The notes under the pieces are model-generated. The model made no database searches and had not been told where the DNA came from. It was given only the letters and a program-made list of their open reading frames with translations. Below, in pieces: positions 1-64,000 of a DNA stretch of 64,000 nt (the first letter of the stretch is position 1; every line of letters begins with the position of its first letter). The stretch spans positions 896,001 to 960,000 of the forward strand of contig CAXXHO010000005.1 in the NCBI GenBank assembly GCA_963667725.2, written 5' to 3'. This stretch comes from Treponemataceae bacterium. GTDB taxonomy: Bacteria > Spirochaetota > Spirochaetia > Treponematales > Rectinemataceae. A program made the position numbers and the translations under genes.

Positions 1-75
1 GTGAGCAAGAGCGTGAAGGGATTCAAGCAAGTCGGAAACGGAAGCCTCTATTTCCTCACCTACGCCCAGAAATGA
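1..75 (+). CDS. 3' end of upstream gene, probably peptide ABC substrate-binding protein (partial)
   Basis: Open frame VSKSVKGFKQVGNGSLYFLTYAQK* ends just before the permease genes; 'VKGF' near the C-terminus is typical of family-5 SBPs. Confidence 0.6.
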   Translation: MSKSVKGFKQVGNGSLYFLTYAQK

Positions 76-81
76 GCGTTA

Positions 82-149
82 AAATCGCATAACGCGACGC
101 GTTGTGCGATTTGTATACCGGGAACCCCGCGGTTTTCCGCGGGGTTCCC
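82..149 (+). promoter_or_regulatory. Two consecutive stem-loops between SBP and permease genes
   Basis: AAATCGCATAACGCG/CGCGTTGTGCGATTT and GGGAACCCCGCGG-TTTT-CCGCGGGGTTCCC (120-149). Confidence 0.6.
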
Positions 150-185
150 AATTCTCTCATCAACATTCTTGCATTGGGGCTCATA

Positions 186-1148
186 ATGGGAAGATATATC
201 GTCAGGCGGCTTTTATCCCTGATACCGGTACTCCTCGGCGTATCGATCATCGTGTTCTTTCTTGTCCGTCTCATACCGGGATCGTCGCTGCAGATGTATC
301 TCGGAACTCAGGTGGAAACGACGCCCGAGCAGATGGTGGAACTCAAACGAATTTTCGGCGAGGACAAACCCGTGCCCGTGCTCTACATCGAATGGCTGGG
401 CAGAGTCCTCAGGGGCGACTTCGGCTATTCCCTGCGCACGAGCAGGCCCATCCTGCCCGATATCCTGCAGCGGCTTCCCTTGAGCATAGAGATAACCATT
501 TTCGCCCTGATCCTCGCCCTCGCGATCGGCATACCGCTCGGCATACTGTCCGCGATTAAGCAGCATCCTCTCACCGATGTGCTCATCCGCGTCGGCGGCC
601 TCCTGGGATTGTCCCTGCCGCAGTTCTGGCTCGCCTCCCTCATGGTGATAGCCTTTTCGAACTTCCGCGGATGGATTCCCATGGGCAACTACGTGAGTTT
701 TTTCAGCGCGCCGCTCCAGAACATCAGAATGCTCTTCTTTCCGTCGCTGGCCATCGGGATAGGCCTCGCCGCCGTCATCATGCGCTACACCCGCAATTCC
801 ATGCTCGAAGTGCTGCAGATGGATTACATACGCACGGCCAAGGCGAAAGGGCTCAAGAAGAAGGTCGTCATCGTGAGGCACGCGTTGAGGAACGCCATTC
901 TGCCCGTCATCACCGTGGCGGGGTTCAACACCGGCTATCTCCTCGGCGGCGCCATCGTCATCGAGGAAGTGTTCGCCCTTCCCGGCATGGGAAGGCTCGC
1001 GTTGTACGCCATATACCAGCGCGACTATCCGCTAATCCAGGGAATTATACTCCTCATCGCCGCCATGTTCGTTCTCGTGAACCTGGTGACCGATCTCATC
1101 TATGCGGCGGTGGATCCGCGCATCCGGCTCGACGACGGAGCGAGGTAG
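186..1148 (+). CDS. Oligo/dipeptide ABC permease (DppB/OppB-like)
   Basis: MGRYIVRRLL start, GDFGYS, EAA-like TAKAKGL, FALPGMG, DPRI end. Confidence 0.93.
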   Translation: MGRYIVRRLLSLIPVLLGVSIIVFFLVRLIPGSSLQMYLGTQVETTPEQMVELKRIFGEDKPVPVLYIEWLGRVLRGDFGYSLRTSRPILPDILQRLPLSIEITIFALILALAIGIPLGILSAIKQHPLTDVLIRVGGLLGLSLPQFWLASLMVIAFSNFRGWIPMGNYVSFFSAPLQNIRMLFFPSLAIGIGLAAVIMRYTRNSMLEVLQMDYIRTAKAKGLKKKVVIVRHALRNAILPVITVAGFNTGYLLGGAIVIEEVFALPGMGRLALYAIYQRDYPLIQGIILLIAAMFVLVNLVTDLIYAAVDPRIRLDDGAR

Positions 1149-1151
1149 GAT

Positions 1152-1988
1152 ATGGCTGGAACAAGACTCGGGAAAAACGCGATCGCCCTCACCGGGCTCG
1201 CGATTATCGCCTTCTACATCGCCGTCATCATCGTCGCGCTTTTCTGGCTGCCCTACGACCCCGTGGCCATGAGCCCGGCCCACATGCTGGAAGCGCCTTC
1301 GATCCAAACGGGACACCTCTTCGGCACCGACGAGTTCGGCCGCGACATACTGTCGCGGATCATGCAGGGCTGCTCGGTTTCGCTGATCATATCCATCAGC
1401 GCCACGCTGATGGGCGCCGTGATTGGCACCCTCATGGGCATCTGGGCAGGATTCCTCGGCGGGAAATGGGACCAGTTCATCATGCGCATAGCCGACATCC
1501 TTTTCTCCTTCCCTTCGCTGCTTCTCGCGATATTCATAATGGGAATCCTCGGAGAGAAAACGTACAACGTCATCATAGCTATCGGCATCGTCTACATACC
1601 GCAGTTCGCGAGGGTGAGCAGGGGCGCGATAATTACGCTGAAGAGCAGCGAATTCGTGCGCGCCGCCTTCTCCAACGGCGCCGGAAGAAGTTATGTGCTT
1701 TTCAAGCACCTTCTTCCCAACATAATGATGCCGCTCATTGTCCAGGTTTCGCTGTCGCTCAGCGTGGCCATCCTCCTCGAATCGGCCCTGAGCTTCCTGG
1801 GCCTCGGCATTCAGCCGCCCTATCCGTCCTGGGGCAACATGCTTTCGAGCGCGCGGAAATTCATGATGCTCGCGCCCTGGACGGCGATCTATCCCGGCAT
1901 CGCGATCAGCTTTCTGGTGCTCGGCTTCAATCTTTTAGGCGACGGGCTGCGCGACATCCTCGATCCGCGCCTGCGGAACGTGAAGTGA
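1152..1988 (+). CDS. Oligo/dipeptide ABC permease (DppC/OppC-like)
   Basis: HLFGTDEFGRD, LSFLGLG, GDGLRDILDPR. Confidence 0.93.
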   Translation: MAGTRLGKNAIALTGLAIIAFYIAVIIVALFWLPYDPVAMSPAHMLEAPSIQTGHLFGTDEFGRDILSRIMQGCSVSLIISISATLMGAVIGTLMGIWAGFLGGKWDQFIMRIADILFSFPSLLLAIFIMGILGEKTYNVIIAIGIVYIPQFARVSRGAIITLKSSEFVRAAFSNGAGRSYVLFKHLLPNIMMPLIVQVSLSLSVAILLESALSFLGLGIQPPYPSWGNMLSSARKFMMLAPWTAIYPGIAISFLVLGFNLLGDGLRDILDPRLRNVK

Positions 1989-1998
1989 GGGGCGGGAA

Positions 1999-3027
1999 AT
2001 GAAACAACGCGGCGACGTGATTCTAAGCGTAAAGAATCTGAAAACATATTTCGACACTGAATACGGCATCGTGAAAGCAGTCGACGATATCTCCTTCGAT
2101 GTCCGCCGGGGCGAGGTGCTCGGCATCGTGGGCGAGTCCGGCTCGGGCAAGTCGGTGACGAACCTTTCGCTGCTGCGGCTCGTCCCGACGCCTCCCGGAC
2201 GCATCGCCGGCGGCCAGATATTCTTCGAAGGCAAGAATCTCCTCGAAGGGGACGAGGAAGACATAAGGCTGATCCGCGGCGGCAACATATCGATGATATT
2301 CCAGGACCCGATGACTTCCCTCAACCCTCTGTTGCGCATATCGCTGCAGATAGCCGAAGCCCTGCAGCTCCATCATGGTCTTTCGAAGAAAGAGGCCGTC
2401 GCCAAGGCCGTCGAGCTGCTCAAGGCGATAGGCATTCCGGACGCCGAAAGCCGCGCCCACGACTATCCGCACCAATTCTCGGGCGGCATGCGTCAGCGCG
2501 TTATGATAGCGATGGCCATCAGCTGCAGCCCCGACATTCTCATCGCCGACGAGCCGACGACAGCCCTCGACGTCACGATCCAGGCGCAGATACTCGATCT
2601 CATAAAAGGGCTTTCCGACAAGAACACCATGTCAGTGATCCTGATAACCCACGACCTGGGCGTCGTGGCTGGCATCTGCGATTCGGTCTGCGTGATGTAC
2701 GCGGGGCGCATCGTGGAGAAGGCCGGCGTCGACGAACTGTTCAGCGATCCGAAACATCCTTATACGATCGGCCTTCTCGATTCTATACCGCGCATCGACG
2801 CGGCGGGGCGGCAGAGGCTGTATTCCATTCCAGGCGCGCCGCCCAATCTTGTGAACCTTCCGGCGGGCTGTCCCTTCTATCCCCGCTGCGAAAAGGGGAT
2901 GGATGTCTGCACTAAGGCCTTCCCGCCGGAAACGAGTTTCGGCGCGACAGGGTCAGGCGCGGCGGGCGGCGCGACGCGGTCGGTGCGCTGCTGGCTTCAT
3001 GCCGAAGGATCCCACGATGCCCGATAA
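1999..3027 (+). CDS. Peptide ABC ATPase (DppD/OppD-like)
   Basis: [25 protein letters not shown]-terminal HPYT/Cys domain. Confidence 0.94.
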
Positions 3028-4015
3028 AGCGACCCTGCTCGAAGTGAAGAATCTTAAGGTTTATTTCCCCATCGAAAAGGGAATCCTGATGCGCCGTCGG
3101 GTCGGCTGGCTCAAAGCGGTGGACGATATCAGCTTTTCCCTGAAAAAGGGCGAATCGCTCGGCCTCGTGGGCGAGTCGGGCTGCGGCAAGTCGACGACGG
3201 CGATGGCCATCGCCCAACTTCAGAGCGCGACGAGCGGGGAAATCCTCTTCGAAGGAAAAAATCTCCGCGCACTGTCGCCCAAGGAGCTGTACGAGGCGCG
3301 AAGGAATTTCCAGATCGTCTTCCAGGATCCCTATTCATCGCTAGATCCGAGGATGAAGGCCGCCGATATCATCGCCGAGCCCCTGCGCATCTACGCGAAG
3401 CGGGGAGCGCTCAACCTTACCGAAGAGCAGATCAAGGCCAAGACCGCCTCCTTGATGGAAAAGGTGGGTCTTCTGCCTTCGTTCGGAAGCCGCTATCCCC
3501 ACGAATTCTCGGGCGGCCAGCGGCAGCGCATCGGCATCGCGCGCGCCCTCGCCCTCGAGCCCAAGCTCATCATCGCCGACGAGCCGGTGAGCGCCCTCGA
3601 TGTGTCCATCCAGTCGCAGATTCTCAATCTCCTCAAGGATCTGCAGGACGAGTTCGATCTCACCTTTCTCTTCATCGCGCACAATCTCGCCGTCGTGGAG
3701 TATTTCTGCTCCAGGATCGTGGTGATGTATCTGGGAACTATAGCCGAAATAGCCGATTCTGCGGTTCTCTACGAAAAGCCCATGCATCCTTACACTCGCG
3801 CGCTGCTGTCGGCCGTGCCGATTCCCGATCCGCCCAAGGAACGCCTGCGCAAGCGCATCATATTGAAGGGCGACGTGCCGTCGCCCACGAAGGAAAGGGC
3901 CGGTTGTCCCTTCAGGGAACGCTGTTCCGAGGCCATGGAGCGCTGCGCCGCTAGCGTGCCGCCCCTCGTGGAAGCCGAGGCCGGCCATCAGGTGGCCTGC
4001 TTCCTGTATTCATGA
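3017..4015 (+). CDS. Peptide ABC ATPase (DppF/OppF-like)
   Basis: GESGCGKS, FSGGQRQR, DEPVSALD; ATG at 3017 overlaps the previous gene. Confidence 0.94.
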   Translation: MPDKATLLEVKNLKVYFPIEKGILMRRRVGWLKAVDDISFSLKKGESLGLVGESGCGKSTTAMAIAQLQSATSGEILFEGKNLRALSPKELYEARRNFQIVFQDPYSSLDPRMKAADIIAEPLRIYAKRGALNLTEEQIKAKTASLMEKVGLLPSFGSRYPHEFSGGQRQRIGIARALALEPKLIIADEPVSALDVSIQSQILNLLKDLQDEFDLTFLFIAHNLAVVEYFCSRIVVMYLGTIAEIADSAVLYEKPMHPYTRALLSAVPIPDPPKERLRKRIILKGDVPSPTKERAGCPFRERCSEAMERCAASVPPLVEAEAGHQVACFLYS

Positions 4016-4524
4016 GGAGGACCACCGTGCCACCGCTTATCGATGACGCAACGTTGGGCGATATAGATTCCTGCGCGCTCATCGCCTGCGAATCAGAAAT
4101 AGGAAAGCGCTATGGCTTCGAGCGCGCCACCCTCGCCGGAAAAATGCGCGCAGGCGTGGCGGCTGGCGCCCTCATCGTGGTGGCCCGGGAAGACGCCGGA
4201 ACGCCTGACGCCGGCGGCGCCGCGCCGTGCGGCGTTCTCGGCTTTGCCTGGATCGACCCGCGCGGGGCCTTCGGTTCCGCGCCCTATCTGAAGCTCATCG
4301 CCGTCGACGCGAACAAACGGTCAGGCGGCGTCGGTTCGGCCCTTCTCGCCGAGTTCGAAAGGCGCACGCTCGCCATCGGCAGAGTCTGGACGCTCATGGT
4401 GTCGGACTTCAACCTGGGCGCCGTTGCCTTCTACGAGAAACATGGGTACTGTAAAGCAGGGGCCATTCCCGGTTTCGCCGTCGATGGCATCGCGGAGATA
4501 TTGATGGTGAAGAAAAAGACATGA
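4012..4524 (+). CDS. GNAT family N-acetyltransferase
   Basis: RSGGVGSALL acetyl-CoA motif, N..A..FYEKHGY. Confidence 0.85.
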   Translation: MRRTTVPPLIDDATLGDIDSCALIACESEIGKRYGFERATLAGKMRAGVAAGALIVVAREDAGTPDAGGAAPCGVLGFAWIDPRGAFGSAPYLKLIAVDANKRSGGVGSALLAEFERRTLAIGRVWTLMVSDFNLGAVAFYEKHGYCKAGAIPGFAVDGIAEILMVKKKT

Positions 4525-5609
4525 GTGAAGATCAGCTGGCCGGCGCGATAAACGCCATCGCCGAACGCGCTCTTTCGCGGAAACTCGCCGCGGGACTCGT
4601 CGTGAGAATCGAGCGCGGCGCCCAGCCGATGTTTGAACATGCCTACGGACACGCGCTCGTCGCGGCGAACCGCCACGATCCCATGACGACGGGCACGAAA
4701 TTCGACCTCGCTTCCCTCACGAAACTATTCACCACGACGGCCGCCCTGCGTCTCGCGACGGGGAAAAGAATTCCCCTCGACGCGCCGTTGCGCGACATCG
4801 AATTTACCGCCAGGATGTCGTCCGGACACCCCCTGCTCGAGAGGGCTTTTTCCGCCATCACGGTCCGGAAGCTGATGACGCATTCGAGCGGCCTGCATTA
4901 CTGGTATCCGTTCTACGCCACGGGCGGCGGCGATTTCGCTTCCATAATGGAAAGCGTCCTGGGGCGCTTTCCCCTCGGCGGCGACATCGTCTATTCCGAC
5001 CTTAATTACATGCTTCTCGGCAAGATCGTGGAAAGCGCGAGCGGATTTCCGCTGAAAGCTGCGATGCGCGATATCGTCTGCGGACCGTTAAAGTTGGCCG
5101 ACACAGGATACAGGCTCGAGCGCGGTCCTTTCGCCGCGACGGAATTCGGCAATCTCATAGAAAAGAAAATGGTGGAGGATCTCGGCCTCGTCTTTTCGAG
5201 CTGGCGCCCAGACGGCATCCCCTTCGTGGGCGAGCCTGACGACGGGAACTGCCACTACTTTTTCAGCGGCGTGGCAGGCCATGCCGGCGTCTTCTCGACG
5301 GCGCGCGACCTCTGCGCGCTGGGGAATGTGTATCTGGATCCGAACGGCCACAACGGATTCCTCTCGCCGAGCCTTGTCGCTGAAGCCTGCCGGGATCACG
5401 GAGGGAATCGCGGCCTTGGATTCCAGCTGGGCGAACTCTATCCGGGCGGCGGCTTCGGCCACACCGGGTTCACCGGAACCTATCTTTATCTCAACCGAGA
5501 AACGCAAATAGCGGTCGCCATACTCGCCAACCGCCTCCATGTCGAGACGCCGCAGAACATCAACGAGTTGAGGAAAGAGCTCGTCGGCGCGGTACTCCGG
5601 GAACTCTGA
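4521..5609 (+). CDS. Serine hydrolase, beta-lactamase/AmpC-like family
   Basis: SxxK (FDLASLTK), LMTHSSG, YSD, GHTGFTG. Confidence 0.88.
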   Translation: MSEDQLAGAINAIAERALSRKLAAGLVVRIERGAQPMFEHAYGHALVAANRHDPMTTGTKFDLASLTKLFTTTAALRLATGKRIPLDAPLRDIEFTARMSSGHPLLERAFSAITVRKLMTHSSGLHYWYPFYATGGGDFASIMESVLGRFPLGGDIVYSDLNYMLLGKIVESASGFPLKAAMRDIVCGPLKLADTGYRLERGPFAATEFGNLIEKKMVEDLGLVFSSWRPDGIPFVGEPDDGNCHYFFSGVAGHAGVFSTARDLCALGNVYLDPNGHNGFLSPSLVAEACRDHGGNRGLGFQLGELYPGGGFGHTGFTGTYLYLNRETQIAVAILANRLHVETPQNINELRKELVGAVLREL

Positions 5610-5796
5610 AAGGCCGAAGCCGACCTGGACCCTGTCTTGACGCGCCCCCCCAATTCATGGATTCATGTAACGCTCAAAAAAAGTTCCGTAAAAAGGAACG
5701 GCGTTCAAACGCCGCTATAGCCTCACTGCATTGGCGGCAAGTCTCCGCCACGCGGCGGGTCCGCGCGCCGCGGTCTCCGCTGAACAAGCCGGGAGA

Positions 5797-7071
5797 ATGA
5801 ACATCGTGTACGGTATCGATTTTGGAACCTCCAATACTGTCGTCTCCATCGAATCAGGCGGAAAATCGGAAGTGGTGGATCTGGGCGGCGGCGAAAAAGT
5901 GCTGCCTTCCATCATGTTTTTCGAAAGAGACAAACCTGTCGCGATCGGGACCGAGGGAATACGCGAATATTCGGCGGCTTTGGAGCGGCACAGGCTCTCG
6001 AGGGATCTGTACCGGCATTTTCGGCTCTTCCAGGCCCTGAAGCTCGCGCTCAAGGACGAATATTTCGAAGGTTCCCATGTTTTCGGAAAGTATTGGAGCG
6101 GGGAAGCCCTGACCGGCCTCTTCCTCCGCGAAGTGAGGCGGAGAGCCGACGCGAGCCGCGGAAAGGCGAGAAGAGAGGTTGTCCTGGGCAGGCCGGTGCG
6201 CCTCGCCGAGACTCCCGAAAAAGACGCTCTCATCCAGAAGCGCTTCGAGGACGCCTGCCGCCTCGCGGGATTCGAGGAAGTGCATTTCGTCAAGGAACCG
6301 GTCGCGGCGATGGCGAGCCTCATCGGCGACGTCAAAGGATGCACGCTCGTGTTCGATTTCGGCGGCGGCACGCTGGACATCACCGTGGCGAGACTCCTGG
6401 ACGACGGCATCGAGATTCTCTCGAGCGAAGGCGCCAACCTGGGCGGCTATATCTTGGACGAAGACCTCTCGCGCGGCCGCATCATCAGGCATTTCGGCTA
6501 CGGCGGCCACATCAGGACGATGACGGGAAAGAGTCTCGAGATTCCGCGCTGGATAACGAATCAGGTGGCCTCATTCTACGCGCTTCCCCTCGGCGACGTG
6601 GTCAAGACCAAGCAGACCATCCAGGAACTGATGTATGACGCCGACAGGAAATCTGAACTCAAAGGCCTTATCCAGTTCCTGGACAGAAACCTCGCCTTCG
6701 GTCTCTTCGAAAAAATCGACGACGCGAAGATCGCGCTATCATCGCGGGACGCGGCGTCGGTCGAGTTCGACCTGCCGCCCCATATCGCCCTCCGGGAGAG
6801 GATCAGCAGAAGCGATTTCGAGCAAATCATCGAAAAGAGGGTGCTCGCCGCCGAGGCTTTGGTGCTCAAGGCGGTCGCCGAGGCGGGCATCGAGACGGAG
6901 GATGTCGGGCATGTTATAAGAGTGGGAGGTTCCTGCAGAATCCCCGCTTTCGTGAGAATGCTCGAAAAGAATTTTCCGGGCAAAGTACGCGAAGGCGAGG
7001 TCTACACCAGCATTTCGGCTGGTCTATTGAGAGCGTGGCGTCTAGGGCTCGGCTGCGATCGGCAAGGCTAG
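5797..7071 (+). CDS. Hsp70-family protein (YegD-like, ATPase domain only)
   Basis: GIDFGTSN, GRPV, EPVAA, DFGGGTLD, VGGS motifs. Confidence 0.85.
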   Translation: MNIVYGIDFGTSNTVVSIESGGKSEVVDLGGGEKVLPSIMFFERDKPVAIGTEGIREYSAALERHRLSRDLYRHFRLFQALKLALKDEYFEGSHVFGKYWSGEALTGLFLREVRRRADASRGKARREVVLGRPVRLAETPEKDALIQKRFEDACRLAGFEEVHFVKEPVAAMASLIGDVKGCTLVFDFGGGTLDITVARLLDDGIEILSSEGANLGGYILDEDLSRGRIIRHFGYGGHIRTMTGKSLEIPRWITNQVASFYALPLGDVVKTKQTIQELMYDADRKSELKGLIQFLDRNLAFGLFEKIDDAKIALSSRDAASVEFDLPPHIALRERISRSDFEQIIEKRVLAAEALVLKAVAEAGIETEDVGHVIRVGGSCRIPAFVRMLEKNFPGKVREGEVYTSISAGLLRAWRLGLGCDRQG

Positions 7072-7079
7072 AATTCGTT

Positions 7080-7580
7080 CTAGAATTTGTAGCCAAATCT
7101 CCTGAGCATCGCCTTGCGGTCCGCCTTGTCGGCATCGCATTCGACACCTAGCGGGGAAGACCCATCTATCACGCCGAGGATGCCGGCTCCCTGTTCCGTC
7201 CTCGCGCGTACAACCTGCAGCGCGTTGGCGGTGGCGCAGAAAATCCCGCAGACTTCGGGGCAGGCCTTAATGCGATCCAGGACGTTGATGGGATACGTAC
7301 CGGGGCCCAGGATGAGATAAAAGCTGTGCCCGGCGCCCACTGCCAGGGCGCAATCCACCGCGCTTTTCACCAAGGCCGGATCGGTACCCTCGGATCGCAC
7401 GAGGCAGACGCCCGACGCTTCGTTGAAGGCCAGTCCATACTTGGCGCCGGGCGCCGAATTGGCCATTATTTCGGCCATATCCTCCACGGTCTTTATGAAA
7501 TGCGACTGTCCGACGACGATATTGCAGTCGGCGGGTGTCGTAAGTTGAACGATATCGAGTTCCACGGCTTTCTCCTTCAT
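7080..7580 (-). CDS. Adenosine-specific kinase / DUF355-type protein
   Basis: GQSHFIKTVED, AFNEASG, AGH, ATAN, GVIDG..P motifs. Confidence 0.8.
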   Translation of the reverse strand: MKEKAVELDIVQLTTPADCNIVVGQSHFIKTVEDMAEIMANSAPGAKYGLAFNEASGVCLVRSEGTDPALVKSAVDCALAVGAGHSFYLILGPGTYPINVLDRIKACPEVCGIFCATANALQVVRARTEQGAGILGVIDGSSPLGVECDADKADRKAMLRRFGYKF

Positions 7581-8404
7581 TCTTCCTGGGCTTCTTTATG
7601 AACGGGCCGGCCCACGGGAGCGGCGTACATGGCGAACATGTCCTCGCCGTCCAGCCCGAGATACGCGTCGAGCTTTTTCTGGTCGTAGGCGCCCACGGCG
7701 CAGGTTCCCAAGCCCAAAGCCTCGCATGCCAGATAGAGATTCTGGCAGGAATGGCCGGCGTCCAGGGCCACGAGCTTGTCGGCCGCCTTGCCGTAGCGCC
7801 ATTCGCTCCTGTAGGGAACAGCCGCCCAGAGAATGACGCAGGATGAATTCCGCAGCTGGTCCATGAGGGCTTCGTTGAGCGATTCTGAATCGTCGCCCTC
7901 CCTTTCGAGCACGAGGGAATGTTCCAGCGGAAGATAACGATAAAGCCCGGGCTTGAGTCCATCGATGCTCCGAACGGAGACATAGAGATCCAGGGGGTGC
8001 CTGGCGCCGCCCGATGGCGTCGTCCTGAAAGAAAATTTCCCTCTGTTCTCGCGCACGCCTTCGCAGGACCATAGAAGATAGGAAAGCTCAGCGAGGGAGA
8101 GCGGCGCGATTTCGAAAACGCGTCTCGATTTGCGGCTTTTCAGCAGCCTATGAAGGATTGGCGCCGCCATTATTGGCGCCGCCATAACGGACGCCGCCTC
8201 TAGGGCTGCTAATGGCGCCGGCGTTGCCGCCATTCTCGCGTAGACTTCCTCCACGGGAGGAAGCGTCACGACGCTGTCGTCGGATTCGGGAGGAGTCTCC
8301 TGCAGGGGAGCGGGCAGTCCTTTCGACTGGTCGGAAACCGTTTCCTTGACGAGCTGCCAGTTGGATTTCAGGAAATGTCTTCCCTGAAGGTATCGGTCAT
8401 CCAT
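7577..8404 (-). CDS. SagB/ThcOx-type nitroreductase family protein
   Basis: SRKSRR, RTTPSGGARHP, GLYRY, DAGHSCQNLYL. Confidence 0.85.
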   Translation of the reverse strand: MDDRYLQGRHFLKSNWQLVKETVSDQSKGLPAPLQETPPESDDSVVTLPPVEEVYARMAATPAPLAALEAASVMAAPIMAAPILHRLLKSRKSRRVFEIAPLSLAELSYLLWSCEGVRENRGKFSFRTTPSGGARHPLDLYVSVRSIDGLKPGLYRYLPLEHSLVLEREGDDSESLNEALMDQLRNSSCVILWAAVPYRSEWRYGKAADKLVALDAGHSCQNLYLACEALGLGTCAVGAYDQKKLDAYLGLDGEDMFAMYAAPVGRPVHKEAQEE

Positions 8405-8855
8405 TATTCTTTCCTTGAAACAGAAGCGTCTCTATATAGTCCACCGCGTCGGCCACAATCCTGTTGCACACCTTGTCGCTCAGGCCGCCTGCCTTTACCG
8501 CCGCCCGGCCTTCTTCGGTCCAGAGATCGGCGCCGCCGAGAAGGGCGCGGCACTGAGTCGATCCATGCCTGGCTTCCATCTCAGCCACGAATTTCGCGAC
8601 CGCCCCGTAGGTATTCATCTTCCCGTCCTGGTCCGATCCTTCTTCGCTTCCCATGGCGAGCGAAAGGGCCAGAACGCCGCCGCTGATAGCCCCGCAGGTG
8701 AGTCCCATCCTGCCCATGCCGCCGCCCAGTCCCGTCGAGATCTTGTGAGCGAGACGCTCATCCATGCCAAAATCGGCGGCGAATACGGTGAATACCGCCT
8801 GTGAACAAGAAGAACCGCCGCCATGCAATGCCACCGCCCGTTCCGCTCTGGTCAT
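8397..8855 (-). CDS. C-GCAxxG-C-C family redox protein
   Basis: CSQAV...GGGMG...CGAISG...C...C pattern. Confidence 0.85.
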   Translation of the reverse strand: MTRAERAVALHGGGSSCSQAVFTVFAADFGMDERLAHKISTGLGGGMGRMGLTCGAISGGVLALSLAMGSEEGSDQDGKMNTYGAVAKFVAEMEARHGSTQCRALLGGADLWTEEGRAAVKAGGLSDKVCNRIVADAVDYIETLLFQGKNNG

Positions 8856-8969
8856 ATGTTTCCTCGCTGATTAATTGACTTCAGCCACTGTTATACTACC
8901 ATCTCTAAGACTCAGGCAATCGCGGCGCCGTTCCGGCCATATTGATATAATTGCGCCGTCGTCCCAGCC

Positions 8970-10460
8970 TTATCTATACGAACGCGCCGCTTTCACCGCT
9001 TTCTCCCATCCCGACACGAGGCGGCTCCTCGTCCCACCGTCCATCTCCGGCCTGAATTCGCGTCTCTTTCTCCAATTCTTCTTCACGTCGTCCAGCCCCG
9101 ACCAGTAACCCGCGGCCAGACCGGCCATGTAGGCGGCGCCTAAGGCCGTAGTCTCGGTGACTTCGGGCAGGACGACGTTCCGCTCCGTGATATCGGCCTG
9201 GAACTGCATCAGGAAGGAGTTGGCCGAAGCCCCGCCGTCGGCTTTTATGCTCGCAAGCCTGCGGCCTGAATCCTTTTCCATGGCGTCGAGAAGATCGCGC
9301 GACTCGTAGGCTATCGCCTCCAGGGCCGCGCGTACGAAATGCGCCCTCGTCGTGCCTCTTGTGATGCCAACCACGGTTCCGCGCGCCTCCGAATCCCAGT
9401 AAGGCGCTCCCAGGCCGACGAAAGCCGGCACGAGATAGACGCCGCCGGTATCAGGCACCGAACGCGCCAGCGCCTCGCTCTCGGCTGAATCGGCTAGGAG
9501 GCCCATCTGGTCGCGCAGCCACTGGATGACGGCGCCCGCTATGAAAACCGAGCCTTCGAGGGCGTAGGTATAGCCCTTGCCGAGATCCCAGGCCACGGTC
9601 GTGAGGAGGTTGTGTTCGGACACGACGGGAAAGGGGCCCGCGTTCATAAGGGTGAAGCAGCCCGTGCCGTAGGTGTTCTTGGCTTCCCCGGGCTCGAAGC
9701 AGGCGTGGCCGAAAAGGGCCGCCTGCTGGTCGCCCGCGACGCCGGTGACGGGAATCGCCGTCCCGAAAAGCTCCGCGCGCGCGGTCCCGAAGAACCCCGA
9801 ACTGGGCAGCACCTCCGGGAGAATGGAGCGCGGCACGCCGAGCAGTTTCAAAAGATCGTCGTCCCATGTCCGTTTCCTGATATCGAAGAGTAGCGTGCGG
9901 CTCGCGTTGGTCGGATCGGTGGCGTGGCGTCCGGTGAGGCGGTAAATAAGCCAGGAATCTATGGTGCCGAACATGAGTTCGCCGCGCTCGGCGCGCACGC
10001 GCAGGTCGGGACGCTCCCTGAACAGCCAGGTGAGTTTAGTGCCCGAAAAATAGGCGTCCAGCACGAGGCCGGTTTTCTCGCGTATCTCCGGCTCGGCCCC
10101 CGCCGCCCGTAGCTCGTCGCATATGCCCGACGAACGTCTGCATTGCCAGACGATGGCGTTGTACACGGGTTTGCCGGTATCGCGCTCCCACAGCACCGTC
10201 GTCTCGCGCTGGTTCGTGATGCCGATGGCGAGTATCTGGTCGCTCTCGATCTGGGCCGCCGCGATGGCGCCGCGCGCCGCCTCGAGCTGGGTCGTCCAGA
10301 TTTCCTCGGGATCGTGCTCTACCCAACCCGGCTTGGGGAATATCTGATTGAAGGGTATCTGCTTGACGCCGATGATGATGCCGTCGTGGTTGAATAAAAT
10401 CGCCCTCGAAGAGGTCGTGCCCTGATCCAGGGCAAGAATATACTGTTCTTTTGTCGACAT
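8970..10460 (-). CDS. glpK: Glycerol kinase
   Basis: DQGTTSSR, ITNQRET, YFSGTK, GDQQAALFG, KNTYGTG; real start MSTKEQY at 10460. Confidence 0.96.
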   Translation of the reverse strand: MSTKEQYILALDQGTTSSRAILFNHDGIIIGVKQIPFNQIFPKPGWVEHDPEEIWTTQLEAARGAIAAAQIESDQILAIGITNQRETTVLWERDTGKPVYNAIVWQCRRSSGICDELRAAGAEPEIREKTGLVLDAYFSGTKLTWLFRERPDLRVRAERGELMFGTIDSWLIYRLTGRHATDPTNASRTLLFDIRKRTWDDDLLKLLGVPRSILPEVLPSSGFFGTARAELFGTAIPVTGVAGDQQAALFGHACFEPGEAKNTYGTGCFTLMNAGPFPVVSEHNLLTTVAWDLGKGYTYALEGSVFIAGAVIQWLRDQMGLLADSAESEALARSVPDTGGVYLVPAFVGLGAPYWDSEARGTVVGITRGTTRAHFVRAALEAIAYESRDLLDAMEKDSGRRLASIKADGGASANSFLMQFQADITERNVVLPEVTETTALGAAYMAGLAAGYWSGLDDVKKNWRKRREFRPEMDGGTRSRLVSGWEKAVKAARSYR

Positions 10461-10565
10461 GAATGTAGTATACTCCGGAAACGAAGAACGTGAAACGCCG
10501 AAAATGGCAGCGCGGCGGCCTTGAAAACGCATTGGCCGCTTGCCGGTTTCATCCTGGGGGAAGCC

Positions 10566-11051
10566 ATGGAAAAGAACGAATTCAATGCTCTCGTGAACGC
10601 TTTCGAGCACGCGTATGACGCCTTGTCGGCTGAACTGAACGCGCTCGGTCCCGATGAATTGAACTTTGTGCCGCCCATCCTCGACGCGTGGTCCATCAAC
10701 GAGCACCTCGTTCATCTTCTGGACGCCGACTGCAACCTCGTGATGCGGCTGAGGGGCGCGGTGGGAGAACCGGGCAAAAACATCCCCATCTGGGACCAGG
10801 AAGCCTGGCGCGCTAAAAATAATTATTCGGCGAGCGACGGCGTTTTCTGCCTCGATCTTGCCGTATCCCTCAGGAAATTCCTGGCGGAATCCCTCCGGAC
10901 CCTCGACGACGCGACACGCGAAGCCGCCTGCGTCATGCATCCCGAACGGGGAAAGCTCAGCCTTGCCGATGTCCTGACCATCTATACGGGACATGCCGAT
11001 TTTCACTTCAAGTATCTTAAAAGGAATCTTGAGGCGTTTAAAAATAAATAG
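10566..11051 (+). CDS. DinB/YfiT-like protein
   Basis: WSINEHLVHL...H...H pattern, HPERG. Confidence 0.75.
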   Translation: MEKNEFNALVNAFEHAYDALSAELNALGPDELNFVPPILDAWSINEHLVHLLDADCNLVMRLRGAVGEPGKNIPIWDQEAWRAKNNYSASDGVFCLDLAVSLRKFLAESLRTLDDATREAACVMHPERGKLSLADVLTIYTGHADFHFKYLKRNLEAFKNK

Positions 11052-11066
11052 CATAGAGGAAGCACG

Positions 11067-11768
11067 ATGGATCTGATGGAAAGCCTTACGACGATACGAA
11101 TCGGCCCGATGGACGCTGCCATCCGCCTCATCCTGGCCATGCTGGCGGGAGGGTTGGTGGGAATGGAGCGCGAGATGCGCCGACAGACCGCCGGCCTGCG
11201 CACCCATATCCTCATATCGCTCGGTTCCTGCCTCCTGATGATGCTCTCCATCTGGATGCCCCAGTCCGTCGGTCTCGACAAGGGCGATCCGGGGCGCATC
11301 GCCGCCCAGGTTGTGTCGGGCATCGGTTTCCTTGGCGCCGGCGCCTTCATAAAAATCGGCAACAACGTAAAAGGCATGACGACAGCCGCCAGCCTCTGGG
11401 TCGTTGCCGCAATCGGACTGACCATAGGAGGCGGCATGTGGATCGCCGGCCTCATCACCCTCGTTCTCGTCCTGATCGCCCTTGCCGCCCTGGAGCCCGT
11501 TGAGCGCAAGCTTTTCCCTGCCGAGCGTTTTAAATACATCGGCATCTGGTTCGCGGAAAATACGGCCGACCGCGGCAAAGTCCTCGACGTCCTCGCCGAG
11601 CACGGCATACGCGCGCAATCCGTCGACGCGAGCCAGGATGTCGCCAGGCAGTCCACTAAGTTCTCCGTGCTGGCCAAGATCCCCGTCGATGTGGACATCG
11701 AGCGTCTCTTCAGGGACCTTCGCCATATCGGCAACGTCGAAAAGGTGAAAATCGAGGAAAACGCCTAG
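11067..11768 (+). CDS. MgtC/SapB family membrane protein
   Basis: GMERE, AGLRTH, RIAAQVVSGIGFLGAG, GMTTAA. Confidence 0.92.
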   Translation: MDLMESLTTIRIGPMDAAIRLILAMLAGGLVGMEREMRRQTAGLRTHILISLGSCLLMMLSIWMPQSVGLDKGDPGRIAAQVVSGIGFLGAGAFIKIGNNVKGMTTAASLWVVAAIGLTIGGGMWIAGLITLVLVLIALAALEPVERKLFPAERFKYIGIWFAENTADRGKVLDVLAEHGIRAQSVDASQDVARQSTKFSVLAKIPVDVDIERLFRDLRHIGNVEKVKIEENA

Positions 11769-11825
11769 CCGGGGCTGATGGCCACGGGCTAAGCTCGGAC
11801 TTGTTGGATTTGTTCAGGTGAAGAC

Positions 11826-12494
11826 TCAGCGGGCCAGCCAGCTCCTGACGTCGTTCAAGTTTTCAAACACCCGCGCGGCCCTGCGCAGCGCTTCTTCATC
11901 CGGCTGTATCAAATCGGGAACCATCACCGGAATCGTCCCCGCCGCGTAGGCCGAGGCTATTCCGGTGCGAGAATCCTCCAGCACCAGGCAGGAACCGGGG
12001 CTCACACCGAGCCCCGCGGCTGCCTTCAGATATATCTCGGGATCGGGTTTTGTCTTCTCGACCTCATCCCCGCAAATGGTAAAGCTGAAGCGATCAAGAA
12101 TGCCCGCCTTGCGCAGAAGCGGCATGACGCGGGGCCTTGTGGTCGACGTCGCCACGGCTATCGGAATCTTTTCAGCCGCGAAAAAGTCAAAAATATCAAG
12201 GAGGCCGTGTTTGAGCGGAACTTCATTCTCGCGGAAATAATCGGCTTCCAGGGCGAGCCTAGTAGCCCTGATGGCGTCGTAAGGGAATTCGGGCCCATGC
12301 GTTTCCATCATGAACAGCCTGCCGGAGGCGCTCGACTGTCCGACGAGGCTCATGAGCACTTCGGGGCCGATGTCCCAACCGTGCGCGGCTCCCGCCTTTG
12401 TCCAAAGCTCATGCGCGATCCGTTCGGTATCAAACATGAGCCCATCCATATCGAAGGCGACCGCCTCGATCGCGAAACCCTCCACGCATAGCAT
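11826..12494 (-). CDS. HAD-IA family phosphatase
   Basis: FDMDGLMFDTE, ATS, KPDPEIY, LEDS; start approximate. Confidence 0.9.
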   Translation of the reverse strand: MLCVEGFAIEAVAFDMDGLMFDTERIAHELWTKAGAAHGWDIGPEVLMSLVGQSSASGRLFMMETHGPEFPYDAIRATRLALEADYFRENEVPLKHGLLDIFDFFAAEKIPIAVATSTTRPRVMPLLRKAGILDRFSFTICGDEVEKTKPDPEIYLKAAAGLGVSPGSCLVLEDSRTGIASAYAAGTIPVMVPDLIQPDEEALRRAARVFENLNDVRSWLAR

Positions 12495-12639
12495 TCCCGT
12501 ACTCCTCAAAAACTGGTTGTGCTATAATGTACTATTCTATGCAAGCATGAAAAGCGCTTACCCCTTCAGCCACAGCTCTTTGGCTAAAATCTCGCGATCG
12601 GCAGTCAAATGCGCCGAAAAACCAGCCCGTGCCATTCCG

Positions 12640-12668
12640 TTGACTTTTTTCCGCCCAGCTTGTATATT
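12640..12668 (+). promoter_or_regulatory. sigma70-like promoter upstream of tRNA
   Basis: TTGACT-N17-TATATT followed by a GC-rich stretch. Confidence 0.55.
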
Positions 12669-12722
12669 TTTTGCCGCGCCCGGAGGGTGAATAGTCCCTC
12701 GTGGCGTTCCGCTTGATTGCGC

Positions 12723-12796
12723 GGGCCCATAGCTCAGTTGGTTAGAGCCGCGGACTCATAATCCGTTGGTCCCTGGTTCAAGTCCAGGTGGGCCCA
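12723..12796 (+). tRNA. ileX: tRNA with CAT anticodon, most likely tRNA-Ile2 (lysidine)
   Basis: Acceptor GGGCCCA/TGGGCCC, D-arm AGCTCAGTTGGTTAGAGC, anticodon loop CTCATAA, T-loop GTTCAAGTC; C4/C5 and overall sequence resemble Ile2 rather than Met; CCA not encoded. Confidence 0.9.
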
Positions 12797-12894
12797 TATC
12801 GCAATTCTTTTAATCTCCCGCCAGTTCAAGCTCCACACAACCTTCTCGGCTGATCTTTATCCGACTGCCTCGGGCATGGGCGCGTCAGGCGTCC

Positions 12895-14484
12895 CTAATC
12901 CTTCAGGCACTTCTTCGCCGCAAGTCTGCCCGTCATGATCGCCGTTGGGCCCCCTGCGGGGCTGTACACCCACTTCCCGGCGGCGTAGACATCGGGCAGG
13001 GCCGTCTTTACGGAATCTGCCATGCGGAACATGCTCGTCACCACGGGTATGGCCTGCTCGAAAGACCAGCCAACGATGGAGCCCTCGGAGCTACCCGCTC
13101 GCTCGAGGATGGAGAGGGGCGAGAAAGAGAAGCTGAACAGCTTTTTCTCCTTGATTCCGGGGTAGATGCTCGACGAGATGACCTCGATGAATTCGTCTTC
13201 CACGAGCCGCTTGAACGACTCGTACCAGCCCGCGGCCTTGATCCTCCGCGTGAGCTCGTAGCTGAACAAGGCGCTGATGATGACTCCCGTCTTTCCCGGC
13301 GGGGCCGCGTCGGGATCGCGCAGGGCGGGAATGGAAATCTCGAAGGTGTTGTAGCGGCAGAACCCGCGAAGCCAGGCGGAGATTTCATCCCGCTGGACCG
13401 AGTCCCAACGCGCGAGCATGCCATCCAGTTCGGAGCTATGGATCTGCCCTAGTCCGTTTTTATCGGGGGTGTAGAACAGGTGCCCGCTCGCTATCTTGCC
13501 GAAGGCCTCGGGCGGAAGATCCACGCCCAGGAATACCGAGTAAACTGATTCAGCTCCCTTGCTCGCGAGGATCTTTTCCTTGCGCTGGATGAACGAAGCC
13601 CGCGACTTCTCCGCCATTCCCGTCGATTCGCTCATCGCGTACAGGGCTTTGAGGTCTCCGGCCCAGACCATCTTTTCGTAATGATACGCGGCGCCGGAGG
13701 AGTCGGTTATCACCTTCGCGCCGGGCTCGACTTTGACAATTTCAGTATCGAGGCGCACTTCCCCGCCGCGCTCTTGTATCGCGGCCTCCAGCTTCTGGAT
13801 AAAGGCGCCCACGCCGCCCTTGGGATAGACGTAGTCGTTGTAGAGCGCGAAATAGCTCAGGGCGAAAAAAACCGGCGTCTTGCGGAAGAAATGCTGGCCT
13901 ATGATGTCCTTCAAAGACTGATTTGAGGAGAGCTCGTCGAGGCGCTCCTCGAAAGGCGTGTCCATCTTGGAGATGCGGTGCATCGTCCTCATGAGTCTCA
14001 CCAGCCAAGCGACGAGCGAAGGCGCGAGGACGAGGATGTTTTTCCTCTTTTTGGTGAAGAGGGGATTGTCGACTCCGTAGAGGACTTTCATGTCCTCGAT
14101 GATGGAGCGGATAGCCTCGATGATCCTATCGACATCGCCTTCGCTGCCTGGATAGAGCCTTTTCAGCATGTCGGCGTAGGTGTGGAGGCCCTCTTCCCCT
14201 TCGATCCGGATGATCGAGTCCTCTATGCCGAGTGTGATCGGATTGGGCAGGATCTCGATGTCGATGCCGAATTCCTTGATCATTGGCCCCACCAGCCCAG
14301 CGTTCACCAAAGCCCGCGCCCCGCCCTCGAAGCGGAAGCCCCCGCGCTCGAAGGAGTTCATTAGCCCGCCGCAATGCTCGTTCTTTTCGATGAGGAGGAC
14401 GTCTTTGCCCTTTCGCGCGAGGCTCAATGCCGCGGTGAGGCCGGCGAGGCCCCCGCCTACGACGATGATATCCTTGTTCGTCAT
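12895..14484 (-). CDS. Phytoene desaturase-like FAD oxidoreductase
   Basis: IIVVGGGLAGL, YPKGG, DPDAAPPGK; start MTNKD at 14484. Confidence 0.82.
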   Translation of the reverse strand: MTNKDIIVVGGGLAGLTAALSLARKGKDVLLIEKNEHCGGLMNSFERGGFRFEGGARALVNAGLVGPMIKEFGIDIEILPNPITLGIEDSIIRIEGEEGLHTYADMLKRLYPGSEGDVDRIIEAIRSIIEDMKVLYGVDNPLFTKKRKNILVLAPSLVAWLVRLMRTMHRISKMDTPFEERLDELSSNQSLKDIIGQHFFRKTPVFFALSYFALYNDYVYPKGGVGAFIQKLEAAIQERGGEVRLDTEIVKVEPGAKVITDSSGAAYHYEKMVWAGDLKALYAMSESTGMAEKSRASFIQRKEKILASKGAESVYSVFLGVDLPPEAFGKIASGHLFYTPDKNGLGQIHSSELDGMLARWDSVQRDEISAWLRGFCRYNTFEISIPALRDPDAAPPGKTGVIISALFSYELTRRIKAAGWYESFKRLVEDEFIEVISSSIYPGIKEKKLFSFSFSPLSILERAGSSEGSIVGWSFEQAIPVVTSMFRMADSVKTALPDVYAAGKWVYSPAGGPTAIMTGRLAAKKCLKD

Positions 14485-15449
14485 AGATTCACCCCCTTTT
14501 GACTGAGCAAAGCTATCGTCTTTTCCCATAGAGCCTCGGCCGCTTCCATGTCGCGCGCGGGAGGCGCCAGTTCCTCTTCTGTCGTCAGATGGAAGAATAC
14601 ATCGCTGGTTTTCGCTAGCGCCTTGGACGTCCCTAGAAAATAGAGGGCTTCCGCGGATTTGTCCGGAGTCGCCGAACGCGCGTCGATGAAGTTCCGCTTG
14701 TACCATTTGTACAGCTTGCCGTTGTCTTTGCCCGTCTCGGTCCGCACCATGCCCGGATGCATGGCGTTGATGGTCACTCCGAGCGGCTCGAGTTCCCTTG
14801 CGATGAGGTGCATCGACAGAAGCTGGGCCAGCTTTCCGGCTCCGTAGGCCTTGAGCCCGGAATACTTATTCCATTCCCACTGGAGGTCGTCCAGATTGAG
14901 TCCCCACACGGCGAACCGATAGCCCTCGGAACCGACGAAAATGATTCTGCCCGTTCTATCCCGGCTCAGCTTGGGCATGAGCATCTTGGTAATGACGAAG
15001 GGCGCGAGGTAGTGGAGGGCGAAATTGGTCTCGAGGCCGTCGGCGGTTTCATGCCGGGTTTCGAGGTGAATACCCGCGTTGTGGATCATAACGTCGATCG
15101 GCTGTTCCAGCCCGGCCAGATAGCGTCCAGCGCGCTGAATGTCCGAGAGCAGTGAGAGGTCGGCGGTGAAGTATTCCGCCCGGACGCCGAAGTCGTCGGC
15201 GATTTCCCCGCAAACTCGCTCGGATTTCTCGCCGTTCCTGTTTATCATGACGAGCCGAGCGCCCATGGCAGCGTATTTCCGCGCCGCGCAGAGACCGATG
15301 CCCGAGGTGGCGCCCGTGATGGCTACCAGCTTGCCGGCGAAGGGCTCAGCGCAGAACTCGGGCTCTTTCTTCATGTTCTTGAGCATCGCCTGGATGTTCG
15401 ACCATTTGTATTGCGGCCAGTACCGCCGGATCGCCTGTTTACGTATCAC
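14481..15449 (-). CDS. SDR family oxidoreductase (retinol-DH-like)
   Basis: TGATSGIG, HNAG, YGAGK (YxxxK), HPGMV; AAGGAG RBS. Confidence 0.88.
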   Translation of the reverse strand: MIRKQAIRRYWPQYKWSNIQAMLKNMKKEPEFCAEPFAGKLVAITGATSGIGLCAARKYAAMGARLVMINRNGEKSERVCGEIADDFGVRAEYFTADLSLLSDIQRAGRYLAGLEQPIDVMIHNAGIHLETRHETADGLETNFALHYLAPFVITKMLMPKLSRDRTGRIIFVGSEGYRFAVWGLNLDDLQWEWNKYSGLKAYGAGKLAQLLSMHLIARELEPLGVTINAMHPGMVRTETGKDNGKLYKWYKRNFIDARSATPDKSAEALYFLGTSKALAKTSDVFFHLTTEEELAPPARDMEAAEALWEKTIALLSQKGVNL

Positions 15450-15558
15450 TGGCTCCTTATATTTATTTTTACATTATAGCAAGGCGTTATGCGCCAAGCA
15501 ATGCGGATGCTGAGACGGATTGCGCAGCCCTTGTGCGACGCCTGTGGATATGGTAGGT

Positions 15559-16167
15559 ATGTCGACAATGAAGACCAAGTACGTCCTCTGTGTCTTCCTG
15601 GCCATCATGGCCGGGCTGGTAGCCTTCGCCGTCTTTTTCAAGGCCGAATTCATCGCCCTTCTCAACCGGCCCGCCTTGCGCGGCCACGCTCTCTTCGTCC
15701 ACATCACCGCCGCCACCCTCTTCTTCGCCAACGCGGCCGTGGGCATGATCTGGGAAAAGCGCAGCTTGGCCTCGGGCAGCAAGGAAGTGATCCTCCACAC
15801 CTTCACCACCGTGGCCTGGATAGACGCGCGCTTCTCCTCGCCCCTCATCATCCTCTCGCTGGTCTCGGGCCTCATGCTCGCCTTCATCCTGGGGGACCTC
15901 TGGACGATCGGCTGGCTTTCGACGGCATTCGTCCTCTTCATGCTCTCTGGGCTGTTCTGGATCGTCAGCGATATCCCCACCCAGTACAAAGTCAAGCGCC
16001 TCATGGCGAGCCTCAAGGCCGACGACCAAGCCCTCCCCGGGGAGCTTGTCCGGCTGTTGAGGCTGCGCTGGTGGATAAGCCTTGGCGGCGTGGTTCCCCT
16101 CGCGGCGGTGTTCGCGCTGATGGTCTACAAACCGGACATTTCGGCCGTGGCGATGTGGTTCAGGTAA
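15559..16167 (+). CDS. Integral membrane protein (DUF2269-like)
   Basis: About 5 hydrophobic segments, C-terminal LMVYKP motif; start approximate. Confidence 0.65.
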   Translation: MSTMKTKYVLCVFLAIMAGLVAFAVFFKAEFIALLNRPALRGHALFVHITAATLFFANAAVGMIWEKRSLASGSKEVILHTFTTVAWIDARFSSPLIILSLVSGLMLAFILGDLWTIGWLSTAFVLFMLSGLFWIVSDIPTQYKVKRLMASLKADDQALPGELVRLLRLRWWISLGGVVPLAAVFALMVYKPDISAVAMWFR

Positions 16168-16222
16168 AGGAGCGTGTCCCATTCAGCGCGGAGCGTATCC
16201 TCCCTGCCGGCGCGGCGCGGAG

Positions 16223-17257
16223 TCACGCTGTGGGAGCGGTGATCGAGCGGATGCTTCCGCGTATGATCAATTCGCCGCCGATGGATACCTTTTCGGAGGG
16301 CCGGCCCGGATCGGCGATACGGTCGAGGAGGAGCCGCATGGCGCGCCGCCCGATCGAGCGGTTGGAGACCTTCACGGAGCTGAGGCATGGCTCCATGAAC
16401 TCGTCGGAGGGGAGGTTGTCGAAGCCGACGATCGAAACGTCATCGGGGATGCTCTTGCCGGCGTCCTTCAAGGCTTGGATGCAGGCGTACGCGATGAAGT
16501 CGTTGACGCAGAACAAAGCGCTCGGCAGGTCCCCGGCGTTGGCGAGCAGCTTCGTCATGTCCTGCCTTCCCTTGTCGAAGGTCGGGTCGATCGCGAAGCA
16601 GTCGGCGGCGGCCACGGGCAATCCCAGGCGGTCCATCGTCTCCATGAAAGCATGCTCGCGTAGCCGGAAATTCCTTGTTTCGATCAGGCTCTTCACGAGG
16701 CCTATGCGGCGATGCCCGGCGCCGTGGAGATATTCCAGGGCTGCGCGCACCGAGGACTCGTTGTTCATGTCGACGAAGTCCAGGTCGAGCCATGGGCGGT
16801 AGGTGTAGACGACGACTATCGGCACCGACACCTCCGAGAAGAACTCGAGATCATCGTCATCCAGCGCCGATCCGAGTATGACCGCGCCGTCAATCATATC
16901 GGTGTTGAGGGCCTGCAGCACCTTTTGCGGATCGAATCCTTCCAATATCTGAATCTCGACGCGATAGTTCTCCGCCTTGGCCTCCTCTTCGAGGCCGGCG
17001 ATGTATTCGGAGATGAAGATGCGGTGAGCCTGGTAGGTGACTTGGCCCTGCTTGGCGATGTAGAGCATTCGGATCGCGCGCGTGCTCGCCGAGGGCGGCC
17101 GCTTCGATTTTTTCTGTTCATAGCCGAGCTTGGCGGCGATCGCGAGAACCTTGTCCCGTGTTTCCTGCCCGACGCCCGGCTTGTTGTTGAGGACGAAGGA
17201 GACCGCGGCCGGCGAGATGCCAGCCAAGTCCGCTATCTCGCGAATTGTTGCTGCCAT
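16223..17257 (-). CDS. LacI family transcriptional regulator
   Basis: TIREIADLAGISPAAVSFVLN HTH; IPDDVSIVGFDN; LIIRGS. Confidence 0.93.
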   Translation of the reverse strand: MAATIREIADLAGISPAAVSFVLNNKPGVGQETRDKVLAIAAKLGYEQKKSKRPPSASTRAIRMLYIAKQGQVTYQAHRIFISEYIAGLEEEAKAENYRVEIQILEGFDPQKVLQALNTDMIDGAVILGSALDDDDLEFFSEVSVPIVVVYTYRPWLDLDFVDMNNESSVRAALEYLHGAGHRRIGLVKSLIETRNFRLREHAFMETMDRLGLPVAAADCFAIDPTFDKGRQDMTKLLANAGDLPSALFCVNDFIAYACIQALKDAGKSIPDDVSIVGFDNLPSDEFMEPCLSSVKVSNRSIGRRAMRLLLDRIADPGRPSEKVSIGGELIIRGSIRSITAPTA

Positions 17258-17268
17258 AATGTATGGCT

Positions 17269-17307
17269 ATGATAAACCCAACTTAACAAACTGTCAATGT
17301 TAAGTTG
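17269..17307 (-). promoter_or_regulatory. lacI promoter overlapped by inverted repeat
   Basis: Minus strand TTGACA-N17-TATCAT; the -35 lies inside CAACTTAACA-N9-TGTTAAGTTG. Confidence 0.7.
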
Positions 17308-17405
17308 ATTGTATGAGAATAGCATTCAATAATCCATTAAAATGTGTGAAATATTCGTTAATAACTAAATAGCAGTGTAAAATCTCACTAATTATATGAA
17401 TAATT

Positions 17406-17457
17406 AACTAAAACATTTTAGTTTTTTCTTGACAGCTTTCAAATCTAGATTAATAAT
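17406..17457 (+). promoter_or_regulatory. Operator-like palindrome plus promoter of the glycerophosphodiester operon
   Basis: AACTAAAA-CA-TTTTAGTT (17406-17423) then TTGACA-N17-AATAAT. Confidence 0.6.
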
Positions 17458-17493
17458 TCAACGATTCCGGAGTCGAGAGAGGGGTTCGCATCG

Positions 17494-18345
17494 ATGATAT
17501 CGATCGCTGTCATACTTGCCGTGCTTGCGCTTGTCGCGGCTCTCTTGTTATGGATGCTATGGCCAGCCTCGCCAAGCCCCGAAATGCGAGTTCTTCTGAA
17601 GGGCCGCAAGTATGCCCATCGAGGCATGTTCGACAACAAGGCTGGGATCCCCGAAAACTCGCTCGCGGCCTTCGGCGCGGCGAGGGACATGGGCTATGGG
17701 ATCGAGCTGGATATCCATCTCGCGAGCGACGGCGAAGTCGTGGTATTCCACGATGACAAGCTCGCCCGCCTGTGCGGCGAAGCGCGGAAGGTCGAGGCCC
17801 TGTCGCTCGCTGAGCTCAAGGCTCTTTCGCTTCTGTCGACCGATCAGAAGATCCCCACCTTGAGGGAGTTGCTCTCCCTTGTGGACGGCAGCGTGCCGCT
17901 CCTCATCGAATTCAAGACGGGACTCCCCGGAAGCGCCGATGTCCGTCCTCTGTGCGAGGCCGCGTCCCGGCTTCTTGACGGATATGAGGGCGATTATCTG
18001 GTGGAAAGCTTCGACGCGAATGTCCTTTCCTGGTTCAAGAACAACCGCCCGAAGGTTATGCGCGGGCAGCTTGCCTTGGGATTTAGAACCTATGAACGCG
18101 CCCTCGGGAAAGAGGGCGCCGCGTCCATCCCCCTTATTCGGCGAAGAATGCTTTCATGGCTTCTGTACAACTATAGATCGAGGCCGCATTTTATTTCCTA
18201 CCGTTTTGAGGATGCCGGCTTGCCTCTGCGAATCTGCATGACGCTCGGCGCCATGGCGGCGGTTTGGACCGTCAGGAAGCGAGAGGATTCCGTTCGACTT
18301 TTGGCGAAATACGATTCCATCATCTTCGAGGGATTCAAGGCATGA
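17494..18345 (+). CDS. Glycerophosphodiester phosphodiesterase, N-terminal membrane anchor
   Basis: AHRG, PENSLAAF, IELDI, VVFHD, IEFK. Confidence 0.9.
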   Translation: MISIAVILAVLALVAALLLWMLWPASPSPEMRVLLKGRKYAHRGMFDNKAGIPENSLAAFGAARDMGYGIELDIHLASDGEVVVFHDDKLARLCGEARKVEALSLAELKALSLLSTDQKIPTLRELLSLVDGSVPLLIEFKTGLPGSADVRPLCEAASRLLDGYEGDYLVESFDANVLSWFKNNRPKVMRGQLALGFRTYERALGKEGAASIPLIRRRMLSWLLYNYRSRPHFISYRFEDAGLPLRICMTLGAMAAVWTVRKREDSVRLLAKYDSIIFEGFKA

Positions 18346-19232
18346 GCGAAAAAAAGTTGGCCGACCCATCAATCAGGAAAATCGCGAAAGGACAGATGTA
18401 TTTCACGGCGATGCTTACGCTTCTCTACGAGCTTCTTCACCTCACTCCGCTGAGGCGCGTCTACCAGAATTTAGTGAGCAAGGCCACCCGAGAAAAGAAG
18501 CGGGTGGGCGACATCCCTATCTTGGAATACTGCGTCGGTTCGCCCAAAGGCAAGCCCCTCGTATTCATGACCCACGGCTACGGCTCCTTCAAGGAGAGGA
18601 TGGCGAACTTCGCCATGCGGCTCGCGGACAAAGGGTATTTCGTCGTCGCTCCGGACGCCCTGGCCCATGGCGAGAGGAACGAACCCGGAAGGTACTCTAT
18701 CCTGCAGGTTGTCGAACGATCCGTGGCCGATATCGACGTTCTCATCGAATATTACAAGGCCAATTCCGATTCGGATACCGAACTTTTTTCCATCGTGGGC
18801 CGTTCGATGGGCGGCTTCGTCGCCTACAGCTACCTAGTGAATGGAAAATATCCGCCCCGGGCCATAGCGCCGACCATATCCTCTCCCGATTCGCGGGATT
18901 TGATGAATTACCAGCTCGGGCTTTCCTACTATGAGAACCACAAGATTCGGCACCTGACCGATCCAGTCGAGATAGCGCGGCGGAACGAGGAACTGGAGGA
19001 GGCGAGCCTCCTGGCGAGGGTCGTCAAGAACGACAAGGTCGCTGTCATCGTCCAGAACATGAGGTTCGATTTCCTCGTGGGGAGCGAGGGAGGCGACAAG
19101 CTGTACGAGGCGTGGAAGGATAAAAGGAAGGACGGAAGCTACCGCTACGTCAAGCCCTTCGCTTTCTTTCATTACATTCCCGATGTCGCCAAGAAGAATG
19201 TCATCGACTTTTTACAGGAGTGGGTTAAATGA
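18342..19232 (+). CDS. Alpha/beta hydrolase (esterase/lysophospholipase-like)
   Basis: HGYG oxyanion motif, PDALAHGER, GRSMGG nucleophile elbow; ATGA overlap. Confidence 0.8.
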   Translation: MSEKKLADPSIRKIAKGQMYFTAMLTLLYELLHLTPLRRVYQNLVSKATREKKRVGDIPILEYCVGSPKGKPLVFMTHGYGSFKERMANFAMRLADKGYFVVAPDALAHGERNEPGRYSILQVVERSVADIDVLIEYYKANSDSDTELFSIVGRSMGGFVAYSYLVNGKYPPRAIAPTISSPDSRDLMNYQLGLSYYENHKIRHLTDPVEIARRNEELEEASLLARVVKNDKVAVIVQNMRFDFLVGSEGGDKLYEAWKDKRKDGSYRYVKPFAFFHYIPDVAKKNVIDFLQEWVK

Positions 19233-20284
19233 GTACTCCTATGATCGAGCTGCGCGGAATTCATAAAAGTTACGGTGCCGAGAAGGTCCTCGAAAACCTC
19301 GACCTCCGTATGGAAAAGGGAGGCTTCACCGTCCTCCTCGGCCCTTCGGGCTGCGGCAAATCCACCATTCTCAGGCTGATCGCAGGGCTCGAGACGGCTT
19401 CGGCAGGGGAAGTCCTCATCGATGGCGCCAGCATGCGCGAGGTCCAGCCTGGAGACCGGGGCATCGCCATGGTTTTTCAGAACTACGCCCTCTACCCGAC
19501 GATGACAGTGAGGGAAAACATCGAGTACGGCCTCAAAAATGGCGGCATAGCGAAAAAGGAGAGGGACAGGCGTATCGCCGAGATCGCGGAGCTTGTCGGC
19601 CTCGGCGATTATTTGAAGAAAAAGCCGCAATTCCTGTCAGGCGGGCAGCGCCAGCGCGTCGCCCTAGCGCGCGCCATGGTCAAGCAGCCACGTATTTTCC
19701 TGATGGACGAGCCTCTCTCGAACCTCGACGCGAAGCTCCGCGGCCAGCTGAGGAAGGACCTGATCGAGCTCTACCGGAGGCTTGGAAGCACCTTCGTGTA
19801 CGTGACGCACGACCAGGTGGAGGCGATGTCCCTGGGGACGAAGGTGATCCTGCTCGAAAAAGGCAAGATCCGCCAGGAAGCAACCCCGGAGGAACTATAC
19901 GCCAGACCCGCGAATGTCTTCAGCGCGAGATTCATAGGGACGCCCCCGATGAACATCATCGAGGCGGATCCGGCGACCGCCGCGCGTTTCCCCGGGGCCC
20001 GCCACCTCGGCTTCAGGCCCGAAAAAGCCAGGATCACCGTTGATCGGTCCGCGGTGCCTTCGGGGGATTTGATTTTCCCCGGCGAACTTGTCACTCATGA
20101 GATGCTGGGATCCGAGGTGCTCTATCAGGTCAACGGGCCCGGGTGGAAGGTCCAGGTGAAGCTGTACGAGAATCGAAGGATCCCCTTCGGGCCGGTGTTC
20201 ATCCATGTGGACAGGAAGGATATCTTTTCCTTCGATGGAGATGGAAACAGCATGGAAAGCCCGGCTCCGGGAGGGAACCGATGA
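19229..20284 (+). CDS. CUT1 ABC ATPase (UgpC-like)
   Basis: GPSGCGKS, VFQNYALYP, LSGGQRQR, DEPLSNLD. Confidence 0.93.
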   Translation: MSTPMIELRGIHKSYGAEKVLENLDLRMEKGGFTVLLGPSGCGKSTILRLIAGLETASAGEVLIDGASMREVQPGDRGIAMVFQNYALYPTMTVRENIEYGLKNGGIAKKERDRRIAEIAELVGLGDYLKKKPQFLSGGQRQRVALARAMVKQPRIFLMDEPLSNLDAKLRGQLRKDLIELYRRLGSTFVYVTHDQVEAMSLGTKVILLEKGKIRQEATPEELYARPANVFSARFIGTPPMNIIEADPATAARFPGARHLGFRPEKARITVDRSAVPSGDLIFPGELVTHEMLGSEVLYQVNGPGWKVQVKLYENRRIPFGPVFIHVDRKDIFSFDGDGNSMESPAPGGNR

Positions 20285-21147
20285 AAGCCCTCAAGGCCAG
20301 ACCCTACCTGATGATCGCCCCCGCCATGACCATTTTCGCGGTCTTCGCCCTCTACCCCATCATCTACATGCTTTATCTCAGCTTCTTCAAATGGAATATG
20401 CTTGGTCCGAAGATCTTCATAGGGCTCAAAAACTACGCGAATCTTCTCTCTAGTAAGGAATTCGGCAAGGTTTTCTCCAACTCCCTCTACTACATGGCGC
20501 TGAGCGTCCTCCTCTCGATCGTCATTTCCCTTGCGGTCGCTCTCTTTCTTAAAAAGAAGACGGCGCTCAACGGCTTCCTCCGGGCTTCGATTTTCGCCCC
20601 CTACATTATCTCCCTGGTGTCGGTCTCCCTCATCTGGCTTTGGTTCATGGATCTCGACTATGGACTGCTGAACTTCATCCTCGGGCTGTTTGGGGTCAAA
20701 CCGGTCGATTGGCTCTCCGACAGCCACATGGCTCTCACGTCCCTGGTTATCGTGTCGGTGTGGAAAGGTCTCGGGTTCAACACGCTGATCCTGGCCTCGG
20801 CCCTCCAGGCTATTCCGGAGTACCTCTATGAAGCCGCCGAGCTCGACAAGGCCAAACCTTTTTCGGTATTTCGCTCGATCACCTTGCCGATGATCTCCCC
20901 TACGCTTTTCTTCCTCGCTCTCACGAACATGATCGCCTCCCTCAAGGCTTTCGAGACCGTGGCCCTGATGACTCAGGGGGGGCCGTCCAACTCGACGAAC
21001 ACCTTTGTCTACTACATTTACCAGAATGGTTTCCAGTTCTTCAAGATTGGGTACGCCTCGGCCGCGGGGGTCGTCATGATGCTGTTCATCGGGGCGTTCA
21101 CCATCGCGTATTTCATGGTTCTGGACCGCAGGGTCCATTACCGATAG
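20281..21147 (+). CDS. CUT1 ABC permease (UgpA-like)
   Basis: LYEAAELD, TQGGP, GYASA. Confidence 0.9.
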   Translation: MKALKARPYLMIAPAMTIFAVFALYPIIYMLYLSFFKWNMLGPKIFIGLKNYANLLSSKEFGKVFSNSLYYMALSVLLSIVISLAVALFLKKKTALNGFLRASIFAPYIISLVSVSLIWLWFMDLDYGLLNFILGLFGVKPVDWLSDSHMALTSLVIVSVWKGLGFNTLILASALQAIPEYLYEAAELDKAKPFSVFRSITLPMISPTLFFLALTNMIASLKAFETVALMTQGGPSNSTNTFVYYIYQNGFQFFKIGYASAAGVVMMLFIGAFTIAYFMVLDRRVHYR

Positions 21148-21157
21148 GAGGGCGGCG

Positions 21158-21994
21158 ATGATACGAGCGCGACGTGCGATCCCCCTAACGGGACGACTCC
21201 TCGTTTCCCTCCTGATTTTCCTCGTATACTTCGTCCCCTTCTACTGGATGGCGCTGACGGCGATCAAGTCGAAGGGGGAGATGCTCCAGTTCCCGCCGAC
21301 TTTCTGGACGGCCCATCCCAGCTGGGACAACTTCGCGGCGGCATTCGGCGCCTTTCCCTTCTGGAAATACCTCTGGAACAGCATTCTCGTCTCAGGATCC
21401 ATCATCCTCTGTCAAATCTTCACGGTCGTGCCGGCGGCCTACGCCTTTGCCCGATACAGATTCAAGGGCAGCGGCATCTTCTTCGGACTCACCCTGGCCT
21501 CGGTGATGATTCCGCCGCAGCTGGTCTTTCTGCCCGTGTTTCTGCTGATGAACCGCTTCGGCCTCATCAACCACTACGCGTCCCTCATCTTACCGCAGGC
21601 GGCAAGCGCTTTCGGGATCTTTATGCTCAGGCAGACGTTCCGGCAGGTGCCGGAGGAAGTCCTCGAAGCGGCTCGCATGGACAAGGCTTCGGAACTCTCC
21701 ATCATCACGCGTATCATGATCCCGATAGCGATGCCCACGATTTCGGCCCTTGGCCTCATTACCTTCATCGGTACTTGGAACGATTATTTCTGGCCTCTGG
21801 TGCTCACCACAAGCGATGCTGTTCGTACGCTTCCCGTGGGTGTCGCCTCACTGAAGTTGCTGGATAGCGGAATATCCATACCCTACAACGTCGTGATGGC
21901 GGGCAACCTTATCTTGATCATCCCCGTTTTGCTCATCTACCTCATCGCTCAACAAAGAATAACGAAAGCATTCACCTATATGGGTGAAAAATAG
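21158..21994 (+). CDS. CUT1 ABC permease (UgpE-like)
   Basis: LEAARMD, WNDYFWP. Confidence 0.9.
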   Translation: MIRARRAIPLTGRLLVSLLIFLVYFVPFYWMALTAIKSKGEMLQFPPTFWTAHPSWDNFAAAFGAFPFWKYLWNSILVSGSIILCQIFTVVPAAYAFARYRFKGSGIFFGLTLASVMIPPQLVFLPVFLLMNRFGLINHYASLILPQAASAFGIFMLRQTFRQVPEEVLEAARMDKASELSIITRIMIPIAMPTISALGLITFIGTWNDYFWPLVLTTSDAVRTLPVGVASLKLLDSGISIPYNVVMAGNLILIIPVLLIYLIAQQRITKAFTYMGEK

Positions 21995-22018
21995 ATTGCT
22001 CTACTAAAGGAGTCGGAT

Positions 22019-23299
22019 ATGGCAAGGAGTCTTGAGATTCGCGGCGCCAGGGTTTTCTTGGCCGCTATCGTCCTGGCGCTATTGGGGGCTCAGGCCCCGG
22101 CGGCGCAGGCCAAGCCCATCGAGCTCAATTACTGGTACGCATATTCTGGCGTGGTTCAGGAAACCAACGAGACTCTGATCAAGAATTTCAACGAGACCGT
22201 GGGAAAGCAGAAGGGTATCCATGTTACCGGAGCCACGCAGGGGACCTATTCTGACGTACAGCAGAAGGTTCAGGCGGCCACAATAGCCGGGAATCCGCCC
22301 AATGTCTTCGTGCTGGAGATGGGCGTGACCGGGATGCTGGGCATGAACGACATCACGGAACAGCTGGACAGCCGGGTCGCCGCCGACAAGTTCGATCTTT
22401 CCGATTTCCAGCAGGCCCTGGTGAAGAGCTGCAAGTACGATGGCAAGCTGTACGGCCTGCCTTTCATGCCCTCCAACCTTATCCTGTACATGAATACGAC
22501 ACTTCTCAAGCAAGCGGGCCTCGATCCGGCCGGGCCCAAGACCTGGGACGATTTCGCCCGCTATTGCAAGACCATCAAGGAAAAGACCGGCCTTTACGGC
22601 CTGACCCTGGCCAGCAACATCTGGTTCCTTGAGGGAATCCTTCTCGAGTCGGGGACTTCCGTCCTGAGCGACGATGAAAAGTCCACGAACATCAACACCA
22701 AAATGGCCTACGACGCCGTCAAGTTCTTCAGGGATCTCAAGGACGCCGGTTATATCAGGATCATGGCCAGCGCCGATTCCGCAAAGCTGATGTCGGACGT
22801 CACGAACCAGAAGGCGGCCATGTGGTTCTACACGACGGCGGGGATTACGACCTTCATGGGTATGGGAAAGAACGCGGGATTCTCGGTGAACACCGCCTTC
22901 ATGCCGAAGCAGGTGAGTTACGGAACCTCGGCGGGAGGCTCCAATATCGTAATTTCCAGCAAGGGAACCAAGCAGGAAAAAGACGCGGCCTGGGAATTCC
23001 TCAAGTGGGTGACGGCGACCGAGCAGACGGTCTTCGTCAGCTCCAAGACGGGGTATATGCCGAGCCGTAAGACAGCGATCGAGTCTCCAACGATGAAGGC
23101 TCTGTACACCGCGTTGCCGCAGTTCAAGGTGGCGATCGACCAGATGGCCTACGCCGACGGGCGCCCGATGAACCCCGCCTATACGGAAGCGTCCTTCGTC
23201 ATCACCTCGGCTCTCGACGCGGTATGGGTCAACGGCCAGAACATCGAAAAGGAGTTCGCCGAGGCTCAGAAAGCCGTCGACAAGCTGCTGCGCGAATAG
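22019..23299 (+). CDS. ABC substrate-binding protein (UgpB-like)
   Basis: Signal peptide, DGKLYGLPF, AAWEFLKW, TGYMP. Confidence 0.88.
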   Translation: MARSLEIRGARVFLAAIVLALLGAQAPAAQAKPIELNYWYAYSGVVQETNETLIKNFNETVGKQKGIHVTGATQGTYSDVQQKVQAATIAGNPPNVFVLEMGVTGMLGMNDITEQLDSRVAADKFDLSDFQQALVKSCKYDGKLYGLPFMPSNLILYMNTTLLKQAGLDPAGPKTWDDFARYCKTIKEKTGLYGLTLASNIWFLEGILLESGTSVLSDDEKSTNINTKMAYDAVKFFRDLKDAGYIRIMASADSAKLMSDVTNQKAAMWFYTTAGITTFMGMGKNAGFSVNTAFMPKQVSYGTSAGGSNIVISSKGTKQEKDAAWEFLKWVTATEQTVFVSSKTGYMPSRKTAIESPTMKALYTALPQFKVAIDQMAYADGRPMNPAYTEASFVITSALDAVWVNGQNIEKEFAEAQKAVDKLLRE

Positions 23300-23372
23300 A
23301 TGGAAGGCAGCGCCTCGGATCGGCCGCGGGCGCTGCTGGCCTTAAGTCAGTCATCGCTTCGGGAGAGCCTCT

Positions 23373-24383
23373 ATGAACGCACGGAGATCCATCCTCATCG
23401 ATACGGATATAGCCTTCGGATCGCCGAAAGCCGACGCCGACGATGTTCTTGCCCTCATCCTCGCCATGTCCATCCCGGGACTGGAAATCGCGGCCATCTC
23501 GCCGGTAGGAGGGAATGTTTCGCCGGATAGGGCGAGCCGCAATCTGCACGGATTTCTGTCGCGGATCGGAATGTCTTCCATCCCCCATGCCTGGAGTTCG
23601 GCGATGCCTCTCGATCCGCGGTCGAGGGTAAAAGCCGAAGTGTGGGACAGGGCGGCCGAGGATATGATCGTAAGGCCTGAGGACGCGCCGAAGATCGATT
23701 CCGTCGACCTCATCCTGAAGACTCTCGCCGAGGCCACGGCGCCTCTGACGATAGTCGCCATAGGCCCTCTCACGAACCTCGGGATGGCCTTGGCGAAAGA
23801 GCCGGCTGTCGCCGCGAAAATCGGCGAGATCGTCATGATGGGCGGCTCCCGGGAGGTCAGGGGTCTGCACGGCTTGGCCGAGTTCAATATCTGGGTCGAC
23901 CCGGCGGCAGCCGCGATCGTATTCGGTTCAGGCTTGCCGATCAGGGTCTTCGGGCTCGATGTCACCAAAAAGCGCAAGGTGCTTCCTCAGGATCTCGCTC
24001 CCTGGGCTGTCTCCGATTCGCCTCTGGTCCGGGACATTCACGAGAGCGTCCTGGGCTTCATGCGGTACAAGGCAGAGCTGTTCGGCCAGGACTACCGCGT
24101 CGGGTATTTCCACGACGCTTTCCCCATCGCGTATTTTCACGATTCCGGCCTTTTCAGGTTCAACCCTTACGGGATAGAGGTCGGCCTCGACGACGATGAG
24201 GCCTATGGGGTGACGCGTATCGACTTCGGTCCCGCCGACGGCCCGCACCTATTCGCCGTCGATGTCGACGACGCCGCGCTGACGGAGTGGGTCATTCGAA
24301 CGATCGCGGAATCGCCGGCCTGCCTTGCAGGTCATGAAATACGCGTTCCGGGATCAAGGGATGCGGCTTCTCCCAATATATAA
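23373..24383 (+). CDS. Inosine-uridine preferring nucleoside hydrolase family
   Basis: DTD...DD, GGN, IGPLTNL, MGG, AEFNIWVDP, GLDVT, HD. Confidence 0.88.
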   Translation: MNARRSILIDTDIAFGSPKADADDVLALILAMSIPGLEIAAISPVGGNVSPDRASRNLHGFLSRIGMSSIPHAWSSAMPLDPRSRVKAEVWDRAAEDMIVRPEDAPKIDSVDLILKTLAEATAPLTIVAIGPLTNLGMALAKEPAVAAKIGEIVMMGGSREVRGLHGLAEFNIWVDPAAAAIVFGSGLPIRVFGLDVTKKRKVLPQDLAPWAVSDSPLVRDIHESVLGFMRYKAELFGQDYRVGYFHDAFPIAYFHDSGLFRFNPYGIEVGLDDDEAYGVTRIDFGPADGPHLFAVDVDDAALTEWVIRTIAESPACLAGHEIRVPGSRDAASPNI

Positions 24384-24533
24384 AGGTAACGGGCATCTAC
24401 CGGATCGTATTTAGCGCGTATTTTTTCCTCCGGCGGGATACCGGAGGAAGTAGGAGACAGGAACATTTAAATGTTTCATGGAGAGGCTTTAGTGCTAAAA
24501 AATAAAGAATCGTATTCTATTGACTGTCAGTAG

Positions 24534-24591
24534 GCAGAACACGTTGGCACCTTCGCAGGATGAACCTGCGGCAGGTTCAACTTGTTAGTGC
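24534..24591 (+). repeat. attC-like imperfect inverted repeat
   Basis: GCAGAAC...GTTAGTGC ends, internal arms GTTGGCACCT/AGGTTCAAC and TCGCAGG/CCTGCGG. Confidence 0.35.
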
Positions 24592-24794
24592 GAAAAGGGG
24601 TTCCCCCTTCACACATGAATGGCGGCAGGAAAATTAAGAATTCTCACCCTACCTCCAGAATGGCAACTATTCTTTGCAGTTCAAGAACCCCGTTATAGGC
24701 CTACCGAGAATTCAGCGCTTTACAAAGGCCAAGACTCTGAAGGATGTATAGGAGTTGTTGAGGGATGGATGAGTAAGGGCCAATTTAAAAAACT

Positions 24795-25676
24795 CTATTT
24801 TACGAGTGATTCGTAGCCGGATATTACGTCGAACAGCTCGGAATCGATGCCGCTCTGTCGCAATCGATGAAAGGAACGGTTGAGTTCTTCCATCAGCTCG
24901 TCGATGTTTTTTTCGGCGCGCCGCATCGCCGAAAGGCGGCTCGAATTTTCGCTTGCCAAGGATTCGGCGCATGCTCTAAACAGCGAGACGAAGAGGTATT
25001 CACGTATCAGCGCCCGTATAGTCAAAGTAGCGTTACCGATTATTTCGGGAAGGTTAGCGGTTGGCCAGGGCAATGCGGCTCGTTCGCTGAACCAGATTTC
25101 ATCCAGAGGCAAAAGACGTTGGCTGACTGGAGCGCAGGCAGTGCCGGATGTCGGACGATTGTAGAAGAGGTAGAACTCGTCGATTTCGCCGCGGTCGCGG
25201 CGGTTTTCGCAATCGTCGAGTATCCGGGCAATCAATGGGGTGATGGCTTTGACGGAATTCGGCACAGGAAACAGGGCGATCAGAGGCATGCCGGCATCAT
25301 CGAGCCGCGCTCGCGCCCTTTCGCCGACGACCCATGCGATTATTTTGCCCGGCATAGCGGCCAGCGTTTTAATCGCGAAATCGGCTATCTGGTCATTGAA
25401 TTGACCTACCATCCCTTGGTCGGAGCCAAAGACTATCGCGCTTATCGCTGCCGCCCTGCCTTGTGGCTTTGTGAGCGGGGTTGGCGGGAGGGCGTTTTTA
25501 CGCAAGCAGACGCTCAAACCCAACTCGATGGTACGTTGGTAATCGGCCAATGCCAATACCGATTTTTCATATTGTCCGATAGTGGATGCCGCAAGCGACT
25601 TCATCGTATGGACAACGGATTTCAGATCTCCAGCGCTGTCGATCTTCCGGCGAAGGCTTGCCGAAGTCTCACTCAT
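24795..25676 (-). CDS. atpG: N-ATPase gamma subunit
   Basis: [33 protein letters not shown]. Confidence 0.93.
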
Positions 25677-27225
25677 GATCTTCTTGACCTTCGCGTGCCT
25701 GTTGGGTTCCCGCAAGGGCTAGACGCGCAAGATCGAGTATCGCTTCGCGGTCTTCCTCGCTCAACAAGGCGGCGGTATCGAATCGCGCGATTATTTCCGC
25801 CGGAATCTTCGCCGCGGCTTCATGTACGGCATCCTCGGCGCCCTTTACCTTTTCGAAGGGTACAGGATCAAAGAGATTCGCGCCCAATGCCAAGAGGCTG
25901 GATATTTGCGCGGCCACCGAAACCGGGGCAAATTCGGGCTGTTTGAGAAAGGCGCGGATTCGCCGGCCATGCTCGATGATCCTGGCCGTATCCGCGTCTG
26001 GGTGAGCTCCGAAACGGGCAAAGGTTTCGAGTTCCTCGAATTGCGCATAGGCGAGTTTTAAATCTCCGACTGCCTCGCGATAGGCAGCCCTCTGAGCCTT
26101 GCCTCCCACGCGCGAGACTGATTTTCCCATGTCGACGGCGGGCAATATGCCCAATTCGAATAGTCTCGGTGAAAGGTATATCTGCCCGTCCGTAATGGAT
26201 ATCAGATTGGTCGGGATATACGCGGATATATTCTGGGCTTCAGTTTCTATTACGGGAAGGGCGGTGAGCGAACCGCCTCCGCGTTCTTCGCGGAGATGGG
26301 TAGCGCGTTCCAAGAGCCGTGAATGAATATAGAAGATGTCGCCCGGAAAGGCTTCGCGGCCGGGCGGACGGCGAAAGAGGAGGGAAAGTTCGCGATATGC
26401 GCGGGCATGCTGGGTCAAGTCGTCGTAGACTATCAGTACGTCCTCTCCGGCTTCCATAAAGTACTCTGCGATGCTGGTCGCGGCATAGGGAGCGATATAG
26501 GAAAGCCCAGGAGGGTCGTTGCCTTCTGCGACAACCACTACAGTGTAACCCAAGGCGCCATTTTCCCGCAGCACAGCCACGGCCTTCGCCACAGCCGAGG
26601 CGCGTTGGCCGATGGCGCAATAGACGCAGACGACACCCGTATCGCGCTGATTGAGGATGGTATCGATGGCGATGGCTGTCTTGCCCGTCTGGCGATCTCC
26701 CAGAATCAACTCGCGTTGCCCGCGCCCGATGGGGATCAGCGCATCGATGACCTTTATACCGGTCTGCAGGGGATCCACAACGGGGGCGCGGTCCATGATC
26801 GGCGGGGCGGGTCGCTCTATCGGCATCCGTACGGTGCTTGCCACAGGTCCCTTGCCGTCGAGAGGTCTGCCGAGAGGGTCTATGACGCGTCCGCGCAATC
26901 CGTCCCCAGCGGCGATGTCCATTACCCTACCCGTACGCGCTGCTTCATCGCCCACATGCAGTCGCCGGGATTCACCGAGCAGGATGACGCCGATTTCCTT
27001 CTCGTCCAGGTTGAACGCGACGCCGAATTCGCCACCGGGAAAAGAGATCAACTCTTCGAATCCCACGGAGGGAAGGCCTGATACCTTGACTACGCCAGAG
27101 GATACATCGGTGATTATGCCTATCTCCTGCGGCATCAAGAGCGGCGCATATTCCTTCCGCGCCTTTTCGATTCCCGCGAACGCGCGGTCGATACTTCGCT
27201 TCAAATCTACAACGTGGTCGCTCAT
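25669..27225 (-). CDS. atpA: N-ATPase alpha subunit
   Basis: [33 protein letters not shown]. Confidence 0.96.
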
Positions 27226-28010
27226 GGACGCTCATCCCTGGATTCGGCATTTGCTTCTTCCCCGACGTCACCGTCGACGATTTTTCCCATGGCTTTCAGG
27301 TAATTCGCAATGTTCCAGGCTACTTTTTGTCCGTTGGATGCCAATTCAATCCCGCCGATCAGTTCCGCCTCGACCAGGAACCTTAGCTTGATTTCCTCCT
27401 GGAAAGTCTCGTTGAGCGCCTTTTGTATTTCCTTTCGCTGTTTTGCCGTCAGTTCGAACGCGCTTCGGACTAGCGCTGGTTCAGATGCCGAGGCAATGGC
27501 TTTGGCGAATTTTTCCTTCGCCGGACCTTCCAGCGCGCGCACGCGGCGAATAAATACCGCGCACAGGCTGGCTTCCAGGCTGGTTGTGGAAAGATCGGCC
27601 AGGACTTGGCGCGAGATCGCAAATACCTCCTGTTGAGCCCGGCTTGTTATTTCGCGGTTCAAGCGCTTTGCGTCGGTCTTCAGGGCTGCCATATGTTTTG
27701 CATTCATGTCATCGGCGGATTTCTTGGCTTCCTCGATGAGACGCGCCCTTTCGGCGTCCGCCTCCAATTTAGCCTTCTTCAACAGCGCTGATCGCGCTTT
27801 ATCGAACTCATCGTTTTTATGCTGGAATTCATTGCGCTCTTTTTCCGCTTCGGCAATTTTCCCCCCGGCCTCCGCGATTTCGTCCGCGATTCGCTTTTCG
27901 CGTGTCGCGATGGCGGTAAGAATCGGTTTATAGAGGAAGCGTTTCAGCAGCAGCACCAGGACGACGAAATTGAGTATCTGGGCGACGATGGTGAACCAGT
28001 CGATGCTCAT
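27222..28010 (-). CDS. atpF: N-ATPase b subunit, long form with delta-like C-terminus
   Basis: [18 protein letters not shown], coiled coil, C-terminal ELIGGIEL. Confidence 0.92.
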
Positions 28011-28013
28011 GGG

Positions 28014-28295
28014 TCATTTTCCCGCGGCTTGAGCGATGGCAGAGTTCCAGAAGGGATTGGCGAAGATGAGGATCATGGCGACCACAAAACAATAAATGGC
28101 CGTGGACTCGATCATCGCCAAGCCGACGAACAGAGTCCTGGTTATGGTGGAGGACGCGTCCGGCTGTTGCGCCAAAGAAGTCAACGCGGTTGAAACAGCC
28201 TTCCCTTCTCCGAAAGCGGGAGCCATCGTGCCGATTGTGATGGCGAAGCCGGCGGTGATGATGGATACGATAGCGATAATAGTCATGCTGTCCAT
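28014..28295 (-). CDS. atpE: N-ATPase c subunit
   Basis: GEG, AQQPD, ESTAIY. Confidence 0.95.
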   Translation of the reverse strand: MDSMTIIAIVSIITAGFAITIGTMAPAFGEGKAVSTALTSLAQQPDASSTITRTLFVGLAMIESTAIYCFVVAMILIFANPFWNSAIAQAAGK

Positions 28296-28990
28296 GATTT
28301 CTCCTTTTCGACGGGTACCGTTCTTTTTGCATGGGTGGTGGCGGCGGCGATATACACCGCGGCCAGGATGCTGAAAATGTAAGCCTGCACCATCCCGGTC
28401 AGCAGGCCGAGCGCTGTCATGATGATGGGGAAAATAAAAGGCGTGATACTCACCAGAATACCGACGATCATGGAACCGCTCATCATATTGCCGAAGAGAC
28501 GAATGGCGAGGGCCAAGGTGCGGGAGATTTCGCTTATAATGTTGAACGGGAGCATGATGAATGTCGGCTTGACATACAATTTAAGGTAAGCGCCGAGCCC
28601 TTTCTCCCCGATGCCGAAAATGGGCACTGCCGCGAAAACGCATAGGGAAAGCGCCGCGGTGGTAGAAAGCGAGCCCGTTGGCGGTTCATAGCCGGGAACT
28701 ATCGTAAAGAAGCTTGCCGCGGCGATAAAGATAAAAAGCGTACCCAGAAAGCCAAGGTATTTTTCAGGCGTGCCGAGGCCAATTTCCTCTATCTGTTTTT
28801 CTATGGCCGTAACGATGATTTCGAGCATGTTCTGCCATCTGGAGCGAGAGTGTGTCACAGATAATTTCCGAGTGATCAATATCGAACCGACAACCAGGAC
28901 AACCATGATCGCCCACGTGAATAGGATGGTGGCATTGAGTTTCACGAATCCAAACTGCCAATAAATAATCTCGTCAGGGCTAAGTCGCAT
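28283..28990 (-). CDS. atpB: N-ATPase a subunit
   Basis: PPTGSLST, LAIRLFGN (essential Arg), QAYIF. Confidence 0.95.
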   Translation of the reverse strand: MRLSPDEIIYWQFGFVKLNATILFTWAIMVVLVVGSILITRKLSVTHSRSRWQNMLEIIVTAIEKQIEEIGLGTPEKYLGFLGTLFIFIAAASFFTIVPGYEPPTGSLSTTAALSLCVFAAVPIFGIGEKGLGAYLKLYVKPTFIMLPFNIISEISRTLALAIRLFGNMMSGSMIVGILVSITPFIFPIIMTALGLLTGMVQAYIFSILAAVYIAAATTHAKRTVPVEKEKSWTA

Positions 28991-29012
28991 GGAAAGCCTC
29001 TTTCAGCATCCG

Positions 29013-30161
29013 CTAAAACCGATAGGTCGCGGCAAGACCTGTTTTCGAAGGCATGCCTTCCGAAGCTACCACAAGGATTTCCCCGCCTTTTTCCGCGACC
29101 AAGTCGCTCAGATCGTCCAACGTGTCGTCCACGCGAGGGTCGGAAAGGTCCCCAAGTTTTATCTTTCCCGTCACCGGGTCGAGCCGGCCGGGGATCTGTT
29201 TCCCGCTTTCGATCAACAGCGTGGCGACCCGTCCAGCCAAAGCCGCCTTGGCAACCTCGGCAAGATTGTCGCTGCCAAGCCCCTTGGAATGGGCTTGCTG
29301 GTATTCATCGCCCGCGGCCTTCAGCCGAGCGGCATACTGGGGCTCAAAATGCTCCCATGCGCGGTCGCTGAGTTCTTCCATGGATACGGATTCGGGATTG
29401 AGCGTTATCCCCTCCGCGGCGAGATAGGGATTCTGGCTGATACGATGGAACATTGCCTGGTGTTCGCTCAATGCCGCGAGGATCAGTGGGAGACCTGATG
29501 GCCGCGAGTAATGTTCCAGTATTCCATGATCGATGACACGGAAGAAGCGCTCGGTATAGCTGTCTATTTCATCGCTTTTGCCGCCCTGCCCATGGTGCAT
29601 CGGCGTACTCTGCGAGCCTATGCCGCCATAGGAGGATACTGTTGAATGCGGCTCGGGCAACTCTTTGCCAAGCGCTTCGGTGATGGTGTGAGGTATCCCA
29701 GGGATGATATCGATTTCGTCAAGACCGTCGCGGTCGCCTTCGAATAGACGGATCGAATGACGGCTCACTCCCAGCACCTGGTATCGCCCCACGCCTTGCA
29801 GAAGCCGTTTGAGCGGCTTGGTATGGAAGCTGTCCGCCACCACGGTCAGCGCGGCAAGCGGGCGTTTTGTCTGAAAAACCTGAAATAACCCGGGCGCCGA
29901 GAATACCGCCAAGCCATCGAAGGTATGATTCCAAAACTCGGCATCGCTGACGAGTGCCTTGTATGGTTTTAATAGCGCGGCGATTTCAGTCGCCGAATAC
30001 TTTTCCTGGAGCGATTGCTCCAGTTCTTTGACCAAATTCCGAAACAGGATCGGATCCCGCTGATTTTCCGGGTAGTGGCGATGCGTTGGCTGGTACAGCG
30101 ATAGACAGGGTGGTTGTGCGCCAGTGAGTTTCGTGTTGAAGTCTCGGGTAAGTAAATTCAT
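29013..30161 (-). CDS. Bacterial aeRF1-like protein (baeRF family 3-like)
   Basis: CLSLYQPTHR, DGLAVF, FHTKPL, RLFEG, GRVATLLI, GGEILVV, GLAATYRF; ATGA overlap with atpR, AAGGAG RBS. Confidence 0.75.
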   Translation of the reverse strand: MNLLTRDFNTKLTGAQPPCLSLYQPTHRHYPENQRDPILFRNLVKELEQSLQEKYSATEIAALLKPYKALVSDAEFWNHTFDGLAVFSAPGLFQVFQTKRPLAALTVVADSFHTKPLKRLLQGVGRYQVLGVSRHSIRLFEGDRDGLDEIDIIPGIPHTITEALGKELPEPHSTVSSYGGIGSQSTPMHHGQGGKSDEIDSYTERFFRVIDHGILEHYSRPSGLPLILAALSEHQAMFHRISQNPYLAAEGITLNPESVSMEELSDRAWEHFEPQYAARLKAAGDEYQQAHSKGLGSDNLAEVAKAALAGRVATLLIESGKQIPGRLDPVTGKIKLGDLSDPRVDDTLDDLSDLVAEKGGEILVVASEGMPSKTGLAATYRF

Positions 30162-30490
30162 GGGTTAACTCCTTTTGAGATATTGGAAAGCGCCTTTTGG
30201 TCAGCCGGATTCTTGTCCGTGATAGGCGATTTCATCCGCCAGATCAGGGCGAACCGGGCCATGGTGAAACCGATCAGACATGTCAGCAGACGCTGCCAAT
30301 GGCCTGCCGATACAAAGAAAAATCCCGCGATGATAATGCCCGTTCGCAGGAGAAGACTGCCGGAAAACAGCAATGCCGGGTGTTTGGATGAAACACCTTT
30401 TTTCACCGTCCACCAGAGGCCTAAGAAAAAGGAGACACCCAGCGCTCCGCCTGCCAACCATGAAAGAAAAAGCGCGATAGTATCATTCAT
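30158..30490 (-). CDS. atpR: N-ATPase AtpR subunit
   Basis: FFLGLWWTV, SLLLR, GFTMAR: three TM helices with two Arg. Confidence 0.88.
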   Translation of the reverse strand: MNDTIALFLSWLAGGALGVSFFLGLWWTVKKGVSSKHPALLFSGSLLLRTGIIIAGFFFVSAGHWQRLLTCLIGFTMARFALIWRMKSPITDKNPADQKALSNISKGVNP

Positions 30491-30813
30491 TCTTATCTTC
30501 CTTGCTTTCCAGCATTTCCTTGTCTTCCTTAACGACCCAATGCCAGGCATTGAGGCAGCCGATCACAAGCCCGGCCACCAAGAGTGTCAATGTCCACACA
30601 TGGTTGCCTTGGCCGCGCTTGTCCAGCCAGAGACCGATCAGCGCGCCGAGCAGCGTGGGAATAACCACCGACCAGCCGATAAGTCCCATCATGCCCAAAC
30701 CGAACCAAACTCCCTTCGCGGAGTTCCGCCTTGCCTTGAGTTTTCGCGCCGCCTTCGCCTTGATTTCGGAGGCCAAAGTCCCTTTTTCCTCCAAGGGCTT
30801 GGCCGATTCTTTC

Positions 30814-30821
<8 letters not shown>
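30483..30821 (-). CDS. atpQ: N-ATPase AtpQ (AtpZ/AtpI-like)
   Basis: GLGMMGLIGWSVVIPTLLG, WLD, GCLNAWHW. Confidence 0.88.
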
Positions 30822-34989
<4,168 letters not shown>

Positions 34990-35026
34990 GATTTCCGGAT
35001 GCGCCCTCCTTACTGATTTTATAAAG

Positions 35027-36949
35027 CTGGCGTTGTACAGTGCGCGGTATAGAAAATCTTGCTAATACTCTATAAATAATAGAGTTATACGATTGCAGTC
35101 GAAAATCTTTTATACCGCAACAGGATCTCTTGCTACTGTAGCAAGAACTTTCTTTGGTAATTCAATAGTTAAGCGCTTGAAAATGTCCTTCGCCTCGTCG
35201 GAAATATCAGAGCAATACCAGAGGCTTACATTGTCGCTCTCAATAAGCCCTGCAGTAACATCGGACAGAACTTTTTCAATCTGGTACCACGACCGGTCCG
35301 CCATATTCTCTGCATACCGTACCAGCACCATGGCAAGCCAGCAAATAAGAATATGGCTTCGAATACGATCATCAAGTCGGTGGTATATGGGACGAATATC
35401 CAAGGTGTTTTTCATATCCTTGAATACCCGCTCTATGGCCCAGAGCTGCTTATAGCCGGCAACAATATCGGCAGCATCCAGCTTCATGCTGGACGTCGAC
35501 ACTAGAAACTTGCCATCAAGGAGTTCCTCTGAGGCTATCTTGGCGGTGTCGAGGTGCAAGACACCCTTCGTATCCTGCCTAATGTATCTGCCATAGGCGG
35601 AATGAGAGCGTAGCGCACACGCCGCTTTCGTGTGTGCTTTCCCCGTATACTGCGACAGTTCATCAAGCTTGCGCTTCGTAGCATCGACGATTTGTTCGCG
35701 TATGACATGGTCGCGCGTTTCGGCTTCCGGATTCTTGACGATGATGAATCGGCGCTCCGTGGCTTTCCCTGCATCGAGGACGACATCTTTAATCGCGAGG
35801 CCACTTTCCAGGATCCTGAATCGCCCTTTCCGGTGTAGGGCTTCTACCGCGGCGCCATCGGTACCAACGCGGAGCTTTTCGCCGATGATATAGTCACCGC
35901 ATTCCCGTAAAAGGATTCTTCTGTTGTCGGCACTATTGAATCCTGCATCTTGGACCATGACGACATGACCAAGATTCCACTGTCCTAGATCACCTTTCAC
36001 CTGCTCGACGATCGTCTGGTCGCTCGTGTTGCCCGGGAATACCCAGCAGCGAATAGGAATGCCGCTACGCGTCACCGCAAAGGCAATCGAAACCAAGGGT
36101 AGCTCGGGGTGCCCATCCTTGCTGTGGCCACGTTTTAAGAGTCCCGAGCTGGAAGCATCTTCATCGGTCTCGAAATAGGTGTTCGTCGTATCGAGGAAGA
36201 TGAGATCCACGTCGAGATGCGTATTCTTCGACACTTCGGTGAATATCTGCTTCTGGAGTTCCTCGTTCGACGCCACAAGAAGATCCATCGCCCTATAAAG
36301 ATTATGAACGTCTACCTCGTTAAGGTCTTTAATAAAGGCTTTCTTTGAAACCCAGTGCTCAAGAGAAAGCTTCGAACCCGGAGCGAGTATTCTTCCTGAA
36401 ACCATGGCAAAGCAGAGCCGTTCAACGGGTGTGGCGAACTGTCGTTCCTTAAGAAGCCCTTTGATAGCCTTGGCCATGCCGAGTCGATTCCACAAAGCAT
36501 CGAGAAGCCAGGTGCCGCCAAGCTCCCTGCTTGCGTGGAAGTCAAATTCGGCAAACGTCCCGGAAGAAGATTCGCCCAAGACCGCGGACAATGCCTTAAT
36601 GATCGCCTGGATGTAGGAAGGCTCGATCTGATCTTCCCGTCCGAGCTTCATAAGGACATTGGTCTTGGTCTTTCCTGTTTCCTTAACGCGGTAGTTGTGC
36701 ACAAGTTGAAGGTAAGTATAGGTACCGCCTTGAGCATTCTTTAGGGTACATTTTCGTACGTTCATTATACCGCTAATTATACAACATAGTGTTTTATCTG
36801 TAAAGTTTTATTTCGAATATTTATAGATATCTTATACCGCATTTGTATCATGCTTTTTGTACAGTCCGTTTTTAGTTATTTGTTGTCAGTATAATATATT
36901 AAGCTACTTTATTACTTGCTGCTTTATACCACACACTGTACAACGCCAG
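35027..36949 (-). mobile_element. IS1634-family insertion sequence, 1923 bp
   Basis: 25-bp terminal IRs (CTGGCGTTGTACAGTG[C/T]G[C/T]GGTATA, 2 mismatches) at 35027-35051 and 36925-36949; TAAAG target duplication at 35022-35026 and 36950-36954. Confidence 0.92.
35110..36765 (-). CDS. IS1634-family DDE transposase
   Basis: LYRAMD, FLDTT.YFE, GHSKD, FPGNTSD, QDAG, YKQLWAIERVFK, RPIYHR..RIRSH. Confidence 0.9.
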   Translation of the reverse strand: MNVRKCTLKNAQGGTYTYLQLVHNYRVKETGKTKTNVLMKLGREDQIEPSYIQAIIKALSAVLGESSSGTFAEFDFHASRELGGTWLLDALWNRLGMAKAIKGLLKERQFATPVERLCFAMVSGRILAPGSKLSLEHWVSKKAFIKDLNEVDVHNLYRAMDLLVASNEELQKQIFTEVSKNTHLDVDLIFLDTTNTYFETDEDASSSGLLKRGHSKDGHPELPLVSIAFAVTRSGIPIRCWVFPGNTSDQTIVEQVKGDLGQWNLGHVVMVQDAGFNSADNRRILLRECGDYIIGEKLRVGTDGAAVEALHRKGRFRILESGLAIKDVVLDAGKATERRFIIVKNPEAETRDHVIREQIVDATKRKLDELSQYTGKAHTKAACALRSHSAYGRYIRQDTKGVLHLDTAKIASEELLDGKFLVSTSSMKLDAADIVAGYKQLWAIERVFKDMKNTLDIRPIYHRLDDRIRSHILICWLAMVLVRYAENMADRSWYQIEKVLSDVTAGLIESDNVSLWYCSDISDEAKDIFKRLTIELPKKVLATVARDPVAV

Positions 36950-37478
36950 TAAAGGTACTGAAATTGGTTTCGCAATTCTATGTGCCAGCGAAAATAAGGC
37001 TTTTCTTTGCTTTCCCTGCCTTGTTTCGCTCGCAATGCCTCTTATTCAGCGGCTCGTTTTAAGCTTTAGCGATAAGTCCGTACGGGGGTTTGGGATGGCT
37101 ACATCCATACAACCGCGGCCGACAGAAGCCTTTTCTTTTAGGGCGATGAGGCGATGCCCCCTTCAGCCACGGCGTACCACCGCCTCATTGGATCGGAGCC
37201 TTGAAACGAATACCGCAGCGTTTTATGCTTGACACCTTCGACAGGCAGTACTAAAACTCTTTAATTGCTTATGATATTATAATATATCAAAATTATTATA
37301 TAGAAGGCTCTATGCAAAAAAAATGAAAAACTGTGGAAGACAGCCTACTGGCAAACAACAAAGCCACTGACAGTCACAAGAGCCGCGAAACACCGCTCTT
37401 TCAAGAGTTTGGACTCAACATGGGCATGACATCCGCCATCTCAATTGATTTCATCATCGAATAAGAAGGGAGAGCATA

Positions 37479-37949
37479 ATGAAAAAACTGATTAGGGCAA
37501 TTTTTATCGTACTGTTTTTCTGCCTCTTATGCGCCTGCGATCTCAACGTCAATAATGGGATCGCGTCTCTGCATATGACGTGGACTAAGCGGACTGCATC
37601 GGGAAGCCACTATTGGGCTTCCATCGCGAGTTCCTCGGACGGCGCGAAGCTCGCCGCGGTGGATAGAATGGGCGACATCTATACCTCGGCGGATTCAGGC
37701 GCGATGTGGCCTCAGCGGACTGTATCGGAAATCTATAGTTGGGCTTCCATCGCGAGTTCTTCGGACGGCGCGAAGCTCGCCGCGACGACTCTTTATGACT
37801 ACATCTATACCTCGGCGGATTCAGGCGCGACGTGGACGCAACAGTCTGAAGCGGGAAGCCGCTATTGGGCTTCCATCGCGAGTTCCTCGGACGGCGCGAG
37901 GCTCGCCGCGGTGGATGGTATGGGCTACATTTATACCTCGGGAAATTGA
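37479..37949 (+). CDS. Small lipoprotein with three 42-aa Asp-box/BNR-like repeats
   Basis: MKK-hydrophobic-LLCAC signal; WASIASSSDG.KLAA...IYTSADSG x3. Confidence 0.75.
   Translation: MKKLIRAIFIVLFFCLLCACDLNVNNGIASLHMTWTKRTASGSHYWASIASSSDGAKLAAVDRMGDIYTSADSGAMWPQRTVSEIYSWASIASSSDGAKLAATTLYDYIYTSADSGATWTQQSEAGSRYWASIASSSDGARLAAVDGMGYIYTSGN
37578..37940 (+). repeat. 126-bp intragenic tandem repeat (about 3 copies)
   Basis: TGGGCTTCCATCGCGAGTTC recurs at 37614, 37740 and 37866. Confidence 0.9.
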
Positions 37950-38122
37950 GGTTGAATAGGCGAATCTCATTCCGAGCGGGGGCAAGGGGGGCGATGTCGC
38001 TCATCGCGATCAGGGTTTTTCCAACCGCAGCGTTCCCCGACGCAGACTACGACACAGGCGACTCCCTACGCTCCCATCGCCGATAAAGCCTTGATATATC
38101 TGATAGCAGTCTGGAGGATAGA

Positions 38123-39694
38123 ATGATGTGGCGAAAGATTATTGCCGTTGCATTGCTGTGTGGCTTGCTGGCCGCTGGGGCCGGGGCGCAGGAGACATCG
38201 GGTACCAAGGTTCAGGCCGCGGGATCGGGCTTAAGCGGGATCGCGCTGATTTCGAGGGCGGAGGCGCTGCGCGCCGCGGGCGAACTCACCGAGGCCGCAA
38301 GACTTTACAAGGAAGGATTCGCGACACTGAAGGCCGACGATCCTGAAGAGGCGCGCTATTCCCGCATCTGCAGGGACGGGCTCATCTCGATCGATCTCGT
38401 AAGGGCCACGTATTCCCTCGATGAACGGGCGGCCGACGCCGCGCTCGCGACGGCGTACCCCGAATGGGCCGCGGCCGGAGGCAACGCGCAAGGCGCCGCC
38501 AGGGGGCTGGAGCGGTTCATCATCGACGGGAAACCTCTGTACACGGCGGATCTGGTCGACAATGTCCAATTCCGGGACATGAAACTTATGCATGCCGACG
38601 AAAAGAAGAATAGCCTGTACGCGCGGCTTGTGTCACAGATGGTTGAACGCGTTGCCAGCGTTTGGCCGAAGCAGTCGTGGAAAACCTACGACTACCCCGC
38701 GACCTACACAGGTCTGCACACGATCGAGATCCCCCGCGACCGTCTTCCCGCGGCGGGACTTTTCAAGCTTTGGATTCCCCTTCCCATAACCTTGGCCTAT
38801 CAGCAGCCGGCGGAAATTCTGTCGGTGGAACCGGCCGAGTACGTCGCTTTGCCGCCATCCAGCGCGGGAAGGGTGAGCACACTTTACATGGAAATTCCGC
38901 TCGAAAAGATCATGGGGCCGCTTAAAATTGACGTGCGGTTTAAATTCACGCATTACGAACAGCACTTCAAGGTCGAACCGGCGCTCGTCGGCGCGTACAA
39001 CACCGCTGATCCTGAGTATATCGAATACACGAAATCCTCAGGCAACATCGAAGTCACGCCCGAGATACAGGCCACCGCGAAGAAGGTTGTCGGGGACGAG
39101 AAAAATCCCTACCTGGCCGCGCGGAAAATCTACGACTACATGATGAAGACCGTCGACTACAGCTATATGCCACACCTCATATTCGACCCCCGGTCGAGTC
39201 TGACGGAATCGGCGTATGTGCAGGAATACAAGGTGGGCGACTGCGGCTCGCAGGCCATGTACTTTGCCGCGCTCTGTCGGGCGGTAGGGATTCCCGCGCG
39301 GACGCCGGGCGGGTGGCAGCTTTTCACGAACAACTTCGCGAGCCACTTTTGGGCCGAGTTCTATGTGCCGAATTATGGCTGGGTGCCGGTGGATCCGAGC
39401 GCCGGACAGATGTCACTGTATACCGATAGGGTGGATTCAGCTACGCGGCAAGCCTACACGGACTTTTTCTTCGGACGGCAGGACGCGTATCGGTGCGTTG
39501 TGCAGACCAATGTTGATGAGCCGTTCGTCCCGGTCTATCCTGGCATGAGTTTTATTCCCCTCGCGATTCAGAATCCCGTGGCTTCCTGCGACGCGATGGA
39601 CCCCGCGAAGGGTGAGGACGTCCTTTTCACGATGCTGGAGTTTTCCACGCTGAAGGTTGAGAAGGCTGATGTGTCCAAACCACTCGGACTATAG
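38123..39694 (+). CDS. Secreted transglutaminase-like (Cys-His-Asp) protein
   Basis: Signal peptide; GDCG, LCRAVGIPAR, HFWAEFY, GWVPVDP. Confidence 0.85.
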   Translation: MMWRKIIAVALLCGLLAAGAGAQETSGTKVQAAGSGLSGIALISRAEALRAAGELTEAARLYKEGFATLKADDPEEARYSRICRDGLISIDLVRATYSLDERAADAALATAYPEWAAAGGNAQGAARGLERFIIDGKPLYTADLVDNVQFRDMKLMHADEKKNSLYARLVSQMVERVASVWPKQSWKTYDYPATYTGLHTIEIPRDRLPAAGLFKLWIPLPITLAYQQPAEILSVEPAEYVALPPSSAGRVSTLYMEIPLEKIMGPLKIDVRFKFTHYEQHFKVEPALVGAYNTADPEYIEYTKSSGNIEVTPEIQATAKKVVGDEKNPYLAARKIYDYMMKTVDYSYMPHLIFDPRSSLTESAYVQEYKVGDCGSQAMYFAALCRAVGIPARTPGGWQLFTNNFASHFWAEFYVPNYGWVPVDPSAGQMSLYTDRVDSATRQAYTDFFFGRQDAYRCVVQTNVDEPFVPVYPGMSFIPLAIQNPVASCDAMDPAKGEDVLFTMLEFSTLKVEKADVSKPLGL

Positions 39695-39729
39695 CGAGCG
39701 GTAGCCGCTAGCAGAGCGGGGAAAGGAAA

Positions 39730-40737
39730 ATGACGATGAAAAAAATTATGCAAAGGCATCCGGTTACGTCTTTTTTCGTGATCGCGTTCGCGATTTCCTG
39801 GGCGGTATGGCTGTCGCTTCTAGCCGTCCACGGCGCGGAAGGGTCCACCGTCCTGCTCATCATTCTCATCGGGGCGTTCGGGCCCGCCCTTTCGGGCTTC
39901 ATATGCGCCAGCGTCCAGGAACCTGGGAAAAGCGGCGGCCATGGGATGCGCCAATGGATGCTGTGGGCCGCGGCAACCATCGTCATTTTGCCTCTCGCCA
40001 TCAACTGGTCTTTTTTGAAAGGGCACGCGGAGAAAGCAAGTTTTTACTTCCTCGCGTTGATTCTTTCCGGCTTGGCCGGATTCATAGTCTCCGGATCGCT
40101 GTCGCGGCGGAACGGGGTGCGGCGGCTCATGTCCCCGCTTCTGCGCTGGCGCGAGCGGCCTCTCTGGTACCTGTACGCCATCGTTTCATGGCCTGTCGTG
40201 CTTCTCGCCACGAACATGCTCGATATCCTGCTTCATGGAGGCTCGGCGGGAGACTATTTTTCGAGCCTTGGATCGTTCTCGGTCGGCAGGATAATTATCG
40301 CGTTTATGACAACCATGTTCATAGCGGCGCCTTTCCAGGAAGAACCCGGATGGCGCGCCTTCGCACTCGACCGGCTGCAGCGCGGCGCGTATAGCCCGCT
40401 GGTGGCGAGCGCGATCGTGGGGATCATGTGGCAGCTCTGGCATCTGCCGCTTTATTTCGTTGGGCTGTATCCTTTCAGCGTGGCGGACATGCTTTCTAGG
40501 CTCATCACCTTCCTGCCGGGCGCGATCATCTACACGTGGCTCTGGAACCGGACGCGCGGAAACTTCCTTATTCTGGTGCTTTTCCACGCGAGCAACGACG
40601 CTTTCTCGCAGCTTCTGCCCCTGCGGGGAGCCGGCGCGTCGCGGCTGTTCGACATCGTCATCTTCGCGTGGGGAATCGCGCTCTTGTGCTCGGACAGGAT
40701 GTGGAAAAGGATTCCACTCCCGGAAAAGTATCGGTAA
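39730..40737 (+). CDS. CPBP (CAAX/Abi) intramembrane metalloprotease
   Basis: EEPGWR, WHLP, HASND; multiple TMs. Confidence 0.88.
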   Translation: MTMKKIMQRHPVTSFFVIAFAISWAVWLSLLAVHGAEGSTVLLIILIGAFGPALSGFICASVQEPGKSGGHGMRQWMLWAAATIVILPLAINWSFLKGHAEKASFYFLALILSGLAGFIVSGSLSRRNGVRRLMSPLLRWRERPLWYLYAIVSWPVVLLATNMLDILLHGGSAGDYFSSLGSFSVGRIIIAFMTTMFIAAPFQEEPGWRAFALDRLQRGAYSPLVASAIVGIMWQLWHLPLYFVGLYPFSVADMLSRLITFLPGAIIYTWLWNRTRGNFLILVLFHASNDAFSQLLPLRGAGASRLFDIVIFAWGIALLCSDRMWKRIPLPEKYR

Positions 40738-40870
40738 TATATAGAAATCATACCATAAAGATTTTATTTCATTATATTAAAAGAGACAGGCTCATCCCTC
40801 CGACGGACCGGAACGGAATAAGGGTTTCTATTCGGTGTCCCAGGCTGCCAATCATTCTTCTAGGATAAAT

Positions 40871-43800
40871 ATGAAAAAAGGTCTTCTCATTGGATATTTC
40901 CCCGCCCGGCAAGAAGCGATTATCGCGTCCAGGAAATTGCGAAAGCGGGGATTCCGATGCGTGGCAAGGATCAGCAAGAGCGCCGAAGGGGAGATCCAAA
41001 TCGGCAGACCCTTATTACGGCGCTGGCTTTTCGGCGTAAAGAGGAAATTGATAGAAAATCATGGACGCTGGCTCGTCGCTGGCGATACGGCGCTTATCCT
41101 CGTGGCTCCGATTGAAAAATTAAAAACACCGGCCAGGATTTTGCTGGAGAGAGCGGAGGCGATTCCGGCGGTTTTTGTTCTGCATCCCAAACGAGAAAGG
41201 CCAATCAGAGACCGGAGAGAACGTGGATTTGGGGGCTCATTGTTGAGCCCGAATCAACTTCATGAATACGCCTTGCGTCTGGCGGCCGAACACCGACTTG
41301 ACCCCAAGCCCTTGCGGAACACCGATCTGCTCAAACGGTTGGAACGTGGGCGTGAATGGATACAGCGGATATGCCGAGACCTGGGCGAAGCGTCACATCT
41401 GCAGCAAAGCGTGCCGCCGACCGCGGAATGGCTTCTGGACAACGAGTATATACTCGAAAGCAACGCGCGCGATGTACGCCTGAATCTTCCCTGGCCCTTT
41501 TACCGACAGCTGCCGGCTCTCGCGAACGAAAACGACCACGGTCTGCCGCGCGTTTGCAGTTTGGCGCATGAACTGGTCGCCCGTACCGAGCTGTTGGTGG
41601 ATGAACAGAATATCATGTCCTTTATAGAGGCCTATCAATCGGTGAGCTCTCTTTCGATTGGCGAACTATGGGCTGTTCCCCAGATGCTGCGAATGGCTCT
41701 CGTCGAGAGAATAGAAGAACTCGCCGGCCGAGCGCTCACCGAGCTGCGAGAGCAGGAAATCGCGGATTTCTGGGCGCATCGGCTCATCACCACCAATAGG
41801 CGCGAGCCGGGCCAACTGTTCGCGATCATGGCCGAATTGGCCAAAGCGTACCCCTCCCCAAGCCCCTACTTCGCCTCGCAATTGAATGATTATCTTTATG
41901 ACGAAGAAGCGGTGATGGCTCCGGTGAAGGGATGGCTTGAACGCGCCTTCCAAAAATCCTTGAATGAGATAATCCTGCGCGTGAAGAATCAGCAAACCAG
42001 GGATCAAATCTCCATCGGGAACGCTTTTACGAGTCTCCGTCTTCTCGCCGTGCTGGACTGGAAGGTATGTTTCGAGCGGCTCAGCCGGGTGGAAGCGATA
42101 CTCAAAAGGGATCCCGCCGGTATCTATTCCACCATGGATTTTCCCACGCGCGACCGCTATAGGCGGGCGATAGAAGATCTGCGCCGCGGGTCCGGTCTCG
42201 AAGAAGAAAAAATAGCTGAGCGTGTCGTTGAACTGGCTGCGAGCGCTCATGGAGACTCGGCGTTGGACGATCGATCGACTCATATCGGAACCTATTTGAT
42301 CGGCGAAAAGAGAGGCGAGCTGGCAAAATTGATCGGATGCCGGGAAGCTTTGCGCTTTCGCGCTTTACACTGGGCATATCGGCACCATTCGTCGGTTTAT
42401 TTTCTCGGTCTGACGTTCTTTTCGGTCGCGTTGATCATCCTTGCTCTGCGGGCGGGCGCTTTTGCCAGCGGCTTGGGGTTTTGGTTTTTATTCGCGGCGC
42501 TCCTGTTTCTTCCCGCGAGTCAGATATCACTCGAACTGTTGAATACAATTATAATCAAGCTTTTTCCGGTTCGAGCGCTGCCAAAACTCGATTTCGGCGA
42601 GGAGGGGATTCCCCCCTCCTGCCGAACCTTGGTTGTCGTCCCCATGATGCTGGTGGACAAAGCGACGATAAAAGGAGAAGTGGAAAAGCTCGAGATCCGA
42701 TATCTCGCCAACAAAGAGGATAATCTGCTCTTTTGTCTGTTCTCGGATTACAGCGACTCGTCGACCGCCCACTGCGGCACGGACGAGGGGCTGCTGCGAT
42801 ACGCGACGGAGAGTATCCAAGCGCTTAACCAGAGACATGGCGGTAGACGATTCCTGCTGCTGCACCGCGAGCGGAGGTGGAGCGATAGCGAGCGGAAATT
42901 CATCGGCTGGGAGCGCAAACGCGGGAAACTGGAAGAACTCAATAATCTCATCGTCGGCAATCGCCCTCGCGACGCGGAGTCTTTGGTGCGTCTGGGCGAT
43001 CCGGCTGTTCTGACCAGCCTGCGATTTGTCATTACCTTGGATAGCGACACGCAACTGCCTGCCAACGCGGCACGGAGGATGATAGAGACCTTGGCGCATC
43101 CGCTCAACAGGATTCGCTTTGATGAATCGGGCCGGATCCTGTCCGGTTATACCATAATTCAGCCGCGCGTCAGCCCTTCGCTTCCAAGCGCAAACGGCAC
43201 TCCTTTCAGCCGGCTCTTTTCTGACCCAATCGGCATAGATCCCTATACCAACACCGTCTCCGATGTATATCAGGATCTTTCCGGAGAAGGCTCCTATCAC
43301 GGGAAAGGCATCTATGACGCGCGAGCCTTCAATAAAATAGTATCCGGAAAATTCCCGGAGGCGCTGCTGCTCAGTCACGATCTGATCGAAGGAGCCCATG
43401 TCCGGGTGGGCTTCGCCTCCGATATCGAACTTTACGATGAGTTTCCGCAAGATTACCTGAGCTACGCAAAGCGGCAGCATCGATGGATCCGCGGCGATTG
43501 GCAGATTGCCGATTGGATGATGTCCCGAGTTCCCCAGGCCGACGGCGGCAAGGGCCCTAATCCACTCTCGTGGCTCGATCGATGGAAAATCTGCGACAAT
43601 CTGCGCCGCAGCCTGCTTCCCGTGGCGAGCCTTGCCCTCTTGATAAGCGCATGGCTTGTTTCCCCGCGGGCCGGCGTGGCCGCAAGCATGGTGGTCGCGG
43701 CACAGCTTTTCTTCCATTCCTTGGTGCAGCCATTCGCCTGGGCGGCCAGCGGAAGGGGATTCAAAAGGGCTTCGATCGAGAAAGCGGCGCATGATCTGCT

Positions 43801-46800
43801 CCGCGTGGTAATTGAGGCGGCCTTATTGCCCTTCCAGGCTTGGCTCGCGTTGGACGCCATCGGAAGGGTTTGGTATCGTCGCCGGATCTCGCATCGGGGA
43901 TTGCTGGAATGGACATCGGCCCAGGCGATGAATGTTAAGTCGCAGGCGAAGGTGAAAAAGTTCATCATCTCCATGAGTCTGGCGAGCCTTTTTGGCCTGT
44001 CCGCGGGCTGGGCTATCATGTTTGCCCGGCCTGTCAATTTTGGAATCGCCTCCCCATGGCTGCTGCTCTGGATACTCTCGCCGCTATTCGGCTGGCTGCT
44101 CAATCGTCGGCCTCACCTAATGGCGCCAAGAGAAGCGCTTCCCGAAGAAGATCGGCGATTTCTGAGAAACGTTGCGCGACGCACTTGGCGCTATTTCGCC
44201 GATTTTGTAAATGAGGAAAGCTCCTGGCTGCCGCCCGACAATTTTCAGGTCTTCTACCAAAAAGGACTGGCGTTTCGGACTAGTCCGACGAATATCGGCT
44301 TGTATTTGGTCAGCGCGTTGAGCGCTTTTGATTTTGGCTATCTCTCAGTGGATGAAGTCGCCAAAAAACTGACGAAGACGATGGAGACCATAGAAAAGCT
44401 TGAACGCCACGAAGGCCATCTTCTCAATTGGTATGATATCAAAACACTGGCTCCCCTCAATCCGCGCTATGTATCCACGGTGGATAGCGGAAATCTGCTC
44501 GGCTCGCTTTGGACCTTGAGACGCGGGCTGGAGTCGCTGGTAAACGCGCCGCTTTTGGATAAGAAAGCTCTTGCGGGCTTATATGACACCAATGAGGTGC
44601 TGCGGCAAGTGGGTCGGGAAGGGCAAATTTCCGGCGAAGAAACCTATGTTCTGGATGAACTAGAATTCTCGCTGGAATCTTCGCCGGCTTCGATTATAGA
44701 TATTCTGCGCATCGCGCGCAGGGTACGGAGCGATATTCCGCCGCTTGCCGAAAATGCTGAGACAGCGTATTGGAGCGCTCAAGTTCGGAGCCGCGCGGCG
44801 GCTTGGCTGGATGTCGCGGCTCGATATCTCGCCTGGATTGAAATTTTATCTGAAAAGACCGAAGAGGAGATCGCCGTTCTGGATTCGGGTGCCGCAAAGG
44901 CTTTTCGCGCGGCGCTCAATCAGGCGCCTTCTCTCAAGGAATTGGCGAGCGGAACCGCTGATTGCGCCACATTCCTCGAGACCATCCGGCTGAAAGCTCC
45001 CGCGAGTGACTCTTCCTTTCTGGATTGGATCGACCGCGTATCGAAAGCGCATGATCGAGCGAAATGGCTGGCAGGCGAGATGGTGGCGATAGTGGAGCGA
45101 CTGTCTCGCGCCTGCGGCGGACTTTCGGAATCGATGAATATGCGCTTCCTTTTCAATACCGAGCGGCGTCTGTTTTCCATCGGCTACAATGTTTCCGAAG
45201 GACGCCTCGACCATGCTTTTTACGATTTGCTGGCGAGCGAGGCGCGTTTGGGGAGCTTTGTGGCTATTGCCCGAGGGGATATTCACCCGGAGCATTGGTT
45301 TGCCATGGGTCGGCCTTATGGCGCGATCGGCCGGCGTCGGGTCCTTCTCAGTTGGACGGGAACGATGTTCGAATACCTGATGCCCCTGCTTTTTCAGAGA
45401 ACCTATAAGAATTCGCTGCTGGATAAGGCTGTCAAGGAGGCCGTCGCGATACAAATCGCCTTCGGGCGCAAGCATCACGTGCCCTGGGGGATATCGGAGT
45501 GCGCCTTCGGGGATCTCGATATCCAAAAAGCGTATCAATACCAGGCGTTCGGGGTACCGGAACTCGGGCTCAAGCGGGGCTTGGCGGAAAAAATTGTCGT
45601 GGCTCCTTATGCCTCGCTGCTGGCGGTGAGCTTCGTGCCGCGTGAGACGGTGCTGAACCTGAAGCGATTCGCCGAATTGGGGTTGTTGGGCGATTATGGT
45701 TATCTCGAATCTCTGGACTATAGCCGGCAATCGATGTATCCAATCGGGCGTGGGGTGATCGTGCGCGCCTACATGGCGCATCATCAAGGCATGAGTTTTT
45801 TGGCGCTGACGAATTTTCTTCAGAATGACTACTTGAAGCGGCAATTCCGGGCCGACCCGCGCATACGAATGGTCGAGCCTCTGCTTCAGGAACGGATTCC
45901 GATCATACCGCCGCTCCATCATATTACCACGCGCGAACGCGTTTCTTCGGTAGCGAGCGTCGGCGAGCCCAAACCCTCGGTCAGCCAGTTCGAAACCCCG
46001 CATACTTCGAGGCCTAAAACCCAATTACTCTGCAACGGCAACTATAGCCTTATGCTGACAAGCGTGGGCGGCGGTTATAGCCGTTGGGGAAATTTTGAGC
46101 TGACGCGCTGGAGATCGGATTCGACCCAGGATTCCTGGGGAACCTTCTGCTATATTCGCGATGTCGATTCAAGCCGATTATGGTGCGCTACGTATCAGCC
46201 GATCAGAGGTCATGTTGAACAGTTCAGCGCTAACTTTTCCCTAGACCGCGCCGTATTTCGGCGCGTCGATAATCAAATATTAACGGAAACGGAGATAATT
46301 GTCGCGCCGGAAGACGACGTGGAAATTCGTCGAATGACGCTGGTCAATCGATCGGGCTTCGATCGCCGGCTGGAACTGACGAGTTATATCGAACTGGCAT
46401 TGGCGCCGCACAACGTTGACAGGCAACATCCCGCGTTTAATAAAATGTTCATTCAGACCGAGGCGCTGCCTGAGCAGCAGGCGCTTTTGGCCTATCGCCG
46501 CCTCCGAAGCGCCATCGATCCGCCGATCTATGTCGCCCACCGATTCACTCTGGAGCCGACAGCCGGCGAATCCACCGATACACCTTTGCGCTTCGAAACC
46601 GACCGGCGTCGATTTATCGGTCGGGGACGCACCCTCGCCAACCCGATGGGCGCCGAAGAGGAATCTGGCGGCAGCCAAGGCTTTGTCTTGGATCCGATCC
46701 TCAGCCTGCGCAAGAGCATTACCTTGGCTCCCGGCAAACGGCTCCAAATATCCATGATTCTTGCCGTCGGAGCCTCGCGGGAGACGGTCCTCGCCTTGAT

Positions 46801-49800
46801 CGACAAGTACGGCTCTCCACAGGCGATCGACAGAGCGATGGAATTTGCCTGGGCATCGGCGCAGCTTGAGCTTCGTCTTCTGCGCATCCAAAACGACGAA
46901 GCGCGCAATTTCCAGCAACTGGCAAGCCATTTGCTGTACCCTCAGCCTCTTTTGCGAGCCGCTTCGCAGCGAATAGCGGAAAACCGAAAAGGCCAGTCGG
47001 GCTTGTGGACCTATGGCATTTCGGGCGACATGCCTATCGCCCTTGTGGTGATCGATGAAGCGCGAGATCTTGGGCTGGTTCGTCAAATGCTTCAGGCGCA
47101 CAGCTATTGGCGCATGCATGGGCTGCTGGCCGACCTTGTCATCCTCAACGAGGAATCCTCCGGCTACAATCAGCCAATGCGAGAAGAACTCCTGCATCTC
47201 ATACAAACGCTGGATCCCAATGCGGGAACCGGACGCTCCGGCGGGACCTTCCTGCTCAACGAGGATAAAATCCCTTCCGAAGACCTGACACTACTGCAAG
47301 CCGCGGCGAGTGTGGTTCTCGTCGCCGCCCGCGGGAATTTGACCCAGCAATTCGCCGTCCCGGCATTGGAGCTTCCCGCCTTGTCGGCTCCCATCGCCAG
47401 GAAACGGGATCCGCGCGATCCTTCGGCGGCGCTTCCCTTCATGGAGTTGCCTTTCTTTAACAGCTTGGGAGGATTTTCCCCGGATGGCCGGGAGTACGTC
47501 ATCTACCTTGGGCCAGGCATGAATACGCCCGCGCCCTGGACCAATGTCATGGCGAATCCTGGATTCGGCGCCATTATCAGCGAAACAGGCGCCGGCTTCA
47601 CATGGCAGGGCAACAGTCAGCGCAACCGACTCACCCAATGGTCGAATGACCCTGTCATGGATCCACCGCCGGAAGCGATTTTTCTCCGCGATGAGGATAC
47701 CGGTCTTTACTGGACTCCGACAGCGAGCCCCGTCCGCGAGGAATCCGCCTACCGGGCTCGGCATGGAGCCGGGTACAGCGTCTTCGAGCATAACAGCCAT
47801 GGCATCGAGCAGGAACTCACCGTCTTCGTGCCCTTGGACGATAAAGGGGGAGAACCCATCAAGCTGCAGAGACTGGTTCTGCGCAACGCCTCAGGTCGAT
47901 CGCGCAGACTATCGCTTACGTATTATGTGGAGCTGACGCTGGGCGAGTCGCGCGAGTCGTCGCAGATGCATGTCGCTACCACATGGGATGATGAAGCCCA
48001 GGCGATGCTGATTCGAAATCGCTACCATCCAGAGTATGGGGATCGGGTGGCTTTCGCGGCCGTGGGCGCTGCCGCCACGTCGTATACTGGCGATCGCACG
48101 GCGTTTATCGGGCGGAACAGAACGCTCGGCAATCCCGCGGCAATGGATCGCATACGGCTAGCCGGCAGGTCGGGAGCGGGCCTGGACCCCTGCGTGGCGA
48201 TACAGGTCATGCTGAAGCTGGCTCCAGGAGAAAGGGTTGAGGTTGCTTGTATGCTCGGCCAGGCTGAATCGGCGGAAAAGGCTCACGCTTTGGTTTCGAA
48301 GTATCGGGATCCCCATGCGGTGGAGGCATCTTTGCGGGAAACGCAGGCATGGTGGGACTCCCGGCTCGGGGTGGTCCAGGCTCATACTCCCGAACCTGCC
48401 GTTGACCTTATGATCAATCGTTGGTTGTTGTACCAGAGCCTAAGTTGCCGGGTCTGGGGGCGTTCCGGTTTTTACCAGTCCGGCGGCGCTTTTGGCTTCC
48501 GCGATCAATTGCAGGACGTTATGGCCCTGCTGTACGCGTATCCGGGCCTGGCGCGGGCCCATATTCTTCTGGCCGCCAGCCGACAGTTCAAGGAAGGCGA
48601 TGTCCAGCACTGGTGGCATCCGCCGAGCGGCGCGGGAATCCGTTCACGGATTTCCGATGATCTTTTATGGCTTCCATATGTGGTTGCGCGTTACATAAGC
48701 GTCACCGCGGACGCGAATATTCTCAATGAGCTTGTTCCTTTCATCGAAGCGCCGCTTTTGGCGGATGGACAGCTTGAAAGCTTTCAGTCGCCCAACGTTT
48801 CCTCCGAACAGGCCCCGCTTTTTGAGCATTGCCGGCGGGCGCTCGCGCACAGCCAGCGCTTCGGCGTTCATGGTCTGCCGCTCATGGGAACGGGGGACTG
48901 GAATGACGCGATGAACCTTGTGGGCGCGAAGGGAAAGGGTGAAAGTGTCTGGCTGGCATGGTTCATGATCGATGTATTGAAGGGAATGGTCGAGCTTTCC
49001 GCCTTGGCTGGCCATCAGGAGCTGGGCCAGTCCTATGCGAAAGAGCGAAGCGCGTTGATCGAGCATGTCGAAAGTTTTGCCTGGGACGGTGAGTGGTATG
49101 TGCGGGCTACCTTTGATGATGGGACGCTTCTGGGGGCTTCGGGGAATTCGGAGGCGCGAATCGATTCCCTGCCGCAATCCTGGGCCGCTTTGAGCGGAGC
49201 CGGCGACGAGGAAAGGACGGCGAAGGCACTTGAAGCGGCATGGAAGCACCTTGTTCACGAAGATGAAAAACTGGTACAGCTTTTCACGCCGCCTTTCGAT
49301 ACTTCGGAGCCATCCCCAGGTTATATCAATGGCTATCCGCCAGGGGTGCGCGAAAACGGCGGACAGTATACACATGCCGCGGTCTGGCTGGCCATGGCAA
49401 TGGCCAGGCGCGGTGATGGAACGAGGGCGGCGGAAATTTTGCGCATGCTCAATCCGATCGAGCACGCGCATGAACCGAAGGCCGTCTGGCGCTATGGGGT
49501 TGAACCTTATGTCGTCGCGGCGGATATTTATCGCCTACAGGGACGGATTGGACAGGGTGGCTGGTCTTGGTATACAGGCTCGGCGGCATGGATGTACCGC
49601 GCCTGGGTCGAGGAAATCCTTGGCCTGAAGATTCACGGCGGAACGATGGAGATCAACCCGGTCATTCCCGGCTGGTGGGATGGATTCCAGATGACCTATC
49701 GTCATGGTGAAGTCATATATGAAATTCATGTCGAAAATCCCGACCATCGTGAGCGGGGAGTTTCCTTTGTGGATATGGACGGGGCGCGCATCAAAGATGG

Positions 49801-49918
49801 CATCATATATCTCGCGTCGAACCCTGGCAAACACGAGATAAAAATCCGAATGGGAGAGTTCAAATTATCCAGTATGGATACCGCTTTCCGGGAGCGGAAT
49901 GAAAATGGGGAACCTTGA
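40871..49918 (+). CDS. Cyclic beta-1,2-glucan synthase (Cgs/NdvB/ChvB-like; GT84 + central GH + GH94)
   Basis: EWLLDN, WERKRGK, TLDSDT, SHDLIEG, RQHRWIRGDW, TSPTNIG, YDLLASEAR, WGISE, GFRDQLQD, GDWND, RENGGQYTH, WYTGSAAW. Confidence 0.9.
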   Translation: MKKGLLIGYFPARQEAIIASRKLRKRGFRCVARISKSAEGEIQIGRPLLRRWLFGVKRKLIENHGRWLVAGDTALILVAPIEKLKTPARILLERAEAIPAVFVLHPKRERPIRDRRERGFGGSLLSPNQLHEYALRLAAEHRLDPKPLRNTDLLKRLERGREWIQRICRDLGEASHLQQSVPPTAEWLLDNEYILESNARDVRLNLPWPFYRQLPALANENDHGLPRVCSLAHELVARTELLVDEQNIMSFIEAYQSVSSLSIGELWAVPQMLRMALVERIEELAGRALTELREQEIADFWAHRLITTNRREPGQLFAIMAELAKAYPSPSPYFASQLNDYLYDEEAVMAPVKGWLERAFQKSLNEIILRVKNQQTRDQISIGNAFTSLRLLAVLDWKVCFERLSRVEAILKRDPAGIYSTMDFPTRDRYRRAIEDLRRGSGLEEEKIAERVVELAASAHGDSALDDRSTHIGTYLIGEKRGELAKLIGCREALRFRALHWAYRHHSSVYFLGLTFFSVALIILALRAGAFASGLGFWFLFAALLFLPASQISLELLNTIIIKLFPVRALPKLDFGEEGIPPSCRTLVVVPMMLVDKATIKGEVEKLEIRYLANKEDNLLFCLFSDYSDSSTAHCGTDEGLLRYATESIQALNQRHGGRRFLLLHRERRWSDSERKFIGWERKRGKLEELNNLIVGNRPRDAESLVRLGDPAVLTSLRFVITLDSDTQLPANAARRMIETLAHPLNRIRFDESGRILSGYTIIQPRVSPSLPSANGTPFSRLFSDPIGIDPYTNTVSDVYQDLSGEGSYHGKGIYDARAFNKIVSGKFPEALLLSHDLIEGAHVRVGFASDIELYDEFPQDYLSYAKRQHRWIRGDWQIADWMMSRVPQADGGKGPNPLSWLDRWKICDNLRRSLLPVASLALLISAWLVSPRAGVAASMVVAAQLFFHSLVQPFAWAASGRGFKRASIEKAAHDLLRVVIEAALLPFQAWLALDAIGRVWYRRRISHRGLLEWTSAQAMNVKSQAKVKKFIISMSLASLFGLSAGWAIMFARPVNFGIASPWLLLWILSPLFGWLLNRRPHLMAPREALPEEDRRFLRNVARRTWRYFADFVNEESSWLPPDNFQVFYQKGLAFRTSPTNIGLYLVSALSAFDFGYLSVDEVAKKLTKTMETIEKLERHEGHLLNWYDIKTLAPLNPRYVSTVDSGNLLGSLWTLRRGLESLVNAPLLDKKALAGLYDTNEVLRQVGREGQISGEETYVLDELEFSLESSPASIIDILRIARRVRSDIPPLAENAETAYWSAQVRSRAAAWLDVAARYLAWIEILSEKTEEEIAVLDSGAAKAFRAALNQAPSLKELASGTADCATFLETIRLKAPASDSSFLDWIDRVSKAHDRAKWLAGEMVAIVERLSRACGGLSESMNMRFLFNTERRLFSIGYNVSEGRLDHAFYDLLASEARLGSFVAIARGDIHPEHWFAMGRPYGAIGRRRVLLSWTGTMFEYLMPLLFQRTYKNSLLDKAVKEAVAIQIAFGRKHHVPWGISECAFGDLDIQKAYQYQAFGVPELGLKRGLAEKIVVAPYASLLAVSFVPRETVLNLKRFAELGLLGDYGYLESLDYSRQSMYPIGRGVIVRAYMAHHQGMSFLALTNFLQNDYLKRQFRADPRIRMVEPLLQERIPIIPPLHHITTRERVSSVASVGEPKPSVSQFETPHTSRPKTQLLCNGNYSLMLTSVGGGYSRWGNFELTRWRSDSTQDSWGTFCYIRDVDSSRLWCATYQPIRGHVEQFSANFSLDRAVFRRVDNQILTETEIIVAPEDDVEIRRMTLVNRSGFDRRLELTSYIELALAPHNVDRQHPAFNKMFIQTEALPEQQALLAYRRLRSAIDPPIYVAHRFTLEPTAGESTDTPLRFETDRRRFIGRGRTLANPMGAEEESGGSQGFVLDPILSLRKSITLAPGKRLQISMILAVGASRETVLALIDKYGSPQAIDRAMEFAWASAQLELRLLRIQNDEARNFQQLASHLLYPQPLLRAASQRIAENRKGQSGLWTYGISGDMPIALVVIDEARDLGLVRQMLQAHSYWRMHGLLADLVILNEESSGYNQPMREELLHLIQTLDPNAGTGRSGGTFLLNEDKIPSEDLTLLQAAASVVLVAARGNLTQQFAVPALELPALSAPIARKRDPRDPSAALPFMELPFFNSLGGFSPDGREYVIYLGPGMNTPAPWTNVMANPGFGAIISETGAGFTWQGNSQRNRLTQWSNDPVMDPPPEAIFLRDEDTGLYWTPTASPVREESAYRARHGAGYSVFEHNSHGIEQELTVFVPLDDKGGEPIKLQRLVLRNASGRSRRLSLTYYVELTLGESRESSQMHVATTWDDEAQAMLIRNRYHPEYGDRVAFAAVGAAATSYTGDRTAFIGRNRTLGNPAAMDRIRLAGRSGAGLDPCVAIQVMLKLAPGERVEVACMLGQAESAEKAHALVSKYRDPHAVEASLRETQAWWDSRLGVVQAHTPEPAVDLMINRWLLYQSLSCRVWGRSGFYQSGGAFGFRDQLQDVMALLYAYPGLARAHILLAASRQFKEGDVQHWWHPPSGAGIRSRISDDLLWLPYVVARYISVTADANILNELVPFIEAPLLADGQLESFQSPNVSSEQAPLFEHCRRALAHSQRFGVHGLPLMGTGDWNDAMNLVGAKGKGESVWLAWFMIDVLKGMVELSALAGHQELGQSYAKERSALIEHVESFAWDGEWYVRATFDDGTLLGASGNSEARIDSLPQSWAALSGAGDEERTAKALEAAWKHLVHEDEKLVQLFTPPFDTSEPSPGYINGYPPGVRENGGQYTHAAVWLAMAMARRGDGTRAAEILRMLNPIEHAHEPKAVWRYGVEPYVVAADIYRLQGRIGQGGWSWYTGSAAWMYRAWVEEILGLKIHGGTMEINPVIPGWWDGFQMTYRHGEVIYEIHVENPDHRERGVSFVDMDGARIKDGIIYLASNPGKHEIKIRMGEFKLSSMDTAFRERNENGEP

Positions 49919-49986
49919 GCGCTGCCTCCGGCAAGGCTTGGATCAAGGTAGATCCCCACTGGCATCGAGCCTAAGAACCCACCGCC

Positions 49987-50015
49987 CGGGCGCGCCGCCT
50001 TTAGCGGCGCGCCCG
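49987..50015. terminator. GC-rich hairpin between convergent genes
   Basis: CGGGCGCGCCGC-CTTTA-GCGGCGCGCCCG; no clear U-tract. Confidence 0.5.
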
Positions 50016-50034
50016 AGACCGTCAGCGTAAACGC

Positions 50035-52290
50035 TTATTTCTTGAGCGCCACGGCGATCTCCTCGCCGGCTATCTTGCCTGAGGTAAAGGCATAGCCCTG
50101 GGCCACGCCGCCATAATTCGCGTAACCTTTTTTGTTCGTGAAGAGCACGCCCATGGAATCGGTGCCTACCGCGTAGAGTCCGTCCAGGGCCTTGCCGCCC
50201 TTCTTGAGGACCTGCATCTTGGCGTTGACGTCCAATCCCGCGCAGACGCTGTAGATGTATGGAGCTCCGGTCACGGCGACATAGTATTCGCTGCTCGCGC
50301 TCGGCGCGCCGAGCCTCTCGAAGCGCTGTGCCGGCTTTTTGAAGGTATCGCTGCCCTTGGCGCCGGCGACGTACCCTTCGATCGACGCGAGAAGCGCCTT
50401 TTCGGTCATGCGGCCGTTGTTGATCGCCGATGCCAAGCCCTTGAGACTGTCGGACTTGTAGATGAAGCCCCGCTTTACTCCCTCTTCCAATACCTGATCG
50501 ATGTTGGACAAGGGAACGTTGGCCTTCACTCCTCCCTGGGAGAGGTACCGCCCGGAAGCAGCCGCGCCGAAGCCTTTCTCGCGCAGGGCGTCGATCTGCT
50601 CCTTCGAGAAGATCGTGAAGTACTTGGCGCCGACCTTGTAGGCGTTCATGGCGATGTCTTCCTCGTTGATGAAGCGGGAACCGGACTGATCCACCGCAAG
50701 GACCTCGGGGGAGCAGACCATGCCGTAGGGAATGTCATTGTCCATCGGATTGTCGAATTTCGTGATGATGGAGTATGGAGCCACGAAATGGGACATCGGC
50801 GGCATGTCGATGTTCTTGGTGGCGGCTCCCTGCTCGACCGCCATGAGGATGCCGGCTCCGTCGTTCTGGGCCATGCCGTACAGTTTCCAGGATTCGCCGA
50901 GGTATTTCTTCATCAGGCTTTCGCTGCCGCCGAAACCTCCCGATGCGAGAACGACAGCCTTGGCGTGTATCGTCATCGTTCCCCCGTCCCTGGTCGCGGC
51001 CTGGACTCCGACCACCTTGCCGTTCTTCATGAGGAGCTTGGTCGCCTCGGTCTCAAGGAAGTATTGGCCTCCCTGTTCATCGGCGAATTTTTTATAGGCG
51101 GCCGCAAAGTAATCCTCGGTCAGGGCCTTATTGCCCGCATAGGAGGTGAAGATGCCCCATTTCCCCCCGACGAAGCCGACGGCGGGGGTGAATTTGAAGC
51201 CATAGCCGCCAAGCCAATCGATGACCTCGCCCGAGCGGTCCATGATCTTTTTGATGATTTCTGTTTTGGATTCCTGGACGCCGTCGACCTTTGTGTACTC
51301 GACCCAGTCCTTGAACAGGGCTTCGTCGTCGACAAGTTTCTCGCCGGCTGCCTTCACCCTCTTCGTTTTAGAGATGGGATCCTGCCAGTTCGGTATCTCG
51401 GCTTTCACCTGGGAGGGCACGTTGATTCCCATCGGTCCCGAAGTGACCGCCGCGGTACCGCCCCACTTCGCCGCCTTGTCGATCGCGATCACCTTGAGGC
51501 CTTGCTCGGCAGCGCTCAGGGCCGCCGCTGTTCCTGAACCGCCCATTCCCACGATGACGACATCGGTTGTGTATTCTTGGTTCTTCTTCGCCTGGCTGGA
51601 GGCCTTGCGATAGAGTGCGGCCTCGGTTGCCCCAGCCTGCACGGCGCAATTTCTTACGGCGTCGATGAGGGCTTTAGAGGTCGCTGTCGCTCCGGTGAGG
51701 GCGTCGACAGCCAGGGATTGGGCTTCGATGATCCTGGGGACGAGCTTGTTCTGGACAACCTGCGGCATTCCGTTGGTTTCCCCGTTCTTTCCAATCGTTA
51801 TCGCTGTGATTTTATTCCCCGCGATGTTGACGGAAACGGCTACCGGGGTCAGGAGGTTGAAGCCTTTGGCCGTTGCCTCATACAGACCGTCCTTCATCGT
51901 CAGGACATCGGCGCCCTTGCCCATGGCTTGGGACAAGGCCTGGCCAGCGGCCAGCTTGACCGCGTTGCTGCTATAGGTAGCCCCCGAGACGCCATCGATA
52001 TCGGCGCTCTGGGCCTTGAGTATGAGAGAAGGAAGTTCCTCTACCGCCATCGACCCTATACCCTGCGTTTCCGAGGGACCTTCGGCCTTCACCTCGGTGA
52101 CGCTCTTGGTGTCGACAGTGATCTTTACCGTCACCGGACCGCCAAATCCCTTCGCTGTTGCCGTATAGGTGCCGGGGGTGAACTTGCCTTCGGTGAGCTT
52201 GTTATTGGAAACACAGGAAACAATGGAAAATAGGAGGAAAAATGACAGCATCGCGGCTGTCGCACGATAGATCGATCTTTTGCGCTTCAA
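50035..52290 (-). CDS. Lipoprotein flavin reductase: two FMN-binding domains plus FAD_binding_2 domain
   Basis: SIVSC lipobox, DGVSGAT and DALTGAT flavinylation motifs, GMGGSG, LASGGFG, GLYAVG; TTG start with GAAGGAG RBS. Confidence 0.85.
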   Translation of the reverse strand: MKRKRSIYRATAAMLSFFLLFSIVSCVSNNKLTEGKFTPGTYTATAKGFGGPVTVKITVDTKSVTEVKAEGPSETQGIGSMAVEELPSLILKAQSADIDGVSGATYSSNAVKLAAGQALSQAMGKGADVLTMKDGLYEATAKGFNLLTPVAVSVNIAGNKITAITIGKNGETNGMPQVVQNKLVPRIIEAQSLAVDALTGATATSKALIDAVRNCAVQAGATEAALYRKASSQAKKNQEYTTDVVIVGMGGSGTAAALSAAEQGLKVIAIDKAAKWGGTAAVTSGPMGINVPSQVKAEIPNWQDPISKTKRVKAAGEKLVDDEALFKDWVEYTKVDGVQESKTEIIKKIMDRSGEVIDWLGGYGFKFTPAVGFVGGKWGIFTSYAGNKALTEDYFAAAYKKFADEQGGQYFLETEATKLLMKNGKVVGVQAATRDGGTMTIHAKAVVLASGGFGGSESLMKKYLGESWKLYGMAQNDGAGILMAVEQGAATKNIDMPPMSHFVAPYSIITKFDNPMDNDIPYGMVCSPEVLAVDQSGSRFINEEDIAMNAYKVGAKYFTIFSKEQIDALREKGFGAAASGRYLSQGGVKANVPLSNIDQVLEEGVKRGFIYKSDSLKGLASAINNGRMTEKALLASIEGYVAGAKGSDTFKKPAQRFERLGAPSASSEYYVAVTGAPYIYSVCAGLDVNAKMQVLKKGGKALDGLYAVGTDSMGVLFTNKKGYANYGGVAQGYAFTSGKIAGEEIAVALKK

Positions 52291-52478
52291 ACGTTGCTCC
52301 TTCGCGGAATGTGATGGGTTGGCTGAAATGAATCGATTAATATAGATATAGAAAATCCTATTCTGTCAATATGAAATGTTTGCTCGGGAGCATCAACTTT
52401 AGAAATTTGTAGGTCTTAAAACCACTATATAAAGATATTATTATATTTATAAATATTGCTCTTTTTTCTTATTAAAAA

Positions 52479-52507
52479 TTGACTGATGGTGGCGGATAGG
52501 CTATTCT
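52479..52507 (+). promoter_or_regulatory. sigma70-like promoter
   Basis: TTGACT-N17-TATTCT about 30 nt upstream of the 52539 start. Confidence 0.55.
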
Positions 52508-52538
52508 AGCCAAAATTATCGCGATCTCAGGAGGATCT

Positions 52539-54599
52539 ATGAGGAAGCATTTAATTCCGGGCATTGCAGTTATGGTAATGGCGCTCGCCATTATTGGTTG
52601 CGCGTCAGACGCCGTAAAGGTCGCCGCCCCCGTGGACGGCACCTATGAGGGCAGCGCTTATGGCATGCAGGGACCGATCAAGGTCCAGCTGGTGGTTTCC
52701 GGCGCTCGGATTGCCTCTGTTGGTATTCTTTCGTCCAAAGAAACCCCCATCGTGGCCAAGGTCGCGTTGGAGAGGATTCCGGCCCGCATCGTAGAAACCC
52801 AGAGCCTCAAGGTGGACTCCGTCACCGGGGCCACCCTCGCCAGCAACGGCATCAAGAACGCGGTGGCCGACGCGGCCAAAAAAGCCGGATTCGATGTCGC
52901 GGCGCTCAGGGCGAAGGAAGTCAAGGTTACCCCGAAGGCGCCTCAGACCTGGAACACCGATGTCCTTGTTATCGGAGCGGGCGGAGCAGGCCTCAGCGCG
53001 GCCTTGAGCGCGGCTCAGACGGGCGTGAAGGTCATCCTGATCGAGAAGGGTTCCGTGATCGGTGGAAACACCATGATGGCCGGAGCCGCGTACAACGCGG
53101 TAGACCCCGAAGCTCAGTCGACGATGAAGCTGACCAAGGCGCAGAAGTCGTCGATGGATGCTTATCTGGCCCTCGACCCGGCCGACCCGAGCTTGATGTT
53201 CGACAGATATCCCGAGTGGAAGCCGGTTCTTGAACAGCTCAAAGCCGATATTAAGGGTTTCTATGCCGCAAACCAGAACAAGACCCTCGGCGTCGACATG
53301 ATGGGCTTCGACTCCATTTCCCTCCATATGTGGCACATTTACACGGGCGGCCTCAGGAAGATGGACGACGGCAGCTGGATCGCGCCCAGGATCGAACTCG
53401 CCCGCAAACTGGCCGAGAGCGCCCTCGACAGCCTAAAGTGGATGGACAGCCTCGGACTCAAGGCTCAGTACGGCTCGACCTCCAATTACGGCGGCGCGAC
53501 AGGTCTTTCCACCGTCCTCGGCGCCATGTGGCCCCGCACCCACACCTTCATGACCGGCGCGGATCGCATTCCGCAGCTGGAGAAGAAGGCGATCGAGTTC
53601 GGCGTGAAGATTTATACCGAGACTCGCGGTACCGAACTCCTCACCGAATCAAAAGGTAAAGTCATAGGCGCCAAAGCCGTTCAGGTCGATGGAACCCAAA
53701 TCACCATCAATACGACGAAGGGTGTCGTCATCGCCTCCGGCGGCTACTGCGCCAATCCCGCCATGGTGAAAAAGTACGATAAATATTGGGGCAAGGACCT
53801 CTCCGACAGAACCCTCTCCACCAACATGGGCACGAATACCGGCGACGGCATCGTAATGGCCGAGAAACTTGGCGGCCAGCTCTTTGGCATGGAAGTCGCC
53901 CAGATGATGCCTTCCTCCTCGCCCACCAAGGGCACGATGACGGATGGGATCTGGGGCGATGCCGCCGAACAGATTTGGATTGATGGCAAGGGCAATCGCT
54001 TCGTGGATGAGTACGCCGAGCGCGACGTGCTCGCGAAAGCCTCGCTCAAGCTCGATAACGCGATTTTCTACATCATCTACGCCGGCCGCGGCGCGGTCAA
54101 CAAACCCGATGTCATGCTCAAGGGCATTCCTTACAAGAACGTCGCCGCCATGGTCGAGGGCGGACATATCTGGTGGGGCAATACCCTGGCCGAACTCGCG
54201 GCCGCCACGGCCAAACCCGCGGCTGGCAGCGCTCCCGCATTCACGGAAGCCGCTCTCCGCGCTACCATTGAAGAATACAACAAGTTTGTGGCCGACCAGA
54301 AAGACACGGACTTCGGCAAGGGAGTCATCGCCGGCGCCATCGATCTAGCCGCCGTCGAGGCCGATCCTGAACTAGGTTTGGCCATCAGCCCCCGAAAAGC
54401 TTCCCTCCATCACACCATGGGCGGCGTCCTCATCGACACCGAGGCTCGCGTGATCGACACGAAGGGCAATCCCATTCCTGGCCTCTGGGCCGCGGGCGAA
54501 GTGACGGGCGGAATCCACGCGGGCAACCGCCTGGGCGGCAACGCGATCGCCGACATCTTCACCTTTGGCCGTATCGCCGGCCTGAACGCCGCGAAGTAA
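52539..54599 (+). CDS. Lipoprotein flavocytochrome-type reductase with FMN-binding domain (urocanate/fumarate reductase family)
   Basis: IIGC lipobox, DSVTGAT, GAGGAG, ERD, HHTMGG, GIHAGNRLGGNA. Confidence 0.87.
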   Translation: MRKHLIPGIAVMVMALAIIGCASDAVKVAAPVDGTYEGSAYGMQGPIKVQLVVSGARIASVGILSSKETPIVAKVALERIPARIVETQSLKVDSVTGATLASNGIKNAVADAAKKAGFDVAALRAKEVKVTPKAPQTWNTDVLVIGAGGAGLSAALSAAQTGVKVILIEKGSVIGGNTMMAGAAYNAVDPEAQSTMKLTKAQKSSMDAYLALDPADPSLMFDRYPEWKPVLEQLKADIKGFYAANQNKTLGVDMMGFDSISLHMWHIYTGGLRKMDDGSWIAPRIELARKLAESALDSLKWMDSLGLKAQYGSTSNYGGATGLSTVLGAMWPRTHTFMTGADRIPQLEKKAIEFGVKIYTETRGTELLTESKGKVIGAKAVQVDGTQITINTTKGVVIASGGYCANPAMVKKYDKYWGKDLSDRTLSTNMGTNTGDGIVMAEKLGGQLFGMEVAQMMPSSSPTKGTMTDGIWGDAAEQIWIDGKGNRFVDEYAERDVLAKASLKLDNAIFYIIYAGRGAVNKPDVMLKGIPYKNVAAMVEGGHIWWGNTLAELAAATAKPAAGSAPAFTEAALRATIEEYNKFVADQKDTDFGKGVIAGAIDLAAVEADPELGLAISPRKASLHHTMGGVLIDTEARVIDTKGNPIPGLWAAGEVTGGIHAGNRLGGNAIADIFTFGRIAGLNAAK

Positions 54600-54622
54600 T
54601 TCGCGTCGTCGACGCCAGTATC

Positions 54623-54660
54623 AGCCCCGCTCAAGCATGCTTGGGCGGGGCTTTTGTTTT
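54623..54660 (+). terminator. Rho-independent terminator
   Basis: AGCCCCGCTCAAGC-AT-GCTTGGGCGGGGCT then TTTGTTTT. Confidence 0.85.
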
Positions 54661-54678
54661 AACCCGAAAAAGGACCGA

Positions 54679-54892
54679 CTAATTCGTTGAACCAGTCGCT
54701 GTTTCCTTCGTTCTTATGAGAACGGCGCCAAGCCAAGCCAACCACGCGATCAGCATCAGCCCGAATACAATGGAGGCGTCGCGCAAGGGCGGGGCGACGG
54801 ACTCGATCGCCAGCCAGGTCGCTTGAGCCTGCCGCTGGTCAGTTACGGTCAAGCCCACGATTGTCGTCATGCCGTAGTTGAAAATCATGCCG
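54679..54892 (-). pseudogene. Remnant of membrane protein (DUF4386-like C-terminal part)
   Basis: GMIFNYGM...ATWLAIESV...FGLMLIAWLAWLG; no N-terminus. Confidence 0.45.
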
Positions 54893-55278
54893 CGAACAAG
54901 GACGATATACTCGACGGCATGGTCGACCTCGTGATCGAGCTTCCCTCCGGCGTCGACGGCTGGCGCGAGGCGATGCGCCGCCGGGCGGTCTCCGCCCATC
55001 AGGTCTTCGCCCTACATCCCTGGCTACCGATGCTCATCGACTCGCGCGAGACAAGCGCTCCGTCAAGAATGCTCTACCTCGACTGGGTGATTGGGACGCT
55101 GGTGACAGCGGGATTTTCGCTGGATGGCGCGGCGCGCGCCTTCTCCCTTCTCGACAGCTACATCTACGGCTTCAGCATTCAGCGGTTCAATATGTCGGCC
55201 GACGCCGATTTCGGCTTCGGGCTGGAGCTCATCCTCGACGGGCTGGAACGGATCCTCCACGAGTCGCTATCGGAATAG
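54883..55278 (+). pseudogene. Truncated TetR/AcrR regulator (C-terminal domain, HTH mostly missing)
   Basis: NHAANKDDILDGMVD, HPW, LDSYIYGF, FGFGLELILDGLE. Confidence 0.65.
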
Positions 55279-55314
55279 AAGCGCGTGAACGACATTTTCG
55301 GATACATTCATGGC

Positions 55315-55812
55315 TCAGATCTTGAACAGGACTCCTATGTACGAAGCCCTGAGGCCTGATTCGAGGTTGATGGCGACGTTATTAGATAGATAGTAGCTCA
55401 AGCCCCCGATGGTGTCGAAACCAACGCCGGGGAATACCGTGAGTCCCAAGCCCAAGTACGAATCGAAGTTTCCGATCCAGGAAAGTTCCCTGGGGAAATT
55501 CAAGGCGCCCCAGCTGAAATGGAGCGTGCCGAAAGCGCCGATGGACAGAGCTACGCTGCTGGCCAAGTCGAGCCCGGCGCGGCCAGCGATTCCGTAGGTG
55601 AAGGGCAGCTTTTCCGCGATGACGAATTTTCCAATGGCGTATTCCACGCCTCCACCGAGACCGAAACCATGGCCATAGTGCAGACCAAGGCCTATATTCG
55701 CGTTGAGCGATCCGGGGGCTACAAGCATGCCGTTTTTCGCGTACGAATCACCGAACGCTAATCCGGAAAATATGACGAGCGCCGCCAGAAGGAATGCTAT
55801 TCTCTTATTCAT
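55315..55812 (-). CDS. Small exported beta-barrel-like outer membrane protein
   Basis: Signal peptide MNKRIAFLLAALV...AFG; Gly/aromatic alternating strands; ends GVLFKI. Confidence 0.6.
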   Translation of the reverse strand: MNKRIAFLLAALVIFSGLAFGDSYAKNGMLVAPGSLNANIGLGLHYGHGFGLGGGVEYAIGKFVIAEKLPFTYGIAGRAGLDLASSVALSIGAFGTLHFSWGALNFPRELSWIGNFDSYLGLGLTVFPGVGFDTIGGLSYYLSNNVAINLESGLRASYIGVLFKI

Positions 55813-55977
55813 AAAAACCTCCCAAGGTTTATTCGGCAAGGACCATCCTTAAATCGTACATGGGCGACAGGTCTTGGTCTGTGCGGCACCACACATAGCG
55901 GCCTGGAGCCATATATCATACTATTCAGCTGGTACGAGGTTGGTTGCGCGCGGTAGCGCAGAAAGCTTGGAACGGAT

Positions 55978-57153
55978 ATGATTGCTGCCATGCCCGCCAA
56001 AGACACGAAACGCTATTCAGAGATCGGGGTTCTGACCGTCTCGCACATGCTCAACGACCTCTACAGCAATTATCTTCCACAGATGCTGCCTTTTCTCATG
56101 GCTTCTCTCCAGGGGTTCACGGTGACGAAGGCGGCTATCCTGACCGCTTCCTTCTCGATCACTTCATCGATCGTACAGCCTGTGTTCGGCTATTTTGTCG
56201 ACAATCTGGGCAGGAGATGGCTTGTTCATGTGGGAACCCTCTGGATGGCGGTGATGCTGAGCCTTACTGGTATCGCGGACAGCTACTGGATGCTCGTGGT
56301 GCTCTCCTCGCTCGCGGGACTGGGAACGGCTGCTTTTCATCCGCAGGCGGCGTCCATGATGAATGTGCTTGGCGGCAAGCACAAGGCCGTAATTTTTTCC
56401 ATTTTTGTCGCTTTCGGCAATATTGGCTTCGCGTTCGGGCCTCTGCTCCTCGTTCCCCTCTTTCAGGCTTTTGGCCTTAGAGCGACCATGTTCACGGTGG
56501 CGCCAGGCATCGTCGTGGCTCTTCTTCTTTTCTTTTTCGCCCCTCAAATTCAAGTGTCGGCCAAAGCCATTCCCTCGCTGCGGAATGTGCTGGCATCGAT
56601 TCGGGCTTCATCGAGACAGCTCGTCCCCTTGGTAGCCGTCATAGCGGTGCGTTCGATGGCCTATACGGGCATGCTGACGCTTTTACCCCTTTTCTTCGCG
56701 GAAAAGCAGCTGAGCAAGATCGCGGCAAGTCATCTCGTTACCATAATGCTTTTTTCCGGGGCTATCGGCGGCATACTTGGAGGCTTCATTTCGGATCGCT
56801 ACGGTCGAAAGCCTCTTATTGTCGCGTCGCTCATGATATCGACACCATTCTTCTTCGCTTTTCTCGCTACGCAGGGTACCTTGTCCATCATTTTCCTGGC
56901 TCTGGCCGGGGCGAGCCTCCTCTCCAGTTTTTCGGTGACGGTAGTGGCTGCGCAGGAAGCCATTCCCGATAACAAGGCGCTCGCGGCCGGCATATCCATG
57001 GGACTAGCGGGCGGGCTTGGGGGCATGGCGGTGATCTTCATAGGAAGGCTCGGCGACGTATGGGGATTGACTCAGGCGGTGTATGTTCTCTTTTCCCTGC
57101 CTGTCGTGGCCGGTCTCATAGGGTTGTCGATGCGCAAGCAGCATACCAAGTGA
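55978..57153 (+). CDS. MFS transporter (Fsr-like)
   Basis: SHMLND, QPVFG, AAFHP, GNIGFAFGP, SDRYGRK. Confidence 0.88.
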   Translation: MIAAMPAKDTKRYSEIGVLTVSHMLNDLYSNYLPQMLPFLMASLQGFTVTKAAILTASFSITSSIVQPVFGYFVDNLGRRWLVHVGTLWMAVMLSLTGIADSYWMLVVLSSLAGLGTAAFHPQAASMMNVLGGKHKAVIFSIFVAFGNIGFAFGPLLLVPLFQAFGLRATMFTVAPGIVVALLLFFFAPQIQVSAKAIPSLRNVLASIRASSRQLVPLVAVIAVRSMAYTGMLTLLPLFFAEKQLSKIAASHLVTIMLFSGAIGGILGGFISDRYGRKPLIVASLMISTPFFFAFLATQGTLSIIFLALAGASLLSSFSVTVVAAQEAIPDNKALAAGISMGLAGGLGGMAVIFIGRLGDVWGLTQAVYVLFSLPVVAGLIGLSMRKQHTK

Positions 57154-57265
57154 GCTGGTGTCACCTGCGGGCGGCTAGATCTTTTTAGCGGCGAATAGAC
57201 CCCTTCTGTCTCTCCTGTATTAATTGCGAATCAGAAAGATCCGGAATCTGCCGATAAGCAATCAC

Positions 57266-58171
57266 ATGAAGTCATCGATCTCTGTCCTATATTCCGACTC
57301 ACTGCTTCTTCTCACCGCGGCGATATGGGGGTTCGCTTTTGTCGCCCAAAGAGTGGGCATGGACGATTTGGGGCCTTTCGCGTTCAACGCGGTACGCTAC
57401 GCGATAGGCGCCCTTGCCCTTCTGCCTCTCATCAGGCACAGGAGAAGGGCAAGGATCAGCCTGGCTCGATATTCGTCAGGCGCGAATTCCCGCGAGCAGG
57501 GGCTTCTCCCTTTCGTCCTCGCCGGCGGGGCGATGTTCATAGGCGCGAGCTTCCAGCAAGTAGGCATCGTCACCACGACGGCCGGTAACGCGGCCTTCGT
57601 GACGAGTCTTTATGTAGTGATCATTCCGCTGATCGGCACGCTGTTCGGACGTAAGACTGGTCCAAAAGACTATCTCGCGGCTATCGTGTCGGTGATGGGC
57701 CTCTATATCATCACGATTGGCGGCGGCTTCACCATGGCGCCGGGCGACCTCCTCGTGCTGGCGGGGTCCTTTTTCTGGGCGCTTCACATACTCGTGATAG
57801 GCCGCTTCGCCGCCTCGGTCGATCCCGTCGAGCTTTCGGCCGGACAATTCGCCGTTTGCGGTCTCTTAAGCTTCGTCGCTTCCCTGATTTTCGAACCGAA
57901 CCCATACGAAGGCGTGTTTTCGGCGGCGATTCCTATTCTCTATGGCGGTCTCTTATCCTGCGGCGTGGCTTTTACCCTTCAGATAATCGCCCAGCGGACT
58001 TCGCCTCCCGCGCATGCGTCTATTATCCTCGCCATGGAAGGTCTCTTCGGCGCGATCGGCGGCGTTCTTCTTCTGAATGAGCCGGCTTCGCTTCGATTTT
58101 TTATGGGCGGAGCCCTCATGCTGGCCGCCGCGGTCTTCTCGCAATTACCGATCGGCAAACCGGGCAAGTGA
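57266..58171 (+). CDS. DMT/EamA family transporter
   Basis: IWGFAFVAQ, NAAFVTSLY, GDLLVL, AFTLQ; about 10 TMs. Confidence 0.88.
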   Translation: MKSSISVLYSDSLLLLTAAIWGFAFVAQRVGMDDLGPFAFNAVRYAIGALALLPLIRHRRRARISLARYSSGANSREQGLLPFVLAGGAMFIGASFQQVGIVTTTAGNAAFVTSLYVVIIPLIGTLFGRKTGPKDYLAAIVSVMGLYIITIGGGFTMAPGDLLVLAGSFFWALHILVIGRFAASVDPVELSAGQFAVCGLLSFVASLIFEPNPYEGVFSAAIPILYGGLLSCGVAFTLQIIAQRTSPPAHASIILAMEGLFGAIGGVLLLNEPASLRFFMGGALMLAAAVFSQLPIGKPGK

Positions 58172-59368
58172 GTTCTCTACCTTGCGTTCCAGGTCATCGA
58201 TGCCGCAGTCGACGATGTTCATCGCGTGGCGATTCACGACATCCATATCCTTCATGCCCGAACCGGTGAGCACGACCACGACGCGATCCCGGTTTTTTAT
58301 CGCGCCGCTGGCCCTCAGCGAACGCAGGGCGGCCAGGGTGGTCGCGCTTCCCGGCTCGACGAAAAACCCCGACCTCGCGTAGAGCAGCTGCGACTCGAGA
58401 ATCTCCGTTTCTGAAGCCACTCCGGCAAGCCAATCGAATTCATTCGCTTTGGCGAGGATTTCCTCGCCGCCCGGAGGATTCCCCGAGGAAAGGGCTTCGG
58501 CGATCGTCGTGAAGTTCCGGAAGGGTATAACTTTGTCGCTTCGCGCATGGATCGCGCTCGCTATGGGGCTGTTGGCCGCGGCCTGGACAACCACCATGCG
58601 AGGCAGGCGCGATATCAGTCCCGCCGCGAAAAGCTCGCGGAATCCCTTGAAAATTCCCCTGATATGGCCGCAGGCCGAAGTGGGAACGACGATGAAATCG
58701 GGAACGTCTCCCCGCAGCGCTTCGAATAGCTCGAAGGCTTCCATCTTGTAGCCTTCGACGCGTATAGGTCCGTTGCCTGATACGATGCGGAGCCCAAAAC
58801 GGGAAGCCAGCGCGAGCGCGCGAAGTTTCATGTTCGCGTAATCGGCCCCGCGCACTTTTATGATCTTCGCTCCATGAACGGCCATGGCGAGGATTTTTTC
58901 GCGCGGCACGAATTCGGGCAAAAAAATCAGGACATTCAGACCGGCTCTCGCGCCGTAGGCGGCCACAGACTGCCCCATATTGCCGGTGGAAATAGTGGCC
59001 GTCATCGATTCGCCCCGCTCTTTCGCCATGATCGAACAGGCGATCGATCCTCTGTCCTTGAAACTCCAGGTGGGATTCGCCGTCTCGTTTTTGAGAAGAA
59101 GGTTCTCGACGCCGGTATAGGTTTTCAGGAGCGGACTAGCCTCTATAAGCGGCGTCGAGCCTTCGCCCAGAGACAGTTCGGGGTGCGTTTCCGCGAAGGG
59201 CATGAATTCGGCGAAACGCTCCCATGTGCGGTTTCCCTGCTTAATGCGCGCATTTTCGATGCCGGGAATGGCCACCTCGAGCGATTCGCGGTTTTCCGCG
59301 AATTCCTCGAGCCGGGCGAAGGGGTATTCGGTTCCGGAAATCGTCGACCGCAGATGAACGCTTTTCAT
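58145..59368 (-). CDS. Threonine synthase-like PLP enzyme
   Basis: LGEGSTP, NPTWSFKDRG (PLP Lys), STGN, VEPGSA, LTGSGMK. Confidence 0.85.
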   Translation of the reverse strand: MKSVHLRSTISGTEYPFARLEEFAENRESLEVAIPGIENARIKQGNRTWERFAEFMPFAETHPELSLGEGSTPLIEASPLLKTYTGVENLLLKNETANPTWSFKDRGSIACSIMAKERGESMTATISTGNMGQSVAAYGARAGLNVLIFLPEFVPREKILAMAVHGAKIIKVRGADYANMKLRALALASRFGLRIVSGNGPIRVEGYKMEAFELFEALRGDVPDFIVVPTSACGHIRGIFKGFRELFAAGLISRLPRMVVVQAAANSPIASAIHARSDKVIPFRNFTTIAEALSSGNPPGGEEILAKANEFDWLAGVASETEILESQLLYARSGFFVEPGSATTLAALRSLRASGAIKNRDRVVVVLTGSGMKDMDVVNRHAMNIVDCGIDDLERKVENSLARFADR

Positions 59369-59394
59369 TCTACCGCACTCCTGGGCGTCGGCTA

Positions 59395-60198
59395 TCAGTT
59401 CAGCCCGATGAGCTTTCGCACAACCTTCGAAGCGATGATGAGTCCGGCCACCGAGGGAACGAAGGAGACCGAGCCTGGAATGCTACGCCTTCCGGCGCCC
59501 TTAATGCTTCCGATACCGGCGCCATCCTTTTTCGGACAGACGCAGTCCGTCGGGCAGGTGGCCCTTAATTCGCCCGTTTTTAGAGGAGCTTCCCTTGAGT
59601 AGACTACGTCGAGCGCCGCAAGGCCCCGCTTCCGCAGTTCGCAGCGCATGACGCGAGCGAGGGGACAGACGGAGGTGTCGTAGATATCGGCGATTTCCAG
59701 CCTGGTTGGGTCGAGTTTATTGCCTGCGCCCAGGCAGCTTATGATGGGTATGCCTATTTTCGTGGCATGCATGATGAGCTCGATCTTGGAGGAAACGGTG
59801 TCGATCGCGTCCACCACATACGAAAGGCCCGGAATGCCGGGAGCGCCCTGTTCCGGAACGTCCTGTCCCAGAAGGCGGGGCATGTTTTGGGCATCGCAGT
59901 ATTCCTGGAAAATTTCCACCTGGGCCTGAGGATTGATGTCCAATATTCGAGCCTTCATCACCTCGACCTTCGGTTTTCCGATGGTGGATCTGAGGGCGAT
60001 AATCTGGCGGTTGATATTGGTAAGGCAAACGCAGTCGTCGTCAACCAGGACGAAAGAGCCGACTCCCGAACGCGCGAGTCCTTCGACCGCATAGGCGCCG
60101 ACCCCGCCTATGCCGAAAACCGCCACTTTCGAGGCCGCCAGTATTTTCATCGCTTCGGCGCCAAGCAGGAGTTCGGTTCGGGAAAACGCATCGAGCAT
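59395..60198 (-). CDS. tcdA: tRNA threonylcarbamoyladenosine dehydratase (ThiF family)
   Basis: FSRTELLLG, GIGGVG, NINRQ, DAID, GAGNKLDP, CPLAR, PGSVSFVP. Confidence 0.88.
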   Translation of the reverse strand: MLDAFSRTELLLGAEAMKILAASKVAVFGIGGVGAYAVEGLARSGVGSFVLVDDDCVCLTNINRQIIALRSTIGKPKVEVMKARILDINPQAQVEIFQEYCDAQNMPRLLGQDVPEQGAPGIPGLSYVVDAIDTVSSKIELIMHATKIGIPIISCLGAGNKLDPTRLEIADIYDTSVCPLARVMRCELRKRGLAALDVVYSREAPLKTGELRATCPTDCVCPKKDGAGIGSIKGAGRRSIPGSVSFVPSVAGLIIASKVVRKLIGLN

Positions 60199-60390
60199 AG
60201 GGTCGATCGTATAGAGGGGGCGAGCGACGGGTCAAGTATCCCCCGTCCGTCGGCCCGTTTCTGCCTATGAAGCGCCGATGCATAAAAATTCGAAAATACC
60301 TCGATTCTTTATTGATTTACCCTTTCCTAGGCAGTCCCGTTCAGGTAGTATGAATAAATTTTTGTCCAAATAAAATGGAGGGGAGATACA

Positions 60391-61710
60391 ATGGCAAAGT
60401 CAGCGGAGAAAGTGATTGGCTACTTACCGGACGAGACCCCATCGACGGGAAAACTGCTTCTGTTCGCGTTCCAGCAGCTGCTCGTGATGTTTCCGGCCAC
60501 GGTGACCGTCGCGCTTCTGACGGGATTCCACATCTCGACCACGATCTTCGCGAGCGGATTCGCGACGCTTTCGTTCCTGTTCGTGACGAAGGGAAAGATA
60601 CCTCTCTATTACGGATCGAGCTTTTCCTACATCGCGGCGATCATCAGCATCACGGGCGTCACGTCGGGGCTCGCTCCCGACAATCTGATCTCCGCCGCCC
60701 AGTTCGGCATCATCATGTCGGGCCTTGTGTCCATAGCGGTAGGCCTCATCGTGAGCCGCTTCGGCATGGACATCATCGAAAAGATCCTTCCCGCCACGGT
60801 AACCGGGGCCATCGCCATGGTCATCGGCATTTCGCTCGCGGGAATAGCCATCACAAGCGCCGCCGGCTATTCGGGCGGAGCGGCGAACGACAAGGCCTGG
60901 ATCGCCGCCCTCGTGACCCTTTTCGCCACGATCGGTTTTTCCGTATACCTGAAAGGCGTATGGGGCCAGCTGCCCATCCTGTTCGGCATCCTGGTCGGAT
61001 ATGTCGTCAGCATTCCGCTCGGACTTATCGACTTCGGCGCGATCTGGACGGGCACTGTCATCGAAATGCCGCACTTCACTCTTCCCGTCGCGAACTGGGC
61101 GGCCGTTGCAGCGATCATGCCTATCGCGATCGCGACTATCCCTGAATCCACCGCTCACTTGTTCCAGCTGGATATCTACGTGAACGATCTCGCGAAGAAA
61201 AAAGGCAAGGGCGTGTATAGGATAGCGGAGAAGCTGGGGCTCAACCTTGTCGGCGACGGTATCGGTGATATAGTGGCTTCTCTGTTCGGCGGACCGGCCG
61301 GCACGAATTATGGCGAGAACATTTCCACCATGGCGATCACGAAGAATTTTTCTGTGAAGGTTCTCGGTGGGGCCGCGATCATGGCCATCGTGCTTTCGTT
61401 CTTCCAACCACTTTCCAACGCGATCAGATCGATCCCGAGTCCTGTGATCAACGGCGCTTGCGTTTATCTGTTCGGCGTAATCGGGGCGCAGGGCGTGGCG
61501 ATCATGATCAACAAGAAAGTCGACCTCTTCGACGCCAGGAATCTGGCCGTCATAGCCGTCATCCTCGTGGTGGGCCTCGGCGGAAACTACGGTTTCCCGA
61601 ACGGCATGATCCCGATCTTCGGAATGCAGCTTCCCGCCATCGCGACCGCCGCCACGGTCGGTATCGTGCTGAACCTGGCGCTTTCCATCGGCCGCAGGAA
61701 GAACGCGTAA
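60391..61710 (+). CDS. Uracil-xanthine permease (NCS2, UraA/PyrP-like)
   Basis: IPLYYGSSFSY, ES.AH, GDG, TNYGEN, LFGVI. Confidence 0.88.
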   Translation: MAKSAEKVIGYLPDETPSTGKLLLFAFQQLLVMFPATVTVALLTGFHISTTIFASGFATLSFLFVTKGKIPLYYGSSFSYIAAIISITGVTSGLAPDNLISAAQFGIIMSGLVSIAVGLIVSRFGMDIIEKILPATVTGAIAMVIGISLAGIAITSAAGYSGGAANDKAWIAALVTLFATIGFSVYLKGVWGQLPILFGILVGYVVSIPLGLIDFGAIWTGTVIEMPHFTLPVANWAAVAAIMPIAIATIPESTAHLFQLDIYVNDLAKKKGKGVYRIAEKLGLNLVGDGIGDIVASLFGGPAGTNYGENISTMAITKNFSVKVLGGAAIMAIVLSFFQPLSNAIRSIPSPVINGACVYLFGVIGAQGVAIMINKKVDLFDARNLAVIAVILVVGLGGNYGFPNGMIPIFGMQLPAIATAATVGIVLNLALSIGRRKNA

Positions 61711-61781
61711 ACGACGATAGGGGGAAGATTAGGAGTCCGATTTCAACGTAGTGCGGTTCATTGAAAAATGAGGAGTAAAAC

Positions 61782-63362
61782 GTGAAAGTATACGAAGGTT
61801 CCGTTGTCACCTGTGATGCCGCGGGCAGTGTCGCTCGATTCCTGGTGGAAGATGGAGGAAAGATAGCCTTCGTGGGCAACGATCTTCCCGGCAAGTTTGC
61901 CGGGGCGCCGAAGGAGCGGCTCCTTGAAAGAGCCCTCCTTCCCGCTTTCGGCGACACGCATATCCATTTCATGTCTTACGCTCTATTCTCGGCGGGGCTC
62001 GATGTCCGCGGCCTGAAAACCAACGCCGATATCCGCGACGCCATCGCCGATTTCGCGCGGGAGCGTTCGCCATCCATCGTCTTCGGTTTTGGCGCTTCGG
62101 CTTACGGCGTCAAGGAAAGACGCCTCCTTACGAGGGAAGATATCGACGCAGCCTGTCCTGACCGGCCGGTTTTCATCGTGAAATACGACGGCCACGCGGG
62201 CATCGCCAATTCGGCCCTCATCGCTCAGGTGAAAGAAAAGCTCGGCGAGCTGCGAGGCTTCAACGCGGACTCGGGGCTCATGACCCAGGATGCCTTTTTC
62301 CGGCTTACCGATACGGTTACCGGCAAGGTCTCCCTGCCAGCGACCCTCGGCAACATGCTCGCCGGCATCGATACCCTGGCCGGCTACGGCGTCGGTCTTG
62401 CGCATTCGGTGACCGGCATAGGCTTTCCCGCCGATATGGATGTAACCCTCGAAAGCCTGTTTGCCCGTGGTCTCGCCAATCCGCTCGCCTATCGCATCTT
62501 CTTCCAGACAATGGATGTGAAGAAGGTCCTCAAGCGAAGGCTTCCTCGCATCGGTGGCTGTTTCGCGACGGCGCTCGACGGATGTTACGGCTCCGTGGAC
62601 GCCGCGATGCTCAAACCCTACGAGGCGGCCGCGGGCCTGCCTCCCGAGCAGGCCAAGGGCATCCTCTATTATTCGGACGAGCGGGTAGCCGCCTTCTGCC
62701 GTGAAGCGAACCGCGCGGGCCTCCAAATAGAGATGCACGCCATCGGCGACGCCGCTTTTGAGCAGGCTGTATCGGCCATCGCGGCCGCCCTCGCCGATTT
62801 TCCCTGCGAGGACCACCGCCATACCATTATCCACGCCTGCCTGCCCACGATGCGCGGCCTTGAAACTTGCGCCAAGATCGGCATCCACCTTTCGGTTCAG
62901 CCAGGATTTCTCTATTGGGAACAGGAGCCTCTTGAGTATATCGAGTCGATCCTGGGCCGAAGAGCTTTCGACATATCGCCGCTAAGAACGATGGTCGATA
63001 TGGGCATTGAGCTTTCTGGCGGATCGGACGCCCCCTGCACGGTGCCGAATCCGATCGAGGGCATCTGGGCGGCATGCAATCACTATGTACCGGGTCAGTC
63101 CCTCACCATTCAGGAATCGCTCAACGTCTATACGCGCAACGCCGCGCGAGGCTCTTTCGACGAAAACGAACGCGGAAGCCTCGAGACGGGGAAGTTAGCC
63201 GATATGGTTCTGCTGAACCGCGATCCGCTTTCCATGGCGCCGGCCGACCTGCGCTCGCTCAAGGTCGAACAACTTTTCCTCGAAGGGAAACCCTATGTTC
63301 CGGGCCAGGGCAAGGCAAGCCTCGTAATCCGCGGACTCGTGAACGCGGGCAAGCGCGTGTAG
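61782..63362 (+). CDS. YtcJ-like amidohydrolase
   Basis: PAFGDTHIH, DGH, HAIGD, IIHA, GSDAP, GSLETGKLAD. Confidence 0.88.
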   Translation: MKVYEGSVVTCDAAGSVARFLVEDGGKIAFVGNDLPGKFAGAPKERLLERALLPAFGDTHIHFMSYALFSAGLDVRGLKTNADIRDAIADFARERSPSIVFGFGASAYGVKERRLLTREDIDAACPDRPVFIVKYDGHAGIANSALIAQVKEKLGELRGFNADSGLMTQDAFFRLTDTVTGKVSLPATLGNMLAGIDTLAGYGVGLAHSVTGIGFPADMDVTLESLFARGLANPLAYRIFFQTMDVKKVLKRRLPRIGGCFATALDGCYGSVDAAMLKPYEAAAGLPPEQAKGILYYSDERVAAFCREANRAGLQIEMHAIGDAAFEQAVSAIAAALADFPCEDHRHTIIHACLPTMRGLETCAKIGIHLSVQPGFLYWEQEPLEYIESILGRRAFDISPLRTMVDMGIELSGGSDAPCTVPNPIEGIWAACNHYVPGQSLTIQESLNVYTRNAARGSFDENERGSLETGKLADMVLLNRDPLSMAPADLRSLKVEQLFLEGKPYVPGQGKASLVIRGLVNAGKRV

Positions 63363-63391
63363 CGGAAAGATCGCGAAGACTGTAGCGGAAT

Positions 63392-63430
63392 AAAAAGGGC
63401 TGTCCGGGAATTCCGGACAGCCCTTTTTTT
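63392..63430. terminator. Bidirectional rho-independent terminator
   Basis: AAAAAGGGCTGTCCGG-GAATT-CCGGACAGCCCTTTTTTT between convergent genes. Confidence 0.9.
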
Positions 63431-63480
63431 ATTGCCGCTGCGGGCGACAATGATAAGAAAATCGAATAACTATCCGATCG

Positions 63481-64000
63481 CTACTTCCCCGCGTATAGAT
63501 TGGGCAGCCAGGTCGCGATCTGCGGGAAAATCATCAGTAGCACAAGACCTATGATCATGAGCCCGACGAAGGGCACCACCGATCGGTAAATGTCCCCCAG
63601 GGATATCTCCTTGGGCGCCATCGCCTTCATCAGGAAGAGGTTGTAGCCGAAGGGCGGTGTCAGGTAGGCGATCTGGCAGGTGACGGTGTAGAGAACGCCG
63701 TACCATATCGGATCGAAGCCCAGCTTGATGATGAGGGGAATGTAGAGCGGCGCGACGATGATCAGCATGGCCGTGTCGTCCAGGAACATGCCCATGATGA
63801 CGAAGGACAGCTGCATCATGATGATGACGCCCCAGCGACCGAATCCATTGTTGAGGAAAACGTCCTTGATGGCGTTGACAGCCCCTAGCCCGTCGAAGAT
63901 GGCGCCGAAAGCGAGGGCCGCGAGAATGACCCACATGAACATGCAGCTCACGCTCAAGGTGTCGGCCAGTACTTCCTTCATGACTTTCCATGTGAGTTTT
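63481..64000 (-). CDS. TRAP transporter large permease DctM (3' part; runs off window)
   Basis: GMFLD, GFDPIWYG, LTPPFGYNLF, FPQIATWLP. Confidence 0.9.
   Translation of the reverse strand, partial: KLTWKVMKEVLADTLSVSCMFMWVILAALAFGAIFDGLGAVNAIKDVFLNNGFGRWGVIIMMQLSFVIMGMFLDDTAMLIIVAPLYIPLIIKLGFDPIWYGVLYTVTCQIAYLTPPFGYNLFLMKAMAPKEISLGDIYRSVVPFVGLMIIGLVLLMIFPQIATWLPNLYAGK

Follow-up and report, generated by a model that had tools for sequence, protein, structure and literature searches.

Between atpR and atpB, an N-ATPase operon in the window carries a gene, here called X, whose product is a Balon-like protein of baeRF family 3; by the window we mean the whole stretch of 64,000 nucleotides that was analysed from a Treponemataceae bacterium. 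We put at roughly 0.6 the probability that X is a Balon-type hibernation factor placed inside an acquired 11-gene unit for a Na+-type N-ATPase, which pumps ions at the expense of ATP, and coupled to this pump. If this reading holds, xfp-atpDCQR-X-atpBEFAG would form one transcript, and X would be made whenever the pump is made. As is the case for Balon, X would enter the ribosomal A site without contact to mRNA, would keep the peptidyl-transferase centre inert and would engage EF-Tu(GDP). Under salt, pH or energy stress, translation, which uses more ATP and GTP than any other process, would then be damped and the ribosomes preserved, and ATP would be spent on extruding ions.

An N-ATPase unit with an additional gene

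The genes on both sides of X match family models of the N-ATPase (Table 1), and the order atpD-C-Q-R-X-B-E-F-A-G is therefore real. The cut-offs of the "alternate F1F0" models of NCBIfam were exceeded for six subunits, namely beta, a, c, b, alpha and gamma. As for the exact placement of X, its ATG (30161-30159) overlaps the TGA of atpR (30160-30158) to give ATGA, a ribosome-binding site AAGGAG (30174-30169) precedes this ATG by 7 nt, and its TAG (29015-29013) is followed by a 22-nt spacer and then by the ATG of atpB at 28990. With each start taken as the first Met supported by the respective family model, the ten junctions in the run of genes that starts with phosphoketolase and ends with atpG all measure between -13 and +22 nt. 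The earlier note had read from the letters a 382-aa gene between atpR and atpB in an otherwise intact canonical order, with the ATGA overlap, an AAGGAG of its own and an end 22 nt before atpB, and had considered it integrated into the operon. The open reading frames and family-model matches agree with the first of these statements, the details at both ends are all present in the sequence, and integration is borne out by junctions that overlap or nearly touch. Moreover, the same gene order was found on a separately assembled metagenome contig of 99% identity (locus L084), as well as on a 9.2-kb contig from a public run that may be the source sample.

Table 1. Genes of the N-ATPase unit and the adjacent transposase gene in the window.
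Feature	Position	Strand	Evidence and remarks
X, Balon-like baeRF family-3 gene, 382 aa	29013..30161	-	PF18845 E 4.8e-47; NF052287 170.7 bits; PDB 8rd8_B E 1.5e-15
atpR, 110 aa from the Met supported by the family model	30158..30490	-	PF12966 E 7e-26 and TIGR03165
atpQ	30483..30821	-	PF09527 and TIGR02230, 131 bits
atpC (epsilon)	30814..31203	-	TIGR03166 171.4 bits, above cut-off
atpD (beta)	31193..32596	-	TIGR03305 856.6 bits; ATG 2 nt past the phosphoketolase stop
phosphoketolase (xfp)	32599..34989	-	XFP_N, XFP and XFP_C domains; 2-nt spacer to atpD
atpB (a subunit)	28283..28990	-	TIGR03306 365.7 bits; 22 nt downstream of X
atpE (c subunit)	28014..28295	-	TIGR03322 153.8 bits; E30 and E63-S-T-x-x-Y68
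atpF (long b, delta-like C-terminal part)	27222..28010	-	TIGR03321 286.3 bits; OSCP match at residues 177-241
atpA (alpha)	25669..27225	-	TIGR03324 869.8 bits
atpG (gamma), final gene of the unit	24795..25676	-	TIGR03323 389.2 bits
IS4-type DDE transposase, outside the operon	35110..36765	-	PF01609 E 8.2e-13; directly upstream of the xfp/N-ATPase block

We compared this unit with the N-ATPase operon atpDCQRBEFAG as described in those parts of Dibrova, Galperin and Mulkidjanian (2010, PMC2881411) that are drawn on here. Both have the same gene order apart from X, contain atpR and atpQ, lack the delta subunit (no atpH is present), possess a long b subunit encoded by atpF and a c subunit with Glu and ESTxxY, stand beside a second rotary ATPase and show lateral transfer, whereas the extra gene between atpR and atpB distinguishes the window. 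According to the same parts of that source, Glu in helix 1 together with ESTxxY is the signature of a Na+-binding N-ATPase c subunit; AtpE of the window carries this Na+ ligand set as E30 and E63-S-T-A-I-Y68, and its ion specificity is predicted from the motif. The same genome encodes two V/A-type ATPases, whose A subunits are both found on contig C3, which makes the N-ATPase an accessory enzyme here, and the passages used of PMC2881411 describe the N-ATPase as "always the second" rotary ATPase in a genome. They also report a two-gene insert in the N-ATPase operons of Cyanothece (genes cce_1503-cce_1512 in Cyanothece sp. ATCC 51142). In the N-ATPase operon of Acaryochloris marina pREB4, RefSeq places the gene for a cation:proton antiporter between atpQ and atpR, and this plasmid was absent among the tblastn matches of X.

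The transcription unit probably starts with the phosphoketolase gene. No break in composition was seen within the xfp-atp unit, and a scan for promoters and terminators gave counts no higher than expected from shuffled sequence. X ends with a weak terminator-like hairpin at its 3' end (29040-29024), which counts against the one-transcript model. An Rfam search of 24000-37500 at E up to 1 returned a single chance-level match to 5.8S and no known riboswitch or leader. Among public sequencing runs, none on record as RNA was found to contain the stretch. One run labelled metatranscriptomic provided 8 short contigs on the unit, one of them inside X (29114-29357) and the others bridging xfp-atpD, atpF-atpA and atpB-atpE-atpF; none of the 8 bridges atpR-X or X-atpB. 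The RNA status of this run is a guess and its contigs were not counted as evidence of transcription, because there is no silent control stretch for comparison.

Family and predicted fold of protein X

X matches the whole Pfam profile PF18845 (baeRF_family3, positions 1-168 of 168) over residues 126-311 with 160.9 bits, the gathering cut-off being 31.5 bits. With NF052287, the NCBIfam equivalog of the Balon/AOC03_06830 family, it gives a full-length match (profile positions 9-361 of 361) whose score falls short of the 330-bit cut-off. Two further members of the X clade score 169 (L008) and 180 bits (L069) with this model, and a Moraxella plasmid protein, which is a bona fide member of the Balon family and also a Pfam baeRF_family3 protein, scores 519 bits. 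Given its position under the equivalog cut-off, we filed X as a sister subfamily. The match to the solved structure of Balon (PDB 8rd8_B) is likewise full-length. No second baeRF3 copy was found in the genome, and the closest homologues of X (P0001-P0006) are 68–90% identical to it.

The AF2 model of X (pLDDT 91.7) shows the three-domain aeRF1 fold. In a Foldseek search with this model, ranks 1–5 are taken by Balon and Msmeg1130 (E 8.6e-25 to 7.5e-17, TM 0.66–0.72), with about 19% identity between X and Balon in the structural alignment, and aRF1, eRF1 and Pelota rank below them (TM 0.2–0.5). A string search of the 382 aa found no GGQ, NIKS or NIKL. With aeRF1 and Pelota/Dom34, X shares the three-domain architecture of A-site factors, but it differs from them in the missing NIKS and GGQ, the much weaker structural match and the bacterial host. 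An identification of X as aeRF1 or Pelota was rejected on these motifs and ranks. Membership in baeRF family 3 and a likeness to Balon had been proposed by eye in the earlier note, together with the absence of GGQ and the placing of HHGQGG about where the GGQ loop would be. The profile search and the predicted structure uphold all of this, and with a strong aeRF1-fold match obtained, the proposal for X stands.

Balon-type hibernation factors, which in stressed cells take up the A site of vacant as well as translating ribosomes, were described in 2024 (Helena-Bueno et al., PMC10901736), with Psychrobacter urativorans AOC03_06830 and the mycobacterial proteins Msmeg1130 and Rv2629. X has in common with them the Pfam family, the three-domain fold, the lack of GGQ and NIKS, a predicted beta-hairpin insert in the C domain and a similar length, and its relatives likewise adjoin a gene for HPF/RaiA, which the parts of PMC10901736 used here give as the most frequent gene neighbour of Balon. 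In contrast to Balon, X has YP instead of HP at the aligned N-domain motif, a clade-specific loop motif instead of the lasso sequence, and an N-ATPase operon as its context. At the first of these sites, the only HP dipeptide of Balon in the alignment (THREHPAN) pairs with THRHYPEN of X; within the X clade the Pro is invariant, and 16 of 25 sequences have H in front of it, 6 have Y and 3 have R. In the model of X, the predicted strands 324–327 and 334–336 of the C-domain beta-hairpin (324–336) align with the insert region of Balon, whose beta-hairpin binds EF-Tu.

The HHGQGG of X starts at residue 189 and lies in the loop of lowest confidence in the model (residues ~170–195, pLDDT 52–57). This loop (PMHHGQGGK) is similar in length to the lasso loop of Balon, which together with a bL27 trap characterises the middle domain of that protein, but unlike it in sequence, so the contact with the ribosome could differ. 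Its motif M-x-H-G-[HQ]-G-G-K is conserved in 25 sequences of the X clade, and in the Arg-rich helix that follows, R205, F207 and R208 are invariant in the same number of sequences. In the portions of Burroughs and Aravind (2019, PMC6514570) that we rely on, a conserved basic helix after the loop is a described feature of the baeRF-1 clade and the loops of most baeRF-1 families are poorly conserved. X fits the definition of this clade given there: its catalytic Gln has been lost, it has the basic helix, a two-strand insert is predicted for its Pelota-like domain, and it has spread laterally.

Recurrent association of X with one N-ATPase subclade

The X clade is physically associated, and recurrently so, with one subclade of N-ATPases in several phyla. 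N-ATPase genes or their remnants occur at 19 of the 80 closest loci with homologues of X, or at 12 of the 45 where each flank extends to 2 kb or more; at 61 of the 80 there is no N-ATPase gene nearby. Since merely 38 of 903 sampled genomes contain an N-ATPase, chance adjacency to X is negligible. In other N-ATPase operons, X is located between atpA and atpG (13 cases), between atpD and atpC (one case) or upstream (one case), and the position between atpR and atpB was seen only in the window and in the 99%-identical L084. We also carried out the survey in reverse and found X in 2 of 39 sampled N-ATPase places. In the tree of X, the three operon positions fall into three subclades, all on the same side of a branch with a support of 97. 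In the AtpA tree, all 14 X-linked rows belong to a clade of 25 rows with a support of 100, and none is among the other 22. Polyphosphate kinase 2 (PPK2) is a recurrent neighbour of the N-ATPase, beside the operon.

The insertion between atpR and atpB, for which the earlier note had advised a survey, thus recurs as a link between X and the N-ATPase, but not as an exact position. Its remark that such an arrangement was undescribed held as far as main texts go: no paper joining the N-ATPase with ribosome hibernation was found in the literature searched. In the main text of PMC10901736, including the neighbours listed there, "ATPase" and "ATP synthase" have no occurrence. In that of PMC6514570, "ATP synthase" and "F1F0" have none either, the 7 listed occurrences of "ATPase" refer to ABC and AAA+ proteins, and HPF is the sole gene association reported for baeRF-1.

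A gene for an HPF-like protein (PF02482) lies directly downstream of X at 52 of the 80 loci, an adjacency that corresponds to the known pairing of Balon with RaiA in the parts of both papers considered (PMC10901736; PMC6514570). In most relatives, the product of this short HPF/RaiA gene would fill the decoding site simultaneously with X. With the partner from L008 as tblastn query, there was no match in the window and the best match in the whole genome had an E value of only 0.55; the single HPF of this genome is encoded elsewhere. Remnants of atpG or atpA stand beside intact X-HPF pairs at four loci (L006, L021, L042 and L067), so X is kept after loss of the pump.

Lateral transfer, alternative explanations and wider reading

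Neither the xfp/N-ATPase block nor X was found in 60 relatives, and 300 genomes of the phylum likewise yielded no X. X proteins of 55–65% identity are present in more than 10 phyla. GC falls to 0.42–0.47 around the IS4-type transposase gene, which marks the edge of acquired DNA. The block xfp-atpDCQR-X-atpBEFAG is horizontally acquired. It is conceivable, but in our view unlikely, that X or an X-HPF pair simply rides on a mobile N-ATPase operon, and that shared mobility and common descent have brought the genes together with no functional coupling. Both X and the N-ATPase are patchy and laterally spread, and the absence from relatives and the flanking transposase suit this explanation. Furthermore, with all X-linked operons in one AtpA clade, many loci may go back to a small number of captures; of the 13 rows from the reverse survey that belong to this clade, only 2 have X, which implies frequent loss, and X-HPF survives without the pump. 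However, X keeps the strand at all three insertion points (atpR-atpB, atpA-atpG and atpD-atpC) and in the upstream placements, and in the window it keeps the operon's start/stop overlap as well. In the operons examined, X comes without any mobile-element gene. A neutral insert of 1.1 kb among membrane-sector genes whose expression has to be balanced would be expected to be lost or to decay, but X is intact and conserved.

Rather improbable, in our estimation, is a role of X as a Pelota-like rescue or quality-control factor or as a non-canonical peptidyl-tRNA hydrolase, which would clear stalled ribosomes under ionic stress or on the mRNAs of the operon. The relatives of X in the aeRF1 superfamily terminate or rescue, and a rescue role for baeRF-1 was considered by Burroughs and Aravind in the portions of PMC6514570 used here. 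The loop HG[HQ]GGK is strongly conserved in the X clade, unlike most baeRF-1 loops, and the X of the window has Gln in it (HHGQGG). This Gln is not conserved, however, as 7 of the 25 sequences have Q there and 18 have H; X has no GGQ, its best matches are hibernation factors rather than Pelota or aRF1, and the constant HPF neighbour in its relatives points to dormancy. Least probable by far is that X was recruited from the ribosome to the N-ATPase, to help in its assembly or to regulate it as a subunit: it stands among the membrane-sector genes atpQ, atpR and atpB with its start overlapping the atpR stop, and N-ATPase operons accept functionally related inserts such as the antiporter gene of A. 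marina pREB4, but most X loci have no N-ATPase gene nearby, 37 of 39 sampled N-ATPase places have no X, X lies between F1 genes in other operons, and its model retains all three domains of a ribosome factor.

For a hibernation factor coupled to the pump, the above associations offer hints that the X-bearing N-ATPase serves non-growing cells. A broader and doubtful proposal is that one laterally mobile subclade of N-ATPases forms the core of a "maintenance-energy island" for such cells. ATP would come, independently of respiration, from the phosphoketolase encoded upstream and the PPK2 encoded beside the operon. The N-ATPase would spend this ATP on holding ion gradients, and the Balon-like factor, in most cases accompanied by a short HPF, would silence the ribosomes and keep them intact. 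The role of the N-ATPase would then be ion homeostasis in dormancy and not salt tolerance in growth. Hibernation factors may have been recruited repeatedly because both processes must switch on together, and the dependence of Balon binding on EF-Tu(GDP) could couple this switch to a falling energy charge.

A link between the N-ATPase and a hibernation factor offers a concrete experiment to both fields. As X is the only Balon-like gene in this genome, its hibernation pathway would be under the control of the pump, which makes the bacterium a clean natural test case. The recurrence of xfp and PPK2 as neighbours suggests a wider energy-maintenance module that moves between phyla. The phosphoketolase gene was found upstream of atpD in 8 of the 39 sampled N-ATPase places.

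Family, fold and motifs of the embedded protein

The 382-aa protein encoded between atpR and atpB (here referred to as X) matched Pfam baeRF_family3 with an E of 4.8e-47 and, along its whole length, the NCBIfam Balon model NF052287 with 170.7 bits (cut-off 330). Among PDB sequences, phmmer returned Balon alone (8rd8_B, E 1.5e-15, residues 17-378 versus 14-365). The AlphaFold2 model of X, based on an alignment of 104 sequences, had a mean pLDDT of 91.7 and a pTM of 0.81, with low confidence only at residues about 170-195. When this model was compared with PDB by Foldseek, ranks 1-5 were occupied by three Balon and two Msmeg1130 chains (E 8.6e-25 to 7.5e-17, TM 0.66-0.72), and aRF1, eRF1 and Pelota ranked after them. 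Since a Moraxella plasmid protein scoring 519 bits, above the Balon equivalog cut-off, is also a baeRF_family3 protein, Balon and X share one Pfam family, in which X is part of a sister subfamily.

The GGQ, NIKS and NIKL motifs are absent from X, as searched by string over its 382 aa. The HHGQGG that the earlier note placed near the missing GGQ loop does start at residue 189, in the loop ahead of the middle domain's long helix. Across 25 clade members the loop follows the pattern M-x-H-G-[HQ]-G-G-K, 18 of them having H and 7 having Q at the variable site, and R205, F207 and R208 are kept in the helix that follows. HP occurs once in the aligned Balon chain, within THREHPAN, which pairs with THRHYPEN in X; the Balon paper (PMC10901736) gives the HP motif without residue numbers.

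Operon packing and origin of the block

The description of X in the earlier note, as an ORF within an N-ATPase operon with its ATG overlapping the TGA of the upstream gene, its own ribosome-binding motif and 22 nt from its TAG to the next-gene start, was borne out (see the table). The surrounding genes stand in the canonical N-ATPase order: AtpR matches PF12966 and TIGR03165, AtpQ matches PF09527 and TIGR02230, and beta, a, c, b, alpha and gamma each exceed the cut-off of the NCBIfam 'alternate F1F0' model. This operon contains no atpH, and its b subunit has a delta-like C-terminal part. The c subunit carries E30 and E63-S-T-A-I-Y68, the same signature as Dibrova et al. give for Na+-binding c subunits of N-ATPases (PMC2881411).

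Taking the first Met backed by each family model as gene start, we measured the ten junctions from the phosphoketolase gene to atpG as +2, -11, -8, -8, -4, +22, -13, +3, -4 and -8 nt. Because these junctions are tight and only 2 nt separate the phosphoketolase stop from the atpD ATG, the transcription unit probably comprises eleven genes. A consensus scan yielded no excess of promoters or terminators over shuffled sequence, its sole hairpin being a weak one at the 3' end of X. Base composition has no break at X, and an Rfam search of the region found nothing. Of the sigma-70-like sites in the region scanned, the best one fronts the IS4-type transposase gene.

X was found neither in 60 genus-, family- and order-level relatives nor among 300 other genomes from the phylum (E 1e-40), and the N-ATPase a subunit was above cut-off in 0/60 relatives. 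The IS4-type transposase adjoins the block upstream, in a low-GC patch, and a 99%-identical metagenome contig (L084) has the same gene order, phosphoketolase included. Because of this absence in relatives, the transposase and the order in L084, the block is a lateral acquisition and an assembly artefact is ruled out. The source genome encodes one protein of the hibernation-promoting HPF/RaiA family elsewhere, and no second baeRF3 was found in it. It has the N-ATPase a subunit only and no ordinary F-type a subunit (present in 14/36 same-family genomes), together with two V/A-type ATPase A subunits. The window also holds a very long ORF.

Coordinates of features in the window, the source genome and the compared loci
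Feature	Location	Strand	Remark
X ORF	window 29013-30161	-	382 aa
ATG of X	window 30161-30159		overlaps TGA
TGA of upstream gene	window 30160-30158
AAGGAG of X	window 30174-30169		ribosome-binding motif
Weak hairpin	window 29040-29024
Phosphoketolase gene (xfp)	window 32599-34989	-	same strand as atpD
IS4-type transposase	window 35110-36765	-
Sigma-70-like site	window 36776-36804		11/12 matches
Long ORF	window 40835-49918	+	3027 aa
V/A-type ATPase A subunits	source genome G000, contig C3 947463-949196, 1077907-1079610
PPK2 directly after atpG	L002:10498-11352, L011:11002-11856, L023:12749-13603, L068:3730-4587
Apparent fusion of X to upstream frame	L056:1523-3106		527-aa ORF
Balon-equivalog gene, alpha/beta hydrolase, NhaA	L140 (Moraxella osloensis plasmid p1) 3944-8086	same strand
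Cation:proton antiporter gene	L142 (Acaryochloris marina pREB4) 4877-6106		RefSeq

Relatives of X and the recurrent pump association

The X family is large: of 7999 scored candidate proteins, 4636 reach E 1e-5 or better, and a 50%-clustered library yields 7575 cluster representatives with E up to 0.001. In a one-genome-per-species scan, 598 stretches matched and 569 relatives were confirmed; we took the best 80 of these 569 loci, which are 53-65% identical to X and span more than ten phyla, and used the operon proteins of the window as tblastn queries to annotate them. N-ATPase genes or remnants lie on the same strand in 19/80 loci, or 12/45 of those flanked by 2 kb or more on each side. X is located between atpA and atpG in 13 loci (L002, L005, L008, L011, L013, L015, L023, L032, L035, L041, L056, L058 and L068, with atpG alone visible in L056 and atpA alone in L058), between atpD and atpC in L072, and upstream of atpC-Q-R-B in L039, where BrkB-like, PPK2 (polyphosphate kinase 2) and NhaA genes intervene. 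In four (L006, L021, L042 and L067) only atpG/atpA fragments are left. Among the 80 loci and L084, only L084 has the atpR|atpB position of the window.

The commonest partner is an HPF/RaiA-family gene (PF02482; 105-125 aa), directly downstream of X in 52/80 loci, or 50/72 of those with at least 450 nt there; the window, L005 and L056 contain none. Clustering of neighbour ORFs ranked HPF first and N-ATPase subunits second, with PPK2, DUF2254, BrkB-like and P-type ATPase genes lower. Short atpG/atpA/atpD fragments stand beside intact X-HPF, namely after it in L006, L021, L042 and L067, before X in L002, L011 and L023, and also in L088 and L090; at L002, L011 and L023, X is preceded by a copy of roughly the first 33 atpG codons, and full atpG follows HPF. 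These fragments look like scars of insertion or operon decay. In L056, X appears to be joined in frame to an upstream reading frame; the translation of a neighbour ORF contains the letter X, a sign of undetermined bases close by, so the fusion may be an artefact of the assembly or of the start codon.

For the reverse view, we searched TIGR03306 (a subunit) in three phylum samples. Counting the three seed genomes, it was above cut-off in 7/201 genomes around the Nitrospirota locus, 23/301 around the Planctomycetota locus and 8/401 around the Pseudomonadota locus. With seeds dropped, 39 places were fetched (6, 24 and 7 above cut-off and 2 just below). Because only two of them carry X, namely L102 (between atpA and atpG, on the same contig as L015) and L104 (X-HPF 2.1 kb upstream of atpD), X is a minority feature of N-ATPase operons.

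In a quick IQ-TREE tree of 98 X proteins, in which kin share labels and from which L088 was excluded for its broken gene, 22/23 N-ATPase-linked rows fell on one side of a branch with support 97 (56 rows), in three subclades. The first holds the atpA|atpG loci. The second is verrucomicrobial, with the atpD|atpC case and one upstream case. The third, the window and L084, sits in a group with support 96 together with two distant representatives and three loci without visible pump genes, one of which has very short flanks. In the similarly quick AtpA tree (47 rows, kin again sharing labels, four rows with short AtpA matches left out), one clade of 25 rows with support 100 contained 14/14 X-linked operons, the remaining 22 rows containing none, and the window and L072 grouped together, separately from the atpA|atpG operons (support 86). 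In outline the two trees concur. The association is either old in one N-ATPase lineage, with later moves and losses, or arose a few times within that lineage.

Possible role and wider neighbourhood

The best-supported reading is that a Balon-type hibernation factor is co-produced with an accessory Na+ pump driven by ATP. From a presumed single transcript and under some physiological trigger, X would bind the A site in an EF-Tu-dependent manner, so that translation would be turned down and ribosomes protected while ATP is directed to ion extrusion. In rival readings, a mobile operon carries X as a neutral passenger, X has a rescue role instead of a hibernation role, or it acts at the pump itself. 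Most X lie away from any pump, most pumps lack X, and X-HPF outlives decayed pump operons, all of which speaks against a tight functional bond; X therefore works without the pump. For its link to the pump, shared regulation is likelier than a physical partnership.

In the literature searched, we found no paper joining N-ATPase with hibernation, and papers with N-type ATPase and ribosome gave none on this link by titles and abstract starts. The main text of the Balon paper lists RaiA, Hsp20, osmotic, acid, drug and RtcB neighbours and does not mention ATPase or ATP synthase (PMC10901736), and that of Burroughs and Aravind gives the HPF neighbourhood only (PMC6514570). An ATP-driven pump role was proposed for an N-ATPase by Schulz et al. 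(PMC5376962). Dibrova et al. described inserts of one or two unnamed genes in N-ATPase operons of cyanobacteria, that of A. marina being a single uncharacterized gene in 2010 (PMC2881411). We rejected this insert as an X relative, because pREB4 is not among the X tblastn matches; RefSeq annotates a cation:proton antiporter there, between atpQ and atpR with overlapping junctions.

In 8/39 sampled places (L101, L102, L103, L104, L109, L123, L126 and L132), a phosphoketolase gene, counted whole or as a fragment (L104 keeps the C-terminal fragment only), stands upstream of atpD in the same orientation, as it does in the window, with its 2-nt spacer, and in L084. The literature searches, which were directed at the pump and at ribosome hibernation, brought up no such neighbourhood. 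PPK2 (PF03976) occurs in 11/129 stretches searched, directly after atpG in L002, L011, L023 and L068, and between X-HPF and pump genes in L039, L088 and L090. L088 to L090 have X-HPF and then half a phosphoketolase, followed in L088 and L090 by PPK2 with atpD and atpG fragments. On the Moraxella plasmid, the Balon-family gene lies two genes ahead of that for the Na+/H+ antiporter NhaA.
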